Of a stretch of 64,000 bases of DNA, positions 1 to 64,000 are shown in pieces. The position numbers were made by a program, and so were the translations under genes. Under the pieces are notes generated by a model that was not told the DNA's origin, did not search any database, and worked only from the letters and a program-made list of their open reading frames with translations. Numbering within the stretch: the stretch's first letter is position 1; each line of letters begins with the position of its first letter. Location: positions 96,826 to 160,825 of the forward strand of contig CAZIDF010000001.1 of assembly GCA_964538085.1 (NCBI GenBank). Reading direction: 5' to 3'. The stretch is from an uncultured Eubacteriales bacterium (GTDB lineage: Bacteria; Acidobacteriota; Aminicenantia; Aminicenantales; Aminicenantaceae).

Positions 1-1
1 G

Positions 2-1264
2 ATGCTGACTCTGCTGGCTATGGAACAATGCAAAACGGCACGGGAGGCCATCAAGCTGATGGGAACCCTGGGCGAAAAATACGGGTACGGCTACAGCGAT
101 ACAGGAGAGATGCTGGCCGTGGCCGATCCCAACGAGGTGTGGATCTTCGAGATCATGCCCGTGGGTCCGCTGTGGACACCCAAAAGCGGAAAACCCGGCG
201 CTATCTGGTGTGCCCAGAGGGTGCCGGATGACCATGTCAGTGTCTGCCCGAACCAATCCCGCATCGGAGAGATAAATCTGGACGATCCAGACTATTTTAT
301 GGCATCGTCCAATGTCATCTCGTATGCGGTCGAAAAAGGATATTACGATCCTGACAGCGGCGAACCTTTCAACTGGAAAAAGGCCTATTCCCCCTCGGAA
401 ACGAGCGCGGCAAGCTCCAAGGGCTCCAGGGCCCGATTATGGCGCTTTTTCGATCTCGTCGCACCCTCTCAGGAGTTCAGTCCCGACACCCCCAACATGG
501 ATCTTCCGTTTTCGGTCAAACCGGAAAAGAAACTTTCGGCCAAAGATGTCATGGCCATGACTCGGGATAAATATGAGGGGACTGACTACAATCCAGCGCG
601 GGGATTGCAGGGTGGACCTTTCGCCAATCCCAACTTCCTACCCTATGGATTCACCCTGGATGAACAACCGTACAACACCCCACGGGTCATAGGGGTGAAC
701 CGGGCGGAATACGTGACCGTTACCCAATGCCGCGACTGGTTGCCCCATCCTATCGGGGGGATCGTGTGGTTGGCCTTCGGCGCTCAGGATACATCTTGTT
801 ACATGCCTCTGTATGCAGGGATCACTCGCATTCCCCACTCCTTCGAGATCGGGGACCACTGGGTATTCAACCGGGAGTCAGCCAGGTGGGCTTTCGACTA
901 CGTGGATTTCCACACACAAACCGTTTACTCTCATGCCATACAGGATGTGCGTAAGGCTCAAGAGGAATGGGAAGGAAAAGCGTTATCGAGAGTCGAATCG
1001 ACAGACGGAGTGGCCCTCGAACTGTATAAAAAAGATCCGGCCGAGGCCAGCGTGTATTTGACCGATTACAGCAACAATCAGGCTAACGCTGTCGTGAATG
1101 AGTGGTGGAAACTGGGAGATGATCTACTCGTCAAGTACAATAAAATGTGGATGTATGACGCCAAAACACGGGAAAGAAACAGGCTGGAATTCCCGGAATG
1201 GTACCTGAAAGAACTGATCAAACAAAACCAATTGAAGCCCGAGAAACCAGAAGAAAAAAGGTGA
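2..1264 (+). CDS. C69 family dipeptidase (5'-truncated at window edge)
   Basis: 420-aa ORF open at the window start. Sequence looks like the body and C-terminus of peptidase C69 dipeptidases (PepD-like); the N-terminal catalytic Cys region lies outside the window. Confidence 0.75.
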   Translation: MLTLLAMEQCKTAREAIKLMGTLGEKYGYGYSDTGEMLAVADPNEVWIFEIMPVGPLWTPKSGKPGAIWCAQRVPDDHVSVCPNQSRIGEINLDDPDYFMASSNVISYAVEKGYYDPDSGEPFNWKKAYSPSETSAASSKGSRARLWRFFDLVAPSQEFSPDTPNMDLPFSVKPEKKLSAKDVMAMTRDKYEGTDYNPARGLQGGPFANPNFLPYGFTLDEQPYNTPRVIGVNRAEYVTVTQCRDWLPHPIGGIVWLAFGAQDTSCYMPLYAGITRIPHSFEIGDHWVFNRESARWAFDYVDFHTQTVYSHAIQDVRKAQEEWEGKALSRVESTDGVALELYKKDPAEASVYLTDYSNNQANAVVNEWWKLGDDLLVKYNKMWMYDAKTRERNRLEFPEWYLKELIKQNQLKPEKPEEKR

Positions 1265-1321
1265 TTCGAACAGGAAAATAGATTAGAATAAATGGGAATC
1301 ATTGGAAGGAGCAAATTTTAA

Positions 1322-1984
1322 ATGAATAATTTCAAACGACCTTCATTATCAGTTTTTGCCGTGGGCTTGTTGCTCTTCGTTTTTGTTTCGGGAGCAACAG
1401 CCGAAGACATCCCCAAAAGTAGCCTGCCTGTGCTCACAACATCTGCAGGACAGAGCGCGGACGTGGAAACACTGAACGTGATCTGCGAGGAAGCCGGTGT
1501 ACAATACGATTACTGCGATGTGCCCACAGTGGATCTTATCAAAGCTGGAGTGGGGCTTGCAGATAAGGAATCAGGTACGGGCTTTCACGTGGAAGTGAAC
1601 ACGGACCTAACCGCTTATCCCAAAGGCACTCCGTATAAAACCATCATCTTTGCCATAGGGGCAAGCTTGAAGGGAATGGGAGCTTCCGGCCTGACCGTGG
1701 ATGCAGAGGTCAAACGCTTGAAAGAAATAATCGATTACTGCAAACAGGAGAAGCTCTTCATCATCGCCATGCACGCTGCCGGGACATCCGGGAGAGGCGC
1801 GCCGGGCAGCGACAACGAAAAGATGATCGATACCGTAGCACCGTTTGCGGACTACATCATCGTGGCAACCGACAGCAACAAAGACGGGCGTTTCGACTCC
1901 ATCGCCAAAGACAAAGGAATCCCTCTCACTCAAGTGGAATACGCATTGGAGATCGTGGACATTCTCAAACAGGTTTTCGAATAG
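1322..1984 (+). CDS. hypothetical secreted protein (signal peptide; possible DUF6305-like)
   Basis: 220 aa. N-terminal hydrophobic signal segment (LSVFAVGLLLFVFVSGATA). GGAAGGA Shine-Dalgarno (SD) 8 nt upstream of ATG. Follows the dipeptidase in the same orientation. Confidence 0.5.
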   Translation: MNNFKRPSLSVFAVGLLLFVFVSGATAEDIPKSSLPVLTTSAGQSADVETLNVICEEAGVQYDYCDVPTVDLIKAGVGLADKESGTGFHVEVNTDLTAYPKGTPYKTIIFAIGASLKGMGASGLTVDAEVKRLKEIIDYCKQEKLFIIAMHAAGTSGRGAPGSDNEKMIDTVAPFADYIIVATDSNKDGRFDSIAKDKGIPLTQVEYALEIVDILKQVFE

Positions 1985-2032
1985 ACTAGGCAAGCTGATA
2001 CGTCGGCCCGAGGATTTTTCCCAGAGTGATAA

Positions 2033-3457
2033 TTACACGGGTTTCTTTTGGATTTCTAGGCTTTGAGCCGTTGATTTGATAAGCTCGAAAGCCTTTTCCA
2101 CTTCTGGCTCATGGGTACGGAAACCCAGGATGCACACGCGGAGGACAAATTCACCGTTCAATCGGGTGGAAGTCAAATAGAGCTTTTTGCTTTCAACGAT
2201 CTTTTTCAACAGCTTTCGGTTGAATGCCTCTAAATCTCCATTCTTGGGACTGTAACGGAAGGCAAACGCGGAAAGCTGGGGGCGGGATAGGCATTCGAAT
2301 CCTGGTTCCTCGACTAATCGCTGATGGATCCATTGGGTCAACTCGAGTTTTTCAGCAAGATTTTCACGGAAAGCCTGCAAGCCAAAGAGCTTTATAGGAA
2401 GCCACACGCGGAGTCCCCGGAACGATCGAGACAATTCAGGAGAATAATCCGCTGCATCCCATTCATGCTCGGGGACCTGGTGATCCTGTATGTAGTCTGC
2501 GCTCATCACATGAGCGCGGCGGAGGAGCTCGCCATCCCGGACTAAAAGGCTTCCGGTACCGTAAGGGATAAAAAGACCCTTGTGGGGGTCGAGAACCACA
2601 GAATCCGAACGCTGGATACCCTTGAGTTCTTTTTTCCCTTTTTCGCAGAGATTGAAAAATCCCCCGTAAGCCGCATCCACGTGATACCACAGACCGAATC
2701 TGTCGGCCACATCTGCCAACTGTTCGAGAGGATCGACAGCGCCAGTATTGGTCGTCCCGGCATTTCCCACGAGTAAGAAAGGTTTCAGCCCCATTTGCAG
2801 ATCCTCTTTTATTGCCTGTTCGAAACAATCCGGAATGGCCCGGAAATTTTCATCCACATCCAGCATCCGGATATTCTTTTCCGGGATCCCTGCCTGGCTC
2901 GCCACCTTCATCACGCAATGATGGGTTTGGTTGGACATGTAGATCGTCCCCTTGCTCAAATCATCCCCGAGCAAAAATTTTCTTGCGGTGACGATGGCGC
3001 TGAAATTCGCCAGAGATCCACCGGATGTCAAAATGCCTCGGGCGGATTCAGGATACCCCATCCAGTAGATGAACCAGTCCAACAAGATCTTTTCAATCCG
3101 GGCCAAAGCCGGGGCGGCAAAACTGACACCCACATACCTATTCGTCGCAGCTGAGATAAAATCGGCGATCGCCGAAGGGAACAGACCACCGGCAGGAATA
3201 TACCCCATAAAGGAGGGATGGGGATGGGTGATAGAGGCCGGGATAGCCTTGTTCATCAGGAAATCCAAGATGGGCTCAAAATCCATTCCTTTCTCCGGAG
3301 GAGGCTCGGACAAAAATTCGGCGATCTGGGGAAATCGATCCAGATCGTTGCAGGATGCATCGGGTAATTTTTCGATATGTTCCACCACCTGCCTCAGAAC
3401 CATATCCCCCATCCTGAGCATCTCTTCCCGAGATAGTTCTAAATTTGTGACTTTCAT
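2033..3457 (-). CDS. PLP-dependent group II amino-acid decarboxylase (aromatic-L-amino-acid/tyrosine decarboxylase-like)
   Basis: 474 aa. 'DPHKGLFIPYGTGSLLVRD' segment carries the PLP-lysine context typical of group II decarboxylases, with conserved HVDAAYGG upstream. Confidence 0.8.
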   Translation of the reverse strand: MKVTNLELSREEMLRMGDMVLRQVVEHIEKLPDASCNDLDRFPQIAEFLSEPPPEKGMDFEPILDFLMNKAIPASITHPHPSFMGYIPAGGLFPSAIADFISAATNRYVGVSFAAPALARIEKILLDWFIYWMGYPESARGILTSGGSLANFSAIVTARKFLLGDDLSKGTIYMSNQTHHCVMKVASQAGIPEKNIRMLDVDENFRAIPDCFEQAIKEDLQMGLKPFLLVGNAGTTNTGAVDPLEQLADVADRFGLWYHVDAAYGGFFNLCEKGKKELKGIQRSDSVVLDPHKGLFIPYGTGSLLVRDGELLRRAHVMSADYIQDHQVPEHEWDAADYSPELSRSFRGLRVWLPIKLFGLQAFRENLAEKLELTQWIHQRLVEEPGFECLSRPQLSAFAFRYSPKNGDLEAFNRKLLKKIVESKKLYLTSTRLNGEFVLRVCILGFRTHEPEVEKAFELIKSTAQSLEIQKKPV

Positions 3458-3672
3458 GGCCTACCTTTCATGTTATCGATTTGAATTATGCCCATATGAT
3501 AAATCAAAACCGTTACAAAGATACAGTTTTGTAAGCTGAAACTTCAGACCGATTTAGAATTATCATGCTTGTGGAATCGCTTTGAATAAAAAATTGCCTG
3601 TTGGTTATTAGACTGTTATCTAGTATCATAGGATTTTGCTCTAACACTGCTGTTAAGGGAAAGCCTGACAAC

Positions 3673-4920
3673 ATGAAACTCTTAAGTAAAAAAAACACAT
3701 TCACCCCTTTTATCGTCATTTTCATCCTTCTCATAGTCCCGGACTCAGCTCTCACCACCAAACAAGTGCAGGATCTTCAACTCCAACATGAAGCGATCGC
3801 GATCAACATCGAAGTGCCGGTGAGAGTTTTTAAAGGGGATGTATTCATCGACGATCTATCCCTCGATGATTTTGAGCTTTACGAAGAGGGAAAACTCCAG
3901 AAAATTGAGGCGGTCTATCTGATCAAAAAAAAATCCATCGAAAAAGAAGAGAGCCAAAAGGAAAAAGAGGAAGCGAGAAAAATCTACCGCCCTCAAGTCT
4001 CTCGCTATTTTGTTTTCGTATTCGCGGTGTATGAATACCTGCCTAAGATCAACGAGATACTCGATTATTTTTTCGATGAGGTTTACCTTCCCGGAGACAC
4101 TCTGAACATCGCAACCCCAGTCAAAACTTACAACCTGAATTCCAAAGCCATTGCAGAAAATATTTCCAGCGAAGAGATCAAGAATAGGATGAAGCTCATA
4201 TTGCGCAGAGATATCCGCATCGCTAGCGGTACATACAATACTCTCATAAGGGATCTCGAAGCGTTTGCCCTTGAATCGGATGCAGAAAACTACATGAGAA
4301 CAATGAGCGAACTCCAAAAATTCCGGTATGTCGACCTCAGCGTTATGGAAGGATTTGCCAGTTATTTGAAGATGAAAGAAGGCCAAAAACATGTGTTTTT
4401 GCTCTACCAACAGGAAAACATTCCCCTGATCGGCGATTTTGCCGATATGACCAGTGCCGATGTTGAAATTTATGATCCGACACGCCCGCAAGGCATGGAC
4501 ATGGCTTCTCAGGTTTATATAACAGACCTTCTGCAGAGCATCACATTCGATACAGAAAAAATCAAGAATCTTTTTGCTGACTCTTCCATCGCCGCTCATT
4601 TCTTATATGTCACAAAACCCCTAATCGACAGTATCGATATCGAAAGGCAAGGATCACAGAAAGGATTAAGACATAAGGATATCACCGAGGACGTGTACAA
4701 CGCCTTTTTACAAATAGCCAAGGACACAGGGGGTATCATCGAAAGCTCTGCCAATGTCTCCAGTGCCTTTCAAAAGGCGGCCTTTGCTTCAGAGAACTAC
4801 TATCTCCTGTATTATTCCCCAACAGATTACAAGACGGACGGAAAATTCAAGAAAATCAGGGTCAGAGTAAAAGGAAAAAATTATCGGATCAATCACCGGG
4901 CAGGATATATCGCGGATTAA
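3673..4920 (+). CDS. VWFA-related Acidobacterial-domain (TIGR03436-like) protein, paralog A
   Basis: Start moved to MKLLSKKN (hydrophobic N-terminus). Has the family N-terminal signature AINIEVPVRVFKGDVFIDDLSLDDFELYEEGKLQKIEAVYL and the C-terminal YYLLYYSP...GKFKKIRVRVKGKNYRINHRAGY signature. A paralog sits at 13337..14566. Confidence 0.55.
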   Translation: MKLLSKKNTFTPFIVIFILLIVPDSALTTKQVQDLQLQHEAIAINIEVPVRVFKGDVFIDDLSLDDFELYEEGKLQKIEAVYLIKKKSIEKEESQKEKEEARKIYRPQVSRYFVFVFAVYEYLPKINEILDYFFDEVYLPGDTLNIATPVKTYNLNSKAIAENISSEEIKNRMKLILRRDIRIASGTYNTLIRDLEAFALESDAENYMRTMSELQKFRYVDLSVMEGFASYLKMKEGQKHVFLLYQQENIPLIGDFADMTSADVEIYDPTRPQGMDMASQVYITDLLQSITFDTEKIKNLFADSSIAAHFLYVTKPLIDSIDIERQGSQKGLRHKDITEDVYNAFLQIAKDTGGIIESSANVSSAFQKAAFASENYYLLYYSPTDYKTDGKFKKIRVRVKGKNYRINHRAGYIAD

Positions 4921-4966
4921 ATTTTTTTTGGGAAAGGGCATTCTTGCTTAATAAGGGAGAAAAAAT

Positions 4967-7300
4967 ATGTCGGTCGCAATGAAGGCTCTCAAACTGATCT
5001 CCTATTTTGTTTTACTTGGAATATTGATTCTCGCTATCCAGTTCCAAGTATTCGCTCAAGAACCTGTGCCACGAACTTCATACTTGGAATACGCCAAAAA
5101 AGCGGCGGACCACACATGGCAAAATTACGATAGCCTGATTCAGCGCTGGAAAGAGGGATTCGATCCTGAAAGTGTGTTCGGCTACCGTCCTCCAGGGGGC
5201 CTGCTGGAGATGGCTGTCATTTATACCTATCTGTATGAGCAGGAAAAGAATCCGGAACATGCTATCCGTGCCAAAAAAATCCTTCTCACCTATCCCGACT
5301 ACAGAGCCGCTTATCCCGAATGGGCGAAGAAAAAACGCCCGGACTATGAGGATGGAATCCCTATGCTCCCGGATTTTTTTACCGTGATGCGTTATCTCAG
5401 GGCTTATGATGCTCTGAAAAAAACCGATTTTTTAGATGCAAGCGAAAACCGGATGATCCAGGAAAACATCGCCCAAAGCATGACTTACGTCCTTCGAACC
5501 CAGGAATGGGGGCCGATGAACCGAACAGCCCTAAGGGCGGAATCCCTGGCGTGGGCTGTTCGGACAATGCCCGACCATCCGGACACCAAAAAATGGGAGA
5601 TGCAGCGCAGGGCTCTGGGAGACGACAACTGGGGGAACTGGCAGATCGAAGATGCCACCATTTATCACGGGGTTTGGTTATACGCTTTGTTGGGGTATGC
5701 GGACGCGATGGGCAAATTAGGTGAGCTCCTGGATACACCAGAAATGTTTTATTATGCCCAATATTTTCTCCACTTGATGTGCCCCGCAGGCATGATCCCG
5801 GATTTCGGGGATGCCAACTGGATGGCCAATTGGCCACGTTTTTTGGTCTTTTTCGAGGCCGCAGCCAATCACTACCAGGATCCCCGGCTAAAATGGGCGG
5901 CCAGCACGATCGGGCGTAAATTCATCGACTTCGACGATCCTAAAAATATAGGGCTCGCTTACAATTTTTTGGACTGCTATCTCTGGGGTGGAGATGGTAT
6001 CCCTGTCCAGCCACCGGATTCTATGTCCGAAGAGGTGATGGAGGATGTGCAGGGGAAAAAGATAGTATTTCGAAACGGCTGGGATCCGGAAGCCTCCTAT
6101 CTTTTATTGAATTACAGGGATGAGGGTGACGGGGGTTTGAATTTCCGGGACTATTTACGGGATACCATTCCAGTGGAAGAAGAAAAAATGACCCACGGGC
6201 ACGCGGATGAAAACAGCATAGTTTTACTGATGTCCGGAGGCTCAGTTCTCCTCCACGATGGAGGCTACCGTGATTATATGCCCAGCGGTCCTTTCGGTGC
6301 CTATCGACAGGATTATTTTCACAACCGGTTATGTGTGAGGCCTGAAAAAATCTGGATGGGCCAGAATCAGGGGGAATTCCGGTACAGCATACGGGATGCT
6401 ATCCCTGGGCAGGGCGTTCTTGATTTCCTGCACAATGCTGGCTCCTATCGCCGGGTTCGCACACAGAAGGTGGACTTTCTGAGTCTGGATGATTTCGATT
6501 ACAGCCGCACGCGGCTGACGGACGAAAGCATGGGCTACACGTGGGACAGAGTCATCGCCTATGTCAAAGATGCGGGGATGTTTGTCGTATTCGACATCTT
6601 CAAATCCCTGAAGGAAGAATATTTCACTCTGGCCAATCTGTGGCACACCCGCAAAATATTAGCTCAAGGGAATCATTGGTATGACACGGTTTATGACAGA
6701 ATCCAAAACGACGAACTTCCACTCGATCAACACCTGCTGATTTTATTCCCGGAAACCCATTTCAGGTTGGAGGGGATTGAACAGGAGAAACGGCATTACC
6801 AGCCGGAGATCATGATCCACCAAACCACGGCTCAACATTTCGAACTGGGTGAAACTGTTGGTTTTATCACTGTCCTCATTCCCCTCGGGCGAGATAAAAA
6901 CCCTGAAAAATGGCTGGATAAGATCCGAGCTATCCAAATAGATCCTGACCGGGCAGGACTTGGCGTTGAGATCGACTCCGGAGACCGAAGCATCGTCATC
7001 GGGGTGAAAAACGATCTGCGCATGGATATGGCCAGGGACTGGCGCCGCCCGAGGTACACCTATGAAGCGGGAAAAATAGGATTTGGGGAATTTGAAACCA
7101 ACGGCGATTTCCTGTTCGCTTCCCTTAAAAATTCGAAGCTAGCCTACACGATCATCAACCTGACAAAGGCTTTTTTCAAGGATAAACCATTATTCGAAGC
7201 CAAGTCCTCTTTTTTTGGCCTGGCATTCGATGCTAGCCCGTATACAGGGGGACTGGGAAAAATTCGATACTGGAGAGACGAAGTCGTCATAAACAGATGA
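4967..7300 (+). CDS. secreted heparinase II/III-like / polysaccharide-lyase-family protein
   Basis: 777 aa with N-terminal signal/TM segment. Alpha-helical N-terminal half and beta-rich C-terminal half as in heparinase II/III and alginate-lyase-like proteins. Family call is from overall resemblance only. Confidence 0.4.
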   Translation: MSVAMKALKLISYFVLLGILILAIQFQVFAQEPVPRTSYLEYAKKAADHTWQNYDSLIQRWKEGFDPESVFGYRPPGGLLEMAVIYTYLYEQEKNPEHAIRAKKILLTYPDYRAAYPEWAKKKRPDYEDGIPMLPDFFTVMRYLRAYDALKKTDFLDASENRMIQENIAQSMTYVLRTQEWGPMNRTALRAESLAWAVRTMPDHPDTKKWEMQRRALGDDNWGNWQIEDATIYHGVWLYALLGYADAMGKLGELLDTPEMFYYAQYFLHLMCPAGMIPDFGDANWMANWPRFLVFFEAAANHYQDPRLKWAASTIGRKFIDFDDPKNIGLAYNFLDCYLWGGDGIPVQPPDSMSEEVMEDVQGKKIVFRNGWDPEASYLLLNYRDEGDGGLNFRDYLRDTIPVEEEKMTHGHADENSIVLLMSGGSVLLHDGGYRDYMPSGPFGAYRQDYFHNRLCVRPEKIWMGQNQGEFRYSIRDAIPGQGVLDFLHNAGSYRRVRTQKVDFLSLDDFDYSRTRLTDESMGYTWDRVIAYVKDAGMFVVFDIFKSLKEEYFTLANLWHTRKILAQGNHWYDTVYDRIQNDELPLDQHLLILFPETHFRLEGIEQEKRHYQPEIMIHQTTAQHFELGETVGFITVLIPLGRDKNPEKWLDKIRAIQIDPDRAGLGVEIDSGDRSIVIGVKNDLRMDMARDWRRPRYTYEAGKIGFGEFETNGDFLFASLKNSKLAYTIINLTKAFFKDKPLFEAKSSFFGLAFDASPYTGGLGKIRYWRDEVVINR

Positions 7301-7358
7301 TCCTCAGGCCAACTAGGCTATACTGATCAAAAAAAAATAATCAAACCCAATCAAGTCC

Positions 7359-7403
7359 TTGACAAATCTAATTATTTTGATTATTCTGATTATTCTGAAT
7401 AAT
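7359..7403 (+). promoter_or_regulatory. sigma-70-like promoter with overlapping operator palindrome upstream of the AbrB-arsM operon
   Basis: TTGACA (7359-7364), 17-nt spacer, TATTCT (7382-7387). A 15-bp perfect palindrome ATTATTCTGAATAAT (7389-7403), preceded by a tandem TGATTATTC repeat, overlaps the -10/+1. AGGAGG SD at 7414-7419; ATG at 7430. Confidence 0.4.
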
Positions 7404-7429
7404 ATGATTTATCAGGAGGGCCACACAAG

Positions 7430-7720
7430 ATGACTCAAGAAGAAAAGTCAGAATTTGGCTGTGAATCCGGCAGAAAAAACTGGGGATGTTGTACAGTAGA
7501 GTCTGTGGTCAGCATCGATGAGCGGGGTCAAATGGTTCTTCCCAAGGAGATTCGGGAAAAGTCAAAAATCTGTGCTGGGGATAAATTGGTCGTGATCTCG
7601 ATTGAAAAGGATGGCAAGTTTTGCTGTCTGTCCTTGATCAAGGCCCAAGATTTCGAAGGGATGGTCAAAAACCTGTTATCTCCGATAATGGCAGATACAA
7701 AAACGAAAAGGAGCGTCTGA
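7430..7720 (+). CDS. AbrB/SpoVT-family DNA-binding protein with vicinal cysteine pairs
   Basis: 96 aa. Swapped-hairpin core VVSIDERGQMVLPKEIREKSKICAGDKLVV is flanked by CESGRKNWGCC and KFCCLSL. The stop TGA overlaps the arsM ATG (tgATG). Confidence 0.65.
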   Translation: MTQEEKSEFGCESGRKNWGCCTVESVVSIDERGQMVLPKEIREKSKICAGDKLVVISIEKDGKFCCLSLIKAQDFEGMVKNLLSPIMADTKTKRSV

Positions 7721-8574
7721 TGAAACAGAACCCAAAATTAAGCGATAAAAAAATCAAAGGGATCGTCAAGGAACGCTATTCACAAATTGCCAAGCATAAC
7801 TCCTCCTGTTGCGATCAAACAGAACGATACTGCGGACCGTCAAACATGGCGGAACACATTGGCAAAGTCATCGGATACAGTGAACTGGAACTCGGTTCAG
7901 TCCCAGAAAACGCCAATCTTGGACTCGGGTGTGGCAATCCTGTAGCTCTCGCCTCTCTTCAAAAAGGCGAAACGGTTCTGGATCTAGGCTCTGGCGCGGG
8001 TTTCGACTGCTTTCTCGCTGCCAAAAGAGTCGGCAAAAACGGGAAAGTGATTGGCGTGGACATGACGTTTGATATGGTAGAGAAAGCCAGAGAAAATGCT
8101 CAAAAAGGCCGGTATGAAAACGTGGAGTTCTTGTTGGGAGAGATCGAGAATATACCTTTGGAGCCGGAATCCGTGGATGTGATAATCTCCAATTGCGTGA
8201 TAAATCTTTCGCCGGACAAAAAAAAAGTTTTCCAGGAAACATTTAGAGTTCTCAAACCTGGAGGCAGATTAATGATTTCAGACTTGGTCCTGTTGAAGGA
8301 CCTGCCAGAATCTGTCAAAGAATCTGTCCAGGCTTACACTGGCTGTATCGCAGGTGCCATGAGAAAAGAAGAATACATAAAACTCATCCAGGACGCCGGT
8401 TTTCAGCATATCGATGTTCAAGGGGAAGAATTCTTCTCTCTCGGTTTGGAATCAGAAGATGCTATGGCAAAAGCTATCGTTGAGGAGACGAAGATCCCCC
8501 TTGAACAACTCAAAGAAATTGCCAGTTCTGTGGTGAGTATTAAGATAGGTGCGGCAAAACCGATGTGCGGATAA
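7720..8574 (+). CDS. arsM: arsenite S-adenosylmethionine methyltransferase
   Basis: SAM motif [11 protein letters not shown]. ArsM-conserved cysteines: N-terminal CC...[15 protein letters not shown] and YTGCIAGA. In-frame ATG at 7720, coupled to the upstream ORF. Confidence 0.8.
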
Positions 8575-8586
8575 GACCCCTTCCCC

Positions 8587-9837
8587 CTAGAACCGGAACA
8601 GGTTGTTACCCAGTTTTTTCTTCTCCTCGTTCCATCTTTTCACCAAATAGGGTTTTTCCTCTTCGAACACCCTGACGATCTTTTCAAAATATTCCTCGCA
8701 CTCCTTGATATCCATGTGAATGGTCTTATTCACGAAGGAGAGGATCCGGGAATGGTAAAACGGGATCATGGACTCTACGATCATTTGCTTCGGGATCTGG
8801 TTGTTACGGTAGGCAATGGCGAAATTGAACAGGATACGTGCCCAGAGATCGCTGCTGTAATAGAATTTTTCTTTGGGGATATTTTTTATTTTTTTGATTT
8901 CGGTAAATTCTTCATTGGGAAGGATATTTTTCCATACTTCCCCATACCGATCAAAACCTTGGACAAAACTAACGTAGAGGGCATCTGTATCCACAGAAAC
9001 TGGTGGAGGAGTCTCCATGGCTCCCAACCCGAATCCAAAAATGCTGCTCGGCCAGCTTTCTGATGTGTCTTTCCAGAAATATTCGAAGTCAATCATCAGC
9101 TCGAAAAAGGTCATGATCACCTGCTTGAACATCGGCCCCAGGTGTTTTGCCGGATCCTTGGCTCGATGAGATTTTGGGGAACCCAAGAAGGTTTGACAGA
9201 CCTTGAACCTGCGGGCGATGGCGACAGTGGTCATCCAGATATCGATCCCGAAATGAGCCACGTTTTCTGTCCAGGTTTTTTCGGACAGGAATGCTTGAGC
9301 CAGCCGTCTTGAAAAACCGAAATCTCCCCCGATGGGTTGTCTAACTCTAAGCCCGAAAAGGGTTCTCAAAAGCGGATAAGCGATGTGATTGGTGATGGAA
9401 CCATCGTATTTGTGGCGGATATAGATGGGAGTCACATAGTTGAAGCCTGCAAACAGGGGCTCCCCCAGGTATTGGATCCACTGGGGCGTTATGCTCTGAA
9501 GATCGGCATCCACGACAACGGCAGCTTTAGCCTCGAGCTCGACGACGGCCTCGAATAAATTCCTCAGGTTGTTCCCCTTTCCTCGAATATCCCCCGTTGT
9601 CGAAATGTAAATCTTGGGAACATCGGTGGGAGTGTTCAAAAAGGCTGTTTTTGTCCCATCCGGCGAATTGTTGTCAATATTGATGATAACGGATTTTTTA
9701 TCCGGAAAAAACTTGCACAATCCTTGACTGGCCATCTTGGTGGGATGAGAGATGGAATCAGCTTCATTAAAGGAAGGTATCCCCACGACAAAGTCGGCTT
9801 TTTTTACATGTTCAGGATTTTCGATAATCACATCCAT
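8587..9837 (-). CDS. GT-A fold glycosyltransferase, GT78-like (mannosylglycerate/glucosylglycerate synthase-like), paralog A
   Basis: VVGIPSFNE N-terminus and DADLQSITPQWI (DxD) motif. RQPIGGDFGFSRR and FGIDIWMTT blocks resemble those I recall from Rhodothermus mannosylglycerate synthase. Paralog at 41688..42926. Confidence 0.5.
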   Translation of the reverse strand: MDVIIENPEHVKKADFVVGIPSFNEADSISHPTKMASQGLCKFFPDKKSVIINIDNNSPDGTKTAFLNTPTDVPKIYISTTGDIRGKGNNLRNLFEAVVELEAKAAVVVDADLQSITPQWIQYLGEPLFAGFNYVTPIYIRHKYDGSITNHIAYPLLRTLFGLRVRQPIGGDFGFSRRLAQAFLSEKTWTENVAHFGIDIWMTTVAIARRFKVCQTFLGSPKSHRAKDPAKHLGPMFKQVIMTFFELMIDFEYFWKDTSESWPSSIFGFGLGAMETPPPVSVDTDALYVSFVQGFDRYGEVWKNILPNEEFTEIKKIKNIPKEKFYYSSDLWARILFNFAIAYRNNQIPKQMIVESMIPFYHSRILSFVNKTIHMDIKECEEYFEKIVRVFEEEKPYLVKRWNEEKKKLGNNLFRF

Positions 9838-9880
9838 AGGTGTTTCCTTTTCGCCAATAATAGAATGAACCGGACAAGAG

Positions 9881-10438
9881 TCAAGATTGTTGTTTCTGCG
9901 TAGCTTTTTTGTTCATATCCTTGGCGTGGTTGATCAATTCTGCCAAACGGTCCAGAATGATCCTCACTTTTATGTTAGGTAATTTTCGCTTCCCCGACTG
10001 TTGGGTTTGAAAATTTTTTTTCAGGAGCGTTTCGATACTCTCTTTGTCCATCCATTTGCACAAAAAGTCATCCTCGAAGAGTTCAGCTTTCAGCTCCTCA
10101 TATTCCTGACTCATCGCCAATATTTGAAATTCTTCCAGCAACTCATCTCGCCACTTCTGATAATCTTGAGAGGCATAGGAAGGGATAGGGCCCAGCATTT
10201 TTTTGGCATTTTTCATCGCGTTTTCGAAGAATCCTTCGGCATCCCGGAGCAAGTTTCTAGCTTTGTAATATTCAGCCGTATTGAAATCCCCCTCATCTTT
10301 CAACAGAGCCTGAAAGACATCGACAGACTTACTCAAATATTCCCAACACTTTGATGCTTTCTGATAGATGAGATTTTCTGTTCCCTGTTGCATGAAATTC
10401 TCCCGGCAAAAATCTTTAGGGACTGCCATTATATACAA
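9881..10438 (-). CDS. hypothetical protein
   Basis: 185-aa ORF, charged and helical, no recognisable domain. Which Met is the true start is uncertain. Confidence 0.4.
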   Translation of the reverse strand: MYIMAVPKDFCRENFMQQGTENLIYQKASKCWEYLSKSVDVFQALLKDEGDFNTAEYYKARNLLRDAEGFFENAMKNAKKMLGPIPSYASQDYQKWRDELLEEFQILAMSQEYEELKAELFEDDFLCKWMDKESIETLLKKNFQTQQSGKRKLPNIKVRIILDRLAELINHAKDMNKKATQKQQS

Positions 10439-10474
10439 TTTTCCTCACCGCTACAACAAGGGAACGTCCCCAAA

Positions 10475-10503
10475 TTGACTTCGGTGTTCGGGTCTGATAT
10501 AAA
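10475..10503 (+). promoter_or_regulatory. sigma-70-like promoter for the M14 carboxypeptidase gene
   Basis: TTGACT (10475-10480), 17-nt spacer, TATAAA (10498-10503). AAGAGGAG SD follows, then ATG at 10544. Confidence 0.4.
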
Positions 10504-10543
10504 ATTTATTTCCTTCTTGACTAGATAAAAGAGGAGACTCGTC

Positions 10544-13315
10544 ATGCAAAAAAAAGTCATCTTTGTTTTACTGATCGCAGCTTTTTTCTTACCTCACCTT
10601 TACGCGCAAAATAAGATCACGACGCCAAAGGAGGCCATGGGCTATGATGCCGGAGAGGATTATTTTTTGGCCTCCTTTACACAATTAGTGGACTATTGGA
10701 AAAAACTCGCTCAGGAAAGCGAAAGGATATCTCTGGAAGAGATCGGGAAAACAGCTGAAGGAAGGCCTCTATACATGGCCATCATAACTTCCCCTGAAAA
10801 TCAAAATAGCATCGAACACTACAGGGAAATTTCAATGCGGATGGCGCTAGCTGAAAGCCTGACAGACTCACAAGCAGAGGAACTGGCAAAAGAGGGAAAG
10901 GCCGTGGTGTGGATAGATGGAGGGCTTCATGGAACAGAAGTCTTAGGAGCTCAACAGTTGATCGAGCTTGTCTACCAGATGGTCAGTGGTAATGACGAAG
11001 AAACTTTGAGGATCCTCGACAACGTCATTCTCTTGGCCGTTTGTTCCAACCCTGACGGCATGGAACTAGTCGCTGACTGGTACATGCGCGAACCAGAGCC
11101 GACCAAGCGCTCCACCAGGGGGCTTCCCCGGTTGTACCAAAAATATGTCGGTCATGACAACAACAGGGATTTCTACATGTCGACCCAGGTCGAGACCGAA
11201 GCTCTCAACCGCATCCTTTACAGGGAATGGTTCCCCCAAATCGTGTACAATCATCACCAATCAGGGCCTGCAGGCTGTATCCTTTTTGCCCCGCCTTTTC
11301 GAGATCCATTCAATTATTGTTATGATCCCTTGATTCCTGTCCAAATTCAACTCCTAGGAGCGGCAATGCATACCCGTTTTGTCCAGGAAGAAAAGCCCGG
11401 GGCCACCATGCGGTCAGGAGCGAGCTACTCGATTTGGTGGAACGGCGGATTGAGGACAACCGTTTACTTCCACAACATGATCGGCATGCTGACCGAGACG
11501 ATCGGAAATCCGACTCCGGTAGAAATACCTTTCATCCCTGACATACATGTACCTAACAGCGATTACCCTTTTCCTGTCGCTCCCCAGAGTTGGCATTTTC
11601 GCCAATCAGTGGATTATTCTATCACTGCTGACAAGGCCATCCTCGATTTTGCATCCAAGCACAGCGATGAATTTTTGCTCAACATCTATCGCATGGGCAA
11701 AAGATCCATCGCAAAAGGCAATACCGACAGCTGGACCATCGTTCCTAAAAACATCGAGGCCCTGCGGGATAAGATCCAGGCCGATCAAGCTCAAACAGAA
11801 GGACCAGGCCGGTCCCGTGGATTCCCTCTTAAATATTATGATATGCTCCACGATCCCACCACTCGGGATCCCAGGGGGTACATACTTCCTGCCGACCAAC
11901 CCGATTTTTTGACCGCTACCAAATTCGTCAACACCTTGATCAAGAACGGCATCACCGTTCATCAGGCCAGCCAGGATTTTGAGGTTTTGGGAAAATCTTA
12001 CCCGGCCAGATCCTACATCATCAAGTGTGCACAAGCTTTTCGTCCCCACGTGCTTTCCATGTTCGAACCCCAAAATTATCCCGATGACATTCCCTGCCCG
12101 GGGGAACCCCCGAGACCCACTTACGATATGGCCGGCTGGACTCTGGCGTACCAGATGGGGATTTCCTTTGACAGGATCCTGGAAGGATTCGACGGTCCAT
12201 TCGAAAAAATACAAGGTTTCGCAGAGACTCCAGCTGGTAGCACCAGCCATGCCCGCAATGCTGTGGGATTTCTGTTGGACCACAGGATTAACGATGCCTT
12301 TATCGCTACGAACAGACTTTTGGAAAACAAAGAAGAGGTCTACTGGTTAAAACAACCCTTTAAAGCCAACGGAAAAAACTACGCGGCAGGCTCTGTGTAC
12401 ATTCCGAACAAAACCTCGACCGCAAAACGGCTGGAGGCCCTGTCAAACGAACTAGGATTGAAGTTCGAAGGGACTGACAGCAAGCCTGTGGGGGAAGCAT
12501 ACCGTTTAAAACCTCTCCGCATCGGCCTCTGGGACCAGTATGGAGGCTCGATGGCTTCAGGGTGGATCAGATGGCTTTTCGAGCAGTTTGAATTCCCATT
12601 CGAAGTGGTCTATCCCCCATCACTCGAGTCTGACCACCTTGCCGAACAATACGATGTCCTGGTGTTTGTCAGCGGAGCCATTCCAGGCTTGAGCACACAA
12701 GAAGCCCGGCAGTATGGCCGCTCCGAACCCATGAAGCCTGAAGACGTCCCCCCGGAGTACCGCAACCGGTTAGGGAATATTTCCGTAGATAAAACCGTGC
12801 CAAAAATTCTCCGTTTCCTGAAAGATGGAGGAACCGTTTTAACCCTCGGAAGCTCGACAGCTTTGGGTTTTCATGCCGGTCTCCCCATTAAAAATGCCCT
12901 GGTCGAAAAAACACAGGATGGAACCGAGAAGCCTCTATCGAGCGGACAGCTTTTTATTCCGGGTTCCCTCCTCCAGGTCCATCTTGACTCCAGTCATCCT
13001 TTGACATACGGGATGGGGGATAGGACAGATGTGGTATTCAGCAGAAGTCCTGTTTTCATGCTTCAGCCTGAAGCCCAGCTCAAAGGAGTTCGTCCGATAG
13101 CTTGGTTCGATAGCAAGACACCCTTAAGGAGCGGATGGGCATGGGGCCAGCACTATCTGGAGGACGGCATCGTAGTGATCGAAGCGACTATCGGGGAAGG
13201 GAAACTTGTGATGTATGGTCCAGAGATAGCCTTTCGCGGCCAGCCTCATGGCACGTTCAAGCTTTTATTCAACGGACTGTACTATGGACCGGCCACGGAT
13301 GTCCGCTTGAAGTGA
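10544..13315 (+). CDS. secreted peptidase M14 family zinc carboxypeptidase (large, multidomain)
   Basis: 923 aa with signal peptide. HGTE (HxxE) zinc-ligand motif and the GLHGTEV...NPDG...HDNNRDF arrangement typical of M14 carboxypeptidases. Confidence 0.7.
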   Translation: MQKKVIFVLLIAAFFLPHLYAQNKITTPKEAMGYDAGEDYFLASFTQLVDYWKKLAQESERISLEEIGKTAEGRPLYMAIITSPENQNSIEHYREISMRMALAESLTDSQAEELAKEGKAVVWIDGGLHGTEVLGAQQLIELVYQMVSGNDEETLRILDNVILLAVCSNPDGMELVADWYMREPEPTKRSTRGLPRLYQKYVGHDNNRDFYMSTQVETEALNRILYREWFPQIVYNHHQSGPAGCILFAPPFRDPFNYCYDPLIPVQIQLLGAAMHTRFVQEEKPGATMRSGASYSIWWNGGLRTTVYFHNMIGMLTETIGNPTPVEIPFIPDIHVPNSDYPFPVAPQSWHFRQSVDYSITADKAILDFASKHSDEFLLNIYRMGKRSIAKGNTDSWTIVPKNIEALRDKIQADQAQTEGPGRSRGFPLKYYDMLHDPTTRDPRGYILPADQPDFLTATKFVNTLIKNGITVHQASQDFEVLGKSYPARSYIIKCAQAFRPHVLSMFEPQNYPDDIPCPGEPPRPTYDMAGWTLAYQMGISFDRILEGFDGPFEKIQGFAETPAGSTSHARNAVGFLLDHRINDAFIATNRLLENKEEVYWLKQPFKANGKNYAAGSVYIPNKTSTAKRLEALSNELGLKFEGTDSKPVGEAYRLKPLRIGLWDQYGGSMASGWIRWLFEQFEFPFEVVYPPSLESDHLAEQYDVLVFVSGAIPGLSTQEARQYGRSEPMKPEDVPPEYRNRLGNISVDKTVPKILRFLKDGGTVLTLGSSTALGFHAGLPIKNALVEKTQDGTEKPLSSGQLFIPGSLLQVHLDSSHPLTYGMGDRTDVVFSRSPVFMLQPEAQLKGVRPIAWFDSKTPLRSGWAWGQHYLEDGIVVIEATIGEGKLVMYGPEIAFRGQPHGTFKLLFNGLYYGPATDVRLK

Positions 13316-13336
13316 TTTTTGTATCCAGATTGAACA

Positions 13337-14566
13337 TCAGTTGGAATAATATCCCATGCGGTGGACAACCTTATAATCCCTTTCTTTCACCCTTACCGTG
13401 ATCTTCTTGAACTGTCCATCTTTTGCATACTTTTGGGGAGAATAATACAGCAGGTAATAATTATCTGATGCCTCGATCGCACGTTTGAACGACGAGGCAG
13501 GATTCGCCGAGCTATCCACAAATCCTCCGGTTGCATCTGCCATTTCTCTGAAGGCACCATAAATGTCTTCGGACCTTTCTTGAAAATACACACCCTGCAC
13601 ATGCTCGATAGCTGGGGTCAAGAACAAAAAATGGATGGAAATCGAGGAATCCGCAAAGGCCTGTTTGACACGGTCCACATCGAAGGAAATGTTCCTGCGA
13701 GAAGTTTCCGACATGTCGTATAGCCCCTGGAGAACATGGGGCTTATCTTGATAGTAGGCTAAATATTTGTCTAGAATGCTGGGTTCAATCTGCGGGATGT
13801 ACTCTCTCTCGTAGATCATAAAAACATACTTTTGTCCGGTTTCATTTTTCAGAACTCTTGCAAAATCCAAAAGCTTCGCCTGGTCCACACGCCTGAGCTT
13901 TCTGATCCTATCCAAAGTATTCAGGTATTTGGCGAGCTGTTTTTCAAAAGGCTCACGGCCATAACCGGGAAGAGTGTAATTATCCAATTGAGTGGTTTCA
14001 TTTCCCGGACCCCCAGGAGAATTTGAGGATAAGGACCTAGCCAGACCGACCAACTCCTCCACAGCTCCTCGGTATTCGGCGTTGCCGACCATCGCATCTT
14101 TTCGCAAAAGCTCTTTAAGTTGTTGTGAAAGCTCTTTTTTTGACTGAAACTCCAGTACCTGATCTCGCAGCTTATAGGTGCTCATCGGAGTGACGATGAC
14201 AAGACTATCGCCCGGGACCAAAACATTTTCGTGAAAATAGTCTATCGCATCTCCTATTTTAGGTGTGTATTCGGATATCTCGAAAAAGAGGAAAAAGAAC
14301 CTCTCGGTAGATGGAATGAACCGTTTCTTTTCCTCGCTTCTCTCGACTGTCCTGTTTTTTACTAGATAAACCGCTTCGATCTTCTGTGGATTGCCTTCTT
14401 CTAAGATTTCAAAGTCATCTATTGTCAAGTTTTCGATAAAATTTCCGTTCTGGAAGACTCTAACAGGAACTTCGATATTGATCACGATTGCTTGTTCGGC
14501 TACCTGTTCGCAAAAGACCCACAGGCTAAGCAAAAGGAAACATCCGAGAAGAAAAATCCGTTTCAA
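13337..14566 (-). CDS. VWFA-related Acidobacterial-domain (TIGR03436-like) protein, paralog B
   Basis: Signal peptide. Has AIVINIEVPVRVFQNGNFIENLTIDDFEILEEGNPQKIEAVYL and the C-terminal NYYLLYYSPQKYAKDGQFKKITVRVKERDYKVVHRMGY signature. Clear paralog of 3673..4920 in inverted orientation. Confidence 0.55.
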   Translation of the reverse strand: MKRIFLLGCFLLLSLWVFCEQVAEQAIVINIEVPVRVFQNGNFIENLTIDDFEILEEGNPQKIEAVYLVKNRTVERSEEKKRFIPSTERFFFLFFEISEYTPKIGDAIDYFHENVLVPGDSLVIVTPMSTYKLRDQVLEFQSKKELSQQLKELLRKDAMVGNAEYRGAVEELVGLARSLSSNSPGGPGNETTQLDNYTLPGYGREPFEKQLAKYLNTLDRIRKLRRVDQAKLLDFARVLKNETGQKYVFMIYEREYIPQIEPSILDKYLAYYQDKPHVLQGLYDMSETSRRNISFDVDRVKQAFADSSISIHFLFLTPAIEHVQGVYFQERSEDIYGAFREMADATGGFVDSSANPASSFKRAIEASDNYYLLYYSPQKYAKDGQFKKITVRVKERDYKVVHRMGYYSN

Positions 14567-14618
14567 TTCAACCTCTTTATATCAGGGATAACACAGAATC
14601 GCGAAGAAGTCAAAAACT

Positions 14619-17561
14619 CTATTTTTCCCTCATCGGATCCTCTCGAATGGCGACAAAACCAGAATAGCTTTCCCCTTCCAGGATCATTCTCAGTGTGTAA
14701 ATCCCGGCTTCGACTTCTGGGCCCAGGAGTGGCCGCAGAAAAAAGCCTTGTCCCGTGGCATAACTCCTGAACTCTTCCATCACAGTCTGCAAGATTTTGT
14801 TGTATCCGTCGGTTGTCTTTGCCTTTTGGAATTCTTCGTGCAACTCATCCAAGCGTTCCTTTTGCTCCCCCTCCACTTGTTTTTTTAATTCGACAAAGAT
14901 ATTTTCCAGCCTTTTCACAAAGCTATTTTTCTGTTGATCGGTCGGCTCGAATCGCATATCCCAACGGTATCGGCCGATCCCCTCTGAGTCTTCCAACAAT
15001 ATGGTTCTTGTCATCTTTTGGCTCAGATCGCTGATTTCAACCATAGCTTTTTCCTGGGGTTTTGATCTGAGATAATAGTTTATCGAAGCCGTGTTTTGGA
15101 TAGGCATCGGAGAATTGGAGGGTTCGACTTGAGACATGGATAGAGGGTTTCGCCCCACGAATAATTTGTGACCTCGGGTCGCGCCTCTGCTAATACCCTG
15201 CCATTTAGTTGCCACGGGATTGTCGAAAAAGTGGACTTTCTTTCCAGCCACATCTTCAGTGAACTGTTGCAGAGGAGTGATGTCATCCAGAATATAGGTG
15301 CCCCTGCCATGAGTACCCGCGATAAGATCGCCAGCTAGAGGATGTATTAGCAGATCGTGTACAGCGACCGTTGGCATTCCGCTCATAAGCTCAGTCCAAG
15401 ACTTGCCGCCATCGACCGAAACGAACACACCAAACTCGGTACCCACAAACAGAAGGTTTTCATTCTTCAGATCTTCCCTGATGACATACACACTATGCCC
15501 ATCCGGAAGGTTGTGAGTGATATTCTCCCATGTTTGTCCGAAATCCTTGGTTTTGAACACATAGGGGCGGAAATCATCGCTGCGGTGGCCATCAAAAGTC
15601 ACAAAACACACACCTTTGTCGAAGTGGGAAGCTTCCACCCGACTTACCCAAATGGTTTCCGGAACACCAGAGATGTTGGGCCTGACATTGGTCCAAGTCA
15701 CTCCATCATCCCGGGTCAATTGCACATTTCCATCATCGGTTCCTAACCAGATCAATCCGGATTCCAGCGGAGACTCAGAAATCGTGATGATAGTGCAATG
15801 GACTTCTGCTCCTGTGACATCGCGGGTCAATCCCCCGCTGTCTCTGAGGATTTTTTTGGGGTCGTTCGTGCTCAAGTCAGGGCTGATGATCCGCCAGTGA
15901 TCTCCCCGATCGACACTCTTGAACAGAAAGTTGGCCCCATAATAGAGGGTAAGCGGATTATGGTGGGATAGAACGAATGGCGTGTTCCAGTTCATACGCA
16001 CAACGGATCGGCTGGAATCTGTATGCTTAGGAACGACATCTTCCCAATTCAGCGTGTTGCTCCGCGTGGGTGAGATCCCCTCGGATTCCTGACGGAACAA
16101 TGCGTGGTTTCGCCGCAACCTGCCTCCCTGGCTTTCGGAATAGACCGTGGTCCAATCGGTAGGATCCACCGCCGTGTAAAATCCATCTCCGCTGTGGAAT
16201 TTAAACCAGTGATCGTTAAAAATGCCGTTGCAGTCCCGGCTGTTGCTCGGCCCGCCCCATATCCCATTGTCCTGAAGACCGACATATACATAATAGGGAT
16301 CCCTCATGTCTGCAGAAACGACATAGATTTGGCTGATCGCATAATTGTCGAAGAAGTTGAAATGTTCGCCATGATCGTAGGTGATGGAAACTCCTTTATC
16401 GTTTCCCACATAATAACGGTCCTTGTTCTGGGGGTCGAGCCACATCACATGAAAATCACCGGCAATGCCGGGCATCCCTGGCTGGAAAGTTTTTCCCCCA
16501 TCTTCAGAGATTTGCGCCTGGCCTCCCATGGCATAAACCCGTTGATCGTCATGGGGATTGATATAAATTTGGCTATAATAAAATGGCCGGTCGTTGTATC
16601 GGTTTACAAAGGCCCAGGTCTCGCCTCTATCCTCCGAGCGATAAATACCCGACCCGAGCTTGCTCATGTCTTCGTACTCTTCGCTACCCCGCCTCGGCTG
16701 AAAACCATGCTCGAAGATGACCATCACGATCTTGGGATCGGCGCGGTATATAGCGATACCGATGCGGCCGATATCTCCTTCGGGCAAACCCTCGGTCAAC
16801 TTTTTCCATGTCTGTCCCCCATCACTGGATTTGAATAATCCTCCATTCGGTCCGCCGCTGTCGAAGCGGTGAGGTTGCCTCAACCTCTGCCAAAATGCTG
16901 TGTATAAAATATCCGGATTTATCGGGTCCATCTCGATATCGGTGCACCCTGTTTTGCCGTCATCGGGAAGTCCATTTCCCAATTTCAGCCATGTCTGTCC
17001 CCCATCTGTCGTTTTATACAAACCTCTCTGTCCTGTGTACCCCCACAGGTGTCCTTGAGCTGCTACATAAAGGATATCCGGATCTTCTGGATGTGCGATA
17101 ATCCGCGCGATATGATGAGAATTTTCCAGCCCCATATGGGTAAAGGTTTTCCCGCTATCCGTGGATTTATATATCCCATCTCCCCAACCCACGCTGTTCC
17201 GCACATTGGCCTCTCCCGTGCCTACCCAAATTATGTCCGGATTCTTGGGAAACATGGCCACAGCGCCGATCGACGCCGAGCCATAATCATCAAAAATAGG
17301 CTCCCATGTCGTTCCGGCATTGATGGATTTCCAAACACCTCCAGAGGCAGATGCCACGAGCACATGCCCAAAGTCGGTGTCTAATGCTTGGATATCGGTG
17401 ACTCGGCCACTCATATTGGCCGGTCCGATATTCCGCCATTGGAGGTTTCTGAAAAGGGCCCTTTCCGCTGGCTGTGCATTCAGCACACCCCAATTTAAAA
17501 AAAATAAAAAAGCCATTAACATCCAGCAGAATAGAACCTTTTTTCTCGTTCGGTTTATCAT
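14619..17561 (-). CDS. secreted BNR/Asp-box repeat protein (sortilin/VPS10- or GH74-like beta-propeller)
   Basis: 980 aa with signal peptide. At least 8 Asp-box motifs (S/TxDxGxTW/F): STDSGKTF, TTDGGQTW, SSDGGQTW, SEDRGETW, SEDGGKTF, TRDDGVTW, TKDFGQTW, SVDGGKSW. Confidence 0.75.
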   Translation of the reverse strand: MINRTRKKVLFCWMLMAFLFFLNWGVLNAQPAERALFRNLQWRNIGPANMSGRVTDIQALDTDFGHVLVASASGGVWKSINAGTTWEPIFDDYGSASIGAVAMFPKNPDIIWVGTGEANVRNSVGWGDGIYKSTDSGKTFTHMGLENSHHIARIIAHPEDPDILYVAAQGHLWGYTGQRGLYKTTDGGQTWLKLGNGLPDDGKTGCTDIEMDPINPDILYTAFWQRLRQPHRFDSGGPNGGLFKSSDGGQTWKKLTEGLPEGDIGRIGIAIYRADPKIVMVIFEHGFQPRRGSEEYEDMSKLGSGIYRSEDRGETWAFVNRYNDRPFYYSQIYINPHDDQRVYAMGGQAQISEDGGKTFQPGMPGIAGDFHVMWLDPQNKDRYYVGNDKGVSITYDHGEHFNFFDNYAISQIYVVSADMRDPYYVYVGLQDNGIWGGPSNSRDCNGIFNDHWFKFHSGDGFYTAVDPTDWTTVYSESQGGRLRRNHALFRQESEGISPTRSNTLNWEDVVPKHTDSSRSVVRMNWNTPFVLSHHNPLTLYYGANFLFKSVDRGDHWRIISPDLSTNDPKKILRDSGGLTRDVTGAEVHCTIITISESPLESGLIWLGTDDGNVQLTRDDGVTWTNVRPNISGVPETIWVSRVEASHFDKGVCFVTFDGHRSDDFRPYVFKTKDFGQTWENITHNLPDGHSVYVIREDLKNENLLFVGTEFGVFVSVDGGKSWTELMSGMPTVAVHDLLIHPLAGDLIAGTHGRGTYILDDITPLQQFTEDVAGKKVHFFDNPVATKWQGISRGATRGHKLFVGRNPLSMSQVEPSNSPMPIQNTASINYYLRSKPQEKAMVEISDLSQKMTRTILLEDSEGIGRYRWDMRFEPTDQQKNSFVKRLENIFVELKKQVEGEQKERLDELHEEFQKAKTTDGYNKILQTVMEEFRSYATGQGFFLRPLLGPEVEAGIYTLRMILEGESYSGFVAIREDPMREK

Positions 17562-17848
17562 GCATTTCCCTCCTTAAACTATTTTTCTTCTCTTTTGGGC
17601 AAACCATAACACTTGAAAAAATTCATCCGTTAATACAGCTTTGGAGATCACTGAGCCTATATCTTAGCCTAATAACATCATCGACAATATCGTTTAGCTA
17701 ACACGGTATTGAAGCCCCTAGGGAATGTCAAGTCTACTGGAGATGTCTTGTTTTGCTTGACTCTCTCCATGGCTAAATTATATTTTATCTCTGATCCATT
17801 TTATGATCGTGATGATAACACGAATATCGTTCTATTAGGGGAATATAT

Positions 17849-18307
17849 ATGCCAAAAAAGCTAACGCTTGAAAAATTACAGGCAGTTGTCGGGGAAGAGA
17901 TCGGCTTATCCGATTGGATGGAAATCACGCAGAAGAGGATCGATGCCTTTGCCGAAGCCACAGAGGATAGGCAATGGATCCATGTGAATCCTTTAAAGGC
18001 AAAGTTTGGACCCTACCACAAGACGATCGCTCACGGATTTTTGATCCTGTCTCTTTTAGTCCATCTCACATCCCGGATAGAACTCTTCAGATATAAGGTG
18101 AAAATGATAGCCAATGTGGGGATGAACCGCATGAGATTCATCAGCCCTGTGCCGGTTGGTTCCAGGATCAGAAACCGTTGTGTGCTCAAGGATGTAACAG
18201 AAAAAAGCGATGGGAAAATCGTCATCACGATAGATAACACGGTTGAAATAGAGGGAGCGGAAAAGCCAGCACTTGTGGCCGAAGTCTTGGCCTTAGTGAT
18301 TGTGTGA
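17849..18307 (+). CDS. MaoC-like (R)-specific enoyl-CoA hydratase / hotdog-fold dehydratase
   Basis: 152 aa. Hotdog-fold MaoC signature region (WIHVNPLKA...AHGFLILSL). Confidence 0.7.
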   Translation: MPKKLTLEKLQAVVGEEIGLSDWMEITQKRIDAFAEATEDRQWIHVNPLKAKFGPYHKTIAHGFLILSLLVHLTSRIELFRYKVKMIANVGMNRMRFISPVPVGSRIRNRCVLKDVTEKSDGKIVITIDNTVEIEGAEKPALVAEVLALVIV

Positions 18308-18339
18308 GCAGGTCCAATCGGCTTGGTGTTTTATATGTT

Positions 18340-19890
18340 TCAGGCTCCGAAATCGGACGTGAACGATTTAAGCCTTCTTGCTTGGCGAGAGTTTTTCAAG
18401 CATCTTAAAGCTTTCGCCTCGATCTGCCTGATCCTTTCACGTGTCACTTTGAATCGCTGTCCGACCTCTTCCAGCGTGTGCTCGTTTCCATCGCCCAATC
18501 CAAATCTCATTCTCAGGACCTCCGCTTCCCTGTGAGTGAGGGAATCCAGAGCGTAATCAATTTGCTCTTTCAGATTGCCAAGAATAACGGAATCAGGAGG
18601 AGAGGGAATTATCGTATCCTCTATAAAATCAGCGAGATAACTGTCATTCTCTTTCCCCACAGGAGCGTTGAGAGATACGGGCTCCTGGGAGCTTTTGATG
18701 ATTTGCCTTACCTTGTCTATAGGAAGATTCATTTTTTTGGCCACATCATCGCATGTGGGCTCTCTCCCCACTTCATTGATGAGTTCTTTTGTCAATTTAT
18801 GTAATTTATTTATCGTGTCTACCATATGGACAGGGATTCTAACCGTCCGGGCTTGGTCTGCAATGGCTCTTGTTATGGATTGCCTTATCCACCACGTTGC
18901 ATATGTCGAAAACTTGAATCCCTTCCTGTAATCGAATCTTTCCACAGCTTTCATCAAACCCATGTTCCCTTCCTGTAATAAATCTAGAAAATGCAGATTG
19001 TTCACTCTGTATTTCTTCGTGATGGAAACAACGAGTCTCAGATTCGCCACGATCAAATTTTTCTTAGCCCTATCTCTGATCGCTTCTCCCAAGGAGATGG
19101 CCTGGACTATTTCATTTAATTTGATTAGATCAAAACCGAGCTCGATCTGATGGATTCCTATCAACTCATCACATCCCTTGATTTTTCGATTCAGATCGAT
19201 CCGCGTGGTTTCATTTTTAACCTTTGTGTACAGCGTGTAAAATCCTTCCCTTTTTTTTCTCAATTTATCCAGAAAAAAGGCTCTATCCCGAAGTTCTGCA
19301 ATGATTTTCTCTTTTTGCACCGGAAGCAAATTGAGCTTTTTCATGGACTTAGCCAATTGGATTTTAAGTTGCTTTCTCTTGAGAAGGAATGACTCGTCAT
19401 ATGGGATTTTTTCTAATTTAAACCCAAAATTCCTTACCTCTTCAATTCCCTGGAATATCTCCTTGCTCCTCGCTTCGAAATTCCCGTCCTTAAGATTGTC
19501 AGAAAAATCGAAAAAGTCTGAGATTACCTCTGGATTTCTTCTAATATCTTCTTCAAAGGTGACGATTTTTCTCCAAGTCAACCGGGTTTCGAGCAGAGCG
19601 TCGTTGATGATGTTTTCCCCTCTCTCGATTTCTTTAGCGATGATGATTTCTTCCTTTCGTGAGAGAAGGGATACGCTGCCAATCTCCCGAAGATAGAGCT
19701 TCACAAGATCGGTCAATGACTCGAGCTTGTCGTCGGTGTCGTCATGCTTGACTTGTCTTTTCGATAGGGAACTATTTTCTATCTCATTCTTTTCCTCATC
19801 TTGCAGACATGAAAAATTATCATAATCATGATCATCGCCGAGATCATTCCGATCTATTGTTTCACAAATATTCAGCCGTATGTCATCCAT
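18340..19890 (-). CDS. rpoD: RNA polymerase primary sigma factor sigma-70
   Basis: Acidic region 1.1. Region 2 ([24 protein letters not shown]). Region 4 ([27 protein letters not shown]). Confidence 0.9.
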
Positions 19891-20252
19891 ATCATTCCCG
19901 AAAAATTAAAAGACTCTAAAATCCTTTCTGCTCTGAAATTCGATCATCCCGCACGGGGTCGTCTTTTTTTGACTTTCTTATTTCTAGATCAACCTCTTCA
20001 CCTCAGAATAAGTGAACTCCCAGGTTATTCCCAGGATGACCGCAATCTATGATTCCGCCTTTCCACGTCCATCCGATGGGCAATTTTCCCATTTTTTAAC
20101 CTTCTGGACCTTTTTCCTTTTGGTTCCCTGATCGATGTTTCTTGCCAAAAGTTTGTATCCTCCTTCTCGAATAACATTTTCAGATTTTTCATGGCTACCT
20201 CCAAAAAGGATTTTTTCCAGTTGTAGATTTAGAAAAATCTTAGAGTTTCTCT

Positions 20253-20672
20253 TTATTGTCTATGAGCTAATCCAACTCTGTCATCGATATCCTTGGCGAT
20301 CATTTTGATGTCGGATAAAGCGATGGTAATCTCCTTTTCAATTTCTTCTATCGTTTTTAAAAAGCTGTTCATCCTCAGTTCATAATATGAATTGAGTTTT
20401 ACGACCAAACCTGCCTTCATCAGTTTTTTTAGGTGATAAATCACCGATCCGACAGTTGGTTCGACATACGCGGTCAATTCCTCACTCGTCAATCCCTTTC
20501 CCATCTTGGCCGAATTTATGAGCGCTTTTAGTATCTTGAAGGCTGTTTTATCCTGATCGCGGGAAGTGAGAAAACCAAGACTATTGCATATCCATTCGAT
20601 ATCCTGATCGAGCTGATTTTTAAGAGGTTCTCTCAGTTTCTTTATGGTAAAGTGTCTGAGCGCCTGTTCCAT
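20253..20672 (-). CDS. winged-helix transcriptional regulator (ArsR/SmtB-like HTH)
   Basis: 139 aa. HTH plus wing (LTSEELTAYVEPTVGSVIYHLKKLMKAGLVVK). Followed by a very AT-rich upstream region. Confidence 0.5.
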   Translation of the reverse strand: MEQALRHFTIKKLREPLKNQLDQDIEWICNSLGFLTSRDQDKTAFKILKALINSAKMGKGLTSEELTAYVEPTVGSVIYHLKKLMKAGLVVKLNSYYELRMNSFLKTIEEIEKEITIALSDIKMIAKDIDDRVGLAHRQ

Positions 20673-20970
20673 TTAAGTTTAAATTAATTTATAATATTTA
20701 AATTAAGCTTGAAATTTATATATATGATAAATAATTTCAGTTAAATGTCAAGGTATTTTAAATGCAGATCGACAAAAAATTGTTCGAATATAAACGGGAA
20801 AAATATCCATCCAGAAAATTTTTAATCTCATTTCGTTTCACACTTTCTATACATATAAAAAAAACAGTATTCTCTGGAGGTCGAAAAACCTATATAATAT
20901 ATAATCTTTTTTATTGCCGATTTATCGAATACCCCCTTAAATTCGTATGGATCGGGTGCAGGGAGGATGC

Positions 20971-22041
20971 ATGAGGATAAAATCATTAACGGCCACACCT
21001 GTGGAGTTACACCTCAAAGAACCATTTGCTATTGCAAACGAGACTGTGGATCGGGCAATCAATGTCTTCATAAAAGTCGAGACAGATCTGGGTCTTGTCG
21101 GATGGGGTTGTGCCACACCGGATTCTGTCACTTCCGAAACAGAGGAAACCGTTCTTTTAGCGTGCAATACGATTCTTCAAGACCTGATGATCGGAAAAGA
21201 TCCCATTCGTATCAACCAAATTAACGAGGACATCGAGCAAAATCTCAAAAAAAATCCCTCGGCAAAAGCAGGAGTCAACATGGCCCTGTATGATGTTCTC
21301 GGCAAGGTTGCAAACATGCCCCTGTATAGCCTTCTTGGTGGATATAGAGATAAAATTGAAACCTCGGTGACAATCGGACTGAATCCCACCGATATCATGG
21401 TGGAAAAAGCAAAGGAGTTTATCGCTCAGGGATTCACATGTCTCAAGATTAAATGCGGCATGGATCCGGATCAAGATATCGAGGCTGTCCTTTCGATAAG
21501 AAGCACGGTTGGATCTGCAATAAAAATACGCTTGGATGCCAATGAGGGATATACCGTTGAACAAGCCTTGCGAGTGGCTCAAACTTTGGAGGATCTCGGA
21601 GCGAACATCGAGATACTGGAGCAACCGACAAAGGCGAAATTTCTGTATGCTTTGAAAGAAGTCACGGTGCACTGCCCTGTCCCCATAATGGCGGATGAAA
21701 CTGCTCTGACCTTGAGGGACAGCTTAAAGGTCATAAAAAGAGAAGTTGCGGACATGATCAACATAAAGCTTATGAAAATCGGAGGAATCTCGAACGCCAT
21801 CAGGGCCAACCTCTTTGCTGACCTGGCAGAAATTCCCGTAATGGTGGGGTGCATGAATGAATCTATGGGCGCGATGGCGGCAGGAGTCCACTTTGCGTGT
21901 GCCTTTAAAAATGTTGTTTATGCAGATTTAGATTCTGCCTTGGACTTCACCGATGATGTCGTCAAAGGGGGGGCAAGCTATAAGGACGGCTTTGTCATCC
22001 CTTCGGACAAACCAGGCCTCGGCATAGAGGTTGATCTGTAG
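20971..22041 (+). CDS. L-Ala-D/L-Glu (dipeptide) epimerase, enolase superfamily
   Basis: MR/MLE subgroup motifs KIKCG and RLDANEGY, metal-ligand region EQP...MADE. Start chosen at ATG 20971, with GGAGGA just upstream. Confidence 0.8.
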   Translation: MRIKSLTATPVELHLKEPFAIANETVDRAINVFIKVETDLGLVGWGCATPDSVTSETEETVLLACNTILQDLMIGKDPIRINQINEDIEQNLKKNPSAKAGVNMALYDVLGKVANMPLYSLLGGYRDKIETSVTIGLNPTDIMVEKAKEFIAQGFTCLKIKCGMDPDQDIEAVLSIRSTVGSAIKIRLDANEGYTVEQALRVAQTLEDLGANIEILEQPTKAKFLYALKEVTVHCPVPIMADETALTLRDSLKVIKREVADMINIKLMKIGGISNAIRANLFADLAEIPVMVGCMNESMGAMAAGVHFACAFKNVVYADLDSALDFTDDVVKGGASYKDGFVIPSDKPGLGIEVDL

Positions 22042-23408
22042 TGAGAAATTTGATCGAAAATATTTTGAGGGATGTCCCCACCTATACCCGCTTTCTTACC
22101 GTCAGGGAGATAGATGAGCTGGTCGCTCTCATAAAGATGATGCCTGGTGTCGAGGAGAATATAATCGGCCGCACGGTCAACGATGAACCCCTTCTCATGT
22201 TAAGCATGGGGACAGGTAAAAAAACGGCGATGATCATTGGCGTTCCGCACAGCGATGAACCACTCGGAAGCCTAGTCGTTACCTTTTTTGCTAGATGGCT
22301 TGCGAAACACCCTGAGACCGATGGATTGGGCTGGCGTTGGCTGTTTATCCCGATTCTCGAGCGTAGGGGAATGCGCCTCAATGAAGGATGGTTCAATATG
22401 CCAGAGTCATTGGCGGCTATGGCAAAATCAACGTTCAGAGAACCCACAGAGCTCCAGTATGAATGGACTTTCCCCATCAGCTATGATGATTATCGATGGA
22501 CAAAATCAAGGCCTGAGACCCTCGCCGTAAAGGAAGTTCTCGAAAAGGAAAAACCCGATCTACTCTGCGGTCTGCACCACAGCGGATTCACGGATGCTTA
22601 TTATTACTTCAGCAAGGATTTCCCTGAAGTGTATCCAAAATTGAAGAAATTCGCTGCCAGTATTCAAATACCTCTTTCAGATTCAGCCCCCGATGTGCCA
22701 TTCGGAAATTTGTTGTCTCCTGGATTCTATCAAATGTATGGTCTCAAAGATTATATCGGCTACTATACAAAAAATGATCCGATGATATTGCCAGCAATTA
22801 AACGTGGAGCTTGCAGCGACGAATGGTACCAGAATGAAATCGGTGGCTTCAGTTTTAACTGTGAAGTGCCCATGTATCTAACTCCAAAATTAAAAGATAA
22901 AGCCCCTTCCCGAACATCCTTCAGAAAGATGATCGAGGAGAGATATAAACGAAAACAAGCAAGAGTCCTTTATTCCCTAAAGTTGTGGGATAAACTCAAA
23001 CACAACGAGGAAATGGCAGATCCACATCTTATGACTGCAGCAAAAAAACACTTGGCACACGCCCAAGCATCCCTGGAACATGAAAAACGAATCCTTTCGA
23101 AGATGGAAAACAAACCCATAACAAAAGCGGAGAAGTTCCAAAACAGCGTACTGGAAGACCTATTCGATTTATTTTTCCTAGGACAGATCTGGCGAGTTGC
23201 TGAAAGTATTTGCATCAAGGGAGGCGCAACCGATGTCTGCCACCTGATGGAGGCGGCGGATCTAGAGATCAAATCATTGGCAAAGAGTATTCAAGAAAGA
23301 GGAGCCTTCTACCACATCCCTATCCGGAGTTCTGTAAAAATGCAATTAGGGAGCTTGCTCATCATCGCAGAAGAGTTGAAAAAAAAGTACCATAAAGTAT
23401 CATATTGA
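22041..23408 (+). CDS. M14-family metallopeptidase, MpaA-like (gamma-D-Glu-diamino acid amidase-like)
   Basis: GVPHSDEPLGS carries HxxE. GTG start overlaps the epimerase stop (TAGTG), giving translational coupling. E. coli ycjG is adjacent to mpaA. Confidence 0.55.
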   Translation: MRNLIENILRDVPTYTRFLTVREIDELVALIKMMPGVEENIIGRTVNDEPLLMLSMGTGKKTAMIIGVPHSDEPLGSLVVTFFARWLAKHPETDGLGWRWLFIPILERRGMRLNEGWFNMPESLAAMAKSTFREPTELQYEWTFPISYDDYRWTKSRPETLAVKEVLEKEKPDLLCGLHHSGFTDAYYYFSKDFPEVYPKLKKFAASIQIPLSDSAPDVPFGNLLSPGFYQMYGLKDYIGYYTKNDPMILPAIKRGACSDEWYQNEIGGFSFNCEVPMYLTPKLKDKAPSRTSFRKMIEERYKRKQARVLYSLKLWDKLKHNEEMADPHLMTAAKKHLAHAQASLEHEKRILSKMENKPITKAEKFQNSVLEDLFDLFFLGQIWRVAESICIKGGATDVCHLMEAADLEIKSLAKSIQERGAFYHIPIRSSVKMQLGSLLIIAEELKKKYHKVSY

Positions 23409-23660
23409 ATTCTGCCTCATCCAGTGTTATAATAGCAACATTACAATTAAACTGACAGGAGAACACCGTTGAATTCCCAACATATTCCTCATCCGGCCTT
23501 GAACTTAGGTATTATCCGCAAAATAGCGCCAAGCGACTTTCACTGAATCGTTCAACTGGAAAAAAATTGTTTCGGTACCCTTCTTGCCTATTCTCAGCGA
23601 CAATTAAAATATCTCTTGACCCATGCTAGAAGTTGCGCCCTTGTAGAAACCTCGAACCAA

Positions 23661-23966
23661 ATGATTAGAGGTTTCATCATTCTTCTTTATCGAAAAAGAT
23701 CTACCGTCGCTGCCATTGAAACGCTGGATGTCGATCCCCGCTTCCATGGTCAAGGCATCGGCCTGCGCTTGCTAAAAGCTAGCGAAGAGGAAGTGGTTTC
23801 GTCTGGTATGAAAAGCATAAGATTAGAAGTCTCGACAAGCAATCTTCCCGCATTGCGACTGTATGAAAAAGCAGGATACCGGACAACGGCATTTTTGCCT
23901 AATTATTATTTAAATGAACATAATGGAAGCCGGAATGCTTACCGAATGGTTAAAAAGTTGGCTTAA
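23661..23966 (+). CDS. GNAT family N-acetyltransferase (short, RimI-like core)
   Basis: Acetyl-CoA-binding motif HGQGIGLRLL. Start placed at the first ATG (MIRGF); the track ORF begins at TTG. Confidence 0.55.
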   Translation: MIRGFIILLYRKRSTVAAIETLDVDPRFHGQGIGLRLLKASEEEVVSSGMKSIRLEVSTSNLPALRLYEKAGYRTTAFLPNYYLNEHNGSRNAYRMVKKLA

Positions 23967-25408
23967 ACAGAAGGCTTTTTGATCGGAACCCAATCTCCCT
24001 CTTCGAGCCTGCAATATCCGATCGTATAGCGCTCGAGTATGGACATCAATCTTTTTCGAAAATGTCTCGGGATCATATGGATATCGGCAATATCGCTATC
24101 GAGATGAATTCTCTCGATATGATCCACCTGTCTTCCCTGTGGAGATTCACGTTTTCCTTTGAGAAGATAAAAGGAATGATCTTTTTCATCCTGATCGAGT
24201 CTCAAGAGAGAAAAATCGCTCCTTTTTCGAAGAGACAGGATGTCCTTTTTCGAAAAGTTCATCTTTTCGGGATTCCCGTTGTTTGCCATGAGGAAGAGAA
24301 GCACTCCGATACATTTGGAACAGATCCCACAGGGCACGATTTCACGGTCAACGAAGTGACAGGAATGACAGGATCGCTGTTTATCAGCCAAATGCAGATA
24401 GCGTGAGATAAGGATTCGTTCCACGATAAGCCCTGTGATGTTGCGAACGGTAGACCATTGAGACAGTCCCGATATTCTCCGGGAATACCAGTCATTCATC
24501 CTGATATCAAAATCTTGGTGTTGATCATATATCCCGAAATAATGGGAAATGCCATGATAAAGGGGAGGTGACCGGAGATCATCGAATTCACTTCCGATAA
24601 GTAGGTTGCCGATTCCTTCATGGACAAAAACAGGGAGCAAAGCAAAAACATAAAAAGGAAAAATACACAGTCTGATCGGATAAGTGTCAGCCCTTATTTT
24701 CCTAAAATCGGACCGGATAAAATGAAGATGATCCAGCATGAAATTATAAAACCGGTCCACATTTGTCCATATTCGCCGCGTGTTCGGATCGGCTTTTTTG
24801 TGATACCGATAGGCAGGCAAAGCGGGTCTCCAGTGCCCCCCGCTTTCATTCACATACAGAGGATACACATCCGCCCCGGCCTCGCTCAGCAACGCATAAG
24901 TCAACAAGCTCTCTTTTCCTCCGCTAGAAAGAACACCACACCTGTTTTCCTTCATCCCCTTCGCGATAAAACGATCAGGATGGACATGGGCGGGCTCTAT
25001 CTCCGCTCGAAGATCCGAGTGCAAGGGCAGGACATCGTTCTCGGAGAGAAAAAACTCAGGCAAGATATAATTTGCTCTGCGCCGGAGAATCTTATTCACT
25101 AAGATATCCCGGCTGAAAACAACATTCAGGTCATCAAGAAGACGAATGTCGGAATCAGACAAAGAAAAATCGAGCACAAACCTTTTGGAAAACAGGCCAT
25201 AGTTCAGAAGCGGCATGCAAAAAGCCATCCTCAGGAGAGGCAGATGACTCTCCTGTATTTCGTTTTCATACCTGACTTCCAAAACAAATTTATGAGTGTC
25301 GCCATCGATGGAATTCAATGTGACTTCCGATTTTGCGGTGGGCCCGCTTATGACTGGTTCAGAGAGTGTTATCGAGGAAAAGCTTATAAAATGTGATTGG
25401 TTATTCAT
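23963..25408 (-). CDS. PP-loop superfamily ATP pyrophosphatase with Cys cluster (adenine nucleotide alpha-hydrolase fold)
   Basis: SSGGKESLL PP-loop. C-terminal CHSCHF...CGICSKC cysteine cluster. The ATG overlaps the DUF1611 stop (ATGAATAA), so the start was moved to 25408. Confidence 0.55.
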   Translation of the reverse strand: MNNQSHFISFSSITLSEPVISGPTAKSEVTLNSIDGDTHKFVLEVRYENEIQESHLPLLRMAFCMPLLNYGLFSKRFVLDFSLSDSDIRLLDDLNVVFSRDILVNKILRRRANYILPEFFLSENDVLPLHSDLRAEIEPAHVHPDRFIAKGMKENRCGVLSSGGKESLLTYALLSEAGADVYPLYVNESGGHWRPALPAYRYHKKADPNTRRIWTNVDRFYNFMLDHLHFIRSDFRKIRADTYPIRLCIFPFYVFALLPVFVHEGIGNLLIGSEFDDLRSPPLYHGISHYFGIYDQHQDFDIRMNDWYSRRISGLSQWSTVRNITGLIVERILISRYLHLADKQRSCHSCHFVDREIVPCGICSKCIGVLLFLMANNGNPEKMNFSKKDILSLRKRSDFSLLRLDQDEKDHSFYLLKGKRESPQGRQVDHIERIHLDSDIADIHMIPRHFRKRLMSILERYTIGYCRLEEGDWVPIKKPSV

Positions 25409-26450
25409 CACGGAAATTAACGAGCTTCTCAACGATCTCATCCACTCCATCTGACAGTGGCTCCACGACCGGGACACGGAACGTGTTCCCCAGTTTCTCC
25501 TTCGCCATTTTAATTTCGGAAGCATCCATCTTTTCTCGGTTAAGCCCTATGGCGAGCAGCGGTTTGCCTGTCAGAAGTTCTGCGATTCGAATTATTCTTG
25601 ACGGATCCGGCATAGGATACTCGGGAAAACCATCAAGATGCGGCCTTTTGGGGGCATCGACAAGGATAAACCCATGGACCTTCCCGGCAGCCAATATTTC
25701 ATATCCTCCTGGGAAAAAGGGATGAACAAGGCTCCCCTGTCCCTCGATGATGATAAAATCCGGAGAGAGGTCTTTCCATGAGTCGAGGATCGCTCCCTCA
25801 ATCCCTCCTGCGATAAAATCATTGATCATGGCATCCAGAACTATCCCGTGAGGCCAACCCTGAATCCAGCCGGTCTGACCGGTAAAAATCATATCGGACA
25901 TATGTCCGTGCTTTTTCAGCCCTTCGTTTAAAAGCACGGCCAAAGTTCTTTTTCCGACAGCCGAGTCGACTCCCAGGAGAGCGATCCGTATCGATTTTAC
26001 TTTTGAGATTTCTCCGGTATAAAAGCGTTTATGATCCCGAAATATTTTTCTGACATCGACTATTTCACATTTATTTTCCTTGGCTAACTTTTCAAAAACA
26101 GGATTATCTGAGAGGAACTCATGAAGTCCTGAAACGACATCCAGGCCGTTTGAAAGAGCCCATGAGACCGCTTTGTCGTATCCATCGGGAAGAATCCCTC
26201 CTTCCGACACAGCCCCGATGATGAAAGTATCCGCTCGAGTTGCAGCCAGCGATCTCTCCAGGTCATTGAAAAGGGGTATCCCTCTTTTCTTCCCATCCAA
26301 GATCTCGCCTGCATCTCCTTCTGGCAATGTAGAGTCTACGACAGAAGCGATATGATATTTTTTGCTGTACCGGACCAAACCATGCGCGGTCTTTCCATCG
26401 GCACAGTTATAGAGCCGATCAGCATAGACGATCGCGCTTTTTTTGGCCAT
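25401..26450 (-). CDS. DUF1611 family protein (DgcN-like, putative D-Glu N-acetyltransferase family)
   Basis: 349 aa with the overall architecture of DUF1611/PF07755. Lies 12 nt downstream of the PLP-enzyme gene. Confidence 0.55.
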   Translation of the reverse strand: MAKKSAIVYADRLYNCADGKTAHGLVRYSKKYHIASVVDSTLPEGDAGEILDGKKRGIPLFNDLERSLAATRADTFIIGAVSEGGILPDGYDKAVSWALSNGLDVVSGLHEFLSDNPVFEKLAKENKCEIVDVRKIFRDHKRFYTGEISKVKSIRIALLGVDSAVGKRTLAVLLNEGLKKHGHMSDMIFTGQTGWIQGWPHGIVLDAMINDFIAGGIEGAILDSWKDLSPDFIIIEGQGSLVHPFFPGGYEILAAGKVHGFILVDAPKRPHLDGFPEYPMPDPSRIIRIAELLTGKPLLAIGLNREKMDASEIKMAKEKLGNTFRVPVVEPLSDGVDEIVEKLVNFRDE

Positions 26451-26462
26451 CCTAAATTTTTT

Positions 26463-27602
26463 TCAGCTCTTTCTGCCTGTCAATACCGCTATGTATCTAT
26501 CTTGGGCGAAGGGCTCTTTCTGGTGTTGTTCTAGCAGGGAAATGAGACCTGCAGTCGATGCTGGCAACACATTCAACCCTTCTTTTTCGCGAATGATTCT
26601 GGAAAAGGTCAGCATGTTTTTATCGCTGCCATAAGAGGCCCAGCCTCCCGAGTTTCGAATGGCATACAATGCATAATCTCCATCGATCGCACGCCAGTTG
26701 ATCAATGGCTCATTCACGGCTGTCTCCCGGATCTTTTCCGGCATCAAATCCTGGCAATTCGGAAGATTTTTGATGTAAGCCTGGATTATCGGATTTTTCC
26801 CGAAAGATGATCCTGCAATGATCTTGGGAATCCGGGAAGTTTTTCCTCTTCTGTAGAGGCTGACAAAACCCTTGTAAACTCCAGCCAGGGTGGTCCCATT
26901 GGATACAGGCAAGGCCACAACTGCGGGGGCATCGCGCAGTTCATCATAAATCTCTCGAGCAATTTCTCCATAGGCATTCAACTGAAGAACCGTGTTTGCA
27001 CCACCGGCATTGGCATCGTAGTAGTCACTCTTTTCCGCCATTTGTTGAGAAACTATAACCGCATTCTCGTAATCGCCGGGAATTCGCAATACCTCAGCTC
27101 CATACCCCGATATCTCCTTTATCCGTGTAGTGTGGTATTTTTCCGGTATGTAAATGACACATCTCAAACCCGCAAGACAGGCTGCCAGAGCAATAGCAGC
27201 GCCATAATTGCCACAAGTCGCAACCGTAATCGTATCATACCCCCGACGGAGAGCATCCATAACCTGTGCGAAGGCAATTCTGTCTTTTTGCGTACCCGTG
27301 GCTGTGCTTCCTTCGAACTTGAGATAGATCTGCCGGATTCCAAATTCGCGCTCGATATTTCGGGCCCGTGTTAGGTTGGTATCCCCTATCTCTGAATCTA
27401 TGATGTCTTCGAACGCTTCCAATCGTTCTTCCCTAGTGTGAGAATGATCGGCAGCGATTTTTCTCTGCATTTCCAGTTCAGGAGCGATCGAGGGATACTG
27501 GGCTGTAGCCCCATCCAAAAGAGAGAGTATGCTATCCAGACTATGCTCTTCAGTTTGCTCTGAATTTTTGTCTTTGGTTTGATCTAACTTATCGTTCGAC
27601 AT
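26463..27602 (-). CDS. PLP-dependent enzyme, tryptophan-synthase-beta superfamily (threonine synthase / SbnA-like)
   Basis: TGTQKDR lysine motif (compare TGSFKDR). Glycine-rich PLP phosphate-binding loop GSSFGKNP. Confidence 0.65.
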   Translation of the reverse strand: MSNDKLDQTKDKNSEQTEEHSLDSILSLLDGATAQYPSIAPELEMQRKIAADHSHTREERLEAFEDIIDSEIGDTNLTRARNIEREFGIRQIYLKFEGSTATGTQKDRIAFAQVMDALRRGYDTITVATCGNYGAAIALAACLAGLRCVIYIPEKYHTTRIKEISGYGAEVLRIPGDYENAVIVSQQMAEKSDYYDANAGGANTVLQLNAYGEIAREIYDELRDAPAVVALPVSNGTTLAGVYKGFVSLYRRGKTSRIPKIIAGSSFGKNPIIQAYIKNLPNCQDLMPEKIRETAVNEPLINWRAIDGDYALYAIRNSGGWASYGSDKNMLTFSRIIREKEGLNVLPASTAGLISLLEQHQKEPFAQDRYIAVLTGRKS

Positions 27603-27722
27603 CGGTTTTATCTAAGAATACACATATCATATTTTTGCAATTTTTCAATGATTTTTCGCACATCTGACAAAAAAAATATTTCCAAGGATCCTCTTGGAAA
27701 TCGCCTCCCGGCCCTTTTCAGC

Positions 27723-27941
27723 TCAAGATTTTGTTTTTCGTTGGGTCACTAAGAAGCCGAGAACAAATCCGACAGCCAAGAGCCCAACCATAAAAATGAT
27801 CCGCGACATCATGATTTTCCAGAAGAACAATTGAAGGGTAACTATTTCCGAATTCTGGACAACGATCACGACAGCCAACACAACGAGCACTAAAATAAGA
27901 ACTGTTTTGGATTTTACAGTCATTTTCTCTTTCATAACCAC
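27723..27941 (-). CDS. small membrane protein (LapA/DUF1049-like)
   Basis: 72 aa with two hydrophobic helices. Overlaps the corA stop region. Confidence 0.45.
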   Translation of the reverse strand: MVMKEKMTVKSKTVLILVLVVLAVVIVVQNSEIVTLQLFFWKIMMSRIIFMVGLLAVGFVLGFLVTQRKTKS

Positions 27942-29005
27942 TTTCTCCTTTTAAAAAACATCAGCATGACAAGTGCGACGACAAGGATCACGCCCCAAAC
28001 GCCAAAATAGGCCCAGTGCCATTTGAGTTCGGGCATGAACTCGAAATTCATCCCATATATTCCAGCGATAAATGTCAACGGGATGAATATCGTCGCGATG
28101 ATGGTCAGGACCTTCATCACCTCATTCATCCGGTTGCTGATGCTCGAGAGATAGGTGTCATGCATACCGGAGAGCATATCTCGGTAAGTTTCCAGGGTAT
28201 CGATAACCTGAATCGTATGATCGTAAATATCTCTGAGGTAGATCCGAGTAGATTTTTGAATGAGCCGGGATTCGCTCCTTTCCAACAAATTCACAAGCTC
28301 CCTTAGAGGCCATACCGACCGCCTCAAAAAAATCATCTCCCTTTTGAGTTTGTGAATTTCCTGCAAGGTCTCCGGTTTGGGATCTGTGACCACCTTATCT
28401 TCCAATTCCTCGATCTTTTCCCCGTCTTTTTCCAGGATAGAAAAGTAGTTGTCAACCACAGCATCGATCAACGAATAAGCGAGGTAATCGGTGCCCATTT
28501 TCCGGATCCGGCCTTTGCCATTTCGGATTCTCGTCCTTATGGGCTCAAAAATATCTCCTTGTTTTTCCTGGAATGAAACAACATAATTTTCCCCAAAAAT
28601 AAGGCTCACCTGTTCGATTTGCGTTTCTTTGGACTCTTCATCAATATAGAGCATTTTCAATACCACATATATATAATTTTCAAATTCCTCCATCTTGGGA
28701 CGCTGCTGGGTATGGACAATGTCTTCTAAAACTAAAGGGTGAAGGCCGAAATTTTCTCCTAATTTTTGGATGATGTCAACATCATGGACACCATCGATAT
28801 TTATCCATGTGACAGTCGACGTCTCTTTGAAAGGGAAACATTCTTCGATCTCTTTGACCTCTCTTTCTTGAAACTGGGATTCATCATAGTCGAGGAGAGT
28901 AATTTTTGTTTCTTCGGTTTTTTTGTCTCCGACAAAAACCGGAGTCCCGGGGGGAAGGCCCCTCTTTTTATCTCTTTTCCGGCTGAATTTATTCAATGAA
29001 ATCAT
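27932..29005 (-). CDS. corA: magnesium/cobalt transporter CorA
   Basis: YGMNF (GMN) motif followed by two C-terminal TM helices. Start set at MISLNKF, which has a GGAGG SD 7 nt upstream. Confidence 0.8.
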   Translation of the reverse strand: MISLNKFSRKRDKKRGLPPGTPVFVGDKKTEETKITLLDYDESQFQEREVKEIEECFPFKETSTVTWINIDGVHDVDIIQKLGENFGLHPLVLEDIVHTQQRPKMEEFENYIYVVLKMLYIDEESKETQIEQVSLIFGENYVVSFQEKQGDIFEPIRTRIRNGKGRIRKMGTDYLAYSLIDAVVDNYFSILEKDGEKIEELEDKVVTDPKPETLQEIHKLKREMIFLRRSVWPLRELVNLLERSESRLIQKSTRIYLRDIYDHTIQVIDTLETYRDMLSGMHDTYLSSISNRMNEVMKVLTIIATIFIPLTFIAGIYGMNFEFMPELKWHWAYFGVWGVILVVALVMLMFFKRRKWL

Positions 29006-29150
29006 ATTTACCTCCTCGAAGCGGTGCAATGACCATCGCAAAAAAAAACCATGAAATTCTCTCTGTTTTTTCAATGAAGGCTACCTTCACAACATTCCTG
29101 TACCCTTCGGGAAGGAACATCTCTATCAATCTGAGTGACATTTGTCCTCC

Positions 29151-29837
29151 CTAATGCCCTTCTTCTTTGAACAAATCTCTCAGGATCTTCAGAGCGCCAT
29201 ACAGGATGATTTGATCCCCGGCTTGAATGATCTCGCTCGCTTTGGGAATCGGAACCCAATTCTTCCCCCTTTCGATCCCCAAAACCATGACTCCCCTTTC
29301 TCTAAGATGTCCGTCTTTGAGAGAGGTCCCTATCAACGGAGATCTCTCGCCGATGATCTTTTTGATCAGACCGTATCCTTCTAAAAAATGCAACAAGTCT
29401 TCGGTTGCCGCCTCTTCGAATGCCGGAGATTTTATCAGTCTTTTCTCGATAAAACTCTCCCATCGTCTGGCGAATTTTTTGTGGGTTGCGATTTTATAAA
29501 TCAAAAACACCCCGACGATCAGGATCAAAACATTTATCGGCAATTGGTATCCTCGGCTGGTGGACAGAGAAGAGGTTGCGGAGACGATAACGGTTACGAT
29601 TCCCGCATTTCCCGAGATCATCAGATACCGGATGATCTGACGTCTACGCGGGTGATTGACGATAGCTTCGGATTCTTTCGTAGTAAAACCTGTCCCCGAA
29701 AAGGCAGATAACGCCTGGAATCTCGCCTTTTTTTTCTCCAGTCCTGTCATCATCAAGGCGATGGATGCAGCTCTTACGACAAGGAAAGAAACCAATATGG
29801 CCAACAGAGCGGGGACCAAAAAAGCAAGGCTACTCAT
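29151..29837 (-). CDS. membrane protein with C-terminal TrkA-C (RCK_C) domain
   Basis: Three TM segments, then an RCK_C-like segment (IGERSPLIGTSLKD...VMVLGIERG...AGDQIILYG). Start set at MSSLAFL, which has a GAGGAGG SD. Confidence 0.5.
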   Translation of the reverse strand: MSSLAFLVPALLAILVSFLVVRAASIALMMTGLEKKKARFQALSAFSGTGFTTKESEAIVNHPRRRQIIRYLMISGNAGIVTVIVSATSSLSTSRGYQLPINVLILIVGVFLIYKIATHKKFARRWESFIEKRLIKSPAFEEAATEDLLHFLEGYGLIKKIIGERSPLIGTSLKDGHLRERGVMVLGIERGKNWVPIPKASEIIQAGDQIILYGALKILRDLFKEEGH

Positions 29838-30003
29838 TCGTGCCTCCTCAGACGACTTATCCAATGAGGATATTTTATAGAAAATGCCTTAATAAAACTA
29901 TAAATGAGAAATCTTTTTTTGACATTTAGAGAAATTTTGCATAAATTTATAATCGGTGGGTCAGATCGTTTTTTATGAAATTTTGTTTTAACACAGAACC
30001 CAA

Positions 30004-30819
30004 ATGAAGGATCAAATTATCGTTTTCACTGACCTTGACGGTACGCTTGTTGATTACCACACTTATTCCTATGAACAAGCCCTCCCAGCGCTGGTTGAGT
30101 TAAAAAAAAATGACATTCCTCTGATCATCTGCTCGAGCAAAACCCGGGCAGAAATAGAAAAATTTCGTTCAAGGCTGGACAACGACCATCCGTTTATCTC
30201 TGAAAACGGCGGGGCCATTTTTGTTCCTCTGGACTATTATGACTTCGAGATTCCTTATACTCGAAAAGATTTGAAGTATTGGATAATCGAGTTTGGCACG
30301 CCCTACCACAAAATCAGGGGAACATTGCAGAAAATACAATCTGAATTCCCCGATAAGGTAAGGGGATTCGGTGATATATCTGCCCAGGAAGTGGCAAACT
30401 TATGCGAGATTCCTTCGGATGAAGGCGTTCTGGCAAAAGAACGAGAATACGATGAACCTTTTCTCCTCAAAGACAAAACAATACTGGATAAAATTCGAGA
30501 GTTAGCCAAAGAAGATCATCTCCAAATCATTCAAGGAGGTCGGTTTTATCATCTCATCGGGGAAAATGACAAGGGGAAGGCTGTCTCCTATTTGACGGAT
30601 ATTACCAGGAGAGCTTATGACGATATCAAAACCATCGGCCTCGGGGATAGCCAGAACGATTTGCCCATGCTTCAAGTCGTTGATTTTCCTGTATTGGTCA
30701 AAAAACCGGATGGAAGCCATGCCCCTGACATAAACCTGGATAATCTTATCCGTTCGCCAGGCAAAGGTCCTGTGGGTTGGAATTTTTCTGTAATGGAGCT
30801 CCTGGATAAGCTGGTATAG
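30004..30819 (+). CDS. HAD-IIB hydrolase, mannosyl-3-phosphoglycerate phosphatase (MpgP/YedP) family
   Basis: FTDLDGTL motif I, SSKT motif II, GDSQND motif IV. Length and cap match the MPGP family (TIGR01486-like). Confidence 0.65.
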   Translation: MKDQIIVFTDLDGTLVDYHTYSYEQALPALVELKKNDIPLIICSSKTRAEIEKFRSRLDNDHPFISENGGAIFVPLDYYDFEIPYTRKDLKYWIIEFGTPYHKIRGTLQKIQSEFPDKVRGFGDISAQEVANLCEIPSDEGVLAKEREYDEPFLLKDKTILDKIRELAKEDHLQIIQGGRFYHLIGENDKGKAVSYLTDITRRAYDDIKTIGLGDSQNDLPMLQVVDFPVLVKKPDGSHAPDINLDNLIRSPGKGPVGWNFSVMELLDKLV

Positions 30820-30959
30820 TTTCTCACAAGCTCCATAATACAAATATCAGCCCGTATCATTCGACGATCCTGTTGGCTATATCTTCAATGGTCGCTTCAA
30901 CCATCCCCAAAAATCCCATTTATCACATACGCGGAAAAGGAGAGACCCAGGCGAGGAAG

Positions 30960-31159
30960 GGAAGCATTTCCAAATCCGTGATAATTTTAATATGGTCAGG
31001 GAAGCTGAAGAGGAAGTCATCCGGAGGCGAGCGGGCATGGTTCCTCGTAGAGGAGAGCGAGCCGAGGAACTAAGCGGAATTTCCTCGCTGGGGAAATTCA
31101 GCGGGCTGACGTTTCAGCTTGCCTGACTGTTTCTTTATCACGGATTTGGAAATGCTTAC
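30960..31159. mobile_element. MITE-like element, copy 2 (200 bp) with imperfect 25-bp terminal inverted repeats (TIRs) and a 9-bp flanking direct repeat
   Basis: Left end GGAAGCATTTCCAAATCCGTGATAA (30960-30984). Right end TTATCACGGATTTGGAAATGCTTAC (31135-31159). Flanking direct repeat GCGAGGAAG at 30951-30959 and 31160-31168. Confidence 0.45.
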
Positions 31160-31233
31160 GCGAGGAAGAAAATAGCTGATTTTTATTCGCGATTAATATA
31201 TAATCCAGGGTTTAAGTATGCTGTAATTATGCC

Positions 31234-32511
31234 ATGACAAAAATAGTCACCATCATTCTGGCGGGTGGTCAAGGGAAGCGGCTCTTTCCTCTAACGAAAA
31301 TGCGCAGCAAACCAGCCGTCCCGATTGCCGGCCGATTTCGGCTGATCGACATTCCGATCAGCAACTGTATCCATTCAGGGCTGAGAAAAATCTTCATTCT
31401 CACTCAATACAGCAGCGAATCTCTCCATCGTCATATCTTCATCACTTATCGCTTCGACAGTTTCACAAAAGACTTCGTCACCATTCTCTCCGCCCAACAA
31501 ACCCTCGAGAGCCCTGATTGGTACCAAGGAACAGCCGATGCAGTCCGTCAAAACCTGCGTTTTTTCCGTACTGAGGGAGACCTGGTGCTGGTTCTTTCAG
31601 GGGATCACCTGTACCGGATGGATTATCAAAAATTCATAAAATTTCACCTGGATAAAAAAGCCGATGTTAGCATAGCTGTTTATCCTGTCTTTTCCAGTCA
31701 AGCTCCGGAATTCGGCGTGATGAAAGTGAACAACCAAAGCCGGATCGTAGCCTTCCTCGAAAAGCCTAAAGATCCCTCTCAAATAGAGAGCATGAAAGTC
31801 CCGGAAGAGGTCTTTCACCAATTCCAGATAGATGCTGCCGGACGGACACACCTCGCCTCGATGGGAGTGTATATTTTCAAATGGGAAGTCCTCAAGAATC
31901 TGCTGGAAAAGTCTATCCACGAAGATTTCGGCAGGGAGGTTATCCCCTCTTCCATAGAACAATACAACGTGCGCGGCTACTTTTTTAACGATTACTGGGA
32001 GGATATCGGAACGATTCGCAATTTTTACGATGTTCACATGGACCTGACCCAGCCCTTGCCTCGGTTTAATTTTTATGATGAACAAAAACCGATCTTCAGC
32101 CATGCCCGCTTTCTCCCGGGATCGAAAATCTTATCCTCCCTTGTCCAAAACTCCATATTGTGCGAGGGCAGCATTATCAACAACTCGAAAATAAGCCATG
32201 CCATCATCGGAATCCGCTCTCGCATCGGAAACGACTCCCTGATCGAGCGTTCTGTCCTTATGGGAGCCGACTTTTTTGAATCGAAAGAAGAACTCGATAG
32301 GAATCTTAAAAAAAATATTCCCCGAATGGGAATCGGAGACAACTGTGATATCCAAAACGCGATCGTCGATAAAAACGCACGCATCGGAAATGGAGTCAAA
32401 CTCGTCAATGCGAGGAGAATAAATGAGGAGACTCAAGAAATGTATGTGATAAGAGACGGAATCATCGTTATCCCGAAAAACGCCATCATTCCAGATGGGA
32501 CTGTCATTTGA
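31234..32511 (+). CDS. glgC: glucose-1-phosphate adenylyltransferase
   Basis: N-terminal ILAGGQGKRLFPLT...PAVPIAG signature. Left-handed beta-helix C-terminus. Confidence 0.9.
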   Translation: MTKIVTIILAGGQGKRLFPLTKMRSKPAVPIAGRFRLIDIPISNCIHSGLRKIFILTQYSSESLHRHIFITYRFDSFTKDFVTILSAQQTLESPDWYQGTADAVRQNLRFFRTEGDLVLVLSGDHLYRMDYQKFIKFHLDKKADVSIAVYPVFSSQAPEFGVMKVNNQSRIVAFLEKPKDPSQIESMKVPEEVFHQFQIDAAGRTHLASMGVYIFKWEVLKNLLEKSIHEDFGREVIPSSIEQYNVRGYFFNDYWEDIGTIRNFYDVHMDLTQPLPRFNFYDEQKPIFSHARFLPGSKILSSLVQNSILCEGSIINNSKISHAIIGIRSRIGNDSLIERSVLMGADFFESKEELDRNLKKNIPRMGIGDNCDIQNAIVDKNARIGNGVKLVNARRINEETQEMYVIRDGIIVIPKNAIIPDGTVI

Positions 32512-32528
32512 TTTTATAGGAGACACTC

Positions 32529-33554
32529 ATGCCTGAACTTCGTTATGATCCGCTAGAACATCGATGGGTGATCATCGCCACCGAAAGAGCAGCCAGGCCT
32601 TCCGATCTGGCTGATAAGACAAAATACAACCACGTCAAAGTCTGTCCCTTCTGTGAAGGTCACGAAACATCCACCCCCCCAGAGATATGGGCCTTCAGAG
32701 ATCCGAAAACAGCTCCCAACACACCGGGGTGGCAGGTCCGGGTCGTATCCAATAAATTTCCCGCTTTGAAAATCGAATCCGAAGGCAAAAGGATAGGAGT
32801 GGGTTATTACGACATGATCGAGGGAGCGGGTGCCCATGAAGTGATCATCGAAACCCCTCAGCATGACATTAGCCTGGCAGACCTCCCTCCTAGCCACATC
32901 AAGTGGGTCCTCCTCGCCTACCGGGAAAGGATAAAGGACCTGTATAAAGACCCGCGGTTCAGGTATGCGCTTGTTTTCAAAAATCACGGGCAAAGGGCTG
33001 GAGCCTCTCTTGCTCACCCCCATTCCCAATTGATCACAACACCGATCGTTCCGCGCAATGTATTCATGAAGCTAGATGTCGCAAAGAAACATTATGCGAC
33101 CAAGGAGAGATGTCTGATCTGTGATCTGATTCAACAGGAAATCAGCACAGGATCAAGAATAATCAGCCAGGATAACGGCTTCGTCGCTTTTGCTCCTTAC
33201 GCTTCCCGTTTCCCGTTCGAAGTGTTCATTGCACCGATAGAGCACAATCACAACTACGAAGACATTACCGATGACGACCTAGAGAGATTTTCCCATCTGC
33301 TCAAAGACATTCTTTCAAAGCTTAAAAGTGTGCTGAACGACCCGCCTTATAATTTTGTTCTCAACACATCCCCCAACACCAATGCCAAACCCAAGCTTCC
33401 GGATCAATGGGCAACCCTTAAGTACGATTATCACTGGCATATCGATATCATCCCCAGGCTCGTCCGCATCGCCGGATTCGAATGGGGAAGCGGATTCTAC
33501 ATCAATCCCAGTGTCCCGGAGGAAGCCGCCAAATATTTGCGAGAGGAAGGCTGA
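32529..33554 (+). CDS. GalT-like nucleotidyltransferase (HIT superfamily branch III; possible ADP-glucose phosphorylase / Gal-1-P uridylyltransferase)
   Basis: CPFCEGHE zinc site. HPHSQL His-Pro-His active-site motif. Lies 18 nt downstream of glgC. Confidence 0.7.
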   Translation: MPELRYDPLEHRWVIIATERAARPSDLADKTKYNHVKVCPFCEGHETSTPPEIWAFRDPKTAPNTPGWQVRVVSNKFPALKIESEGKRIGVGYYDMIEGAGAHEVIIETPQHDISLADLPPSHIKWVLLAYRERIKDLYKDPRFRYALVFKNHGQRAGASLAHPHSQLITTPIVPRNVFMKLDVAKKHYATKERCLICDLIQQEISTGSRIISQDNGFVAFAPYASRFPFEVFIAPIEHNHNYEDITDDDLERFSHLLKDILSKLKSVLNDPPYNFVLNTSPNTNAKPKLPDQWATLKYDYHWHIDIIPRLVRIAGFEWGSGFYINPSVPEEAAKYLREEG

Positions 33555-33558
33555 AAGC

Positions 33559-35058
33559 TCATTCAACACGGTCAGATAATTCTGTGAGTTCGGCAAATTT
33601 CCCGGCTTCATGGGAAAACAATTGATCTGGCAAAAGCCGCCACCGCCAGTTTCCTATTTTCGTCCCGGGCAGGTTCATCCTCGCTTCCTCCCCCAACCCC
33701 AAAAGATCCTGCATGGGAACGATAAAGGTATCGGCAGCGGACTTCATGCCCATTTCGATGAACTCCCGATGGACGTCTTGTTCCGTGATTCGATGCCCTA
33801 AATATCGAAACAACCTAGTCTTATCCTGCGTCTTGGCCTCCGTTGTGAACCACCCCTTTACGGTGTTGTTATCATGAGTCCCGGTATAAACCACACAATT
33901 TTTTTTAAAAGTATGGGGCAAATAAGGATGGTCTGGATTGTCATCGCCGAAAGCGAAAAGAAGAACCTTCATTCCGGGAAAGCCAAACCGTTCTCTGACT
34001 TCTTCCACATCCGGAGTGATCGTCCCGAGGTCTTCCGCCACGATGGGCAGAGTGGAAAATCTCTGGTTGAGTCGACCGAAGAAATCCATCGCCTCTGCTT
34101 TTACCCATGTTCCATTTACAGCCGTTGTCTCCCCGGAAGGGACTTCCCAATAGCCGACAAAACCCCTGAAGTGGTCTATCCTGACCACATCGAACAATTT
34201 TAAATTGCGTTCCAGTCTTTGTATCCACCAGCCGTAACCGGTTCGCTTCAATTCATCCCATCGGTAAAGAGGATTGCCCCAGAGTTGTCCGGTTTTGCTG
34301 AAATAATCAGGAGGGACACCAGCGACGACGAAGGGTTCCCTGTTTGGGCCGAGTTTGAACAACTCGGGATGGGCCCAAACGTCCACGCTATCATGAACGA
34401 CATAGATGGGGATATCTCCGAGGATCAAGACTCCCTTCCGGTTGCAGTAGTCTCTCAGTCTATTCCATTGCCTATAAAACACATGTTGAAGAAATTTCGC
34501 CTTTGCTATCTCCTCATGCAGTTCTGATCTCAAAATTCTCAAAGCACCTGATTCCCTGTCCCTAATACCGGAGGGCCACTCGCTCCAAACCTTATTTCGA
34601 AATCGGGATTTCAGGGCCGCAAACAGGGCGTGCTCTTCAAGCCAGAATGCATTTTCGGCACAAAATTTCTCGAAATCCTCCATTTCCCCGGTTTTTTTAA
34701 AGCGTTCATAAGCCACATCAAAATTCTTTTTTCTTGAGAGGATAATACCATCGAAATCGACCCGTTCTTCGGGAAAATCAGGAAGGGACTCTAAATCCTT
34801 GGGCATAAGCAACCCTTCTTGAATCAACAACTCCAGGCTTATGAGAAGCGGATTCGCAGCGAAGGCCGAATAACTGTGATAAGGGGAATTATCGAATACA
34901 GAGTCTGTGGGATTGACAGGAAGAATCTGCCAGTATTTCTGCTTCGCTGCAGCGAGAAAATCGGCAAAGGCATAGGAGGCAGGACCCAAATCCCCGATAC
35001 CATAAGGGGAGGCCAAAGATGTGATGTGAAGAAGAACACCGCTTCCTCTCTCTCTCAT
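33559..35058 (-). CDS. malQ: 4-alpha-glucanotransferase (amylomaltase, GH77)
   Basis: N-terminal GVLLHITSL...GIGDLG signature. GH77 catalytic blocks. Confidence 0.9.
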   Translation of the reverse strand: MRERGSGVLLHITSLASPYGIGDLGPASYAFADFLAAAKQKYWQILPVNPTDSVFDNSPYHSYSAFAANPLLISLELLIQEGLLMPKDLESLPDFPEERVDFDGIILSRKKNFDVAYERFKKTGEMEDFEKFCAENAFWLEEHALFAALKSRFRNKVWSEWPSGIRDRESGALRILRSELHEEIAKAKFLQHVFYRQWNRLRDYCNRKGVLILGDIPIYVVHDSVDVWAHPELFKLGPNREPFVVAGVPPDYFSKTGQLWGNPLYRWDELKRTGYGWWIQRLERNLKLFDVVRIDHFRGFVGYWEVPSGETTAVNGTWVKAEAMDFFGRLNQRFSTLPIVAEDLGTITPDVEEVRERFGFPGMKVLLFAFGDDNPDHPYLPHTFKKNCVVYTGTHDNNTVKGWFTTEAKTQDKTRLFRYLGHRITEQDVHREFIEMGMKSAADTFIVPMQDLLGLGEEARMNLPGTKIGNWRWRLLPDQLFSHEAGKFAELTELSDRVE

Positions 35059-35087
35059 CTATTCTATCCTCAGGACGGAGCCATTTT

Positions 35088-37514
35088 TCACCAGCATTTC
35101 ACATGAAGCTGGCGACCGATATCTTTCATCAATTCAACCCAATCTTCAGCACGGGATTCTCCTTCATTTCTCCTTTTCCCCATTTCGTTTTTCAGTCGCT
35201 TGCAAAGGAGAAAATAAATATTCTGACTTTTCCAGAGATCGAGATCCAGCGGAAAATCTCTCAACAACAGGAGTAACGCATCTATTTTTTTGAGCAAAAT
35301 TACATTCTGTGGGTCGGCCTGAAGTTTGGCCATTATTTTGTTGAGTCTGAAGCTTGAAATATATCCCAAAAGAACCCGGTCAGGATGAAGATCCCACTTT
35401 TTAAATTCCTGAACTATTTTTTTTATTTTATCTAAATCTAATTCATCTCCCTCCATGGATTTCCGAAAGTCAGCATCCAAAATAAACTCTACAGAAGTCG
35501 CAAATGCTTTCGGAAGAGGAATATTGTTTTCTTTCAGAGCGGACATGATGGAATAATGGTTTTCAAAAACTTGGCGCAGGGATGCCTCCGCATCCGCCAA
35601 TGCGGTTTTCAGGATTCGATTCAGAATTTCTCTTTTTTTGTCTCTCAAAAGATGCCAGAGGGAATAATTGTGATCCCCGAAGTGAAGGTCCATCAACCGG
35701 ATGATTTGAAGAACATCCCCTGTTTGAAAGGCACTTCTTATCTCTTCCTGCATAGAGGAAAAAGTCCGTTCATCCGAAAACCGCCTTGCCCCTCCGACAA
35801 GGTTTTGATCTCCGTAATGCAGAACAGCATAACTGATCGTCTCCTCTTCCCAAGTGATCTCTGAGCGGATTTTGGCCTTTCCCAGCGCAAGCCTTTGCGA
35901 TGCGGTCTCCATGTGATCGACGAACTGGCTTTGGGCCGTATATTCCCCTATTCGAATGGTTTCGGGATAATCCTCGAACAAAGAAGACACGGCATAATGC
36001 ACGCCAATCCTTTGGGTGTCCAGAGGCGCCGGCTTAACGAGCTGTTCATAGACCTTGGCTCCATTCCCGAATGCCGCTTGATTGCTCGGAGCATTTTCGA
36101 TCCTTTTGATGTAGCCAGGTTCGAGATCCTTGCCGTCAATCTCTTTTGCGAGCTGAATGGCCCGCGCTGCATACTTCATCACTTGTACTGCTTCGATCCC
36201 CGAGATTTCATCGAAAAACCACCCGCAACTGGTGAACATGAGCAGGACATTCCGTTCCAACTCTAAAAGCTTGAGTATTTTTGTTTTTTCCTCATGGCTT
36301 GAGTCGCGTTTCAGGTGCCTGGAGAAATAGGCCTGGACATTCTCTTTCGAGCGATCTAAAACCACGCGTATGTAATCATCTCTTGCTTCCCAGGGATCTT
36401 TGAAAAAAATCGTCATTCCCTTTTCGTAAATGGGAGCGATTTGATCCCGGAGCCAATCCATGGCTTCCCGCAGCGCTCCCCGCCATTTTTGATTCCAATC
36501 CGGATGTTGACCCGTGTTGCATCCGCAATCGCTCCGCCATCTCTCCACTCCATGCACGCAGCTCCATGAGCTATTCTCAACGAATCCCACCTCGTATTCG
36601 GGAGGATACATCTCCAGATATTCGCCAAAAACGGTGAGGGAAGTTTTTCCGTCTGAATCGATTTTATCCAGGCAATAGGCAAGCGCCATTTCTCCAAAAC
36701 GGTGGTGATGCCCATAGGATTCCCCGTCGGTCGCGATATGGACCAACTGGATTTCTCCCTGTTCTGGAGAAAAGGCTTGCAGCAGCCTTCGAGAAAACAG
36801 TTCTCCGTTTTCCAGAAGGTCACCGAATGCGATGTCGTACGAAATGGCCCCATCATAGAAGAAAACGGCGATTTTTCCGCCAGACGGGAGCAAAACCCAA
36901 TAGGGCTTTTTCGGATCGACTTTCCCCCCATGGACATCGATCCAATCTTTCTGACCGATTTTTCGGACTCGAAGGGCCTGCTGTGGGGAAAGAATCGTGA
37001 AGCGAATCCCATGATGTGCCAAGATATTCAGGGTTTCACTATCAACGGCTGTTTCAGGAAGCCACATGCCTTCTGGCTCTCTTTTAAAGCGGTACTTGAA
37101 ATCTTGGATTCCCCATAATACTTGGGTGTGCTTGTCCCGGGAATAAGCGAGGGGCATGATCATGTGATTGTAAACCTGGGCAATGGCTGCCCCGTGACCT
37201 GAAAACCTATCCTGGCTCTGTTTGTCAGCCTCTAAAATTGCGAGGTAAATTTCCGGTTCTTGCTTTTCCAGCCAGGAGAACAGTGTCGGCCCGAAATTGA
37301 AACTTATCTTGGCATAGTTGTTCACGATCTTGACGATGTCTTTACCATCATCCAGAATCCTGGCCGCTGAGTTGGGGGCATAACATTCTCCTGAAATCCG
37401 TTCATTCCAATCGTGGAAGGGATGAGCAGAATCTTGGATTTCGACTTCGCCAAGCCATGGGTTTTCTCTAGGAGGCTGGTAAAAATGACCGTGAATACAA
37501 ATATAGGGCTTCAT
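35088..37514 (-). CDS. glycoside hydrolase family 57 protein with C-terminal DUF3536
   Basis: N-terminal HGHFYQPPRENPW signature. HxATDGESYGHHH catalytic region. About 300-aa C-terminal extension. Confidence 0.8.
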   Translation of the reverse strand: MKPYICIHGHFYQPPRENPWLGEVEIQDSAHPFHDWNERISGECYAPNSAARILDDGKDIVKIVNNYAKISFNFGPTLFSWLEKQEPEIYLAILEADKQSQDRFSGHGAAIAQVYNHMIMPLAYSRDKHTQVLWGIQDFKYRFKREPEGMWLPETAVDSETLNILAHHGIRFTILSPQQALRVRKIGQKDWIDVHGGKVDPKKPYWVLLPSGGKIAVFFYDGAISYDIAFGDLLENGELFSRRLLQAFSPEQGEIQLVHIATDGESYGHHHRFGEMALAYCLDKIDSDGKTSLTVFGEYLEMYPPEYEVGFVENSSWSCVHGVERWRSDCGCNTGQHPDWNQKWRGALREAMDWLRDQIAPIYEKGMTIFFKDPWEARDDYIRVVLDRSKENVQAYFSRHLKRDSSHEEKTKILKLLELERNVLLMFTSCGWFFDEISGIEAVQVMKYAARAIQLAKEIDGKDLEPGYIKRIENAPSNQAAFGNGAKVYEQLVKPAPLDTQRIGVHYAVSSLFEDYPETIRIGEYTAQSQFVDHMETASQRLALGKAKIRSEITWEEETISYAVLHYGDQNLVGGARRFSDERTFSSMQEEIRSAFQTGDVLQIIRLMDLHFGDHNYSLWHLLRDKKREILNRILKTALADAEASLRQVFENHYSIMSALKENNIPLPKAFATSVEFILDADFRKSMEGDELDLDKIKKIVQEFKKWDLHPDRVLLGYISSFRLNKIMAKLQADPQNVILLKKIDALLLLLRDFPLDLDLWKSQNIYFLLCKRLKNEMGKRRNEGESRAEDWVELMKDIGRQLHVKCW

Positions 37515-37548
37515 GAATCAGGATAAATTTTGAATCGGAGAGGAATAT

Positions 37549-37773
37549 TTATTTATGTTGTTTTCCCTGCTCTCCCTCGGAAAGAGAGACAAAAGTCTTC
37601 GCTGCCTTGGTCTGGTACTCGATCTTATCTTCACGGGCCAACCAGCCCAGTCCTTGGTAGACGATCGACGATTTTTCATTCAACAGCTTAGGAAGTTGCG
37701 ATACGTTGACTTCTCCTTGCTTTTTTAAAATCTTCCAGATATTTCCTGCGGTAACACCGATATTTTCTTTCAT
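37549..37773 (-). CDS. small winged-helix domain protein
   Basis: 74-aa ORF with wHTH-like pattern (NVSQLPKLLNEKSSIVYQGLGWLAREDKI). Confidence 0.4.
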   Translation of the reverse strand: MKENIGVTAGNIWKILKKQGEVNVSQLPKLLNEKSSIVYQGLGWLAREDKIEYQTKAAKTFVSLSEGEQGKQHK

Positions 37774-37866
37774 TGAAATCTCCCTATTTTTTCGTGATGA
37801 ACCATACTGTGAACGTGCTTATTGTATCACACCTAAACGCCGACAAGATAGCGATTATTTAGGCCC

Positions 37867-38194
37867 CTCGGCATCTTTATTTCCGTGATAAATTTGGCTT
37901 TTGGGGATGGTTGAAGCGACCATTGAGGATTTAGCCTTCACGAGCCGCTCTTCGAGGGAATCTGACGAAGTCAGACGGTGAGGATGTATTGAGCACGACT
38001 ATTCTAAAGGATAAGAGATCCGGGCAAGCAGGGGAACAGAGGCTAGAGAGGTAGAGATTGGGAGTTAACGGGCGGAGTTCCGGAGCCGCCGAGAAGAGTG
38101 GTGAGGGAATGGCGTGAAAAATCTGCACGGGAGCAAAACCATTCCTAAAGGCCAATATAAAGCATTTTGATATCACGGAAATAAGGATGCTTCC
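37867..38194. mobile_element. MITE-like element, copy 1 (328 bp) with about 20-bp TIRs and a 9-bp flanking direct repeat
   Basis: Left GCATCTTTATTTCCGTGATA (37871-37890). Right TATCACGGAAATAAGGATGC (38171-38190), a 19/20 inverted match. Flanking TTTAGGCCC at 37858-37866 and 38195-38203. The TIR core is related to copy 2. Confidence 0.45.
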
Positions 38195-38214
38195 TTTAGG
38201 CCCTTGGCGTTTGT

Positions 38215-40137
38215 TCAATCCCTTTTGAAGATAAGCACGCTCAATGGAGGGACGGTGATGGATATCGAATGATCTCTGCCGTGCCGTGGAATAGGGTCGG
38301 ATTCCACACCGCCTAGATTGCCCTGGCCGCTTCCCCCATAATCCTTTGCATCGCTGTTCATCTCTTCTCGCCAGAATCCACTGGCTCGCACACCGATCCT
38401 GTATTTTGTATGAACGGAAGGAGTAAAATTGCAAACGACAAGGACTCCATTTTCCGCATCCTTCCCTTTTCGTGAGAAACACACGACACTCTTTTCCCAA
38501 TCGCTGAAGTCGATCCAATCGAACCCGCCCTGTTCGAAATCGTACTCGTAAAGCGCCGGCGTGATTCTGTAGAAATGATTGAGATCTCTGACCCACTTTT
38601 GCACTCCTTGATGGGGAGGGTATTTCAAAAGGTGCCAGTCCAAGCTCTCTTCGTGATTCCACTCTCCCCACTGGCCGAACTCCCCTCCCATAAACAACAG
38701 TTTCTTCCCTGGATGAGTGTACATAAAGCCAAACAAAAGCTTCAGACTGGCGAATTTCTGCCAGTCATCCCCAGGCATTTTGCTCAAGAGAGAGCTCTTT
38801 CCATGAACAACTTCATCATGAGAGAGGGGAAGGACAAAATTCTCGGAGAACGCATACCAGATGCTGAAGGTCAACTGGTTATGGTGATGTTTGCGATACA
38901 CCGGATCTCTGGACATATATTCCAGGATGTCGTGCATCCAGCCCATATTCCACTTCATGCCGAAGCCTAGACCGCCCAAATAAGGAGGGCGAGTCACCAT
39001 CGGCCAAGCTGTGGATTCCTCGGCTACTGTTTGAATATCCGGGAACATCCGATAAGCCGCTTCATTCAACTTTTTCAGAAAAGAGATCGCTTCGATGTTC
39101 TCTCGGCCTCCGTACTTATTCGGGATCCACTCTCCTTCCTTTCTCGAATAGTCCAAATAGAGCATGGAGGCAACAGCATCCATCCGTAGCCCGTCGATAT
39201 GATATTTATCCAGCCAGAAGATCGCGCTGCTTATCAGGAAATTCTGCACTTCATTCCGGCCATAATTGAAGATATAACTTTTCCAATCGGGATGGAAACC
39301 CTTCTTAGGATCCTCATGTTCGTAGAGGTGGGTTCCATCGAGAAACACCAATCCGTGCTCATCTGACGGGAAATGGGAGGGAACCCAATCCAGGATCACG
39401 CCGATGCCATTCTGGTGTAATTGATCGATCATATACATAAAATCCTGGGGTGTGCCGTACCGGCTTGTCGGGGCGAAATACCCGACTGTCTGATAACCCC
39501 AGGAACCATAAAAAGGATGCTCCGTAACCGGAAGCAGTTCCACATGGGTGAATCCCATTTCTTTCACATAATCCACAAGAAGGTAGGCAATTTCACGATA
39601 ATTCAGGAATGGGTTGTTCTCCGAGGGATCTCTTCGCCATGAACCCAAATGAACCTCATATACAGCATGAGGAGCTTGAAGGTCATTTTGTTTTTGTCTG
39701 TTCGCCATCCATTCCTCATCCTGCCACGGGTACTCCAAATCGCAGATGACAGTTGCTGTTCGGGGAGATAATTCCCAAAAATAGCCGCATGGATCGCCTT
39801 TGTCCACCTTGTACTTGCGGGATTTTGATTCGATATGGAACTTGTAGAGAGAGCCGATTCCGATATCGGGAATAAATCCTTCCCAGATTCCCGATCCATC
39901 CCATCTGACCGCCAAAGGATGCGAATCAGGTTTCCATCCGTTGAAATCTCCGACAACGGAAACGTATTTGGCATTGGGGGCCCAGAGCGCAAAGTGAAAC
40001 CCTCTCTTTTCTTCAACAGTCAAAGAATGCGCCCCCATCTTCTCGTAGAGTTTGAAGAAATTCCCTTCTTTAAAAAGGTGTATATCATATTCGCTGAGCA
40101 GAGTCGGGCCATGGATGACATTTTTTTTATTCGACAC
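38215..40137 (-). CDS. glgB: 1,4-alpha-glucan branching enzyme (GH13)
   Basis: GH13 catalytic blocks (GFRMDAV..., EESTAWP). CBM48-like N-terminus. Confidence 0.9.
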
Positions 40138-40196
40138 GTGTGATCCCTCTTTTGAATCTGAGGCCGGAAATCTCCCGGCACTCCCCTGTCAAACGG

Positions 40197-41657
40197 TTAG
40201 ACCTTAGACAAGGCTTTTTTATAGACTTCCTCGAATTTATGAGCAGACTTTTGCCAGGAGAAATCTTGCTTCATCGCATTTTTAACGAGTTTTGCCCACA
40301 ATCGCTTATTTCTGTATAAATAGACAGCCCTTTTTACCGCTTTTACCAATTCTTTGGAGGAATAGGCATTGAATTTAAACCCAGTTCCTTTTCCTGTTTC
40401 GGGATCGAACTCTTTGATTGTATCGTCCAATCCTCCTGTTGCCCTGACGATTGGGATGGTGCCATACTTGAGGCTGTACATCTGGTTCAACCCGCAGGGT
40501 TCGTATTTGGATGGCATGAGGAACATGTCAGAACCGGCTTCGATTTTGTGGGCGAGGGCATTATCGAAAGCGATCTTCACACCAAGATGGCCCGGATTTT
40601 TCTTCGCCAATGCGGCGAACTGTTTCTCATATTTCGAATCGCCGGTTCCCAAAATGACCAAACAAAGGTTCAATTCCAAGAGTTGGTCCATCGCTTCGGC
40701 CAAAATGTCGAAACCTTTCTGATCCGCCAATCTTGAAATTATTCCGATAATGGGGAATTCATCCGATCCCTTCAATCCATAAATTTGTTTCAGTTCGTCC
40801 TTACAATTTTTCTTTCCCGATGTGTCTTTTTCATCGAAGTTAGAGGCGATGTGGGGATCGTTCACCGGATTCCACAGTGAATAGTCCACACCGTTCAAGA
40901 TCCCGTACAAGTCTTCACGTCTGTTTTTAAGCACACCCTCCATCCCATATCCATATTCAGAGGTTTGGATCTCCTGTGCGTACTTCACGCTCACCGTGGT
41001 GATGGAGTCGGAAAATACGATCCCGCCTTTCATGAAGTTCATCTTCCCATAGTATTCCAGGCCACCTATAGAAAACAATTCCATCGGCAATTCGCTTATC
41101 GACATGGTTTCCTTCGGAAATACACCCTGATAAGCGAGGTTATGGATGGTGAACACCGACCGCATATTCTTGAAATAGGGATCCTTTTTGTACAGGCTTT
41201 TCAAATACACCGGGACAAGACTCGTTTGCCAATCATGACAGTGGATCACATTCGGTTCGAATCCGATCGACCGGCTCAATTCCACTATACTACGGCTGAA
41301 AAAAATAAATCTCTCAGGATTATCGAAATAGTCCCCTTCGGACGTGCCATACAGATTGGTGCGGTCAAAATACTCATCGCGCTGGATAAAGTAGACAGGG
41401 ACACCTCCCGACATCGTGGTTGTGTAAACCCGTGCGGTCATTTGTTGTCCCTTAAAAGGCAGGGTAAGGAATTGATCATGCGGTTTTAAATCATGGTCTC
41501 CTTCTTTTACAGATCTGTACAGGGGCATGACCACGGCCACGTGATGGCCCAACGCTGCAAGAGCAGCGGGCAAAGATCCGGAAACATCGGCCAATCCACC
41601 GGTCTTGGCAAAAGGAGCGACTTCTGAGGAAGCGAACAGGATCCTTAAATCACTCAT
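40197..41657 (-). CDS. glgA: glycogen synthase (GT5)
   Basis: N-terminal SEVAPFAKTGGLADV (KTGGL) motif. Length 486 aa. Confidence 0.9.
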   Translation of the reverse strand: MSDLRILFASSEVAPFAKTGGLADVSGSLPAALAALGHHVAVVMPLYRSVKEGDHDLKPHDQFLTLPFKGQQMTARVYTTTMSGGVPVYFIQRDEYFDRTNLYGTSEGDYFDNPERFIFFSRSIVELSRSIGFEPNVIHCHDWQTSLVPVYLKSLYKKDPYFKNMRSVFTIHNLAYQGVFPKETMSISELPMELFSIGGLEYYGKMNFMKGGIVFSDSITTVSVKYAQEIQTSEYGYGMEGVLKNRREDLYGILNGVDYSLWNPVNDPHIASNFDEKDTSGKKNCKDELKQIYGLKGSDEFPIIGIISRLADQKGFDILAEAMDQLLELNLCLVILGTGDSKYEKQFAALAKKNPGHLGVKIAFDNALAHKIEAGSDMFLMPSKYEPCGLNQMYSLKYGTIPIVRATGGLDDTIKEFDPETGKGTGFKFNAYSSKELVKAVKRAVYLYRNKRLWAKLVKNAMKQDFSWQKSAHKFEEVYKKALSKV

Positions 41658-41687
41658 GGAGATGTATCCTCCATTTCATTTTCAACT

Positions 41688-42926
41688 TCAATCCCAGATC
41701 TTCAATAGGTAGGGTTTCAAGGTCTCGAAAGTCTGGGCTTGCTCCTCGATGATTATCTCAGCATCCTGGGTCGTCATGTCCTTGGTCCGATTGATGAATG
41801 ATGCGACACGGGCATAATATAACGGGCGCATGATGTCCACAAGATTTTTTCTGTCTTTTTTCCATCGGTGGAATGTCACAGCAAAATCGTAGACGATTTT
41901 CGTCCAATCTTCGGTGGGCATGAGAAAATTTTCGATTTTTCTCTTTTTCGTCAATCCCTTGAGAATGACGAAGCTTTGGGGATTGATGATCTTTTCCCAG
42001 AGAACGGAGAGGTTTTTAAATCCTTCGTTAAAGTTTTCTATCATTCCCGGTAAATCAACAGAGAATGCTTCGGGCTCTTTCTGGATGGACTCGCCATACG
42101 TCGGGATCAGTTCGCTCGTCGTTACTCCCTTCCACTTCTCTGAATTACTTTCCATCAACTCGAAAATGGGATAAACCACCTGCCTGAACATCGGCCCCAA
42201 GTTTTCTAAAGGATCTTTGACATCGTGAATTTTTGTGCCCAGGTATGCCTGGCATATGGATTTGTCCGAAACGATCGCCGAAGTCGTCATCCAGATGTCT
42301 ATGCCAAACCTAGCGATATCGGTCATCCAGATTTCAGGCCCACAGGAATAATAAAAATCGACCATCTTTTCAGAAAGGCCGAAATCGCCCCCTATAGGCT
42401 GACGGACTCTTTTGCCATAAAGAGCCCGTGTCATGTTATAGGCGATATTGTTGGTAATGGTAGCGTCGTATTTGTAACGGGAATAAACGGGCGCGACAAA
42501 ATCATGGCCATGGGATAACACAGGATCAGCAAGGGCTTTCACCCATTCCGGTGTGATGCTGCGGAGGTCTGCGTCGAACAACAAACAGACTTTGGCTTTT
42601 AAAAATGAGGCGGCTTCAAAAATCATCCGCAAAGCACTTCCTTTGCCGGGAATCCCCCTATAGATGGTGACGATTTTTTCGACATAGGGATGAACCACTT
42701 TCTCCTTAGCTGCCTCTCTTGTATCGTCCGTGGATCCCCCATCTGAGATGATGATGACAGTCCGTAAATCCTTGTAATGCCGGGAGATCCCCTCGCTCAC
42801 GGTATCGACAACATATTCGATGGTGGAATCATTGTTGAAGCAGGGAATTCCCACCACCAAGTCCGCTCGATCCATCTTTTCGAAACGCCTGTTGGCCCAA
42901 GGTCTCATCGCTGTGTGGAATTTCAT
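41688..42926 (-). CDS. GT-A fold glycosyltransferase, GT78-like (mannosylglycerate/glucosylglycerate synthase-like), paralog B
   Basis: VVGIPCFNN and FDADLRSITPEWV (DxD) motifs. RQPIGGDFGLSEK and FGIDIWMTT blocks. Immediately upstream of glgA. Start set at MKFHTAM (42926). Confidence 0.5.
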   Translation of the reverse strand: MKFHTAMRPWANRRFEKMDRADLVVGIPCFNNDSTIEYVVDTVSEGISRHYKDLRTVIIISDGGSTDDTREAAKEKVVHPYVEKIVTIYRGIPGKGSALRMIFEAASFLKAKVCLLFDADLRSITPEWVKALADPVLSHGHDFVAPVYSRYKYDATITNNIAYNMTRALYGKRVRQPIGGDFGLSEKMVDFYYSCGPEIWMTDIARFGIDIWMTTSAIVSDKSICQAYLGTKIHDVKDPLENLGPMFRQVVYPIFELMESNSEKWKGVTTSELIPTYGESIQKEPEAFSVDLPGMIENFNEGFKNLSVLWEKIINPQSFVILKGLTKKRKIENFLMPTEDWTKIVYDFAVTFHRWKKDRKNLVDIMRPLYYARVASFINRTKDMTTQDAEIIIEEQAQTFETLKPYLLKIWD

Positions 42927-43060
42927 TCTGCCTATTGTAATACGAATCGACTGCTGTTGACAGGAATATTTGTATTGAGTCGATATTTGCTTTATTGCAA
43001 TAAGCAGGGTATATCTGATAAAAATCATCCGGGCACAACGCTCTGGAAGGAGGAAAAAAC

Positions 43061-43672
43061 ATGGTTCTCCAAAAAATATTCAAAGCTTTGAGAAAATATT
43101 TTGTCACCGGGATGATCGTCATCATTCCCATTTGGGTGACGATTTTGCTATTGAGAGCTATAGTCAATCTTATCCAGGATGCTTTCGCGGTTCTTCCGCC
43201 TGCGGTTCATCCCCGAACCTATATCTCGTTTTTCGGAATAGAACTTCTCATCGGCCTTGTTATGATTCTTATGGTCGGATTGCTCGCCAGGAATTTTTTC
43301 GGGAAAAAATTCATCAAACTGGGAGAGTTGATCTTAGCAAAAATCCCGATCATCAAAACCATCTATCAGGGAGTTAAACATCTCACGATCGGTGTTCTGG
43401 GAGAGAAAAGGATGTTCTCCAAAGTCGTTCTCCTGGAATTTCCGATCAAAGGCTTATCCTTCATAGGATTCGTCACAGGGGAGGATACCCAGCTCATCCA
43501 CAACCGGGAGGGTAAAAAAATGCTGAATGTCTTTATCCCCACCACTCCCAATCCCACATCGGGATTTTTCTGTGTCGCAGCAGAAGAGGAAGTGACATAT
43601 TTGGATATAAGCGTGGATGAAGCATTCAAGCTGATTATCTCAGCCGGATACTCTAACCTTCAGCCAGGATAA
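43061..43672 (+). CDS. DUF502 family membrane protein
   Basis: Two N-terminal TM helices. Conserved IPTTPNPTSGF motif of DUF502. Confidence 0.7.
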   Translation: MVLQKIFKALRKYFVTGMIVIIPIWVTILLLRAIVNLIQDAFAVLPPAVHPRTYISFFGIELLIGLVMILMVGLLARNFFGKKFIKLGELILAKIPIIKTIYQGVKHLTIGVLGEKRMFSKVVLLEFPIKGLSFIGFVTGEDTQLIHNREGKKMLNVFIPTTPNPTSGFFCVAAEEEVTYLDISVDEAFKLIISAGYSNLQPG

Positions 43673-46005
43673 TAGGGATTGTCTTCGAGTCGGAACATGT
43701 AATCCGGATCTATAGAGGGTTCATCTCCCCGATGTTTGGTCATCAAAGATACCTTATTCGCGAGTAAATCGACAAAGTTATCCGCATAGATGAAAGGAGT
43801 TTCCTCGGTGCCAGAAACTATCATCCATTCTACTGGGGCATTCTTCCACAGATCGATCAGATCGCCGCAATTCTGGATCTCCCTTTCGATCATCTTATCC
43901 AAAAGTTTCCGGCAAGCGCTTCTGACTTCAGGATTTTTGGAATCCTGGTGCTCATGGACCGCGAATATCCAAACAGCGGTGTTTCTCAGGGTTGTGTACA
44001 GACACTTAAGCGCACGTGATCGGCAATACTGATCTTCGAAGACCGATTGAGCTTTTCGATCTCCTTTTTTTGCAGCCTGATCCCTCTTCTTTTCGAAATG
44101 ACTTATTGCCGATTCCAAAGGATGCCAGACATTCTCGTCTATTCGTGAAAAAGCCATAAACGCATAGTCCTTGGTGACAAGTTCGAAGAGCACATCCTTG
44201 GCCAAATCGACCCTGTTGGGATTATGGATGGAAGTGCACATATGCGACTCGTAATATGCTCTTTCTTTTTCGGGGATCCTGTCGATATCCGGAACAAGCG
44301 GCCGTACAAAAAGCCTCTGCCAGACGACTCCGTAATGGGAATAGATGGAGAGTGGAAGGAACGACCGAATAGCCTGTTCCATAAGGCGCCAGCCCTTAAC
44401 CAAATCCTCTGCGTGTTGCCGACCCGCAAACTTTATGGCAATTTTCTTCACAGCTTCTTCGATGTCCATCGAGGGATTCAATTGAAAGAGCCGGAAAATT
44501 TCTTGATTCACCGCATAAGGCACTTTATCGGGTGGATGGATGCCTCCGACATGGGCCAGATTCCTAATGCCCTGTTTCACAAAAGCATGTAATTTTTCGT
44601 GGGCAAGCCACGGAAAAGGAATTCCCAAAAGAGGCTCATGGTTGGTGTGAGATCCGAATGAATGATAGAAATAGGCGCGACAATTCCGGGAATCCAGTTC
44701 TCCCTTCACATCCCCCTCTTTATCTTCCAGAGTATTGTGATAAGCCGATCCCAGAACTTTGACATCCGGGTATTGGGGATGGGGATAATTGGATTCCCAT
44801 CCTTGAGTCAACAATGAATTTACCTCCACGTCCAATCGCTCTTTGAGTTGAGGCCAAAGATAGTCCCTCTCGCCATAAAAGGACTCCAACCGTGTGATGA
44901 TGCGGAATCCTGGATTGATCCGGGATCCGGCATTCCGCAAAAGGGTAAAAAAGCGGACGATATTCGCCGCAGCCTCTTTGGCGATCGCCCCATCGTCCTT
45001 CCATTCCCGTATCAGGTAAGCCCCGCCATTGCGCCCCACGTAAAGAGACTTGGTGTGTTCGAAGCCGGCCCCGCTGTCATTGCTCCATATCGTCATGTAG
45101 CCCAACTGCGGGACGTCCTTCATCAACTTGATCAAAAGCTCCTGGTAGTGCTTTAGGACAACAGGATGGGCAATCGATAGATTATACCGAGGTTTAAAAC
45201 TTCGGAACGGATGGTCCACACGCGCGCCTCTCAGTGTAGGGTATTTCTCGAACAATTTTTCAGGAACAGACCGGGGTTCGAAACAAAGCAGCCCTGGAAC
45301 AAGGCCATACTTCACAGCCAGCCGGGCATTTTCTTTCAGTTCACGCAAATTGTACTCAAGATATTCCGCCGGATATATATCTCGATTCAACCGGCTGGAA
45401 ACGAATTGGTCGAGAGCAGGGCAATAGGTGTAAAAATCCGGATAAAATTCCCCTTCGACACCCTTCTCCCATGGTTGGGGAAAGGCCAGAGCATTGACTT
45501 CGATGTGGGTGAATCCCAAACGGGCATATTCCCGGATATATTTTTCCCGGTCAAAATCCCTAATCAGACGGGCATACTGGGTGAGAAAAAGATCGAAGGT
45601 CGACTTTTCGACTGAAAAGGCCATTTCTTTCATCCAGGGCAATCCTTCGGAAATGTTCTCATCCAGCAAATCTTCTATCAGGTGAGTGAATCCGGTAAAA
45701 AGAAAATAGGGTTTGGAGCTCAAAAGCCAGAGACATTGATTGACATCGCTGTTCAGAGACACCCAGTCATCTTGCGTAGAAAAGACCAGTTTTTTATGAT
45801 CCAATCGATCCGGAAAACCCTTAGGGATGACGGCAATATACAGGGCTCCTTCTTCCGAGATAAATCCAGAATCCCCAACCTTGCTCACATCGGCCCGGCT
45901 ATCGCAAAAACCGAGAAGCTCGTTCGCGATAGTTTCCTCCACAGGATAGCCCTTCTGAGGAATCCTTACCTGTCTGACCTGTTGCAAAGCCTCTTTGATC
46001 TTCAT
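43660..46005 (-). CDS. large conserved hypothetical protein (781 aa), putative carbohydrate-active enzyme
   Basis: No recognisable family from sequence. Last gene of a minus-strand sugar operon that begins with the GH38 alpha-mannosidase gene. Confidence 0.45.
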   Translation of the reverse strand: MKIKEALQQVRQVRIPQKGYPVEETIANELLGFCDSRADVSKVGDSGFISEEGALYIAVIPKGFPDRLDHKKLVFSTQDDWVSLNSDVNQCLWLLSSKPYFLFTGFTHLIEDLLDENISEGLPWMKEMAFSVEKSTFDLFLTQYARLIRDFDREKYIREYARLGFTHIEVNALAFPQPWEKGVEGEFYPDFYTYCPALDQFVSSRLNRDIYPAEYLEYNLRELKENARLAVKYGLVPGLLCFEPRSVPEKLFEKYPTLRGARVDHPFRSFKPRYNLSIAHPVVLKHYQELLIKLMKDVPQLGYMTIWSNDSGAGFEHTKSLYVGRNGGAYLIREWKDDGAIAKEAAANIVRFFTLLRNAGSRINPGFRIITRLESFYGERDYLWPQLKERLDVEVNSLLTQGWESNYPHPQYPDVKVLGSAYHNTLEDKEGDVKGELDSRNCRAYFYHSFGSHTNHEPLLGIPFPWLAHEKLHAFVKQGIRNLAHVGGIHPPDKVPYAVNQEIFRLFQLNPSMDIEEAVKKIAIKFAGRQHAEDLVKGWRLMEQAIRSFLPLSIYSHYGVVWQRLFVRPLVPDIDRIPEKERAYYESHMCTSIHNPNRVDLAKDVLFELVTKDYAFMAFSRIDENVWHPLESAISHFEKKRDQAAKKGDRKAQSVFEDQYCRSRALKCLYTTLRNTAVWIFAVHEHQDSKNPEVRSACRKLLDKMIEREIQNCGDLIDLWKNAPVEWMIVSGTEETPFIYADNFVDLLANKVSLMTKHRGDEPSIDPDYMFRLEDNPYYPG

Positions 46006-46021
46006 TCCGACCTCCGTCCAG

Positions 46022-46936
46022 CTAAAACTCCATGTAGCCCAATTCGCGCAAAGCCAAGAATGCCGCCCCGAAAACGCCTGCCGAATCTCCTAATTTTGCA
46101 GGGATGATGGGGACAGATTTCCGAGGGATCCCGAACAGGCATTTCTCCATCATTGGGGGAACTCTCTCGTACCACAGCGGAATATTGGATACTCCCCCTC
46201 CGAGAATGACGGCCTCCAGATCGAATGAGTTGATCGTATTGGCAAAAAACACAGCCATGATCCGGCAGCTCTCCTCGAACAATCGATTGGCGATTGGATC
46301 TCCTTTTTCAAAAAGATCAAAGATTTGGGGAAGTTCCAAATCCTGTCCGCTCAACTCGAGAAACCTTCGGCTGTGACTGGGGCCGGAAAGATAAGCCTCA
46401 ACACATCCCTTCAGCCCACACTCACATAGCCTTCCGTTGATATCGATGGATGTGTGTCCGATCTCCCCTGCTCCCCCTTTCGAACCCCTGTACAGCTTGT
46501 TATCCAAGATCAATCCGCACCCCACGCCCGTTCCCAAAATGACGGCCATCACGTACCGGTATTTGCCAACACAACTGGCAAAAAATTCGGCCAGAGCCAG
46601 ACAATTGGCATCATTGTCCACGACCAGGGGAACGTTCAGTCGGTTTTGCAAACCCTGGATCAGTCCCGGTTCCTCATACACAGGCGTGTGAGGGGCTCCG
46701 TATAGGCGGTCTTCTGAAGGAACATATGTTCCTGGTGTTCCCATACCCACAGCAGCAATGTCCCTCCCTTCGGAAACCTTGCGGATGACATCAAGAATGT
46801 TCTGGATGACATGCTCCAGGCCCTTGGATGCCTCTGATTGTACCCGCCGCCGGGCTATCAGACTCCTGTTCCTATCCAAAAGACAGGCCTCCACTTTCGT
46901 TCCACCCAGGTCCACTCCGACGACATACTTTTTCAT
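46022..46936 (-). CDS. ROK family glucokinase
   Basis: VVGVDLGGTK ATP-binding N-terminus. ROK CxCGxxGCxE zinc motif (CECGLKGCVEAY). Start set at MKKYVVG. Confidence 0.8.
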   Translation of the reverse strand: MKKYVVGVDLGGTKVEACLLDRNRSLIARRRVQSEASKGLEHVIQNILDVIRKVSEGRDIAAVGMGTPGTYVPSEDRLYGAPHTPVYEEPGLIQGLQNRLNVPLVVDNDANCLALAEFFASCVGKYRYVMAVILGTGVGCGLILDNKLYRGSKGGAGEIGHTSIDINGRLCECGLKGCVEAYLSGPSHSRRFLELSGQDLELPQIFDLFEKGDPIANRLFEESCRIMAVFFANTINSFDLEAVILGGGVSNIPLWYERVPPMMEKCLFGIPRKSVPIIPAKLGDSAGVFGAAFLALRELGYMEF

Positions 46937-46938
46937 TT

Positions 46939-47961
46939 TCAAGCCTTCCTTCCTGTCTTGCCCAGCACATCCCAAGTCTCATACACGGTGAAAACGTTTT
47001 CGGGATCTGCCTCGAGGCCGAATTCACACTGACCGATCACCCCGCCATCTCGATACATATGGAGCCAAACTTCGTACACCGCCTGCTGGATATCCTCTCG
47101 GGATCCATGGGGCAAAAGATTTTGCCGGTCGATCTCTCCCCAGAAAGTCACTTTGCCTCCATACCTCTCCCCCAACTCCTTGACGCCCATACAAAAGATC
47201 TGGGCATTGAGCGCATCCACACCCAATTCGATCAGATCCGGCATGATATCCATGATATATCCATCCGAGTGCATAAACAGATGCTTGCCGTGATGTTTGG
47301 CGACTTCTGCATACTCCCTGTACATCGGCAGGAATATTTGACGGAATAAATCAGGTGAGGTGATCAATCCCTGCTGGCTGCCCCAATCATCCATCAAGGA
47401 AATGGCATCCACCTCGGTCGATGCCCAAACTTCCACTTCCTTGAGATAGTGCTTGTGAATCCTGTCCAGGAGTTCAAACAACTCTGGAGGTTTTTCAGCC
47501 AGATCGATAAAGGCCTTCTCCATGGTCCGGATAAACTGAAACCGTTCGAAGGGCCGGACAAAAGATCCCATCAAAACGAACTGGTCGGTCCCCCTACAAA
47601 AAGCATTGATCGCTTCCCGGTCGAGCTTGAGGGTGGCGTCGGGAGGTTCAAATTCATCCAGGTCTTTCCAGTCAGCCACCAGCGGAGTTTGGACGATCCC
47701 GATAACACCATCCATGGGATTGGAAAACCGGCAACCCCATTCGTCGATGTAGGTTCCTTTTTTGTAGCGGTCTCCCTGTGTACCTAAAGGTTTCGAATAG
47801 ATCGCAGGAGCCGGCACGACATCGTCCGGGAACACATCATGCAATCTTTTCACGAATTCCGGGTAGTTTTCCTCTGCCCAGGGCAAAATCCCTTTGTGCC
47901 GGGGGATTCTTTCGGGTTTATCAAAGGTCAGGGTTTTCTGGACTAGGCGGCGTGAATTCAT
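46939..47961 (-). CDS. uroporphyrinogen decarboxylase (URO-D)-like / MtaA-like superfamily protein
   Basis: URO-D-like TIM-barrel family resemblance. Start set at MNSRRLV, directly after the upstream Gfo gene's stop. Confidence 0.55.
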   Translation of the reverse strand: MNSRRLVQKTLTFDKPERIPRHKGILPWAEENYPEFVKRLHDVFPDDVVPAPAIYSKPLGTQGDRYKKGTYIDEWGCRFSNPMDGVIGIVQTPLVADWKDLDEFEPPDATLKLDREAINAFCRGTDQFVLMGSFVRPFERFQFIRTMEKAFIDLAEKPPELFELLDRIHKHYLKEVEVWASTEVDAISLMDDWGSQQGLITSPDLFRQIFLPMYREYAEVAKHHGKHLFMHSDGYIMDIMPDLIELGVDALNAQIFCMGVKELGERYGGKVTFWGEIDRQNLLPHGSREDIQQAVYEVWLHMYRDGGVIGQCEFGLEADPENVFTVYETWDVLGKTGRKA

Positions 47962-49199
47962 GCGAGTTTCCCTTCGGGAAAGTTGTGGTAGCCTGTGAGA
48001 TCCAGCTTTTTTCCCGGCCGTGCCCAATCCAAGTGAGCCTCGCTCGGCAAGATACCCTTTTTGTAGCAATCTTGAAGCTCTCGATGGAGATCTTTGACCC
48101 AGGCTCTGTTGCCTTCAGGATCGGATTTTATCCTGGATCCGGGAAAATCTATTATGGCAAGAGCAGATTCCTGCATGCCGTTCATGCAAAGCGTTTGGGC
48201 AACAGAGGCCTCAGGCCCGCACAGGATGTCTTTTGGCGCTCGGATGGTTTCGACGGCTTCGAACAGTTTGCGCTGGGGATGTTCGGCCTCAGGAGAACCA
48301 TAATGTTTTACACCCCCTCTGTACTCCCTGGCTATGATGTCATCGGCATTTTCGCCGTAGGTCACTGTGGCCTTCTCGAATTCCAATTCAAACAACGGCC
48401 CCAGATCATCGGATGTGGTGTGGGAAGCGTAAAATAAAATTTCAACTCCTTCACGAGTGAACGCACGGCACGCCACTGTGTCGTAATTTTCTATGGGGTA
48501 AGTCCTGTAGAGTTCGGCCGTGACTCCGGCTGGCATGGCACACCCATTCAGTTCGTCTCCAAGCAAATAAAAAAGATTGTGGAGGAAGTGGGCCATGGCA
48601 TTGTTGGCCGGGCTGTCCAACACCCACATTCCCTGCGTATCCTTGATCTTGCCTGCCCAATCATTTCTTTTGTAATAGCCCAAGTCCCGGGGCCAAAAAC
48701 ACAGGGTTTTCATCCGGATAGGTTTCCCGAACTTTCCCCCCATTATGTCTTGTTTGAGTGATTGTATCGCGCGGGAATAAGACCACTGGTATCCGATCAT
48801 CACCCATAGGCTTGTCCTCTGCATGGTTTTGATCAAAAGCTCGGCATCCTGGATGGTCGCCCCGATGGGTTTTTCGCACAGGACACAGCTCCCCTGCTCG
48901 AGGGCGATAGATGTTTGGGACACGTGATGGTGAATCGGGGAGCAAATTATCACAAGATCTGGAACTTGTGGACTTTCATAGGCAGAGGCAAGGGTGGGGA
49001 GAATCGGGATTTGACGGTCTCGCAATTCATCTTGGTAAGCGGATCGTTCCGGATAGGGCTCGACGACGGCCACAAGATCGACTTCTCCAGGGAGAAAACC
49101 TGCCAAAATAGTCTCAAGATAGGGTAATCCTATCCCGGAGATCCCGACCAGAACCACAGAAACGGATTCGATTTCTTTCTGTTGCATATCCTTGATCAT
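47958..49199 (-). CDS. Gfo/Idh/MocA family NAD(P)-dependent oxidoreductase
   Basis: Rossmann N-terminus VVLVGISGIG. EKP motif (CEKPI). Confidence 0.7.
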   Translation of the reverse strand: MIKDMQQKEIESVSVVLVGISGIGLPYLETILAGFLPGEVDLVAVVEPYPERSAYQDELRDRQIPILPTLASAYESPQVPDLVIICSPIHHHVSQTSIALEQGSCVLCEKPIGATIQDAELLIKTMQRTSLWVMIGYQWSYSRAIQSLKQDIMGGKFGKPIRMKTLCFWPRDLGYYKRNDWAGKIKDTQGMWVLDSPANNAMAHFLHNLFYLLGDELNGCAMPAGVTAELYRTYPIENYDTVACRAFTREGVEILFYASHTTSDDLGPLFELEFEKATVTYGENADDIIAREYRGGVKHYGSPEAEHPQRKLFEAVETIRAPKDILCGPEASVAQTLCMNGMQESALAIIDFPGSRIKSDPEGNRAWVKDLHRELQDCYKKGILPSEAHLDWARPGKKLDLTGYHNFPEGKLA

Positions 49200-51718
49200 T
49201 CAGCTTTAAACAGAGAACTCTGTGTTTTGAGTTTTCTCTCGACCAAATCCAGTTCGAACATCTCTTTGGTTCCCAAATCCACGGCGATGGTTTTGATCTC
49301 GAATGCGCTCAATGAAAGCCCGCATTCCAGGTTCAAAGTGGGTATAGAAATTTGGGTTTTTCTGCCTTTTCCTGTGGGTTCGAAGAGACGGAAAACCAGC
49401 CAATTTTTATCCTCGGTCATTTTCATTGCTGTGACTTGAACGGCATTATCGTTTAAAACCAGACTTGGCAGTGGAGTCTTGCCTTCTCCTGATGGAAAAC
49501 TGCAGAGGGCCATGGGTGTCTCATTTTTAGCAAGGGCTTCCCGGTCGACAAGAGTGAGGCGTTCAGTCGCTTTCCCGCCATTTATCCAGAAACGGAAAAT
49601 CCTTTCCCCCTGATCCATCCGGGGCAAGAATCGATCCTGCATGCGCAGGATCCCGAAGTCTCCCAAATCGGTTGCATAGGCCGGTGAGCGTAGGAGAGAG
49701 AGGCGGACTTCTCCACCTTTGAAATCGAATCCATAAATTCTGTCATTGATCACTGTCAGGGCATGTCGATTGTCCGAAGAAACCAAACTCACCCATTTTT
49801 GCGCCATCAGCTCATCTTCGGTCGGGTCGAATTCATGCACGCCATAGGCCACCTGCCCCCGGCAGATCCCGTTGCGAAATGCAGAGGGGATGGCAATCTT
49901 CAACATGCGGTCCTTTTCATTCCAAAAAACCCGGGTTTCCACTTCGAACTCACTCCCCTTTTTCGGGAGCTTGTAGCGATGACAGATATTGGATTGGTTG
50001 TACTGGAAAAGAGTTTCTACGACCGTCCTGACCGGGCCATCTTCGACGATCTGCACATTTTTCAATTTAGAACCGGATACACCTGCAAAACGCGCGCTCT
50101 CCTGTTCGGGCATAGCAGAAAATTTTCCTTCATAATCCCGGAAAGAACGAACTTTCATTCCCCAGGAATCAGCGTCATCCTCCATCACCAATGCTTGAAA
50201 AGCCCGCGGCCTTAAAAAATCGACCCCGTTGACCTTGTAAGACTCCATCAAACCCGTGGTCGTGCGGATGGTCCATTCCGCTTTGTCAGAACGCAAAGTA
50301 AGCAGCGATTTTTCCGCTTTGAGAGGGAGGGAAAGCGATGGTTCTTTTTTCAATCGGCAGACAAAACGGTTCATCTGTCCCGGTTTCAGATCAGCTTTAA
50401 ACACAGTACGCTTCCGCCACTCCACAGATAGGGTGCTGCTCTCCTTTTCTAGCTGAGAGGGCAACTTTTTTCCTCGATAATCCCACACATGGGGAATTAA
50501 ATGGCATTTTTCATCGAAATGCGGTTCATGAGCCTGAAGTTCACAGGTCACGATCTGTTTGATCGGGAAAGGATGAGGATTATAAACGAATATCGGAAAC
50601 TCTCCGTCTTTGGCTTTCTGTTGCCCTGAAAGAAGAGCGAAAAAGGAGCGGGCCCTCAAACGGGAAAGGATCTCCAGGCCATGATCCAGCCTCTGTTGGG
50701 CATACTTTTCCACTTCTGGGATGCCAGAGCCAGGCAGGATATCATGAAATTCACAGAAAAGAAGGTCTTTCAAGGATTCTTCGAGGTTTTCCCATGGATA
50801 GGGCATCAAATCCAATAAAGCGGCATGCGTGGCCATTTTTTCCGTAAAAAAATAAAGGTTTTCCAATTCCCTGTGTTTTTTCTTCACGACAGACATGGAT
50901 GTGTAGCAACCCACGGCCCAGGGATTTAGATCTCGGGAATAACGCGGGAGTGTGTCTTTCTCTTTATTGAGTCTGGAAAAATATTCCTCCGGAGTTCCAT
51001 GGCGGATATCCCATTTTTTTTGTTTGGCCAGCAACTTCCTTATTTTATTTAAATCCTCCCGGGACGGCCCGCCCCCGTGGTTGCCGATCCCCCAAAGAAG
51101 GATCCCCGCTTTCTTGCCTGGATTATCCGCCACCCATTTTTGAATCCTCTGGGCAGCTTTTCCTTGCGGGGAATTGTAGTGTTCTGTGGCTCGGTGGGCA
51201 ATAATCTCGGAACCATCGTACCCCACCCACACAAAATCCTCTGCAGAAAGGGATAGCCAACTCTGGTCAGGGCGGCAGAATAGATAAGATGTGTGGCCTG
51301 CTTTTTTCAGAATCTGCACCAGTCCTCGGGTGTGGCCGAAGGGATCGAAATTGACGGCTGTTTTTGGTTCCACATCGAACTTTTTTCTGAAATACTTTTT
51401 GCCGACCAATATCTGCCGGACAAAGGACTCTCCTGAGGGGATATTGCAGTCAGGTTGGACGTACCATCCTCCCAGGATATGCCACTTTTTCTTCTTCACC
51501 AGCTCCTGGATCCTGGCAAATAGTGCGGGTTCGTATTCCTCGATCCACTGGTAGAGGAGGGCTTCATTGTGGGTAAACACAAATTCCTCGAACTCTTCAC
51601 ACAGTTGAGCAGCGGTTCGGAAGGTCGCGAGCGCCTCTGCTGCTCCCTCCTCCCATTCCCAAAGCCATACCGGGTCCAAATGGGCATTGCAGATTAAATA
51701 CAACGTCCTGTCTTTCAT
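49196..51718 (-). CDS. glycoside hydrolase family 38 alpha-mannosidase (MngB-like)
   Basis: N-terminal CNAHLDPVWLW GH38 signature. 840 aa. The stop overlaps the downstream Gfo start (ATGA). Confidence 0.8.
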   Translation of the reverse strand: MKDRTLYLICNAHLDPVWLWEWEEGAAEALATFRTAAQLCEEFEEFVFTHNEALLYQWIEEYEPALFARIQELVKKKKWHILGGWYVQPDCNIPSGESFVRQILVGKKYFRKKFDVEPKTAVNFDPFGHTRGLVQILKKAGHTSYLFCRPDQSWLSLSAEDFVWVGYDGSEIIAHRATEHYNSPQGKAAQRIQKWVADNPGKKAGILLWGIGNHGGGPSREDLNKIRKLLAKQKKWDIRHGTPEEYFSRLNKEKDTLPRYSRDLNPWAVGCYTSMSVVKKKHRELENLYFFTEKMATHAALLDLMPYPWENLEESLKDLLFCEFHDILPGSGIPEVEKYAQQRLDHGLEILSRLRARSFFALLSGQQKAKDGEFPIFVYNPHPFPIKQIVTCELQAHEPHFDEKCHLIPHVWDYRGKKLPSQLEKESSTLSVEWRKRTVFKADLKPGQMNRFVCRLKKEPSLSLPLKAEKSLLTLRSDKAEWTIRTTTGLMESYKVNGVDFLRPRAFQALVMEDDADSWGMKVRSFRDYEGKFSAMPEQESARFAGVSGSKLKNVQIVEDGPVRTVVETLFQYNQSNICHRYKLPKKGSEFEVETRVFWNEKDRMLKIAIPSAFRNGICRGQVAYGVHEFDPTEDELMAQKWVSLVSSDNRHALTVINDRIYGFDFKGGEVRLSLLRSPAYATDLGDFGILRMQDRFLPRMDQGERIFRFWINGGKATERLTLVDREALAKNETPMALCSFPSGEGKTPLPSLVLNDNAVQVTAMKMTEDKNWLVFRLFEPTGKGRKTQISIPTLNLECGLSLSAFEIKTIAVDLGTKEMFELDLVERKLKTQSSLFKAE

Positions 51719-51773
51719 GGAATTCTCCTTTTATCAATGTCCCTCGAATTCAATCATGGCAAGCCAGGCGAAT

Positions 51774-52487
51774 TCAGAAACCTTTCCGGTAACGGCGTGT
51801 CATGGTCACGAGCCAGGAATGAAGAGGAAGGAGCGGCTGGAATTTTTTCCAGCAATAGCTCACCAATTTTTTAGAATAAAATTCCTCAGGGATGGATGTT
51901 TCTATCCCCGCATGAAATCCGTTGAACAAAAGCAATTCTGCACGAGGATGAGAGGCATCGAAACCAGCAGGAACGCGTTTGTAGTGTTTCCCTCCGATTT
52001 GATAACCTTTTGTTTTTTCTATCTTAGCCACGATCTCGGCCAGATCCTTGCCGTGTTTGGCATGCAGGACAGAATTCCTGTAGGTATCGAATAAATATTT
52101 GGGAAACATGTATAAGCCAACACCCATAATCAGGACAGTCGGTTCCAGGTGAAAATAAAATCCGGGACATTCCATGCGCGGCCGGGTACCTTCCCAAAAG
52201 AATATCCCCATGTTGGTCTTGTAAGGCGATTTATCCGGGCTGAACCGGGTGTCCCGGTTGATCCGGAAAAGCGATTTATTGACCTTTGGCACAGCCATGA
52301 TGTCCGGAACGTGTGTCCTCAGTTCATCCCCCATGGCTAACACAAAAGCCTTGGCAGGCTGCATCACGTAGGTCTCATAATCATGCTTATGAGATTCGAA
52401 CCACTTTTTCGTGTTGTTCTTCTTGAGATCTCCGAAAAATTTGACAGTCTCTTTGTAAAATCCTTGAAATTTAAACTGTTCTGGCAT
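51774..52487 (-). CDS. DUF2461 (TIGR02453) family protein
   Basis: Conserved FFxxLxxNNxKxWF N-terminus (FFGDLKKNNTKKWF). RINRDTRFSPDKSPYK block. Confidence 0.65.
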   Translation of the reverse strand: MPEQFKFQGFYKETVKFFGDLKKNNTKKWFESHKHDYETYVMQPAKAFVLAMGDELRTHVPDIMAVPKVNKSLFRINRDTRFSPDKSPYKTNMGIFFWEGTRPRMECPGFYFHLEPTVLIMGVGLYMFPKYLFDTYRNSVLHAKHGKDLAEIVAKIEKTKGYQIGGKHYKRVPAGFDASHPRAELLLFNGFHAGIETSIPEEFYSKKLVSYCWKKFQPLLPLHSWLVTMTRRYRKGF

Positions 52488-52498
52488 TATTTGATCTC

Positions 52499-53434
52499 CT
52501 ATTCATTGACAACGCTGCCGTAGACGATCCGGCTCAGTTCCGCGATCAATTTTTCGGCATCTTCGCGCTTTTCGATTCCCCGAGTCAAAATCACAAGGAC
52601 ATAGGGTTTGTGTCCTTCCGGAAATACGATAGCCGCGTCATGGTCGATCCGTGTGATGGACCCGGTTTTGTTCGCGACCTTGACTCCCTCTGGAATACCT
52701 GATGGTATCTTGTTGCGGTACTTTTGCTGCGCCAGTATCTCGATCATTTCTTGACAGGCTTTTTCGGAAACAGCCTTCCCTTTTGCGATGGCATACATGA
52801 CCTGCATCATGCTCAGGGCATCGGTCTGGTTGTTCAATCCTTTTTCATAGGCCTTGATGTCCTCCACACCACGCAGAACCTTCATGTTCTGGATCTCCAA
52901 TTCCGCCAACGTTCCCCTGATGTTCTCTACACCCACAAATTCTATGAGTATATTCGCGGCCAGGTTGCTGCTCACCGTGATCATCCGATGAACCAGCTCC
53001 CGAATGGCCATTTCCTTTCCGATGTGCTGATAAATATCATCGTCCGAATCTTCGACAACCGTGAGGGAATACGGGCTCCCGTCCACGATGCTCTTGAAGT
53101 CATTCTTGACGTTGATTTTTTCATCCAGTGAAAACTTTCCCTGTTCTGCTTGTTTAAAAACCTCGATCATTACCGGCACTTTCATCAGGCTCGCCGCATG
53201 CATGATTGCTTCTGGATTTATCATCAAGAATTTAGTAGCGTCCAAACTTTGGAATACAATCGACACATCTGCACCTGATTTCTGAATTTCTCGTTTCAGT
53301 TTCTCTTGTAATTCTTCGATATCAGCTGACCGAGATCCTTTTAAAGTACTTGAGCTGCCACATAAAGGAAAAAGACCAAGACACAGAAGGCCAACAATCA
53401 AGATATGTAACCAAATCCTTTTGTTTTTCATCAT
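52499..53434 (-). CDS. class A beta-lactamase-related serine hydrolase (secreted)
   Basis: Signal peptide. SLMK (SxxK), SSN and KTG motifs. Start set at MMKNKRIW. Confidence 0.6.
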   Translation of the reverse strand: MMKNKRIWLHILIVGLLCLGLFPLCGSSSTLKGSRSADIEELQEKLKREIQKSGADVSIVFQSLDATKFLMINPEAIMHAASLMKVPVMIEVFKQAEQGKFSLDEKINVKNDFKSIVDGSPYSLTVVEDSDDDIYQHIGKEMAIRELVHRMITVSSNLAANILIEFVGVENIRGTLAELEIQNMKVLRGVEDIKAYEKGLNNQTDALSMMQVMYAIAKGKAVSEKACQEMIEILAQQKYRNKIPSGIPEGVKVANKTGSITRIDHDAAIVFPEGHKPYVLVILTRGIEKREDAEKLIAELSRIVYGSVVNE

Positions 53435-53444
53435 ATTCCCTATC

Positions 53445-55199
53445 CTAACGTTGGACGCGGCCCGTGGTGTCTCCTGCCACAAGGCGTTCCACTTCCTCGA
53501 CGCTGACGATGTTGAAGTCACCACAGATGGAGTGTTTCAAACAGGCAGCCGCTATCCCGAAGGACAGAGCTTCTTCGTCCTTTTTCTCTTGTAGGAAGCT
53601 GTAAATCAAACCGGCGGCAAAGGCATCCCCTGTTCCCACACGATCCATGATCGGCACATGATATTTGGGCCCCTGGATGAACTCATTCCCATTGAACAGG
53701 CAAGCAGACCAAAAGTTCTCCGAAGCAGAGATGCTTTCCCGAAGCGTAATGGCGACTTTCTTAAAGCCAAACCGGTCCACAAGAGATTTTGTCAAATCTT
53801 TGTACCCATCCACATTCAACTTGCCTTTATCGACATCCGTATCCCTGGGTTTGATGCCGAATACTTTCATCGGCTCCTCCTCATTCCCGATCAGGATGTC
53901 CACATGGGACATAAGATCGGTCATGACCATTCGGGCCTTTTCTTCTGTCCACAGCTTTTTCCGGAAATTCAGGTCGACACTGACAGTGATCTCCATTTTC
54001 TTGGCCTGATCCAAGCCTTCGCTCAGGCTATTCAGCAATGAATCGCTTAGAGCGGGTGTGATTCCCGTCCAGTGGAACCAGCGAGCTCCATGCAAGATTC
54101 TCTCCCAATCCACATCTTCCGGGCGGAGCATGGAAACGGCCGAATGAGTCCGGTCGTAGACCACTTTCGAAGGCCTCATCCCATGCCCATGTTCCAAATA
54201 ATAAATCCCTATCCGATCCCCTTTCCGGACAATGAACTGCGTGTCCACTCCATATCTCTTTAACATCCCGATAGCTGTATTACCCAAGTCATTCAGCGGA
54301 AAGGCGCTCACATAACTTGCATCTATCCCGAATTGAGCCAAAGAAACAGCCACATTGGCTTCAGCTCCGCCGAAGTGAAAATCGAACGCCTTAGCCTGCC
54401 GCAACCGCACTCCTTTGGGGGGAGACAAGCGGACCATCATTTCACCAAAAGTGACGACCTTAGAGCTTTTGACTCGAATTTCAGGTTTTTCCAAAACCGG
54501 TTTTTTGCTTTCAAGGACAGGCTCGGATTTCAGGGCTACTTTCCATTGCCTAATTTCCGCTTTCATCTTTTCAGGATCATCTAAATGTTTGGCCAGCGCA
54601 GAGGCACAAAATATTCCCAGAGGGTCTGTCTGGATCGTCTTTTTCATTGTTTCACGAGTGATGCCCCCCGTGTAGACAACAGCCAAGTCTTTGTATGGCC
54701 CTCTCCAAGCTTTAACCAGATCAATATTTGCGATATCACCTGAATAAGCAGGAAATAGCTTGTAAATCCATTGATAAGGATACTTCTTGCTGAGATCTTC
54801 GATTTCACACCCATAATCCATAGCTTTCCTGACTAGCTGTTTACCCACATCGGAAATTCCTCCCGGGATGCACATGATGTCTTTTTTCACGCAAACATCG
54901 ATAACCTCGGGAATGTAATCAGCAGACACGATACCAGCAACGCCCGCTTCGATAGCTCGCTCAGCTTGATCGCTAGTCATCACCGTCCCGGCCAGAACAA
55001 GAGCACCCCGATGTTTGTCGAGAATGGCTTTTATCCCCCCAAGAGCATGCTCCGACCGGAAAGCGATCTCCAGGAGAATCCCTTCCGCTTCGCATAGTTC
55101 AAACGCTTTTACGCACTCTTCCACACTCTTGGGATTCAACAAGGCCACCAACCTGATATCTTTAAGTTTTTCAAATAACTTGGCCGACTTATTCATCAC
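53445..55199 (-). CDS. bifunctional KDPG aldolase (Eda) / 2-dehydro-3-deoxygluconokinase (KdgK, PfkB family) fusion
   Basis: N-terminal domain has GTVMTSDQAERAIEAGVAGIVSAD and the Schiff-base motif KLFPA. C-terminal domain has PfkB DRVGTGDAFAAG. Confidence 0.75.
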   Translation of the reverse strand: MMNKSAKLFEKLKDIRLVALLNPKSVEECVKAFELCEAEGILLEIAFRSEHALGGIKAILDKHRGALVLAGTVMTSDQAERAIEAGVAGIVSADYIPEVIDVCVKKDIMCIPGGISDVGKQLVRKAMDYGCEIEDLSKKYPYQWIYKLFPAYSGDIANIDLVKAWRGPYKDLAVVYTGGITRETMKKTIQTDPLGIFCASALAKHLDDPEKMKAEIRQWKVALKSEPVLESKKPVLEKPEIRVKSSKVVTFGEMMVRLSPPKGVRLRQAKAFDFHFGGAEANVAVSLAQFGIDASYVSAFPLNDLGNTAIGMLKRYGVDTQFIVRKGDRIGIYYLEHGHGMRPSKVVYDRTHSAVSMLRPEDVDWERILHGARWFHWTGITPALSDSLLNSLSEGLDQAKKMEITVSVDLNFRKKLWTEEKARMVMTDLMSHVDILIGNEEEPMKVFGIKPRDTDVDKGKLNVDGYKDLTKSLVDRFGFKKVAITLRESISASENFWSACLFNGNEFIQGPKYHVPIMDRVGTGDAFAAGLIYSFLQEKKDEEALSFGIAAACLKHSICGDFNIVSVEEVERLVAGDTTGRVQR

Positions 55200-55208
55200 C
55201 GATCTCCT

Positions 55209-56000
55209 TTACAACCGCTGAATGTTCATCCCGCCGCTCACTTCCACCACCAATCCTGTCGAATAGGCAAAATCTCCCCGAGCTAGCGCTGTGACAGCCC
55301 TTGCCACATCTTCTGGGTACCCCCACCTCTTCTGGGGAATGAGGCCTCCGGCTATGAGTTTATCATACTTTGCTTTGACAGGAACCGTCATATCTGTTTG
55401 GATGATGCCCGGCCGCACCTCGTACACATAGATACCATGTTCAGCCAACCGGTCGGCGAAAATTTTTGCGGTCATGCTCAAAGCGGCTTTGGAAATGCAG
55501 TACTCCGGCCGGGACGGCGAGGAGACGTAAGCAGAGATGGAAGAGACAAAAATGATGCAGGGTTTATCTGTGAATTCTTCTCCCCTCTGTCGGATCATTT
55601 GTTTTACGATCGTTTGGGTGAGAAAAAACGCTCCTCTGGCGTTTATGGAAAGCACTCGATCGTAACTTTCAGGGATCGTCTCCAGTATATCCATCCTCTT
55701 CTCCGGGGCAACGCCGGCATTGTTCACCAGCACATCGATCCTTCCGAACGTACCGAGTGTTTCTCTGAGAATCGTTTTATGACCGTCCAGTACAGATACA
55801 TCCGATCGAATCGGCAAAAATTTGCGGCCAAGTTCTTCGACCTTCTCTCTGACTTCGAAAAGACCTTTTTGTTTGTTATCGGGATCAGCGAGCAGGTCGA
55901 CTCCCACGATATCGAATCCATTTTTCGCCAATTCCAAGCATATTCCCCTGCCTATTCCTCTTGCAGCCCCTGTCACCAACGCGACTTTTTTATCACTCAC
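55209..56000 (-). CDS. SDR family oxidoreductase (KduD/gluconate 5-dehydrogenase-like)
   Basis: TGAARGIGRG cofactor motif. YxxxK catalytic motif (YCISK). Confidence 0.8.
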   Translation of the reverse strand: MSDKKVALVTGAARGIGRGICLELAKNGFDIVGVDLLADPDNKQKGLFEVREKVEELGRKFLPIRSDVSVLDGHKTILRETLGTFGRIDVLVNNAGVAPEKRMDILETIPESYDRVLSINARGAFFLTQTIVKQMIRQRGEEFTDKPCIIFVSSISAYVSSPSRPEYCISKAALSMTAKIFADRLAEHGIYVYEVRPGIIQTDMTVPVKAKYDKLIAGGLIPQKRWGYPEDVARAVTALARGDFAYSTGLVVEVSGGMNIQRL

Positions 56001-56184
56001 TTTTCCCTCTCCGATATCCAGGAAATTACCGTCAAATCAAACACGGCATCCGCATTTTATCAAAAAAAGAAAAATTTCTCATATTTATGATATCCTTTTT
56101 CGTAACCGTGTTTGACAGATCCACAGGATTGTGAATAAAATTGAAGGGAATAATTCGAAACATGAATTCTGAGGGAAAGGGGCA

Positions 56185-57522
56185 ATGAAAAAAATCTTTG
56201 TATTCTTTGTTTTCGTTTTATCTTTGAGCCTCTCTGCTGTGAGTACTGAAGAGGCTTCGAACAAGGCAGTTTCTATCAAAATCTTAAAGAGCACCTCATC
56301 CCAAGAAGTCTCAGGAGAAAAGGCAAGCGAAGGCCGAGTATTCATCATCTTGGAAACGGAATGGGAAAATATCCACCCCAAACAGAAGATAGAAAAGGAC
56401 AAGTTGGAAGGAAAAACGGACAGGACAATGGGTGTAGGGACATTGGCCGGCAAGAAAAAAAAGGAAACAGAGTTGGTCGAGGTTGACGTGGCTTACCAGG
56501 TAGGGAAGCTATATGACCACGTTTATCTCCTCGTAGATGGTCTGGCTTATCCCCTCCATAATATCACCGAAGATATTCCTGAAGGAGTGAAACTGCAAAA
56601 GACTTTTGCGATAGCCAAAAAGGGGGAAAAGCGAAAGGCCAGTTTTGTTTATCTAATCCCCGAGCATGCAAAGAACCTCGGCTTTCAATTCTTCGACTAC
56701 CAATACGGACATGTTCTCCTCCCGGTCCGAGGAGATCTGAAATTGGCCCAGGGTTCTGGAAGCCCTCCAGAAAATGTACTTGGACAGATAGAAACCGGAT
56801 TGGTAGAAATCGCTGCTCACGCCGTTGACTTTCAAAATGCATATGCCGGTGATGAAGCACCCGAGGATTGGCGATATGCTGTTGTTCAACTCAGCGGAAA
56901 AAGCCTTTCAGGCAAAAATGTCAAAGACATCGTCCAGTTCGAACCTACCGAATACACATGGATAAACACTGAAGGAGGCTATTTGTATTATGCCTCAGGT
57001 GGATCAACGAATGAGGGAGGAATGATCCGATTTACTCCCGAAGTATTCCAGCACCAGGAAATTGCATTTCTGATTCCTTCCTCCGCTCGGGTAGCTCAGC
57101 TGGGCATTAGACTCCGAAACGCTGTCTTCCAGCTCAAACTAACTGACAAAAAACCGGAGGATATGCCCGATGCTATTGCCACACACCGCGATGGCGATGT
57201 CATGGAAGTGAAACTCTTCGGAACGCGGGAGGAAGGTGGCAGAGTTGTTTTAGATGTCGGTATCCAATCTTTGGCCACTAGCGGCATCGAAATACAGAGA
57301 AAAGCCCAATTTCAACTTGTTGTAAATGATGAAAAAATTTCATTGGATGACTCGGCAACAGATCGACTCCTGCACCGTCCTCCAAAACCTTTTGTCATCC
57401 CCCCAAAAACATTTGTCCGCTTCGAGCTGGCGTTCGAATCGCCTGACTCTCCAACTTCCCTGTATTACCGAGGATACAGGAGTGAAAAAACTTTCCCACT
57501 ATCAAATAAGAATTTTTTTTAA
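56185..57522 (+). CDS. secreted hypothetical protein
   Basis: 445 aa. Signal peptide (FVFFVFVLSLSLSAV). No recognisable domain. Confidence 0.5.
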   Translation: MKKIFVFFVFVLSLSLSAVSTEEASNKAVSIKILKSTSSQEVSGEKASEGRVFIILETEWENIHPKQKIEKDKLEGKTDRTMGVGTLAGKKKKETELVEVDVAYQVGKLYDHVYLLVDGLAYPLHNITEDIPEGVKLQKTFAIAKKGEKRKASFVYLIPEHAKNLGFQFFDYQYGHVLLPVRGDLKLAQGSGSPPENVLGQIETGLVEIAAHAVDFQNAYAGDEAPEDWRYAVVQLSGKSLSGKNVKDIVQFEPTEYTWINTEGGYLYYASGGSTNEGGMIRFTPEVFQHQEIAFLIPSSARVAQLGIRLRNAVFQLKLTDKKPEDMPDAIATHRDGDVMEVKLFGTREEGGRVVLDVGIQSLATSGIEIQRKAQFQLVVNDEKISLDDSATDRLLHRPPKPFVIPPKTFVRFELAFESPDSPTSLYYRGYRSEKTFPLSNKNFF

Positions 57523-57544
57523 CATAAATATATATAAATGAGGT

Positions 57545-60013
57545 GTGAGAATGAATTCCATATTCAACGTTTTTGATTTCAACAAGATGGCCGTTATTCC
57601 CATCATCTTTTTGCTTTTTCTCTGTTCCTTTCAAGGCTTCACTAATGAAAAAGTCGAAAAAGAAATATTTCAAACAACAGCTCAAGAGAGTTTAGAGTTG
57701 ACGGAAGTGGAAATTGCAAAGGTCCTAGAAGGACTGAAAAAACTGAACCGTGCTATTTTGCAAGCTTCTCAAGAAATTCCAAGGGATACATTCGATCCTC
57801 AAGCCATCGTCAATAACGTCGGCGAAAACCCGAAATCGCTGTTCGAATGGGTTAGGGATGAAACCATCTTGGTTCCCTACCGAGGAATCCTTCGCGGCCC
57901 TTTAGGTGTTCTGATGGACCGATGTGGGAACAGCCTTGACAGAGCTCTTCTGCTTCATGAACTTCTGCGGTTAGCTGGCTATGATGCAAGGCTGGTGCAG
58001 GGAAGCATAACAGAAAATCAAGCAAAGGGAATCCTGGAGAATATGCCCGATGTTCATAATATTCTCCAGGACGATAAAACGGAAACCGATTTTGAAAACC
58101 TCATACAAATTTATGCGAAAAAATATGATATCTCCGGAGAAGAACTGCGAAAAAGCCGAGAGGATCTTGTTAAGGAAAAAGAACGCATTTCCAATATCAT
58201 TCGAAAAAGAGTAGCCGAACAGGCTGAGGCATTATCCACACTATTGAAGATCGAACCGGAAAAAAGGATTGAGAAGGAAAACACATCGATTTTTGAGAGC
58301 TTAAAAGACCATTGGTGGATTCAGGTGAACGAAAACGGCGATTGGCTGGATTTGGACCCGACAATCTTGAATGCAAAACCAGGCGATACATTAACGTCCG
58401 TGCAAAATACCTGGGATGCAGAAGATCTCGATGAGGATTTGATTCATCTTCTTACCATCCACATCATTGTCGAGCGCTGGGAAGAAGGAAGCTTAAAAGA
58501 GGAAACCGTCCTTGAACACGCCTTGCACCCTTCAGATCTCTTCGGCCAACGCATCGAGCTAACGCATGATCCTCTCGATTGGCCGAAGGACGATGATCTT
58601 TATAGTAATGATCAACCCATAAAAAATCTAAAAGAAACCGTTTTGAATCTCAAAGAATGGATTCCCGCATTGACCATTGGTTCTGATAAAATCGGCAAAA
58701 AAAGCTTCACGAAATCAGGGGAAGTCAACGAGAAGCCAGGGGAAAAAACCGAAAAACAAGGTGGGAGTGTCGCAGGAGGCCTGATGGGGGCATTCGGGAG
58801 ATCGAAAACGAAAGCCGAGGATCGATCGATTTTGACAGCCGAGTGGATCGAATTCGAAATTTGGGCTCCAGGTCAGGTTCCAAAAAAAATCCGGCGAGAA
58901 ATTTTCGACTTAATCGGCCCTGCAAAGCGAAAATTATCTAACAACACCAAACCTGAATTCAACGACAACCAGATCCTCGAGCGGAATTTTCTGATTCTGG
59001 GGCAAACGGAAATCCTTCCTTTGGTCTGCAAATTATCCCCTGAATTCACAGAGTATCTTTCAGCTAGAGAAATGTTGACCGACATGGAAGTGATCCTGAA
59101 TCTTATCGAAGATCATGCCACGATCGAAAACGCCGACATCATTGCCCAAATGGCTTTGATCTCCCCTCTTCCAGGATCGCTGTATAACTTGGCCATAGCC
59201 CGTTCCAACCTCAGCAGATTCGATCGAGACACTTACCTGGATAGATTGAATCTATTTTGTCTTCAAACCTTCCTCCAACAGAATTCTCTCGGGGAATTGG
59301 AGGAATTTCAGAAAACAGATATCGTCCTGAATAATATGGCAGTACATCCTAAATCGAAAGAAGATCCCTTCCGGATTCGTTTGGAACAAGGTGTCCTCGA
59401 GACCAACGCTGAAGTCGAACACGCGATCAGCGAGAGCTGGACCGACAACACGGCTTTGCTTTTTGCCGAATCGATTAAACAGGGAATCCCTTGGGTGTTC
59501 ATTCGTGATGTGCAGGATTCTGCTCTTCAAAAAGCCCAAATAGAAGCCGATACACGTGCCTTCATCGAACAGGATTTGTTAGATGGGTATGTTGTCATCG
59601 TTCCGCAAAAGCCCATTCCGATAAGAGGAAAACTATCGACAGGCTGGTGGCGAGTCGATCCTAGATCTGGTACGACCATCGGGATGAATGGTAACGGTTC
59701 TGGACAGGCAATGTCACAGTATGCCCGGAGCGTGAACATGGCATTGCAGCTAAAAGCCGCAATTCAAATACATGCTGGGATCATGCGTTGCATGGCTGCA
59801 GCCATAACCAGCCCGCTTCGAGGAAACAGGCCGCAGAACGATCGCATAACCCTGAGATGCATTTGGGTAACGGTATGTTCGAATGTTCAGCGCACTGCAA
59901 AAGGGTTGATGAACATCGATGTCAATTGGACGAATATCATCATAAGTGAAACCATCCATTGGGCCCTAAAAAGCTTGTGTGCGAATCTGTGGGACGAGGG
60001 GATCGAAAAGTAA
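57545..60013 (+). CDS. transglutaminase-like (papain-fold cysteine protease-like) domain protein, secreted/membrane-anchored
   Basis: 822 aa with N-terminal hydrophobic segment. Transglutaminase-core-like CGNSLDRALLLHELLRLAGYDARLV. Lies 22 nt after the preceding secreted gene. Confidence 0.55.
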   Translation: MRMNSIFNVFDFNKMAVIPIIFLLFLCSFQGFTNEKVEKEIFQTTAQESLELTEVEIAKVLEGLKKLNRAILQASQEIPRDTFDPQAIVNNVGENPKSLFEWVRDETILVPYRGILRGPLGVLMDRCGNSLDRALLLHELLRLAGYDARLVQGSITENQAKGILENMPDVHNILQDDKTETDFENLIQIYAKKYDISGEELRKSREDLVKEKERISNIIRKRVAEQAEALSTLLKIEPEKRIEKENTSIFESLKDHWWIQVNENGDWLDLDPTILNAKPGDTLTSVQNTWDAEDLDEDLIHLLTIHIIVERWEEGSLKEETVLEHALHPSDLFGQRIELTHDPLDWPKDDDLYSNDQPIKNLKETVLNLKEWIPALTIGSDKIGKKSFTKSGEVNEKPGEKTEKQGGSVAGGLMGAFGRSKTKAEDRSILTAEWIEFEIWAPGQVPKKIRREIFDLIGPAKRKLSNNTKPEFNDNQILERNFLILGQTEILPLVCKLSPEFTEYLSAREMLTDMEVILNLIEDHATIENADIIAQMALISPLPGSLYNLAIARSNLSRFDRDTYLDRLNLFCLQTFLQQNSLGELEEFQKTDIVLNNMAVHPKSKEDPFRIRLEQGVLETNAEVEHAISESWTDNTALLFAESIKQGIPWVFIRDVQDSALQKAQIEADTRAFIEQDLLDGYVVIVPQKPIPIRGKLSTGWWRVDPRSGTTIGMNGNGSGQAMSQYARSVNMALQLKAAIQIHAGIMRCMAAAITSPLRGNRPQNDRITLRCIWVTVCSNVQRTAKGLMNIDVNWTNIIISETIHWALKSLCANLWDEGIEK

Positions 60014-60021
60014 ACAAAGTT

Positions 60022-60045
60022 TGTTATCCAAAATTTTGGATAACA
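60022..60045. terminator. 24-bp perfect palindrome between convergent genes (candidate bidirectional terminator or protein-binding site)
   Basis: TGTTATCCAAAATTTTGGATAACA. Sits between the stops at 60013 (+) and 60073 (-). Confidence 0.35.
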
Positions 60046-60072
60046 GCAAGTAGATCATCAAGAAAAAAACCG

Positions 60073-62082
60073 CTATTTCACGATATCGTCATTCAGGTAA
60101 CGATTCCAGACGTTTTCAAACCAGGTGTCCTCCCGGGGAATGGGATGGATATCAACCCACTGCTTTGAAACGTTGCCTCCCGAGTCCAGTGAAACCTCCA
60201 ATATTTTATTATTCACGAAGGCATCTTGATCGTTCAGGAGAAATTTCCATCGATCGCCCAGTTCATCACAAGGAACGTCTCCATCAGGATTCCAAACGAG
60301 ATAGGACCCGCGGCTCTGTCCTCCCCTTTCCAAATACTCTCCGATCGCTTCAAGATAGAGAACGTGAGTCAAACATAAATCCATAATCTTGAACGCCTCC
60401 GGCAGTGTTTTGGCGGACGTAATGCTTATGTCCTTATGAAGATTAGCATACAAATCCCACGCTTGGGCCTTGGCCTCGATAATTTTTTGTGGATCTCTGA
60501 TGTGAGCCCCCACGGCCGTCATTCTCTCTTGAATCTGATTCCTCGAATCTTGAACGAAGCTATCATTCGCCAATCGAGAATCGACGACACTTTCAGCAAA
60601 AGCCAGTTTATCGGCAATTTGATCTCGAACCATATCGCGGAATTCCTTATCCTGAGGCGGGGCGTCCACGTAACGTTTGGCAACAAACAATGCCGCGCGC
60701 AGGCTCCCCACTTGCCCGGAATTCAACGCCGATCCACCTGGCCTGTAAACGCCATGGGTACCGTTTACTTCACCCACAGGGAAAAGGTGTTTGATATTGC
60801 TTTCCCACCAGATATTTCCCTTCAGCCCGCCGTTGTTATGCTGCACACAGACAGCAATCTCCAGGGGCTGCTTCGCTATATCGATCCCATGGTTTTTGTA
60901 AAGATCGATGGCGGGTTGATTCATTTTTTTGAGTCTTTCGATCGGTGTCCCGATTAATGCGCCGGATTTTCGGAGATATTCATATGCTTCCTTACCCAAA
61001 CATTCAAAACAAAAATCTTCCAGGATTCCTCCCCCGCCGGGATTCCGGGTAAAATCCAGAAACACCCTCCTCCCATAGATGACCGTCTCCTGGTAAACAA
61101 GAATGTCGATCAAGGAAGAACCATATTCCTGTACTTTCCGCGGATCGAAGGGCCACTGATAACCTTTGAGGAATATGGCAGTAGCCAGTTTTCCCATGTC
61201 GGGGAAATAATCGTTCAAGAATTCCCGATCATCCATGCCCTCTAAGTCGGTAGATACATAACGGGGGATAACCTGCTGATAGGTTCCGGACAGATTCCAT
61301 CGAAACTTGATCGATGCCAATCCGAACTGGGATTCGGTCAGGTTATTCCCTATGGCCCCGATCGCAAAAGCCAGTCCATGGGATCCAACTTGGCTCTCAG
61401 GATAAACGGACGTTTTGTAGATTCCGGCCGGCCCTCCCGTGGCCAACACCACATTGACCGCATTGAAGACCACAAAGCCATAATTTTTTTTATCGACCTG
61501 GCCCCTGTCGATGGCCATAGCACCGACCACCCTTTTTTCTGGCCCCTCCTTTGAGGACAAAAGCGCGACGATCTCGTGCCGGTCGAAAACAGCGATCCCC
61601 TTTTCTTGGACTTCTTTTGAAAGGGATTCGACCATCAGGCGCGAAGTCAGGGGTCCGGCTGAGGTGGCTCTTCCCCGGGGATCGTGGTCAGTTTTATATC
61701 CCACATACCCCCCATATTTATCGTGTGGAAAAGGAACACCCAAGCCGACAAGATTAAAAAAGGCTTGGGTCGAGTTCATGGCTTCACAAAGAGCGATGTC
61801 CCCATTCATGCATCCGCCATTGTATAGATCCTGTGCCATTTCCATAGGAGAATCGGGAGAATCACTGGAAACCGAGAGTTTGTAATAGGTTTGTTTATCC
61901 GATCCGGCGTTGTACGAGGTCCCGCCTCTCCAGAGATCCGTGGCGATAGCGATGTTTTTCTGGCCAAATTTGTACAGGCTTAAAGCTGCATTCAACGCGG
62001 CCGCTCCGCTCCCGATGATAAGAGTGTTGAGCGAGTATAGGGGAATTTTTTTGCCCTGGACCTCGATCGTACTTCTTTTCAT
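60073..62082 (-). CDS. FAD_binding_2 family flavoprotein oxidoreductase (fumarate reductase/succinate dehydrogenase flavoprotein-like)
   Basis: N-terminal IIGSGAAALNAAL dinucleotide-binding motif. HNNGGL motif near the C-terminal third. 669 aa. Confidence 0.65.
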   Translation of the reverse strand: MKRSTIEVQGKKIPLYSLNTLIIGSGAAALNAALSLYKFGQKNIAIATDLWRGGTSYNAGSDKQTYYKLSVSSDSPDSPMEMAQDLYNGGCMNGDIALCEAMNSTQAFFNLVGLGVPFPHDKYGGYVGYKTDHDPRGRATSAGPLTSRLMVESLSKEVQEKGIAVFDRHEIVALLSSKEGPEKRVVGAMAIDRGQVDKKNYGFVVFNAVNVVLATGGPAGIYKTSVYPESQVGSHGLAFAIGAIGNNLTESQFGLASIKFRWNLSGTYQQVIPRYVSTDLEGMDDREFLNDYFPDMGKLATAIFLKGYQWPFDPRKVQEYGSSLIDILVYQETVIYGRRVFLDFTRNPGGGGILEDFCFECLGKEAYEYLRKSGALIGTPIERLKKMNQPAIDLYKNHGIDIAKQPLEIAVCVQHNNGGLKGNIWWESNIKHLFPVGEVNGTHGVYRPGGSALNSGQVGSLRAALFVAKRYVDAPPQDKEFRDMVRDQIADKLAFAESVVDSRLANDSFVQDSRNQIQERMTAVGAHIRDPQKIIEAKAQAWDLYANLHKDISITSAKTLPEAFKIMDLCLTHVLYLEAIGEYLERGGQSRGSYLVWNPDGDVPCDELGDRWKFLLNDQDAFVNNKILEVSLDSGGNVSKQWVDIHPIPREDTWFENVWNRYLNDDIVK

Positions 62083-63425
62083 TTTTTTATCCTCTCCCGC
62101 AGAAGGCTTTTGTATCCCTTGCCGTATATTTCCTTATCCTTCATAACACATCCGGTAATTCCCCCCATCCGCATCATTTCGCTGCAGCGGGAACAAGAGA
62201 TGCAGACTTTTTTGGGATTCAATTTCCCCTTTTCCATCAGATCCAGAGGTGCCTCGGGATAAGCGAAGGCCCCTCTTCCTATCCCGATGAAGCTGGCCAT
62301 CTCATTTTTTAGAACCGCTGCTCCCACATTCGGGAAAAATTGTCTCAACCAGGAATAGCCAGTACCTATAACCGGGATCTCTGGGAATTCTTTTTGTATC
62401 TCGTTCGTGATGGATAAGAGCCTAGAAACTCCTTCCAACGGATGTTCTGGAGGAATCTGAGCTCCAGGAAGAGGGAGGTCGAAGGGCCTGGTCATGTGGG
62501 GGGAAAAATAAGGAATTCCTGCCGTCATATTGAAAAGTGAGCATCCCTCATCTATCAAAGAAGAGATAACTTGTTTCGGCTCTGTTAGATCGATACTCGC
62601 CGCTTCATTCCTCGCGCTGCCAAAACCATAAGGGAAGGGAATCCCGTCATAGGCACTCAAACGCACGGCAATGCCGATTTGGGGAACCTCTTGGCGTATT
62701 TTTTTTACGACCTCTGTGATAAAACGAATTCTGTTGCTAAAAGATCCTCCATACTTGCTGTTTTGCCGTTCGTGTGCAGATAAAAGCTCATTAATGACAT
62801 AGCCGTGGCAGGCTTTTATGTCCACAGCGTCAAAACCGGCTCGATATGCAAGAGAAGCGGCTTGGATAAAATTTTCCTGCAAACTATCCAGTTCTTCGTC
62901 GCTGAGAATGCGGAGGTTTTCTCTTTTTTCATCGAGGAAGGGATTGGTTATGGCAACTTGGGGCTGTGGCTTTCCTCGAGGCTTGCTGTACCGGCCCGAA
63001 TGGGTCAATTGAAGCACACAATAGACGTCCCGATCGGCACCGAAGGACCGGATGGCCTCTTTGCGCGTTTCTGTAACCAGCTTTGTGAATCCATCCACAT
63101 TGGCTTTATGAAGCCACAATTGGCGGGGATTGGATCGGCCATCCGGAACCACGCTTGTCGCCTCGAACCAGATCAAAGCGCTTCCACCGCGGGCAAAACG
63201 CCCATAACGTCGAAAGGTCAATTCGCTGGGAGATCCATCCGCGTCAGCATCATATCCTTCCATAGGTTGCACAGCCAAACGGTTGGCTATCTTTTTCGGA
63301 CCCAAAAAAATCTCTTCGAACAAAGGGCTCAAATCTGTTTGAAAAGGGAGTTCGATCCCCAAATCAGAGGCCTTTTTGAGCAATTTTTCACTCGATCGAA
63401 AGGCAAACATCTCATGTTGGGACAT
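62079..63425 (-). CDS. Old Yellow Enzyme-like NADH:flavin oxidoreductase with C-terminal Cys cluster
   Basis: OYE TIM-barrel blocks (QLTHSGR, DAVDIKACHGYVINELLS). C-terminal CISCSRC...GC motif. The stop overlaps the downstream flavoprotein start. Confidence 0.7.
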   Translation of the reverse strand: MSQHEMFAFRSSEKLLKKASDLGIELPFQTDLSPLFEEIFLGPKKIANRLAVQPMEGYDADADGSPSELTFRRYGRFARGGSALIWFEATSVVPDGRSNPRQLWLHKANVDGFTKLVTETRKEAIRSFGADRDVYCVLQLTHSGRYSKPRGKPQPQVAITNPFLDEKRENLRILSDEELDSLQENFIQAASLAYRAGFDAVDIKACHGYVINELLSAHERQNSKYGGSFSNRIRFITEVVKKIRQEVPQIGIAVRLSAYDGIPFPYGFGSARNEAASIDLTEPKQVISSLIDEGCSLFNMTAGIPYFSPHMTRPFDLPLPGAQIPPEHPLEGVSRLLSITNEIQKEFPEIPVIGTGYSWLRQFFPNVGAAVLKNEMASFIGIGRGAFAYPEAPLDLMEKGKLNPKKVCISCSRCSEMMRMGGITGCVMKDKEIYGKGYKSLLRERIKK

Positions 63426-63522
63426 GGTTACTATAGTGTATCTAAATTAAGTTGGCTTGACCAGAGTTGTTTGCTGTGGTAATAGCTAGACAAGTATCCC
63501 ATTTCATCTAAAGTATCGGCCG

Positions 63523-64000
63523 ATGAAACGCATTTTTAGACGCTTCAAACAAAAAAACATCTCAGATAAAAAAGAAATCCTCGGACAGGACGATAAATAC
63601 ATCCCCGATGAGCTGACCCTCAAAAAAATGGGGGAAAAACAGGTCTCCCCTCTGAACGATCCCGTATGGAAAGCTTCTTTGCTGGTGGTATCAGGCAGTT
63701 TTTTGCTCGGTCTTTTGCGGATCGTGTTCGGCCTTTCCTATCCGATCGCCACCTGGTTTCTAGCCCTCATCGCCCTGGTAATTTGGGGATATGCGGTCAA
63801 ACTGCTCCTCATGGATGCCAAACTGAAAAAGTTATGGATAGGCTGGCTTATTGTTAGCGTTGTTTTGCTCCTCTTCATTCCCAGGGAAGAAAACCTCTGG
63901 ATGGCAGCCGTGGGAGGCTCCTTCATCTTCCTGTTGTTCCGAAAGTATAAACCCTTCAGGCATCTTACTTCCCGCCGACGGGCAGCTTTGTTTCTTCTGG
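63523..64000 (+). CDS. membrane protein (3'-truncated at window edge)
   Basis: ATG at 63523 opens a frame that runs to the window end without a stop, at least 159 codons. Several hydrophobic TM-like stretches (LLVVSGSFLLGLLRIVFGL, WFLALIALVIWGYAV, WLIVSVVLLLFI). Not in the supplied ORF track because it has no stop inside the window. Confidence 0.4.
   Translation, partial: MKRIFRRFKQKNISDKKEILGQDDKYIPDELTLKKMGEKQVSPLNDPVWKASLLVVSGSFLLGLLRIVFGLSYPIATWFLALIALVIWGYAVKLLLMDAKLKKLWIGWLIVSVVLLLFIPREENLWMAAVGGSFIFLLFRKYKPFRHLTSRRRAALFLL

Follow-up and report, generated by a model that had tools for sequence, protein, structure and literature searches.

A cysteine-rich AbrB-fold protein and a promoter repeat found before arsenic- and mercury-methylation genes: probably a type of metal(loid)-sensing switch

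A small cysteine-rich protein of the AbrB fold and a repeat in its promoter, which stand together before arsenic- and mercury-methylation genes, probably make up a type of metal(loid)-sensing switch, to judge from their sequences. In the window (the whole stretch of DNA that was analysed, 64 kb long), this 96-aa protein is encoded directly upstream of arsM. What is established is its fold, how well its cysteines and the pairing of the two genes are conserved, and an operator-like array that accompanies the gene in Bacteria and Archaea alike. On balance, we take the protein to be an autorepressor that would occlude its own promoter and be released by a thiophilic metal(loid), probably As(III). 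Operons for arsenic resistance are the textbook case of ArsR/SmtB control, and the original prediction for this locus was an arsenite-responsive regulator of another kind than ArsR. The fold, synteny, cysteines and operator all speak for it; the family, however, turned out to be already catalogued, and to occur in hgcAB and DsbD_TM contexts as well.

The two genes and the ribosome-binding site are located as follows:

7415-7419, + strand: Shine-Dalgarno GGAGG, 10 nt 5′ of the ATG at 7430
7430-7720, + strand: hgcC-like gene for the Cys-rich AbrB/SpoVT/MazE-fold protein, 96 aa (ORF list, profiles and AF2 model)
7720-8574, + strand: arsM, arsenite S-adenosylmethionine methyltransferase, 284 aa (NF008823, 356 bits against a cut-off of 263)

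The stop codon of the first ORF overlaps the arsM start, as had been described: the TGA (7718-7720) and the ATG have the A at 7720 in common (TGATG). By its profile and its As(III)-binding cysteines, the second gene is a canonical arsM, the GCGNP, SNCVINL and GCIAGA cysteines of its product aligning with those of solved ArsM structures (5evj, 4fr0). The 5′ neighbour of the pair encodes a 777-aa protein without a Pfam match, and the other flanking genes in the window encode a GT2/MGS-like glycosyltransferase and an M14 peptidase. The presence of hgcAB elsewhere in the window was considered and rejected: the six-frame translation of the 64 kb contained no HgcA cap-helix motif, and tblastn with two HgcA queries and one HgcB query gave no match better than E = 0.07. 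A larger ars operon was rejected as well, since arsM (or hgcA) is the sole conserved neighbour in 80 loci, and the gene after arsM lies mostly on the opposite strand. As part of the autorepressor reading, we incline to the view that the hgcC-like gene and arsM form a self-contained two-gene operon.

By profile and by modelled topology, the 96-aa protein belongs to the AbrB/SpoVT/MazE swapped-hairpin superfamily. The AbrB/SpoVT core originally proposed was recovered in the profile search by Pfam (PF04014, 28.2 bits against a cut-off of 24.7) and NCBIfam (TIGR01439 ‘AbrB family’, 36.3 against 28.3 bits), with which Foldseek agreed. A higher score, 117.3 bits against a cut-off of 70, was obtained with NF040962, ‘HgcAB-associated protein HgcC’ (near_HgcAB), of which positions 1-69 of 70 align with aa 20-88. 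By this match the protein is a member of a catalogued family, and so is not wholly unknown. Both NF040962 and TIGR01439, the AbrB-regulator model, were matched by 99/99 aligned homologues. The hgcA/hgcB neighbourhood implied by the name HgcC is absent from the 64 kb, where the neighbour is arsM. More generally, the name covers the hgcAB context only, while arsM is the partner here and in most relatives sampled, and the family entry describes no function, ligand or DNA site.

From its N to its C terminus, the protein consists of a disordered tail that carries cysteine (aa 1-19), a core of the swapped-hairpin type (aa 20-72) and a final helix (aa 72-93). In the AF2 model, which is that of a monomer (mean pLDDT 73.7), the core has a pLDDT of 79-88 and adopts the strand-strand-helix-strand-strand topology of solved AbrB/SpoVT/MazE members. 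In the Foldseek list for the PDB, the first 6 matches, and 14 of the first 15, were SpoVT, AbrB-N, Sso7c4-type or C68/C56 domains, with E-values (0.016-0.4) that are weak because the domain is only ~50 aa long. The closest solved relative is the SpoVT N-domain (profile E = 1.3e-4, Foldseek probability 1.0). Among homologues, DERGQMVLPKEIR is conserved, and the putative DNA-reading segment is invariant at D30, R32, G33, Q34, M35, L37, P38, K39 and R42. We take R8, R15, R23 and R24 to be the four DNA-contact arginines of AbrB; in the SpoVT alignment, R8, R15 and R24 stand opposite V27, Q34 and E43, none of which is basic, and only R23 corresponds to an arginine, R42. That three of the four contact arginines have no basic counterpart counts against a DNA-binding autorepressor.

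The claim that the protein is not of the ArsR type agrees with the Pfam and NCBIfam scans, in which the ArsR/SmtB winged helix-turn-helix (PF01022) gave no match at E ≤ 1. The ArsD (thioredoxin-like) domain gave none in either collection, the fold being AbrB-like by Foldseek, and no nucleotide- or SAM-binding domain was recognisable in these scans.

Cysteines are abundant in the protein (4 to 7 per 96 aa), and the codons of those discussed here are:

7460-7462, + strand: C11 (ORF translation)
7487-7492, + strand: vicinal C20-C21, GCC motif (C20 in 70/80 and C21 in 79/80 species; each in 118/120 closest clusters)
7622-7627, + strand: vicinal C65-C66, FCCLSL motif (C65 in 78/80 and C66 in 80/80 species; 120/120 closest clusters)

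The two vicinal pairs are where they had been predicted, flanking the swapped-hairpin core, and when their conservation was checked they proved to be near-invariant in the 80 species. Every family member in these species also has at least two cysteines N-terminal to strand 1. Pairs of this kind are characteristic of sites that bind As(III) or Hg(II), such as those of ArsD, AfArsR, MerA and HgcB.

The promoter region upstream of the gene contains the following elements:

7359-7364, + strand: −35 hexamer TTGACA (together with the −10, 10/12 matches and a 17-nt spacer)
7367-7416, unstranded: putative operator of six wwTCWGAww-like units in strict 9-nt register (TCTAA 7367, TTTGA 7376, TCTGA 7385, TCTGA 7394, TATGA 7403, TCAGG 7412)
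7378-7395: tandem repeat TGATTATTC (direct sequence inspection)
7382-7387, + strand: −10 hexamer TATTCT, overlapped by the array; its place relative to the array is kept in the Aminicenantes relatives L005-L007
7389-7403, unstranded: perfect palindrome ATTATTCTGAATAAT, i.e. array unit 4 and its flanks

Along with the −10 and the likely +1, the putative operator takes in the 5′ UTR as far as the ribosome-binding site. Both the palindrome and the tandem repeat preceding it, from which an operator had been suspected, are present. The palindrome had been placed across the −10/+1; it does lie around the likely +1, but just downstream of the −10, and it is part of the six-unit array. Judged on the window by itself, the one occurrence of the two-unit motif TCWGA-N4-TCWGA, where 0.51 would be expected, is not significant. 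The four-unit motif with up to 2 mismatches has 7367-7416 as its only place in the 64 kb, where it matches in three registers that overlap, and it occurs in 0/100 shuffles. It is the comparative promoter data that settle that the array is beyond chance.

In this comparison, family promoters from 80 species were set against 297 other intergenic upstream regions from the same loci. At least three cores in register were found in 85% of the family promoters versus 1.3% of the controls, and at least three exact TCWGA in 46% versus 0%. Successive TCWGA were spaced by 9 (61 times), 18 (35 times) or 27 (6 times) bp, and by almost nothing else. In 772 kb, strict arrays were detected 28 times, all at hgcC promoters, and in an independent metagenome set the array was present in 90-95% of family promoters. 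The bacterial array begins mostly 20-27 nt past the −35 and overlaps the −10/+1, with TTGAC(A) at the equivalent position in 43 bacterial family loci. The archaeal array abuts the BRE/TATA, the TATA box starting most often 27 nt after the first core. The operator-like look of the repeats is borne out by this conservation before homologous genes in Bacteria and in Archaea, and the element can be kept as a putative operator. A conserved operator-like array that overlaps its operon's core promoter, as found here, is a mark of the metal(loid)-responsive repressor class.

An RNA element in the leader was rejected, as archaeal arrays lie 5′ of the TATA box and hence are untranscribed, and the only Rfam match on the leader, SpF10 sRNA, was sub-threshold (26.4 bits versus 60) and fell on the AT-rich repeat. 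Because the archaeal array is not transcribed, an element acting at the DNA level is the consistent reading. Further copies of the operator, which would be the sign of a regulon, were absent from the 64-kb window and from the flanks of the 80 loci. The 9-bp period differs from the helical repeat, an observation that counts against the autorepressor reading; we know of no citable precedent for an operator with this period.

A survey of gene neighbourhoods had been called for, and it revealed that homologues almost always precede arsM. Among the 80 species loci, 79 were testable for the downstream gene, and arsM was found in 72 of these (immediately downstream in 70/80, one gene further in 2). 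The gap between the family gene and arsM has a median of ~6 nt, and does not exceed 60 nt in 65/71 cases. In 6 of the 80 loci the downstream gene was hgcA. The metagenome set gave arsM pairing in 48/75 testable loci, most of the others having hgcA. Family gene and operator also stand ahead of a DsbD_TM/DUF2703 cluster. Altogether, one Cys-rich AbrB-type protein with a definable DNA element stands first in operons of arsM as well as of hgcAB; it does so in at least 543 species genomes, bacterial and archaeal, and all carriers seen are anaerobes.

Separate ArsM-type and HgcA-type clades were looked for and rejected. Proteins linked to arsM and those linked to hgcA interleave in the phylogeny, with identities of up to 80-81% across contexts: the HgcA-linked L040 and the ArsM-linked L046 are 80% identical, and in the metagenome set a Nitrospirota HgcA-linked protein has an 81%-identical ArsM-linked relative. 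Members preceding hgcA score 122-126 bits on NF040962, about like the protein of the window.

From these data we infer DNA binding, repression rather than activation, and the nature of the effector. The apo-protein would be an oligomer of swapped-hairpin dimers, and would bind the TCWGA cores at 7367-7416, one per 9 bp. Because −10, transcription start and 5′ UTR all lie within the array, this binding would block RNA polymerase; in archaeal homologues, it would be TBP/TFB that are blocked at the BRE/TATA. A thiophilic metal(loid) would then be captured by the thiolates of C20/C21, C65/C66 and the cysteines of the N-terminal tail, and in the arsM context this effector would most likely be As(III) or a methylated trivalent arsenical. 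Since the cysteines bracket the DNA-binding barrel, metal(loid) binding would distort the barrel and take the protein off the DNA, so that hgcC-arsM is transcribed. The effector need not be arsenite specifically, because hgcAB and the DsbD_TM/DUF2703 cluster likewise stand behind this operator and a member of the family.

Several known systems resemble parts of this scheme. With AbrB/SpoVT/Sso7c4 factors, the protein has in common the fold and the G-x-hydrophobic-LPKEIR loop-helix segment. It differs from them by its two barrel-bracketing vicinal Cys pairs and Cys-bearing N-terminal tail, and by its single long C-terminal helix, with no GAF or AbrB-C domain. The DNA specificity of AbrB is loose, whereas the putative motif of the HgcC family is well defined and periodic. 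ArsR/SmtB repressors, including the ArsR-type regulator (ArsR2) found upstream of hgcAB in P. mercurii ND132, which responds to arsenic and also to SAH, occupy the same first-gene, co-transcribed position and have the same targets (arsM-type ars genes, hgcAB). They sense through Cys thiolates, often a vicinal pair, and the 96-aa protein likewise has paired cysteines, through which it may bind its effector. Their fold, in contrast, is unrelated, being that of the winged helix-turn-helix. An analogy for autorepression is offered by MraZ, an AbrB-superfamily protein with two AbrB-like domains and the autorepressor of the dcw cluster, whose promoter carries a series of short direct repeats, the ‘MraZ boxes’, to which MraZ binds (PMC8475190). 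MraZ has another core sequence and no cysteine sensor, and it belongs to another family: the NCBIfam MraZ models gave 16 bits on the 96-aa protein, versus cut-offs of 98-162.

More tentatively, and giving it somewhat less than an even chance, we propose that the HgcC family is a previously unrecognised class of AbrB-fold thiolate metal(loid) sensors, i.e. a portable repressor-operator cassette acting by steric occlusion, which would serve sigma-70 and BRE/TATA promoters, and arsM and hgcAB, interchangeably. Arsenic and mercury methylation genes would in that case obey the same intracellular signal, and a long-sought handle on the regulation and native role of hgcAB would be at hand. If the sensor proposal is right, the protein represents a new structural class among metalloregulators, and it is a candidate for a compact component of arsenic or mercury biosensors, which may work in Bacteria as well as in Archaea. 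The matter bears on two questions of mercury biogeochemistry: how hgcAB is controlled, and why Hg-methylation genes sit near arsenic genes. For experiment, the TCWGA every 9 bp, C20/21, C65/66 and the two-gene module are concrete handles.

The best surviving alternative to the autorepressor, which we consider unlikely all the same, is a metallochaperone or substrate-delivery partner, whose vicinal cysteines would take up As(III) (in hgcAB operons, Hg(II)) to pass it to the cysteines of ArsM or HgcB. It would act as ArsD does in feeding ArsA, with or without a secondary role in DNA binding. ArsD, a small protein within ars operons, uses vicinal Cys pairs as As(III) ligands, and the first role described for it was weak repression, the later one that of a chaperone, a history that lends the idea some appeal; its thioredoxin-like structure, with the ATPase ArsA as partner, has no similarity to the 96-aa protein in sequence or fold. 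The near-invariant vicinal pairs and the disordered Cys-bearing tail would suit a chaperone, and the way the gene is coupled in translation to that of the enzyme, with very short gaps between the two, fits a delivery partner as well as a repressor. Moreover, its partner in every case methylates a metal(loid) and itself has Cys ligands, being either ArsM or HgcA/HgcB (the latter with a C-terminal CC). A pure chaperone, however, leaves unexplained both the operator array that travels with the gene in Bacteria and Archaea and the invariant segment of the AbrB DNA-binding type. No fusion to ArsM or HgcA was found among the 120 closest clusters, all of 133 aa or less, and in operons that regulate themselves the repressor is usually encoded first.

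Less probable still, and in our view quite doubtful, is a thiol-redox or Fe-S sensor, which through disulfides or a cluster would respond to oxidants, oxygen or sulfide instead of a metal(loid). The number of cysteines, the anaerobic life of the carriers and the thiol-disulfide-type genes (DsbD_TM and DUF2703) of one alternative context are in its favour. The pairing with arsM at 72/79 and 48/75 testable loci, the rest being mostly hgcA, argues against it, as these are not redox-defence genes; in addition, vicinal cysteines of the As(III)/Hg(II) type are awkward as ligands of one cluster.

We regard as very improbable a sensor of the methylation cycle or of a methylated product (SAH, SAM, methylarsenite) rather than of the inorganic metal(loid). 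Its two main targets would both be methyltransferase systems, and ArsR2 of ND132 provides a case of response to SAH; but HgcA is corrinoid-dependent, not SAM-dependent, the protein has no recognisable domain for a nucleotide or SAM, and what is conserved in it are cysteines.

A gene upstream of hgcA has been reported as a putative hgcAB regulator and read as an antitoxin by Zhang et al. 2023 (PMC10349881), the only publication that we found on HgcC or on AbrB/MazE/prlF-type regulators by arsM or hgcA. From its AbrB/PrlF/MazE annotation and its position directly upstream of hgcA, it is most probably of the same family. According to that paper, confirmed archaeal methylators are among its carriers. 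Cysteines, arsM linkage, bacterial abundance and an operator are not mentioned there, and we found no paper on the predominance of arsM, the interleaving of arsM and hgcA contexts, or the TCWGA array. Both the HgcC name and the published antitoxin reading overlook the arsM context, which predominates in the two samples examined. An orphan type II antitoxin (MazE/PrlF-like) that is beside arsM by chance, as in the KEGG/JGI label, deserves hardly any credence and is effectively refuted: MazE_antitoxin is indeed the best Pfam match, and ‘antitoxin PrlF’ the JGI name of many homologues, but PrlF itself gave only 13.1 bits versus a cut-off of 32, no toxin gene lies beside the ORF in the window, no toxin-like neighbour recurs in the 80 loci, and the conserved synteny places arsM or hgcA downstream in 78/79 of them.

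The 96-aa product of 7430-7720 is an ordinary member of a family that has been catalogued but not characterised: NCBIfam NF040962, 'HgcAB-associated protein HgcC', covers its residues 20-88 with 117.3 bits (cut-off 70), and 99 of 99 aligned homologues match the same model. The features of the region are:

4967-7300, + strand: 777-aa protein with a probable signal peptide, directly upstream of the hgcC-like operon
from 7359: -35 box TTGACA (promoter scan), 17-nt spacer to the -10
7378-7395: tandem repeat TGATTATTC
7382-7387: -10 box TATTCT (promoter scan)
7389-7403: perfect palindrome ATTATTCTGAATAAT
7430-7720, + strand: hgcC-like ORF, 96 aa, GGAGG upstream
7720-8574: arsM, arsenite methyltransferase (NF008823), start overlapping the TGA of the hgcC-like ORF
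8587-9837, - strand: glycosyltransferase convergent with arsM (Mannosylglycerate synthase GT PF21969, 28 bits)

The downstream partner is arsM, as first proposed: its product scored 356 bits against NF008823 (cut-off 263), aligned with solved ArsM structures, and retained the cysteines of GCGNP, SNCVINL and GCIAGA. The predicted stop/start overlap was also found, the TGA of the 96-aa ORF sharing one base with the ATG at 7720. This operon of two genes ends at the glycosyltransferase, which weakly resembles glucosyl-3-phosphoglycerate synthase; the stretch between arsM and the glycosyltransferase gene showed no intrinsic terminator. The 777-aa protein had no Pfam match, and its position is kept in 6 related loci.

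The original prediction of an AbrB/SpoVT core was borne out by profile searches, with 28.2 bits for Pfam MazE_antitoxin/AbrB PF04014 (cut-off 24.7) and 36.3 bits for TIGR01439 'AbrB family regulator' (cut-off 28.3). An AlphaFold2 monomer model, built on an alignment of 99 homologues, gave a core pLDDT of 79-88, with residues 1-15 as a disordered tail and 72-93 as a long C-terminal helix, and its best matches among solved structures were SpoVT, AbrB-N, Sso7c4-type and C68 domains. Only one of the four AbrB arginines that we take to be DNA contacts aligns to a basic residue; there are further invariant basic residues close by. In homologues, the segment D30-E-R32-G-Q-M-V-L-P-K39-E-I-R42 varies little or not at all. 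Besides C11, the protein carries the two expected vicinal cysteine pairs, C20-C21 (NWGCCTVES) and C65-C66 (KFCCLSL).

Relatives formed 968 clusters at E ≤ 1e-3 in a large protein collection, and at least 543 genomes carried one when each species was represented by a single genome. Among the matches listed, carriers are anaerobes of both domains: Aminicenantes (the closest, at 71-77% identity to the window protein, and hence probably the lineage of the window itself), Dehalococcoidia, Nitrospirota, Clostridia and Actinomycetota for bacteria, and Methanotrichaceae, Methanoperedens, Thermoplasmatota, Asgard archaea and Bathyarchaeia for archaea. The cysteine pairs are conserved. Of the 120 closest clusters, 118 have C20, 118 have C21 and all have C65-C66; in a set of 80 species, C20 occurs in 70, C21 in 79, C65 in 78 and C66 in 80. 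Where C20 is missing from a protein of this second set, the N-terminal tail provides a CC, and every protein of the set has at least two cysteines N-terminal to strand 1.

In these 80 species loci, ORFs were called, the downstream gene was typed by BLASTP with the window ArsM and by the HgcA cap-helix motif, and partial genes at contig ends were re-checked. Representatives checked with NCBIfam scored 399-426 bits for HgcA (cut-off 275), 126 for HgcB (99) and 355-364 for ArsM (263). The arsM gene immediately followed the hgcC-like gene in 70 loci and lay one gene further on in 2, behind a nitroreductase gene (PF00881, L011:6500-7135) or one for an NnrU/ICMT-like membrane protein (L065:6344-7114). 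Downstream of the remainder were hgcA in 6 loci and another gene in 1, and 1 further locus was untestable; an hgcB-like ferredoxin gene after hgcA was identified in three of the six. The estimated gap between hgcC and arsM had a median of about 6 nt, and was at most 60 nt in 65 of 71 cases. Across the 80 loci there was no other recurrent neighbour, and what follows arsM is usually encoded on the opposite strand, which makes hgcC-arsM a portable two-gene module. In L087, a Flavin_Reduct gene (3860-4387) follows arsM.

Because the 80-species sample is biased towards the window protein, a second scan of metagenome contigs was seeded with HgcA-linked members. Its best 80 comprised 48 arsM-linked and 21 hgcA-linked loci, 6 with another neighbour and 5 at a contig end. 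Separate ArsM-type and HgcA-type clades can be ruled out: the HgcA-linked protein of L040 is 80% identical to the ArsM-linked one of L046, in the metagenome set a gene directly ahead of arsM encodes a protein 81% identical to an HgcA-linked one of Nitrospirota, and NF040962 scores do not separate the contexts (117 bits for the window protein, 122-126 for HgcA-linked ones). In a third context (L152:298-2591, also in L158, and truncated in L026:6001-6798), the hgcC-like gene is followed by genes for a 219-aa Cys-rich membrane-anchored protein without Pfam match (GCTPGCGSGCNCG … DGCCKPSDNCC), a DsbD_TM protein (PF02683, with a weak ArsG-like match) and a DUF2703 protein (PF10865, 112 bits). This cluster suggests a wider thiol or soft-metal regulon, and the effector of the family may therefore be broader than arsenite.

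The name of NF040962 misdescribes many members. Two proteins named 'HgcAB-associated protein' by NCBI, P0076 and P0071, have an ArsM-type methyltransferase next downstream, not HgcA (L085:270-1403 and L087:2708-3827). Zhang et al. 2023 (PMC10349881) described, from 14 metagenomic contigs and from 8 confirmed methylators (6 archaeal), a 'TA-associated' prlF/abrB/mazE-like gene directly 5′ of hgcA, and proposed that it might co-regulate hgcAB; cysteines, arsM and an operator go unmentioned for this gene. Literature searches for HgcC, 'HgcAB-associated' and related terms returned nothing beyond that paper, and we found none reporting predominant arsM linkage, interleaving with hgcAB, the conserved cysteine architecture or a cross-domain 9-nt operator.

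The tandem repeat and palindrome had been read as an operator. Both are present and belong to a conserved promoter element, but they are only fragments of a longer array. When the 120-140 nt upstream of the hgcC-like gene were aligned for all loci, TCWGA pentamers (unit consensus wwTCWGAww) appeared in a strict 9-nt register, successive spacings being 9 (61 times), 18 (35) and 27 (6), with other values isolated. Their density was 2.3 per 120 nt upstream, versus a background of 0.21 from 5,432 windows in these loci. At least three C-W-G cores in register were found in 85% of family promoters versus 1.3% of 297 other intergenic upstream regions, and at least three exact TCWGA in 46% versus 0%. 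Strict arrays (at least three exact units in four slots) numbered 28 in 772 kb, all 28 at hgcC-like promoters, one apparent exception being a mis-called start codon. The array recurred in the independent metagenome set, where 90% of the promoters linked to arsM and 95% of those linked to hgcA had it. A search of the window with a four-unit pattern, allowing up to 2 mismatches, matched solely 7367-7416 (0 of 100 shuffles), where three overlapping registers give six units, TCTAA, TTTGA, TCTGA, TCTGA, TATGA and TCAGG; no second array occurs in the 64 kb. The first core of bacterial loci is mostly found 20-27 nt past a usually perfect TTGACA, i.e. over the -10/+1, and the array extends into the leader. 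Archaeal loci have an aaaa(g)TTTAAATA segment, which from general knowledge of archaeal promoters we take to be BRE/TATA, with three units before it and another after it. Lying upstream of the archaeal TATA box, the array cannot be an RNA signal. An Rfam search gave nothing above threshold; a match to the Streptococcus sRNA SpF10 on the AT-rich array (7362-7415, - strand, 26.4 bits versus a gathering score of 60) was judged due to chance.

The AbrB-type fold with its invariant loop-helix, the core-promoter motif conserved in both domains and the near-invariant cysteines bracketing the barrel lead us to propose that the HgcC-like protein is an autorepressor, which would bind and occlude its own core promoter and leave it once the cysteines have bound a soft, thiophilic ligand. 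Sequence-specific DNA binding with autoregulation is very likely, and sensing by the cysteines is probable. A vicinal pair with a third thiol is the classic As(III) site of several ArsR proteins and of ArsD, and vicinal pairs with a third thiol are common in Hg(II)-handling proteins as well. Given this chemistry and ArsM as operon partner, As(III) or a trivalent methylarsenical would be the most likely effector in the window, As(III) itself being a tentative choice. These three steps are inferred; the data show directly the fold, the conservation, the synteny and the array. Two analogies support the proposal: MraZ, of the same superfamily, represses its own promoter through a series of short direct repeats there (PMC8475190), and in P. 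mercurii ND132 an ArsR-like protein encoded at the same place upstream of hgcAB responds to arsenic. The 9-bp period and the single aligned AbrB contact arginine are weak points. Such a regulator is not a new principle: it would put a known device, the metal(loid)-responsive autorepressor, on a fold not known for that job. Researchers on arsenic and on mercury methylation gain a hypothesis on regulator, site and ligand that can be tested directly and that addresses a question of long standing.

A role of the HgcC-like protein as a chaperone that supplies ArsM or HgcAB with As(III) or Hg(II) agrees with its cysteines, its floppy Cys-bearing tail and the translational coupling, but alone leaves the operator array unexplained; the protein may combine both roles, chaperone and regulator, as has been proposed for ArsD. 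The cysteine count and the anaerobic hosts suit a redox or Fe-S sensor, but the very specific partner genes do not. For a methylation-cycle (SAH) sensor, the binding domain is lacking, and the antitoxin reading is effectively refuted by the absence of a neighbouring toxin gene.

Some genomes hold two hgcC-like copies on separate contigs (L009 and L021 in MAG K_2_bin.77; L026 and L072 in MAG MFD03899.bin.2.83), and in one case the downstream partners differ. Finally, the upstream regions of three bacterial loci (L015, L021 and L030) combine a TTGACA -35 with an archaeal-looking aaagTTTAAATAttctga segment, a hint that the whole cassette of promoter, operator and gene was recently transferred between the domains.

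Follow-up and report, generated by a model that had tools for sequence, protein, structure and literature searches.

A DUF1611 protein and a PP-loop enzyme of predicted QueC fold form the core of a conserved operon with a tentative role in amino-acid tailoring

The stretch of DNA analysed here (the window, 64,000 nucleotides) carries a tightly packed trio of minus-strand genes encoding a PALP-type PLP enzyme, a DUF1611 protein and a PP-loop protein, the latter termed X in the following (Table 1). As described in an earlier note on this DNA and borne out by the open reading frames and the sequence, the TGA of gene 1 is followed by 12 nt and the ATG of gene 2, and genes 2 and 3 overlap by 8 nt (ATGAATAA; sequence at the junction, GATGAATAA). 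A longer open reading frame for X, starting at 25525, would encode 520 aa; the shorter, 481-aa form has an identical protein on record (P0001) and lines up at its N-terminus with the homologues. A GNAT gene converges on X and ends over its stop codon, which gives the 4-nt overlap reported before. A TGA in frame at 23544-23546 breaks the GNAT gene and leaves 23616-23966 as the intact open reading frame; across this TGA, the full-length frame can be aligned over its whole length with 157-aa homologues. Further on, the genes of an enolase-superfamily (MR_MLE) enzyme and an M14-type carboxypeptidase overlap end-to-start at 22041.

Table 1 Features of the locus (positions within the window).
Feature	Position	Strand	Description
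Gene 1	26463-27602	minus	Fold-type II PLP enzyme (PALP), 379 aa, "long" subtype, PRK06381 clade; lysine in TGTQKDR
Gene 2	25401-26450	minus	DUF1611 protein, DgcN-like, 349 aa; Rossmann-like N-terminal domain and P-loop C-terminal domain
Gene 3 (X)	23963-25408	minus	Orphan PP-loop ATP pyrophosphatase of predicted QueC fold, 481 aa; start ATG at 25408, stop codon ending at 23963
PP-loop of X	24908-24925	minus	SGGKES, residues 162-167, read from sequence
Zinc motif of X	24311-24370	minus	QueC-type, C347-x12-C360-x2-C363-x2-C366, read from sequence
GNAT	23499-23966	plus	RimI-like acetyltransferase, PF00583, full-length frame of 155 codons
M14	22041-23408	plus, divergent	M14-type zinc carboxypeptidase, 455 aa, C-terminal helical domain; from profile and model
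MR_MLE	20947-22041	plus	Dipeptide-epimerase-like enolase-superfamily enzyme, 364 aa; PF02746 and PF13378

X has 1864 homologues, which fall into 172 clusters at 50% identity, and no sequence match was obtained in Pfam, NCBIfam, PADLOC or the PDB. As judged from these searches, X appears to be a new enzyme outside all family databases searched. Its structure was predicted confidently (pLDDT 92.9) and consists of an N-terminal domain (residues ~1-150), a Rossmann core (~150-345), a zinc ribbon and a C-terminal domain (~380-481). A Foldseek search with the model returned QatC, Cap9 and QueC as best matches (probability 1.00), with QatC on top across 465 columns; NcsA, TtuA, YcfA and LarE ranked after QueC, and MnmA was also among the matches. 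X is thus predicted to be a PP-loop enzyme of the QueC fold that is extended at both termini in a QatC-like architecture. The earlier note had recognised a PP-loop enzyme with a cysteine cluster and a large N-terminal extension, to which the model adds the QueC fold; the extension, however, is shorter than the proposed 190 aa, as ~150 aa precede the Rossmann core from the same start codon. SSGGKESLL is found at residues 161-169, and 26 of the 27 family members in the alignment contain SGGx[DE]S. The cysteine cluster reads CHSC...CGICSKC (residues 347-366), but its earlier description as CxxC...CxxCxxC needs correction: C347, C360 and C363 are invariant in the alignment and at least 90% of it keeps C366, whereas C350 is not conserved. 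The zinc motif in its C(x)nCxxCxxC form, which binds zinc in QueC and QatC, occurs in 26/27 members. Conserved acidic residues in NESGGHW, GxEFDD and YDQ are compatible with an amine-bearing substrate.

Among the characterised relatives, QueC is the preQ0 synthase, and Cap9 and QatC act in protein deazaguanylation. X shares with them the fold, the PP-loop, the zinc site and a fixed protein partner, and with QatC the extensions on both sides of the core. Unlike members of the QueC family, X is missed by the PF06508 and PADLOC models, all three QueC catalytic motifs (YxQxHxxE, VPxRN and YPDC) are missing from 27/27 family members, and its loci are devoid of queD/queE, qatABD and CBASS genes, the neighbours being amino-acid enzymes.

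The DUF1611 protein matches PF17396 and PF07755, and its PDB relatives are 2g0t, 2obn and 7xrj. Its C-terminal domain carries the P-loop motifs GVDSAVGKRT and EGQG, and the P-loop is intact in all 79 of 79 X-linked copies. While the placement in DUF1611 and the likeness to DgcN stand, orthology to DgcN was rejected (158 bits against a cut-off of 480). DgcN, the sole characterised relative, N-acetylates D-Glu using acetyl-CoA.

Gene 1 matches PF00291 (1.1e-48) and passes NF004996 with 432 bits (cut-off 266). Judging from its sequence, it is a member of PRK06381, an unstudied clade to which NCBI gives no more than the label "threonine synthase"; JGI annotates its homologues likewise, and its best PDB relatives are threonine synthases (86-99 bits). 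The suggestion of an SbnA/threonine-synthase-like enzyme had to be narrowed: both SbnA (TIGR03945, 40.8 bits against a cut-off of 350) and canonical ThrC (TIGR00260, 93 against 167) were rejected. In common with the threonine synthase/cysteate synthase clade, the enzyme keeps the PLP lysine, in TGTQKDR as reported earlier, and equivalents of Asn154 and Asn188. It differs in its substrate loop (T-C-G-N-Y instead of S-T-G-N-T), has Tyr for Thr88 of ThrC, aligns Ala and Gln to Ser155 and Arg160, so that the phosphate-binding Arg160 is not conserved, and possesses an N-terminal extension conserved from about residue 43. Its homologues are 379-396 aa long and 72-93% identical; the copy in the bacterial cluster shares 59% identity, N-terminal helix included, and a short PALP subtype of 325 aa shares 44%.

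We surveyed the neighbourhoods of 84 independent X loci from species-representative genomes and metagenomes. In 77/78 loci with enough sequence, DUF1611 is the immediate upstream neighbour of X on the same strand; a natural DUF1611-X fusion exists (P0135), and DUF1611 also precedes an X-methyltransferase fusion. PALP is located upstream of the pair in 53/66 loci, with no adjacent PALP in ~20%, and the Aciduliprofundum-like clade has the DUF1611-X pair alone. The co-conservation of the triad is therefore strong, and the trio is a genuine operon with wide conservation among sediment archaea. Its limits as a three-gene unit, however, need to be redrawn: the core is the inseparable pair of DUF1611 and X, and PALP is a frequent accessory. 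A convergent GNAT directly follows X in 54 of 79 loci, and no other neighbouring family was found in more than 15 loci. M14 together with MR_MLE occurs in 24-25 loci. Because only ~30% of loci have MR_MLE and a hydrolase within 8 kb, many genomes may run DUF1611-X without linked MR_MLE and hydrolase, or encode these elsewhere.

Several observations nevertheless tie these additional genes to the trio. The MR_MLE and M14 genes adjoin it in Thermoplasmatota, where they occupy the opposite strand, as well as in Bathyarchaeia, where they share its strand; their adjacency has therefore outlived rearrangement. They are linked to the long PALP subtype in 18/27 loci and to the short subtype in 0/14. 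A creatininase is often fused to X, and the order PALP-DUF1611/X-creatininase-MR_MLE recurs in metagenome contigs and one bacterial contig. Thus, the dipeptide-epimerase-like gene with M14 or creatininase, which joins the cluster in Thermoplasmatota, Bathyarchaeia and one bacterium, is part of the same system, although it lies outside the trio as first delimited. Synteny spans Thermoplasmatota, Bathyarchaeia, Thermococci, Thermoprotei and one bacterium, and this breadth argues against a genuine threonine synthase standing by chance beside two unrelated hypothetical genes. Such a coincidence would agree with the NF004996 match and the JGI annotation, but given also the missed TIGR00260 cut-off and the exchanged ThrC residues we regard it as extremely unlikely.

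The survey likewise bears on two activities suggested by the structural relatives of X. As QatC with QatB and Cap9 with CD-NTase, X could conjugate a carboxylate to the N-terminus of DUF1611 or PALP in protein modification or defence, which would suit the shared QatC layout of a core plus two extensions and an obligate, sometimes fused partner. We give this very little credence: the QueC substrate motifs are missing, PADLOC returned no match, no linked QatA, QatD, Cap10, CD-NTase or effector gene was found in the survey, the partner N-termini are variable and devoid of a glycine motif, and the loci hold a stable chromosomal position amid metabolic and housekeeping genes in several phyla. Sulfur insertion, raised in the earlier note as a sulfur-transfer system, has YcfA and YcfC as its model, which make 6-thioguanine by adenylation, cysteine addition and C-S cleavage; here, cysteine would add to a carbonyl that X has adenylated, and a thio-group would be left once the PLP enzyme has cleaved the C-S bond. 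YcfA, TtuA, NcsA, MnmA and LarE among the structural matches point in this direction, as do the cysteine synthases and desulfhydrases of the PALP superfamily. However, QueC-type matches outrank these thiolases, the four cysteines constitute the zinc motif of QueC and QatC and not a three-Cys Fe-S site, a whole clade keeps DUF1611-X without PALP, and the survey found no linked sulfur-carrier or cysteine-desulfurase gene, all of which makes sulfur insertion highly improbable.

In a profile match of the M14 protein to carboxypeptidase M (E 0.019), its HSDE and LHH coincide with the zinc ligands; its orthologues (63-72% identity) carry PF00246, and its model, of pLDDT 70.6, finds carboxypeptidases A, B and T as matches (E 2e-7). 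For the MR_MLE enzyme, the closest solved structure is B. subtilis YkfB, an L-Ala-D/L-Glu epimerase (255 bits), and its scores lie below the equivalog cut-offs for AE epimerase (245 against 500) and DgcA (144 against 400). It keeps the KxK and DxD motifs, which are catalytic and ammonium-binding, respectively, in dipeptide epimerases. YkfB Arg24, which binds the D-Glu side chain, is replaced by Glu in 26/26 cluster-linked copies, and this charge reversal, at one aligned position, suggests a substrate with a positive charge (diamino or basic).

With YkfB and DgcN as closest characterised relatives, the cluster might recycle murein peptides or D-glutamate, M14 being MpaA-like, the enolase YcjG/YkfB-like, DUF1611 DgcN-like, and X and PALP side activities. 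The hosts live on necromass, and mpaA and ycjG of E. coli are neighbours. Yet an invariant Glu stands in place of the Arg responsible for binding the D-Glu carboxylate, the AE epimerase, DgcA and DgcN scores are all far below their cut-offs, and the strict conservation of X is left unexplained; we therefore consider murein recycling improbable.

Literature on DUF1611, COG3367, PF07755 and PRK06381 contained nothing relevant to the pathway of the operon, which matches no known pathway, in line with the earlier note. From gene order, co-conservation, fusions, folds and motifs we infer the chemical steps, the substrate and the direction of a possible route, and we tentatively place the operon in a conserved five- to six-enzyme amino-acid tailoring pathway. 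DUF1611 and X probably form a complex. By analogy to every characterised QueC-fold enzyme, X would adenylate a carboxylate or carbonyl with ATP and hand it over to an amine, so that the pair would make an amide, i.e. an N-acyl- or dipeptide-like amino-acid derivative. This derivative would next be inverted at its alpha-carbon by the enolase-superfamily enzyme, after which the M14 carboxypeptidase, or a creatininase-family amidohydrolase in other lineages, would break the amide and free the inverted amino acid. The PLP enzyme would supply or remove the amino acid. The net result would be an irreversible, ATP-paid stereoinversion or salvage, with D to L favoured, analogous to the DgcN-DgcA and N-succinyl-amino-acid racemase routes but with a new ligase. 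This ligate/acylate, epimerise and hydrolyse scheme on a basic amino acid, a DgcN-DgcA-like stereoinversion with new parts, is a tentative preference. Of the earlier guesses, the modified D-amino acid fits the evidence best, and the host lineages degrade aged detrital protein enriched in D-amino acids. Against the scheme, a simple cycle of acylation, epimerisation and deacylation seems not to need two amide formers, DUF1611 and X, and a GNAT besides; the X-creatininase fusion couples bond making with bond breaking, which is sensible only with an intervening step; and no D-amino-acid or peptide transporter was linked to the cluster in the survey.

Biosynthesis instead of salvage is the less probable, indeed rather unlikely, alternative. 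The product would be an N-acylated or dipeptide-like metabolite with a D- or non-proteinogenic, PLP-made residue, e.g. an osmolyte or cofactor precursor, and the route would resemble the NAGGN system (GNAT/ligase, PP-loop amidotransferase and peptidase) or D-cycloserine synthesis with its PLP beta-replacement, racemase and ATP-dependent amide closure. ThrC-clade PLP enzymes are usually biosynthetic, the survey found no linked uptake transporter, the loci sit among housekeeping genes, the Aciduliprofundum-like clade has an EamA exporter-type gene convergent with X, and the X-methyltransferase fusion resembles a tailoring step, as does a 2OG oxygenase of the bacterial cluster. EamA, methyltransferase and oxygenase are each lineage-specific, however; a conserved hydrolase, even fused to X, would be odd in a purely biosynthetic route, and the host lineages are uncultured and without known product.

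The proposed stereoinversion has precedents, from which the cluster departs in several respects. Sakai et al. reportedly described in 2006 an irreversible D-to-L conversion by GNAT, NSAR and desuccinylase. As in this N-succinylamino-acid racemase route, GNAT, an enolase-superfamily racemase and a metallohydrolase share one cluster; the epimerase here is, however, of the dipeptide rather than the NSAR/OSBS type, the GNAT is convergent and TGA-interrupted in this window, and the DUF1611-X-PALP operon is without counterpart there. The pairing of MpaA with YcjG/YkfB is mirrored in the M14-type gene directly adjoining the dipeptide-epimerase-type gene, but the M14 protein is very divergent with an extra helical domain, the specificity residue of the epimerase is charge-reversed, and the hosts are archaea without murein. 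In DgcN-DgcA, a DUF1611 N-acetyltransferase acts with an enolase-superfamily N-acetyl-D-Glu racemase. Both systems link a DUF1611 gene genomically to an enolase-superfamily racemase/epimerase, imply a hydrolytic or deacylating step, and would follow the logic of irreversible stereoinversion via a derivatised amino acid. The DUF1611 protein and the linked epimerase, however, score far below the DgcN and DgcA cut-offs, the epimerase retains a DxD of the dipeptide type, with Glu at the position taken by Arg in acid-specific enzymes, and the present system adds an obligatory ATP enzyme of predicted QueC fold, a PLP enzyme and a dedicated peptidase.

Direct reading of the DNA bore out the tight packing that had been claimed for three minus-strand genes encoding a PLP enzyme (PALP, gene 1), a DUF1611 protein (gene 2) and an orphan PP-loop protein (X, gene 3). 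Genes 1 and 2 are separated by a TGA, 12 nt and an ATG, and the junction between genes 2 and 3 reads GATGAATAA, in which the ATG of X overlaps the DUF1611 stop codon by 8 nt. No promoter space is found between the three genes, and ~330 non-coding bases lie upstream of gene 1, followed by CorA, which ends at 27932. Judging from this arrangement, genes 1-3 constitute a predicted operon. The 481-aa product of X is identical to the database protein P0001 and its N-terminus aligns with those of 26 homologs; therefore, the 520-aa ORF from 25525 (23963-25525) is not the gene. The plus-strand GNAT gene converges on X and ends four bases into its stop region, which is the 4-nt overlap given in the earlier note. 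Read from its TTG at 23499, this GNAT matches 157-aa homologs over their full length, with the in-frame TGA at codon 16, and the same short product is found in two independent metagenome contigs of the same organism. The interrupted gene could be a pseudogene, be read through, or yield a truncated protein from 23616.

Coordinates of the triad and its neighbors, and recurrence of each family in the neighbor clustering of 84 loci
Feature	Position	Strand	Remark	Loci
MR_MLE, enolase superfamily, dipeptide-epimerase-like	20947-22041	plus	YkfB-like	25
M14-type carboxypeptidase	22041-23408	plus	profile and model match, 455 aa	24
Convergent GNAT	23499-23966	plus	in-frame TGA 23544-23546	56
Gene 3, X	start ATG 25408, end 23963	minus	481 aa	83
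Gene 2, DUF1611 protein	25401-26450	minus	349 aa	82
Gene 1, PALP (PLP enzyme)	26463-27602	minus	379 aa	63

Homologs of X are numerous. At least 1864 were detectable among the candidates scored, a search of 1.8 billion representatives gave 172 clusters at 50% identity, and a pattern scan that used a single genome for each species confirmed at least 592 loci. The 80 listed loci are all archaeal (Thermoplasmatota, Bathyarchaeia, Aciduliprofundum, Thermococci and Thermoprotei). For 84 loci, ORFs were called and then searched with the proteins of the window. DUF1611 lies directly upstream of X on the same strand at 77 of the 78 loci with sufficient sequence, PALP precedes DUF1611-X at 53 of 66, and a convergent GNAT directly follows X at 54 of 79. 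Clustering of all neighbors returned only six recurring families (see table), every other family being present at 15 loci or fewer. Thus, the three genes that the earlier note had described as an uncharacterised operon are co-conserved elsewhere. The single exception without DUF1611 (L041 in CP070836.1, 3280-9302) encodes an N-terminally short X, with unrelated genes where the operon would be, and probably represents a locus that has decayed or been rearranged. PALP is also gone there, genes for a lysyl-phosphatidylglycerol-synthase-like and a DJ-1/PfpI protein lie upstream, and GNAT, M14 and MR_MLE are kept. We are highly confident that the triad represents a real, conserved metabolic gene cluster that has not been described before. 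No pathway had been recognized for it from the sequence, and in the papers searched neither the triad nor X, PF07755, COG3367 or PRK06381 is described.

The cluster occurs in several layouts. That of the window (V1) combines a long PALP-DUF1611-X with GNAT and an M14-MR_MLE pair; V2 consists of a 325-aa PALP (44% identical)-DUF1611-X with GNAT; V3, from an Aciduliprofundum-like clade, of DUF1611-X alone; and V4 is a creatininase version. For the long PALP, MR_MLE and M14 are found together within 8 kb at 18 of 27 loci, against none of 14 for the short form and 1 of 12 where PALP is missing; most loci have no epimerase and hydrolase nearby. The MR_MLE-M14 pair is encoded on the opposite strand in Thermoplasmatota and on the same strand in Bathyarchaeia, there sometimes with a second PALP; the linkage has therefore outlived rearrangement across phyla. 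Gene fusions were also observed, i.e., DUF1611-X (P0135, 855 aa), X-creatininase (PF02633; P0138, P0142, P0182, P0186) and X-methyltransferase (P0140). Their contexts read PALP, then DUF1611-X, creatininase and MR_MLE; DUF1611, then X-creatininase and MR_MLE; and DUF1611, then X-methyltransferase. A high-GC bacterial contig with Mfd and PilZ (L092, 4280-12599) carries PALP, DUF1611, X, creatininase, MR_MLE and a 2OG-Fe(II) oxygenase, and its PALP is 59% identical to that of the window, N-terminal helix included. A secreted Asp/Thr/Ser-repeat protein is inserted after this PALP. The X call is apparently frameshifted in its C-terminal part, and X and creatininase may therefore be a single fused gene.

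Some surroundings are specific to lineages. In Aciduliprofundum-like Thermoplasmata (L067-L084, e.g., L078, 6907-10233) only DUF1611-X is present; the gene convergent with X encodes an EamA-family transporter, and next come housekeeping genes for a KsgA-like protein, an RNA polymerase subunit and a ribosomal protein. In one Bathyarchaeia lineage (L048, 10012-10995 and 14856-15926; L042, L045, L053, L060, L064, L065), two PF01916 deoxyhypusine-synthase paralogs flank the cluster, with arginyl-tRNA synthetase and an HDAC-type deacetylase near and F420-related genes upstream. These flanks possibly reflect a polyamine or lysine link, or plain synteny; a general link to polyamine/hypusine metabolism found no support, the paralogs being confined to this lineage. 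On an archaeal contig (L088, 6537-9383), a distant X paralog (P0236, 460 aa, E 4e-8) stands alone, divergent from an Orn/DAP/Arg decarboxylase gene, and thus indicates further uncharacterised branches of this orphan QueC-fold family. P0174 and P0182, on bacterial contigs, lack DUF1611 in the sequence at hand. Such distant paralogs and long variants were uninformative.

X itself matched no Pfam (E ≤0.01), NCBIfam or PADLOC model, and phmmer and a 27-sequence profile reached at best E ~0.04 in the PDB, over the PP-loop only. A structure prediction, as suggested in the earlier note, gave a confident AlphaFold2 model on the 27-sequence alignment (pLDDT 92.9, pTM 0.91), with a QueC fold preceded by an N-terminal extension. 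Foldseek against the PDB placed QatC of QatABCD first (9y02_B, 465 aligned columns, E 2.4e-4), then Cap9 and QueC, the tRNA thiolases NcsA, TtuA and MnmA, and finally YcfA and LarE; 9nto_B was matched as well (E 2.9e-4). The TM-scores to QatC are only 0.39-0.44 and the relationship is therefore distant. The PP-loop of X is SGGKES (SGGx[DE]S in 26 of 27 family members), and a predicted zinc motif C(x)12CxxCxxC is likewise present in 26 of 27. The conserved cysteines are C347, C360, C363 and C366; hence the PP-loop and Cys cluster noticed earlier hold, whereas the pattern CxxC...CxxCxxC does not, as C350 is not conserved. Canonical QueC (PF06508 cluster 1) shares these elements as SGGxDS and C(x)8CxxCxxC (PMC13329287), with a spacer of 8 instead of 12 residues. 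Its catalytic motifs YxQxHxxE, VPxRN and YPDC (PMC13329287), however, occur in 0 of 27 X family members, which carry invariant acid-rich motifs of their own instead (NESGGHW, GxEFDD, YDQ). Neither a PF06508 match nor queD/queE neighbors (84 loci) were found, and X is thus not a canonical QueC. With the PP-loop and zinc motif kept and the QueC catalytic motifs absent, the modeled fold identifies X as a new branch of the QueC fold. As judged from the model, X almost certainly adenylates some substrate with ATP, and this substrate would not be 7-carboxy-7-deazaguanine.

QatC offers the closest architecture, with a QueC-like core at residues 145-377 between N- and C-terminal extensions and zinc ligands C334, C354, C357 and C360 (PMC13279940); in the model of X the core spans ~150-370, again with extensions on either side. 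A QatC-like role in protein modification or defense nevertheless seems very improbable. PADLOC models matched none of the four proteins, QatA/B/D or CD-NTase/Cap10 partner genes are absent among the X neighbors (84 loci), and the DUF1611 and PALP N-termini are variable without a Gly motif, in contrast to the Gly-ending disordered partner N-terminus of the QatC/Cap9 systems. The stable metabolic and housekeeping context also speaks against such a role, and a QatC/Cap9 identity was rejected. Equally little probability attaches to thiolation in the manner of YcfA/YcfC, which the thiolase and YcfA matches would fit: the Cys pattern is of the QueC zinc type, which also leaves an Fe-S thiolase role for X unsupported, and a PALP-less clade exists.

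Gene 1 encodes a fold-type II PLP enzyme (PF00291, 1.1e-48, Pfam search). Its homologs are 379-396 aa long at 72-93% identity, so that the N-terminal extension is real. The earlier note had called it SbnA- and threonine-synthase-like. The former was rejected, since the model for SbnA (2,3-diaminopropionate biosynthesis; TIGR03945) gives 40.8 bits against a cut-off of 349.95. The latter holds in part: NF004996/PRK06381, named 'threonine synthase', is passed with 432 bits against 266, whereas canonical ThrC (TIGR00260) is failed with 93.3 against 167.1. To our knowledge, NF004996/PRK06381 is an automatic cluster without a characterized member. Threonine synthases are the nearest solved structures, at only 86-99 bits. 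Compared with Thermus thermophilus ThrC (1uim), the enzyme retains Lys61 (the PLP lysine), Asn154 and Asn188, and the substrate loop S-T-G-N-T reads T-C-G-N-Y. Thr88, Ser155 and Arg160, which reportedly bind the substrate phosphate, align with Tyr, Ala and Gln; at ~25% identity with gaps near 160, this alignment is no more than suggestive. A true threonine synthase among chance neighbors, as the passed model might imply, is excluded by synteny and retains scarcely any probability. Proteins of this clade are routinely labeled 'threonine synthase' (JGI; NCBIfam NF004996), and we flag this as a probably propagated, systematic mis-annotation of PRK06381 proteins by pipelines, given the failed ThrC model and the non-threonine context.

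Gene 2 carries both DUF1611 domains (PF17396 and PF07755, Pfam search), and the P-loop GTDSA[IV]GKRT (also given as GxDSAxGKRT) is intact in 79 of 79 X-linked copies. Both features are common to DgcN, the only characterized DUF1611 protein, which N-acetylates D-Glu with acetyl-CoA. On the DgcN equivalog NF041892, however, gene 2 reaches 158 bits, far under the cut-off of 480, and orthology to DgcN was rejected.

The MR_MLE product is most similar to Bacillus subtilis YkfB, an L-Ala-D/L-Glu epimerase (255 bits), to which its LKIKCG, DANEGY, EQP, ADE, NIKLMK and ADLDS segments align. It thereby keeps KxK, the metal ligands, the second catalytic Lys and DxD, i.e., the catalytic and ammonium-site residues of the YkfB/YcjG dipeptide epimerases. 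KxK with Lys, metal ligands and DxD reportedly make up the signature of these enzymes, with DxD holding the dipeptide ammonium. KxK and DxD are found in 26 of 26 cluster-linked copies (an example outside the window is L008, 11423-12532). YkfB Arg24, in contrast, is replaced by Glu in all 26 (motif IANETV), including an archaeal V4 copy (L007), and in the bacterial copy of L092. In the YkfB structures, Arg24 binds the D-Glu side chain, and its replacement argues against L-Ala-D-Glu and for a positively charged substrate. Equivalog scores are also below cut-off (NF041118, 245 vs 500; NF011708, 102 vs 343), and an L-Ala-D/L-Glu epimerase was rejected. These residues imply a substrate other than L-Ala-D/L-Glu that is probably cationic. 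Ordinary murein-peptide and D-Glu recycling, to which YkfB similarity would point, is improbable, as the invariant Arg-to-Glu change and all equivalog scores conflict with it.

The adjacent 455-aa product gave no match in a Pfam search. A 14-sequence profile places its HSDE and LHH on the zinc ligands of carboxypeptidase M (E 0.019). Many of its orthologs (63-72% identity) carry a PF00246 annotation, and Foldseek matched its model, of medium confidence (pLDDT 70.6), to carboxypeptidases A, B and T at E ~2e-7. The predicted structure is thus that of a divergent member of the M14 carboxypeptidases that carries an extra helical domain.

DUF1611 and X, an obligate pair that is probably a complex, are recurrently linked to a PLP enzyme, a dipeptide-type epimerase, GNAT and an amide hydrolase from either of two unrelated families. 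By analogy, we tentatively propose amide formation, epimerization and hydrolysis on an amino acid as the mechanism. The pair would form the amide, because DgcN is an N-acetyltransferase and QueC, Cap9 and QatC all join an adenylated carboxylate to an amine (PMC13329287, PMC13279940). The epimerase would then invert the α-carbon, the hydrolase would free the product, and ATP, possibly together with acyl-CoA, would render the inversion irreversible. A D-to-L salvage role fits the diet of the host lineages, namely aged sedimentary protein with a D/L ratio that increases with depth. The weak points of the mechanism are that it gives the PLP enzyme no step, that the predicted chemistries of DUF1611, X and GNAT overlap, and that an epimerase and hydrolase are close by at a minority of loci; moreover, no linked transporter for D-amino acids or peptides was found among the neighbors of the 84 loci. 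The strongest rival, in itself rather unlikely, is biosynthesis: the same enzymes would make a metabolite of the N-acyl or dipeptide-like type that contains a D- or PLP-made residue, similar to NAGGN or D-cycloserine. A more specific version of the salvage mechanism, which we consider distinctly unlikely, would make DUF1611 and X a previously unknown two-component, ATP-driven amide/peptide ligase on the QueC fold that, with the charge-reversed epimerase and M14 or creatininase, inverts basic or diamino D-amino acids in a 'carrier-dipeptide' cycle.

If true, this cycle would represent a new salvage route for D-amino acids and could help to account for the ability of Thermoprofundales and Bathyarchaeia to subsist on old, racemised protein in sediments, and anti-phage QatC-type enzymes could have been recruited from the DUF1611-X ligase as their metabolic stock. 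The hosts, which comprise Thermoprofundales-like Thermoplasmatota, Bathyarchaeia, and peptide-fermenting Thermococci and Aciduliprofundum, rank with the most abundant uncultured archaea of sediments. The strict pairing with X and the occasional fusion give DUF1611 a testable second context beyond DgcN. X adds a metabolic branch to a fold now being recognized as a general carboxylate-to-amine conjugation machine, and its large family (at least 1864 sequences, about 590 loci) is a gap in Pfam, NCBIfam and PADLOC. A recent survey of the QueC family covers PF06508 members only, outside of which X falls, and leaves DUF1611 unmentioned. Folds and reaction types are familiar; the X family, its obligate DUF1611 pairing and the make-up of the pathway are new. 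In its logic, the proposed route would be the same as the pathway of DgcN and its partner racemase DgcA and the N-succinyl-amino-acid racemase pathway.

Follow-up and report, generated by a model that had tools for sequence, protein, structure and literature searches.

We found that a 200-bp segment upstream of glgC, in the glycogen locus of an uncultured Aminicenantes bacterium, is almost certainly a non-coding, non-autonomous DNA transposon (MITE) that inserted recently, and that it belongs to a MITE family which is widespread and multi-copy in Aminicenantes genomes. The window, by which we mean the whole stretch of 64,000 nucleotides that was analysed, carries this segment (element 1) together with a second MITE of 328 bp (element 2) and the truncated end of another copy (element 3). 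A non-autonomous transposable element had already been proposed in the first-pass annotation, and the proposal is borne out here by terminal inverted repeats (TIRs), target-site duplications of a fixed 9 bp, dispersed copies and empty sites in relatives.

The glycogen cluster in which the elements lie was confirmed by Pfam assignments, with the following gene map.

30004-30819, + strand, HAD-type hydrolase (Pfam)
31234-32511, + strand, GlgC (Pfam)
32529-33554, + strand, GalT-like protein (Pfam)
33559-35058, - strand, MalQ (Pfam)
35088-37514, - strand, GH57/DUF3536 protein (Pfam)
37549-37773, - strand, DUF2582 protein (Pfam)
38215-40137, - strand, GlgB (Pfam)
40197-41657, - strand, GlgA (Pfam)

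Element 1 is situated between the hydrolase gene and glgC, and element 2 in the gap that separates the 3' end of glgB from the DUF2582 gene start, so the gene map agrees with the earlier statement that both copies are intergenic in the glycogen locus. The closest named GlgC homologues come from Aminicenantes MAGs. Amid these Aminicenantes-labelled relatives, one GlgC (protein P0019, 80% identical to that of the window) bears the NCBI label Candidatus Heimdallarchaeota, which is probably a binning or labelling error. Elsewhere in the window, an 83-nt direct repeat with 72% identity (9094-9176 and 42153-42235), accompanied by shorter matches nearby (9221-9243 and 42277-42299), probably reflects paralogous genes.

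The elements and their parts were delimited as follows.

30868-30950, - strand, element 3, the truncated and decayed end of an element-2-type copy, abutting element 1 (85% reverse-complement match of 30868-30926 to 37885-37943)
30951-30959, no strand, left 9-bp target-site duplication of element 1, GCGAGGAAG (a single TCGAGGAAG or TTGAGAAAG in relatives)
30960-31159, + strand, element 1, a 200-bp MITE of the core-carrying 200-bp subfamily (TIRs, target-site duplication, identical copy in locus L158)
30960-30983, + strand, left TIR of element 1, GGAAGCATTTCCAAATCCGTGATA (inverted-repeat search, family logo)
30999-31125, + strand, conserved structured core of element 1, an outer stem around two hairpins with invariant AGCGGGCAYGG, GGAGAGCGA and CTCGCTGGGG (covariance model, 121 bits, E = 4e-30)
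31136-31159, - strand, right TIR of element 1, reverse complement GTAAGCATTTCCAAATCCGTGATA (inverted-repeat search)
31160-31168, no strand, right 9-bp target-site duplication of element 1, GCGAGGAAG (homology of relatives restarts at 31161/31162)
31161-31233, + strand, glgC upstream region, the target's own DNA outside the element, with TATAAT at 31199-31204 (alignment with relatives)
37858-37866, no strand, left 9-bp target-site duplication of element 2, TTTAGGCCC (direct-repeat comparison)
37867-38194, - strand, element 2, a 328-bp MITE of a second subfamily with TIRs CTCGGCATCTTTATTTCCGTGATA and, as reverse complement, GGAAGCATCCTTATTTCCGTGATA (TIRs, target-site duplication, BLAST)
38195-38203, no strand, right 9-bp target-site duplication of element 2, TTTAGGCCC (direct-repeat comparison)

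The anatomy of element 1 largely matched its first description. The 25-nt arms (30960-30984 and 31135-31159) differ, as had been reported, by a single mismatch, which falls at element position 2 (left arm GGAAG..., right arm GTAAG...), while the 23 nt at 30962-30984 and 31135-31157 are 100% complementary. This 23-mer arm was found at no other site of the window and in none of 100 shuffles. The 9-bp direct repeat that had been noted at both ends, GCGAGGAAG, directly abuts the two TIRs (30951-30959 and 31160-31168). By itself the 9-mer is not rare (three copies in the window compared with 0.69 expected; 5 of 100 shuffles reach three), and what gives the repeat weight is that it sits exactly at either end of the element and that 9 bp is the rule throughout the family. 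The interior had been described as 200 bp long and devoid of a credible ORF; the second part of this statement held, since the ORFs overlapping the element encode only 44-66 aa (two of them run across the element boundary), whereas 200 bp is the length of the whole element and the G+C-rich interior measures 150 bp. Consistent with the internal hairpins that had been remarked on, element 1 folds into a long hairpin (+ strand, -103.5 kcal/mol, z = -10.7; - strand, -82.5 kcal/mol).

The second copy with a related TIR, already recognised at 37867-38194, was also confirmed; its duplication had been overlooked, as had element 3 next to element 1. Its TIR arms (37871-37890 and 38171-38190) are 95% complementary and of the same type as those of element 1, and its duplication TTTAGGCCC is a perfect 9 bp. 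The interiors of the two elements are unrelated, so that the TIRs alone are common to both. When element 2 was compared by BLAST with the set of family loci, 79 matches were obtained, the best being near-full-length copies with 72-88% identity. Element 3 matches the subterminal part of element 2 and continues into a decayed terminus that ends at the element 1 duplication; the module at 30866-30926 was present in 33 loci (82-94% identity), and alignment showed that element 3 is absent from the glgC loci of relatives. A fourth TIR-like site (8178-8201, a 24-mer with four mismatches) was discarded as a chance match inside a methyltransferase-like ORF.

Empty sites, which the first-pass annotation had suggested seeking in related strains, were found in four relatives: locus L106, with a GlgC 92% identical to that of the window, and loci L107, L108 and L109, with a GlgC 89% identical. 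Each holds one copy of the target (TTGAGAAAG or TCGAGGAAG) and lacks element 1; the insertion point reads GGTTGAGAAAGAAAATAGC in L107, L108 and L109 and GGTCGAGGAAGAAAACAGC in L106. In the three loci with the 89% identical GlgC, the gene order is the same as in the window, and the spacer between the hydrolase gene and glgC is 143 nt long compared with 414 nt in the window. BLAST homology of all four loci to the window starts at 31161/31162, the first bases past element 1. L106 carries element 2 at the corresponding position (its contig stops within the element), and L107 and L108 lack it. Judged by this distribution, element 2 is an older insertion than element 1, and such an age fits its more diverged TIRs (five mismatches).

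A further locus, L158, overlaps the window at 60967-64000 with 99.9% identity and thus comes from the same genome. A copy that matches element 1 at 200 of 200 positions lies at L158:2067-2266, about 6.6 kb past the window end and about 39.5 kb away from element 1; CAGGGCTTC, which differs from the element 1 duplication, flanks it on both sides. The identity of two copies with different duplications indicates that the transposition of element 1 was recent. Altogether, about 71 kb of the source genome hold elements 1 and 2, the element 3 remnant and the identical copy in L158.

We further examined the distribution of the family using the TIR pattern GGAAGCATYYYYAWWTCCGTGATA, for which about 0.3 chance matches were estimated from information content in a genome collection of 596 Gb. 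The pattern matched 101 reference-genome loci, mostly on contigs labelled Aminicenantes; the remaining loci lie in binned MAGs deposited under the labels Eubacteriales, Nitrospirota, Thermodesulfobacteriota or Actinomycetota, and for several of these MAGs the label is, as for P0019, probably a binning or labelling error. A variant of the pattern with G or T at position 2 matched at least 120 metagenome loci and gave zero matches in viral contigs. Hence, the further copies that had been anticipated do exist, whereas the parent IS anticipated with them did not appear in the loci searched. Among the matches listed, single MAGs contained 8-11 loci. Many TIR matches are located at contig ends, as expected of repeats that break assemblies, and short-read contigs of the same strain break inside element 1, at 31130 and 30981. 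Family elements adjoin unrelated genes at more than 200 other loci, where the flanking duplications differ. Their sizes range from 66 to 489 bp, with main classes near 200, 169 and 325-338 bp, and no coding capacity was seen in the family elements examined.

The locus set contained 145 inverted TIR pairs no more than 500 bp apart, and the flanking 9-bp repeat was exact in 53 of them, matched at 8/9 positions in 31 and at 7/9 in 17 (101 of 145 pairs at 7/9 or better). When the assumed duplication length was varied from 4 to 12 bp, 54 pairs were exact at 9 bp compared with 0-4 at every other length, including only 2 of 145 at 8 bp. The 54 exact duplications comprise 51 different 9-mers, in which a weak nTTnnnAAn symmetry shows as a richness in T at positions 2-3 and in A at 7-8. 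The possibility raised earlier that the flanking 9-mers might be coincidental is therefore set aside, since their length is fixed while their sequence differs from copy to copy. The family TIR logo reads G(G/T)AAGCAT-7 nt-TCCGTGAT. Across 72 TIR ends whose sequence the search pattern had not imposed (53% starting with GT and 40% with GG), positions 1, 3-9 and 16-23 are conserved and conservation collapses after position 24, which points to a bipartite TIR of about 24 bp, the conservation being partly built in because copies were collected through the TIR pattern.

About half of the subfamilies, including that of element 1, have in common a core of about 130 nt whose stems differ between subfamilies; element 2 and the 169-bp subfamily do not carry it. 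Its invariant or nearly invariant blocks are AGCGGGCAYGG(TTCC), (G)GAGAGCGA and the hairpin loop CTCGCTGGGG, and RNAalifold predicted an outer stem and two hairpins. The conserved core is not explained by the transposon model alone, as a plain MITE needs none. It is conceivable, if on balance improbable, that the core is a structured RNA or single-stranded DNA module under selection, serving as a propagation aid or a mobile regulatory RNA; such a role would add to the MITE reading. In its favour, AGCGGGCAYGG, GGAGAGCGA and the CUCGCUGGGG loop recur in subfamilies with differing stems. In a 17-sequence alignment with 28 predicted pairs, covariation exceeded that of shuffles and of slid partners: 92.8% of cells were paired (78% in shuffles; 38-53% with slid partners), 15 of 28 pairs had compensatory changes (11; 5-8), and the covariation score was 0.44 (0.17; 0.04-0.08). 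In divergent members, both sides of hairpin P2, which is invariant elsewhere, are changed (UUCCUC/GAGGAG to CACAUC/GAUGUG). These figures are tempered by the relatedness of the copies by descent, owing to which the cell counts and the Wilcoxon and binomial p-values overstate independence, and DNA-level processes can also keep palindromic arms alike.

A covariance model built from the core alignment and run on the window and on 1.4 Mb of loci gave a single window match (30999-31125, 121 bits), with no second match in element 2, and 58 strong matches in the loci. TIRs were present on both sides of 43 of these matches, on one side of 11 and on neither side of 4 (decayed or nested copies), so the core belongs to the transposon family as one of its modules and does not constitute a gene of its own. 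The core was not detected outside the family in the viral contigs scanned. Rfam 15 gave no match in the window at the gathering score, and a search of 30800-31300 at E up to 10 returned only two noise matches of about 10 bits, which speaks against a described RNA. An earlier suggestion of a structured small RNA thus survives in part, as a conserved, covarying core does exist, but this belongs to the element family and not to the glycogen locus.

Other features of the core point in both directions. Within the 200-bp subfamily it is the best-conserved segment (mean column identity 0.976, compared with 0.91-0.95 for TIRs and arms), and its strands are asymmetric, with more G-U than A-C cells among the predicted pairs (58 and 28) and a mean fold of -104 kcal/mol for sense compared with -93 kcal/mol for antisense. 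Against a function, the orientation of the core to flanking genes is not significantly biased (12 sense and 7 antisense in tandem contexts), and several subfamilies, including that of element 2, transpose without it. Moreover, three orthologous inserted copies show 0.947 identity compared with 0.95-0.98 in their flanks, with substitutions also within the "invariant" blocks; drift at about the flanking rate means that selection in situ is not evident. Two single copies bear on the same question. In the core at L062:2031-2166 the hairpin loop is inverted (CCAGCGA for UCGCUGG) above an unchanged stem, which looks like a DNA-level inversion within the palindrome and as such counts against a function. 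A 200-bp-type copy at L039:6781-6906, by contrast, has largely decayed TIRs (about 9 of 24 positions mismatched in the left one) while its core still scores 111 bits, which counts for one. In our reading, any constraint on the core acts on copies that are still able to propagate and not on each insertion. That the core is an undescribed functional nucleic-acid structure riding on the Aminicenantes MITE family seems to us unlikely; if it were functional, candidate roles would include that of an RNA or single-stranded DNA module for element propagation and that of a mobile regulatory RNA or ribozyme at hundreds of promoter-proximal sites.

The first-pass annotation had also considered that the two copies might form a shared cis-regulatory looping module, or represent a non-coding RNA gene, of the glycogen locus that would be conserved in syntenic glg loci. 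The intergenic position of both copies within the glg cluster, and of element 1 just upstream of the conserved glgC leader, would suit such a role. It is refuted by the syntenic glg loci of relatives that lack element 1 (L107 and L108 also lack element 2) and by the many copies beside unrelated genes with other duplications; the unrelated interiors of the two window copies and the want of an Rfam match weigh in the same direction, and we give this explanation practically no credence. Other kinds of repeat fare no better. REPINs and derivatives of IS200/IS605 are known to have neither target duplications nor TIRs, and an IS200/IS605-type hairpin is recognised by a Y1 transposase. The long hairpin fold of element 1 resembles REPINs and PATEs, but a REP/REPIN moved by a RAYT or an IS200/IS605 palindrome-associated element is extremely improbable given the TIRs and the strict 9-bp duplication of variable sequence, in keeping with the single 9-mer in the empty sites, and the equally improbable chance palindrome is ruled out by the shuffles and by more than 200 further copies.

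Under the MITE reading, a parent element should supply the transposase, and we searched for it in the collected loci. The 230 loci, with 1.56 Mb of flanking DNA, yielded no autonomous parent; the collections consist mostly of short-read MAGs, where IS copies are often missing. TIR pairs more than 500 bp apart (500-6000 bp examined) included none with a duplication, the ORFs beside solo TIRs are ordinary cellular genes by appearance with no transposase among them, and clustering of the 1,232 ORFs of the loci yielded no recurrent transposase. A regular-expression search for IS66-type motifs came back empty, no TnpA, TnpB or TnpC was found between family ends in any locus, and the viral contigs scanned contained no parent. 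Two candidates were rejected: a 1,699-bp TIR pair in L037 lacks a duplication, and the gene between its ends is an ordinary membrane-dipeptidase-like one, and a 1,488-bp case in L041 (2676-4163) is a family MITE (flanks GCGCCATCC and TGGCCATCC, 7/9) split by an unrelated IS630-like element, which is bounded by the TIRs ATACGCATAAATAATGGATAT and encodes a two-ORF transposase on the - strand. As the parent was not found, we only infer mobilisation in trans and the transposase family.

Duplications of 9 bp are made by the IS903 group of IS5, IS10 and IS50 of IS4, IS256, IS1 and ISLre2, all of them candidate parent families. The TIR sequence provides a lead, and a lead only, to IS66 as a possible parent family. 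ISPsk01, an IS66-family element, has 24-bp TIRs with the outer bases GTAAGCGTCC (PMC12888890), compared with GTAAGCATCC here, and 9 of 10 outer positions match. However, the IS66-family member ISDge4 makes an 8-bp duplication (PMC12898284), whereas the Aminicenantes family strictly makes 9 bp and about 40% of its ends start with GG. Because of this difference in duplication length, the elements were not filed under IS66.

Several known MITEs resemble the family in architecture. In Neisseria, the Correia elements (NEMIS) form an abundant class of intergenic MITEs, 100-160 bp long, with TIRs of about 26 bp; they fold into RNA hairpins, can alter the expression of neighbouring genes and duplicate TA. 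The Aminicenantes family differs in its 9-bp duplication and shows no sequence similarity to them, nor did we see evidence for promoters or RNase III processing in it. MITEAba12 of Acinetobacter is likewise non-coding and multi-copy with 9-bp duplications, which are intact in only 40% of copies (PMC6382973), a proportion close to the 37% that are exact in the Aminicenantes family. MITEAba12 is 113 bp long and AT-rich, with 16-bp TIRs that match those of a co-resident parent, ISAba12, and its transposition was observed experimentally (PMC6382973); in contrast, the Aminicenantes family has no parent found, an unrelated TIR sequence and an interior that is G+C-rich and structured. According to a review, QMITE2 of Coxiella burnetii has 7-9 bp direct repeats, TIRs of 23-29 bp, a non-coding core of 113-145 bp and a very stable predicted hairpin transcript (PMC10969869). 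Element 1 is similar in its 9-bp repeat, 24-bp TIRs, 150-bp interior and fold of -103.5 kcal/mol, but there is no sequence relationship, the host phylum is another and the Aminicenantes duplication is strictly 9 bp. The Aminicenantes family is also distinguished by its modularity, in that many subfamilies of 66-489 bp share TIRs only and about half have a covariation-supported core. No paper on MITEs in Aminicenantes was found in the literature searched, and the family thus appears to be undescribed.

A mechanism consistent with these observations would involve a transposase, probably a DDE-type one, whose gene lies elsewhere and which recognises bipartite TIRs of about 24 bp, G(G/T)AAGCAT-N7-TCCGTGAT. 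This enzyme would join the element ends to a target cut with a 9-bp stagger, and repair of the stagger would leave the flanking 9-bp duplication. Element 1 entered GCGAGGAAG recently, 75 bp upstream of the glgC start codon and beside an older truncated copy of a related subfamily, and element 2, a member of a sister subfamily, is the older insertion and separates glgB from the DUF2582 gene.

The DNA next to the insertion is itself conserved. The last 73 nt before the glgC start (31161-31233) show almost no variation among relatives whose GlgC is 89-92% identical, and the stretch, with its TATAAT, is probably the glgC promoter and leader. A consensus promoter scan made no call in it, promoter and terminator scans nowhere exceeded shuffles, and no Shine-Dalgarno-like GGAGG is visible ahead of the glgC start codon. 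Element 1 sits at the exact distal edge of this conserved stretch, which it left intact, and may influence glgC expression from there. Farther upstream, L106 has a 402-aa ORF without a Pfam match (150-1358) in the place of the HAD-type hydrolase (window 30004-30819), and the gene order to the left of the insertion site therefore varies among close relatives.

Together, these findings account for two unusual segments between genes of the glycogen locus as transposon insertions, which call for annotation as mobile elements and not as regulatory sites or RNA genes. Since element 1 is recent and borders the conserved region ahead of glgC, it may affect the expression of glycogen genes in this strain only. 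The family implies a transposase that makes 9-bp duplications, fragments short-read assemblies where contigs break at the element, and can be used as a strain marker. Only the covarying core is out of the ordinary; if functional, it would exemplify a structured nucleic-acid module that owes its spread to a DNA transposon. More broadly, Aminicenantes, which are uncultured and known from metagenomes only, emerge as hosts of an active, abundant and modular MITE family.

Follow-up and report, generated by a model that had tools for sequence, protein, structure and literature searches.

The DNA analysed here, called the window in what follows, is a stretch of 64,000 nucleotides from an uncultured Eubacteriales bacterium (GCA_964538085.1, CAZIDF010000001.1:96826-160825). 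It holds a cluster of glycogen genes, identified by a Pfam scan and reported in Table 1 along with the other features discussed in the text. An element of 328 bp lies downstream of glgB and upstream of a unit formed by the genes for a small winged-helix protein (wHTH), a GH57/DUF3536 protein and MalQ, while a second, shorter element is located next to glgC. Since a primary sigma-70 factor is also encoded within the window, sigma-70-type promoters are expected in this organism.

Table 1. Genes, repeated elements and promoter motifs of the window. Positions are counted from the first nucleotide of the window.
Feature	Position	Strand	Remarks
Primary sigma-70 gene	18340-19890		within the window
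HAD hydrolase gene	30004-30819	+	Pfam scan
Decayed right-end remnant, same family as the 328-bp element	30861..30950	+	local alignment to the family consensus
Second MITE, 200 bp	30960..31159	+	related repeats GGAAGCATTTCCAAATCCGTGATAA; unrelated interior
Perfect 9-bp duplication GCGAGGAAG of the 200-bp element	30951-30959 and 31160-31168
-10 hexamer TATAAT of glgC	31199-31204		39 nt from the end of the 200-bp element
glgC	31234-32511	+	Pfam scan; a GalT-like gene is also on the + strand
malQ	33559-35058	-	Pfam scan; after GH57/DUF3536
GH57/DUF3536 gene	35088-37514	-	Pfam scan; after wHTH
DUF2582 winged-helix protein (wHTH), 74 aa	37549..37773	-	Pfam; first gene past the putatively targeted promoter
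Extended -10 TGaTACAAT of the wHTH-GH57-malQ operon	37821..37829	-	read directly; hexamer starts 40 nt from the element end
Target-site duplication, copy 2	37858..37866	.	TTTAGGCCC on the + strand; duplication backed by family statistics
Complete MITE copy	37867..38194	-	328 bp; conserved 28-nt motif reads 5' to 3' on the minus strand
Terminal inverted repeat, promoter-proximal end	37867..37890	-	TATCACGGAAATAAAGATGCCGAG; outermost 4 nt diverged from the consensus GCTT[A/C]C
Subterminal arm, most conserved block of the family	37885..37943	-	28-nt exact core at 37899-37926, TCAATGGTCGCTTCAACCATCCCCAAAA
Internal GC-rich hairpin GGCGGAGTTCCGGAGCCGCC	38068..38087	.	read directly; conserved block of the 20-copy alignment
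Terminal inverted repeat, glgB-proximal end	38171..38194	-	GGAAGCATCCTTATTTCCGTGATA; fits the family consensus G[G/T]AAGCATCTCTATTTCCGTGATA
Target-site duplication, copy 1	38195..38203	.	TTTAGGCCC on the + strand; adjoins the repeat end
glgB	38215-40137	-	Pfam scan
glgA	40197-41657	-	Pfam scan
GT2 glycosyltransferase gene	41688-43028	-	Pfam scan

The spacer between glgB and wHTH had been predicted, from the sequence alone, to contain a MITE-like copy of 328 bp, bounded by a 19/20 inverted repeat (37871-37890 and 38171-38190) and flanked by a 9-bp direct repeat. The inverted repeat is present as described, its arms being 95% complementary, and the length is correct for an element spanning 37867-38194. 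Comparison with other copies of the family revealed that the true inverted repeat is 24 nt long, matching G[G/T]AAGCATCTCTATTTCCGTGATA, and that the terminal repeats are conserved across copies, with 5'-G...C-3' at the termini. The direct repeat is exact and found at two sites, as claimed, while the gap of 4 nt said to separate it from the repeat ends does not exist: because the terminal repeats measure 24 nt rather than 20, the 9-bp direct repeats abut the element directly. TTTAGGCCC occurs exactly twice in 64 kb, and two or more matches of it were obtained in 9 of 100 shuffles, so that the pair is weak evidence when taken alone and becomes strong only when combined with the family data presented below. 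Three features went beyond the original prediction, namely the 4 additional nucleotides of each repeat, a remnant of the same family near 30900 and a fixed distance to promoters.

The GC-rich hairpin attributed to the interior was found in the element, and the ORF 37931..38671, which had been regarded as spurious, does exist on the minus strand; since it overlaps the 3' end of glgB in another frame, in addition to the element, it is probably not a gene. Length differences of 12 and 19 nt among variants of the element leave it no consistent reading frame. Neither a promoter nor a terminator was detected within it when positions 37400-38400 were scanned in a simple way for sigma-70 promoters and intrinsic terminators. 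No Rfam model matched anywhere in the window at the gathering threshold, the only hits below it being weak, chance-level matches to microRNAs and sRNAs, and a scan for tRNA and tmRNA genes was negative. A guide RNA of the IS200/IS605 type and an IS110 bridge RNA were also considered and dropped, as those elements have neither terminal inverted repeats nor target duplications.

A first clue to a wider family came from a repeat search, in which 37885-37943 matched 30868-30926 on the opposite strand over 59 nt, including an exact core of 28 nt. A reading of this match as a promoter or operator shared by the glycogen genes was dropped, the motif being the subterminal arm of a dispersed repeat. When one genome per species was scanned with an exact 20-mer taken from the core, 53 loci were detected, 52 of them contained in five related MAGs. 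At least 19 loci belong to DAOVBT01, at least 7 to DAOWCB01 and at least 3 to the complete chromosome CP070750, all assigned to Candidatus Aminicenantes; at least 21 belong to CAYPGQ01 and at least 2 to CAYFWF01, both labelled 'uncultured Eubacteriales'. All these counts are lower bounds, an exact 20-mer having been required. The 53rd match, in a Robiginitomaculum MAG (L030), was discarded as due to chance: one such match is expected, and neither an element nor any flanking similarity accompanies it. The label of CAYPGQ01 is probably wrong, because its orthologous flanking DNA is 92-98% identical to that of the Aminicenantes MAGs.

Over its entire length, the copy of the window shows 75-89% identity to those at the loci of these Aminicenantes-type MAGs, and an alignment from one end to the other was obtained with 19 further full copies, 20 in total. 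Family members range from 97 to 414 nt: full copies mostly measure 314-338 nt, deletion variants 97-246 nt, and a single copy reaches 414 nt. Folded as single-stranded DNA, the window copy forms one long hairpin (z = -3.5). In the consensus fold of the 20 full copies, pairing reaches past the terminal repeats, so that each arm of the imperfect palindrome extends over about 75 nt, and most of the arm 37885-37943 is base-paired with its subterminal counterpart on the other side, near 38119-38153. The same alignment and fold show that the core of the family carries alternative hairpin modules; covariation was detected in one swapped hairpin module and in the terminal repeats, and nowhere else.

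Sister MAGs sharing an orthologous promoter agree more closely in the flanks (92-98% identity) than in the elements themselves (78-84%), and some of these pairs hold different module variants; at one orthologous promoter the element is found in opposite orientations in two MAGs (L017 versus L044 and L050). Such differences are consistent with a target being hit more than once, or with copies exchanging sequence. Five metagenome contigs encoding an identical wHTH protein represent the same population as the window. Three of them cross the spacer, where they are identical to the window and show a single orientation, and the other two, derived from short reads, stop exactly at the 28-nt core, as expected of a repeat.

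Two lines of evidence indicate that members of this family were inserted at their present locations. The 9-nt flanks of 28 full copies were compared: they agree at 9/9 positions in 4 copies, at 8/9 or more in 10 and at 7/9 or more in 13, and mismatched flank pairs, taken as a null, attain 7/9 in 0.66% of the cases. The agreement is confined to register 0, with a mean of 5.7 matches against 2.5-3.0 at shifts of 1-3 nt. The 9-bp target-site duplication is a property of the family and recurs in no register other than that set by the repeat ends, and the earlier proposal of a MITE with a 9-bp duplication is borne out by a repeat which is multi-copy in related genomes.

The second line comes from relatives lacking the element. 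The nearest ones recovered, L059 and L060, whose GH57 proteins are 71% identical to that of the window, keep the gene order glgB-wHTH-GH57 without the element, the glgB-wHTH spacer measuring 229 nt in L059 and 158 nt in L060, versus 441 nt in the window. An empty site was reconstructed by removing the element and one 9-mer, and it aligns with the L060 spacer through the junction (...CCTAAA-AAT..CTATCTTG..GCGT..TACAAT). At an amino acid identity of 71% these relatives are fairly distant, and the comparison does not amount to a within-species polymorphism. No copy of the element is present in any of the 80 loci of relatives analysed. The original prediction would have been contradicted by orthologous spacers in which the segment is ancestral; those of L059 and L060 lack it. 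It is almost certain that 37867-38194 is a MITE, which inserted into the glgB-wHTH spacer, duplicating the 9-bp target TTTAGGCCC.

The 200-bp element near glgC had been described as a relative of the 328-bp one, and this view is in agreement with the relatedness of its repeats and the dissimilarity of its interior; a perfect 9-bp duplication of its own flanks it. The TTATCACGGAWWT core is shared by the two elements, with 6 matches against 0.55 expected. Immediately upstream lies the remnant of a copy belonging to the same family as the 328-bp element: positions 30861-30943 can be aligned, allowing for two small indels, with the right end of the family consensus, and contain the 28-nt exact match mentioned above. 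The end of this old copy, as projected from the consensus, falls at about 30950 and so adjoins the 9-mer that flanks the 200-bp element, which suggests that the same 9-bp target at the glgC promoter was used twice, by one insertion after the other. In L059 the homologous glgC-promoter sequence, GAGGAGGAAAACAGCTGATT, is not preceded by a repeat end within the 16 nt of upstream sequence available.

The position of the family relative to promoters was evaluated by aligning 80 flanks at the element ends and reading them outwards; 72 were left after removal of orthologous duplicates. Over the 80 flanks T, T and G prevail at offsets 16, 17 and 18 (48, 43 and 42 flanks, respectively), and a T-A-n-n-n-T pattern is seen at offsets 39-44. 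Hexamers that agree with TTGACA in at least 5 of 6 positions are found 11 times at offset 16 and 4 times at offset 17, against 0-2 times, typically 0 or 1, at other offsets, and -10-like hexamers peak at offsets 37-41, with 13 at offset 39. When complete promoters (at least 8/12 matches) were searched for in the 72 non-redundant flanks, the -35 box was located at offset 15 in 4 cases, at offset 16 in 15 and at offset 17 in 5, the mean for other offsets being about 1.3. Altogether, 20 of the 72 flanks (28%) have a promoter whose -35 lies at offset 15, 16 or 17, with a sharp peak at 16. Both ends of the element contribute to the signal (13 of 41 right flanks and 7 of 31 left flanks), one copy having promoters on both sides, and co-oriented ORFs begin shortly past many promoter-side ends. 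The family therefore sits 16-17 nt upstream of sigma-70-type -35 boxes, at either end. On the other hand, in 13 of the 28 full copies neither flank carries a recognisable promoter at the expected offset, which may be due to decay, to rearrangements among copies or to weakness of the promoters.

Within the window, the -10 hexamers start 40 nt from the right end of the 328-bp element and 39 nt from the end of the 200-bp one, in agreement with the family-wide peak. The promoter next to the 328-bp copy depends on an extended -10, its -35 at the expected position being poor, and it was not called by the simple promoter scan; this -10 is conserved in L059 and L060. Members of the family would land 16-17 bp upstream of the -35, in either orientation, and the duplicated target would fall at about -51 to -43 from the transcription start, leaving the core promoter intact. 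For the wHTH-GH57-malQ promoter, we infer that the insertion was near-neutral.

A comparable habit has been described for prokaryotic Mutator-like elements, whose repeats are 18-39 bp long with a terminal C and whose direct repeats measure 8-9 bp (Guerillot et al. 2014, PMC3942029). According to the same work, TnGBS/ISLre2 elements and the ISKra4 group insert 15-17 (13-17) bp upstream of sigma-A -35 boxes, with a peak at 16 bp, and a promoter is found 13-17 bp from the repeat-genome junction in more than 20% of the insertions. Asymmetric repeats are associated there with a single orientation, near-perfect ones (ISKra4 group, ISLbu1) with both, and the authors proposed a contact with promoter-bound factors, with Ty3 as an analogy (PMC3942029). 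In their Table S1 the rows of the ISKra4 group give a direct repeat of 9 bp; ISAcce1, which has such a repeat, is one of the 13 promoter-targeting elements of this group (PMC3942029). All of these hallmarks recur in the present family, whose 24-nt repeats run from G to C, whose duplication measures 9 bp, and which lies at an offset of 16-17 in either orientation. To our knowledge, the transposases of TnGBS, ISLre2 and the ISKra4 group are the only bacterial ones with a promoter 'ruler' of 16-17 bp. In Mutator-like DDE transposases, the targeting of promoters is linked to an N1-N2 signature motif.

On this basis, the preferred reading, to which a probability of about 0.8 is given, is that the family is a non-autonomous, promoter-targeted MITE, moved in trans by a transposase of the ISKra4/ISLre2/TnGBS type. 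The enzyme acting in trans would most likely be a prokaryotic Mutator-like DDE transposase, either from the ISKra4 group or of the related ISLre2/TnGBS type. By analogy with these systems, the assignment of the transposase to the ISKra4/ISLre2 type of Mutator-like enzymes seems reasonably probable; it rests on the hallmarks, because no transposase partner was found. None of 20 proteins of the window contains a transposase domain, no pair of repeats 0.7-3 kb apart, as would be typical of an IS, is present at any of the 53 MAG loci, and an autonomous partner with matching repeats was not found in the window or in the MAG loci, which amount to about 300 kb. A tblastn search with N-terminal fragments of four transposases of the ISKra4 group (Table S1, PMC3942029) gave no match in any of the DNA analysed, and a blastn search against 72,556 plasmids returned one irrelevant 37-nt match only. 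Aligned by eye with one gap, the end of ISAcce1, GGGTGCATTTAATTTCCGCGAACC, and GGAAGCATCTCTATTTCCGTGATA agree at about 18 of 27 positions, a resemblance that is suggestive only.

Among known elements, the ISKra4 group (p-MULT 4, including ISAcce1, ISKra4 and ISCasp2/3) resembles the family in near-perfect repeats of about 18-31 bp ending in C, 9-bp direct repeats, location 13-17 bp upstream of -35 boxes and promoters at either end. Its members differ in being autonomous elements of 1.4-2 kb, encoding a transposase of 440-550 aa, whereas the element described here is 328 bp long and gene-less. ISLre2/TnGBS elements (p-MULT 3) are likewise located 15-17 bp, most often 16, ahead of the -35, and share direct repeats of 8-9 bp and a terminal C. 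TnGBS elements are conjugative and tens of kb in size. Most members of p-MULT 3, unlike the present family, insert in one orientation, with the right repeat beside the promoter; they are almost confined to Firmicutes, and their ends (GACAGAG..., GAACGTG...) have no resemblance to the repeat found here. ISLbu1, whose 24-bp repeats are perfect, inserts in either orientation, as the present family does (PMC3942029). Aminicenantes are not among the host phyla listed for p-MULT 4, and the word MITE is absent from that paper (PMC3942029).

Classical MITEs, such as the Correia (CREE) elements of Neisseria, RUP, MITEAba12 and QMITE2 of Coxiella, are similarly short and non-coding, with inverted repeats, target duplications, many mostly intergenic copies and the ability to fold into long hairpins. 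For QMITE2, repeats of 23-29 bp and duplications of 7-9 bp are reported (PMC10969869). Correia elements bring their own promoters, whereas the family described here adjoins resident ones. The names Mutator, IS256 and ISLre2 never occur in a 2024 review of prokaryotic MITEs, which describes no Mutator-like parentage (PMC10969869). Like the present family, Ty3 of yeast integrates at a fixed distance from the transcription start via promoter-bound factors; it is, however, a eukaryotic LTR retroelement which uses an integrase and RNA polymerase III promoters, and is unrelated in sequence and mobilisation chemistry.

Mobilisation by a transposase of another family has also to be considered, either IS66/ISBst12 or IS256, the latter being Mutator-like but random in its insertions; the proximity to promoters would then reflect the survival of harmless insertions. 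Many copies begin with GTAAGC, and GTAA ends recall the IS66 family, to which the ISBst12 group belongs: its member ISDge4 has ends GTGAC/GTAAC and an 8-bp direct repeat (PMC12898284). About half of the copies begin with GG rather than GT, the duplication measures 9 bp here and not 8, and no IS66-type gene was found in the window or the MAG loci, where the lack of any transposase partner is, conversely, a point in favour of some other enzyme. The range of duplications for the IS66 family is 8-9 bp in the ISfinder tables, and we know of no report of promoter-distance specificity for it. Survival could enrich intergenic copies, but not create a peak of a single nucleotide at offset 16 on both ends. 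IS256-type elements, in turn, were analysed without any positional enrichment of promoters being found (PMC3942029). Because the promoter ruler is left unexplained, IS66/ISBst12 is kept as a minor alternative only, and an origin from any of these other families appears unlikely.

Far less probable are two readings in which the segment is not a transposon. It could be an ancestral cis-regulatory region, or a structured ncRNA, of the glycogen cluster, common to the promoters of glgC and wHTH-GH57-malQ, with the winged-helix protein perhaps binding the TTATCACGG cores: related sequences do precede two glycogen operons, 7 kb from each other, in the same orientation to the genes that follow, and the element has a strong structure and an interior well conserved between genomes. 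Relatives having the same gene order lack the element, however, and the same element is found upstream of many other loci in five MAGs; neither the Rfam results nor a covariation restricted to the repeats and one module speak for such an RNA, and this explanation is judged very improbable. Even less credible is an inverton, in which the 20-24-nt repeats would be recombinase sites and the 280-bp segment between them would flip to control the downstream operon. Inverted repeats do bracket a few hundred bp directly upstream of an operon, and the opposite orientations seen at one orthologous promoter could be taken for the two states of a switch. These are also expected of an orientation-free transposon targeting promoters, and L044 lacks matching flanks, which suggests a rearrangement. 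Inversion creates no target duplications, which are present here at 9 bp, and does not account for dozens of dispersed copies nor for empty sites in relatives. In addition, the simple scan revealed no sigma-70 promoter inside the element, no recombinase gene adjoins it, and the three independent contigs crossing the spacer in the population show one orientation only.

MITEs are frequent, and the 328-bp copy by itself is an ordinary short, non-coding element; the habit of targeting promoters is already known from Mutator-like bacterial transposons; the value of the present data lies in the behaviour of the family rather than in the single copy. Under the preferred reading of a promoter-targeted, non-autonomous MITE, the range of the 16-17 bp specificity widens to include an element that is non-autonomous and a further lineage, the uncultured Aminicenantes. 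A bolder interpretation, regarded as a long shot, is that the family is more than a parasite, being the first non-autonomous lineage of promoter-targeting Mutator-like transposons to be described, and this in an uncultured phylum, with arms co-opted as a portable upstream module. If this were true, the arms of about 75 nt and the core would act as an insulator, a terminator or a regulator site at about -51 of many promoters, including both promoters of the glycogen cluster, where three separate insertions would have occurred within 7 kb. The family would also provide a natural promoter map for uncultured organisms, because each intact copy would mark a promoter to the nucleotide.

For annotation, the repeat matters in that it breaks short-read assemblies, as in the two contigs ending at the core, and spawns spurious ORFs; at the same time, its copies pinpoint promoters in genomes for which transcript data do not exist. 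At the wHTH-GH57-malQ and glgC promoters, the native DNA upstream of about -51 is no longer in place, a loss that could be relevant to the regulation of glycogen metabolism. Finally, the repeated use of the same promoters, seen both as stacked insertions and as different variants at orthologous sites, makes up a data set on how a DDE transposase reads promoters.

Three insertion events of the same transposon type as the 328-bp MITE copy, located between glgB and the wHTH-GH57-malQ operon, were found between positions 30861 and 38203 of the window, on both promoters of a single glycogen gene cluster spanning 7 kb; the rest of the 64 kb holds none. This clustering could result from local hopping, from promoters that are unusually attractive as targets, or from chance.

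At the glgC promoter (30861-31168) the insertions are stacked. A decayed remnant of the family of the 328-bp copy ends around position 30950, where it abuts the 9-bp duplication GCGAGGAAG flanking the 200-bp element (30960-31159), the second MITE of the cluster; two insertions seem to have occurred into one and the same 9-bp target. The glgC leader of L059, a relative devoid of these elements, contains the sequence AAGCATTTCCAA (approximately 10335-10346, minus strand), identical to the first 12 nt following the leading GG in the repeat of the 200-bp element, which could be either the remnant of a solo repeat or a coincidence.

The interior of the 200-bp element consists of a palindromic module, also found alone, without terminal repeats, both in the window and in a locus from another MAG (see table). 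The module may be a separate small repeat, either nested in the MITE or captured by it. A second motif, roughly corresponding to GCCTGGATTATTCACGAGCCTAG, recurs beside many of the element copies in the MAG loci, and may be a regulatory site or another repeat; a search of the window allowing up to 3 mismatches produced no match.

Features detected in the window and in loci from other MAGs (L numbers) carrying the repeat family
Feature	Position	Context
Fragment of the interior module of the 200-bp element	window 1988-2034	between convergent genes (~2000)
Fragment of the interior module of the 200-bp element	window 3505-3551	divergent spacer (~3520)
Copy of the interior module of the 200-bp element	L022 6777-6910	135 nt, 88% identical
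GCCTGGATTATTCACGAGCCTAG-like motif	flanks of L014, L034, L037, L038, L041, L051, L019	outside window
Primary sigma-70 (RpoD-type; regions 1.2, 2, 3, 4)	window 18340-19890 (-)	
Paralogous glycosyltransferase gene, mannosylglycerate-synthase-like GT type	window 8587-9837 (-)	
Paralogous glycosyltransferase gene, mannosylglycerate-synthase-like GT type	window 41688-43028 (-)	

Elements located at orthologous promoters of sister MAGs were compared for the locus pairs L010 and L025, L017 and L044/L050, L032 and L043, L041 and L054. The elements are just 78-84% identical, whereas their flanks are 92-98% identical, and in some pairs different module variants are present. At one promoter the orientation of the element is opposite (L017 versus L044/L050), and in some pairs, such as L044 and L050, the 9 nt adjoining the element diverge far beyond the remaining flank. 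Possible causes are re-insertion, exchange between copies and carry-over of junction bases.

The primary sigma-70 encoded in the window is consistent with the TTGACA/TATAAT promoters observed beside the elements. The repeat search of the window also revealed DNA stretches 72-76% identical between the two glycosyltransferase paralogues.

L004 and L005, metagenome contigs derived from short-read assemblies of the population to which the window belongs, both stop, at their position 1, exactly where the element has its conserved 28-nt core; the assemblies are broken by the repeat. The repeat family is common to Candidatus Aminicenantes MAGs and to MAGs labelled 'uncultured Eubacteriales' (L006, L011, L012 and the other CAYPGQ01 and CAYFWF01 contigs), and the orthologous flanks in CAYPGQ01 are near-identical to those of Candidatus Aminicenantes MAGs. 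The 'uncultured Eubacteriales' label is probably wrong.
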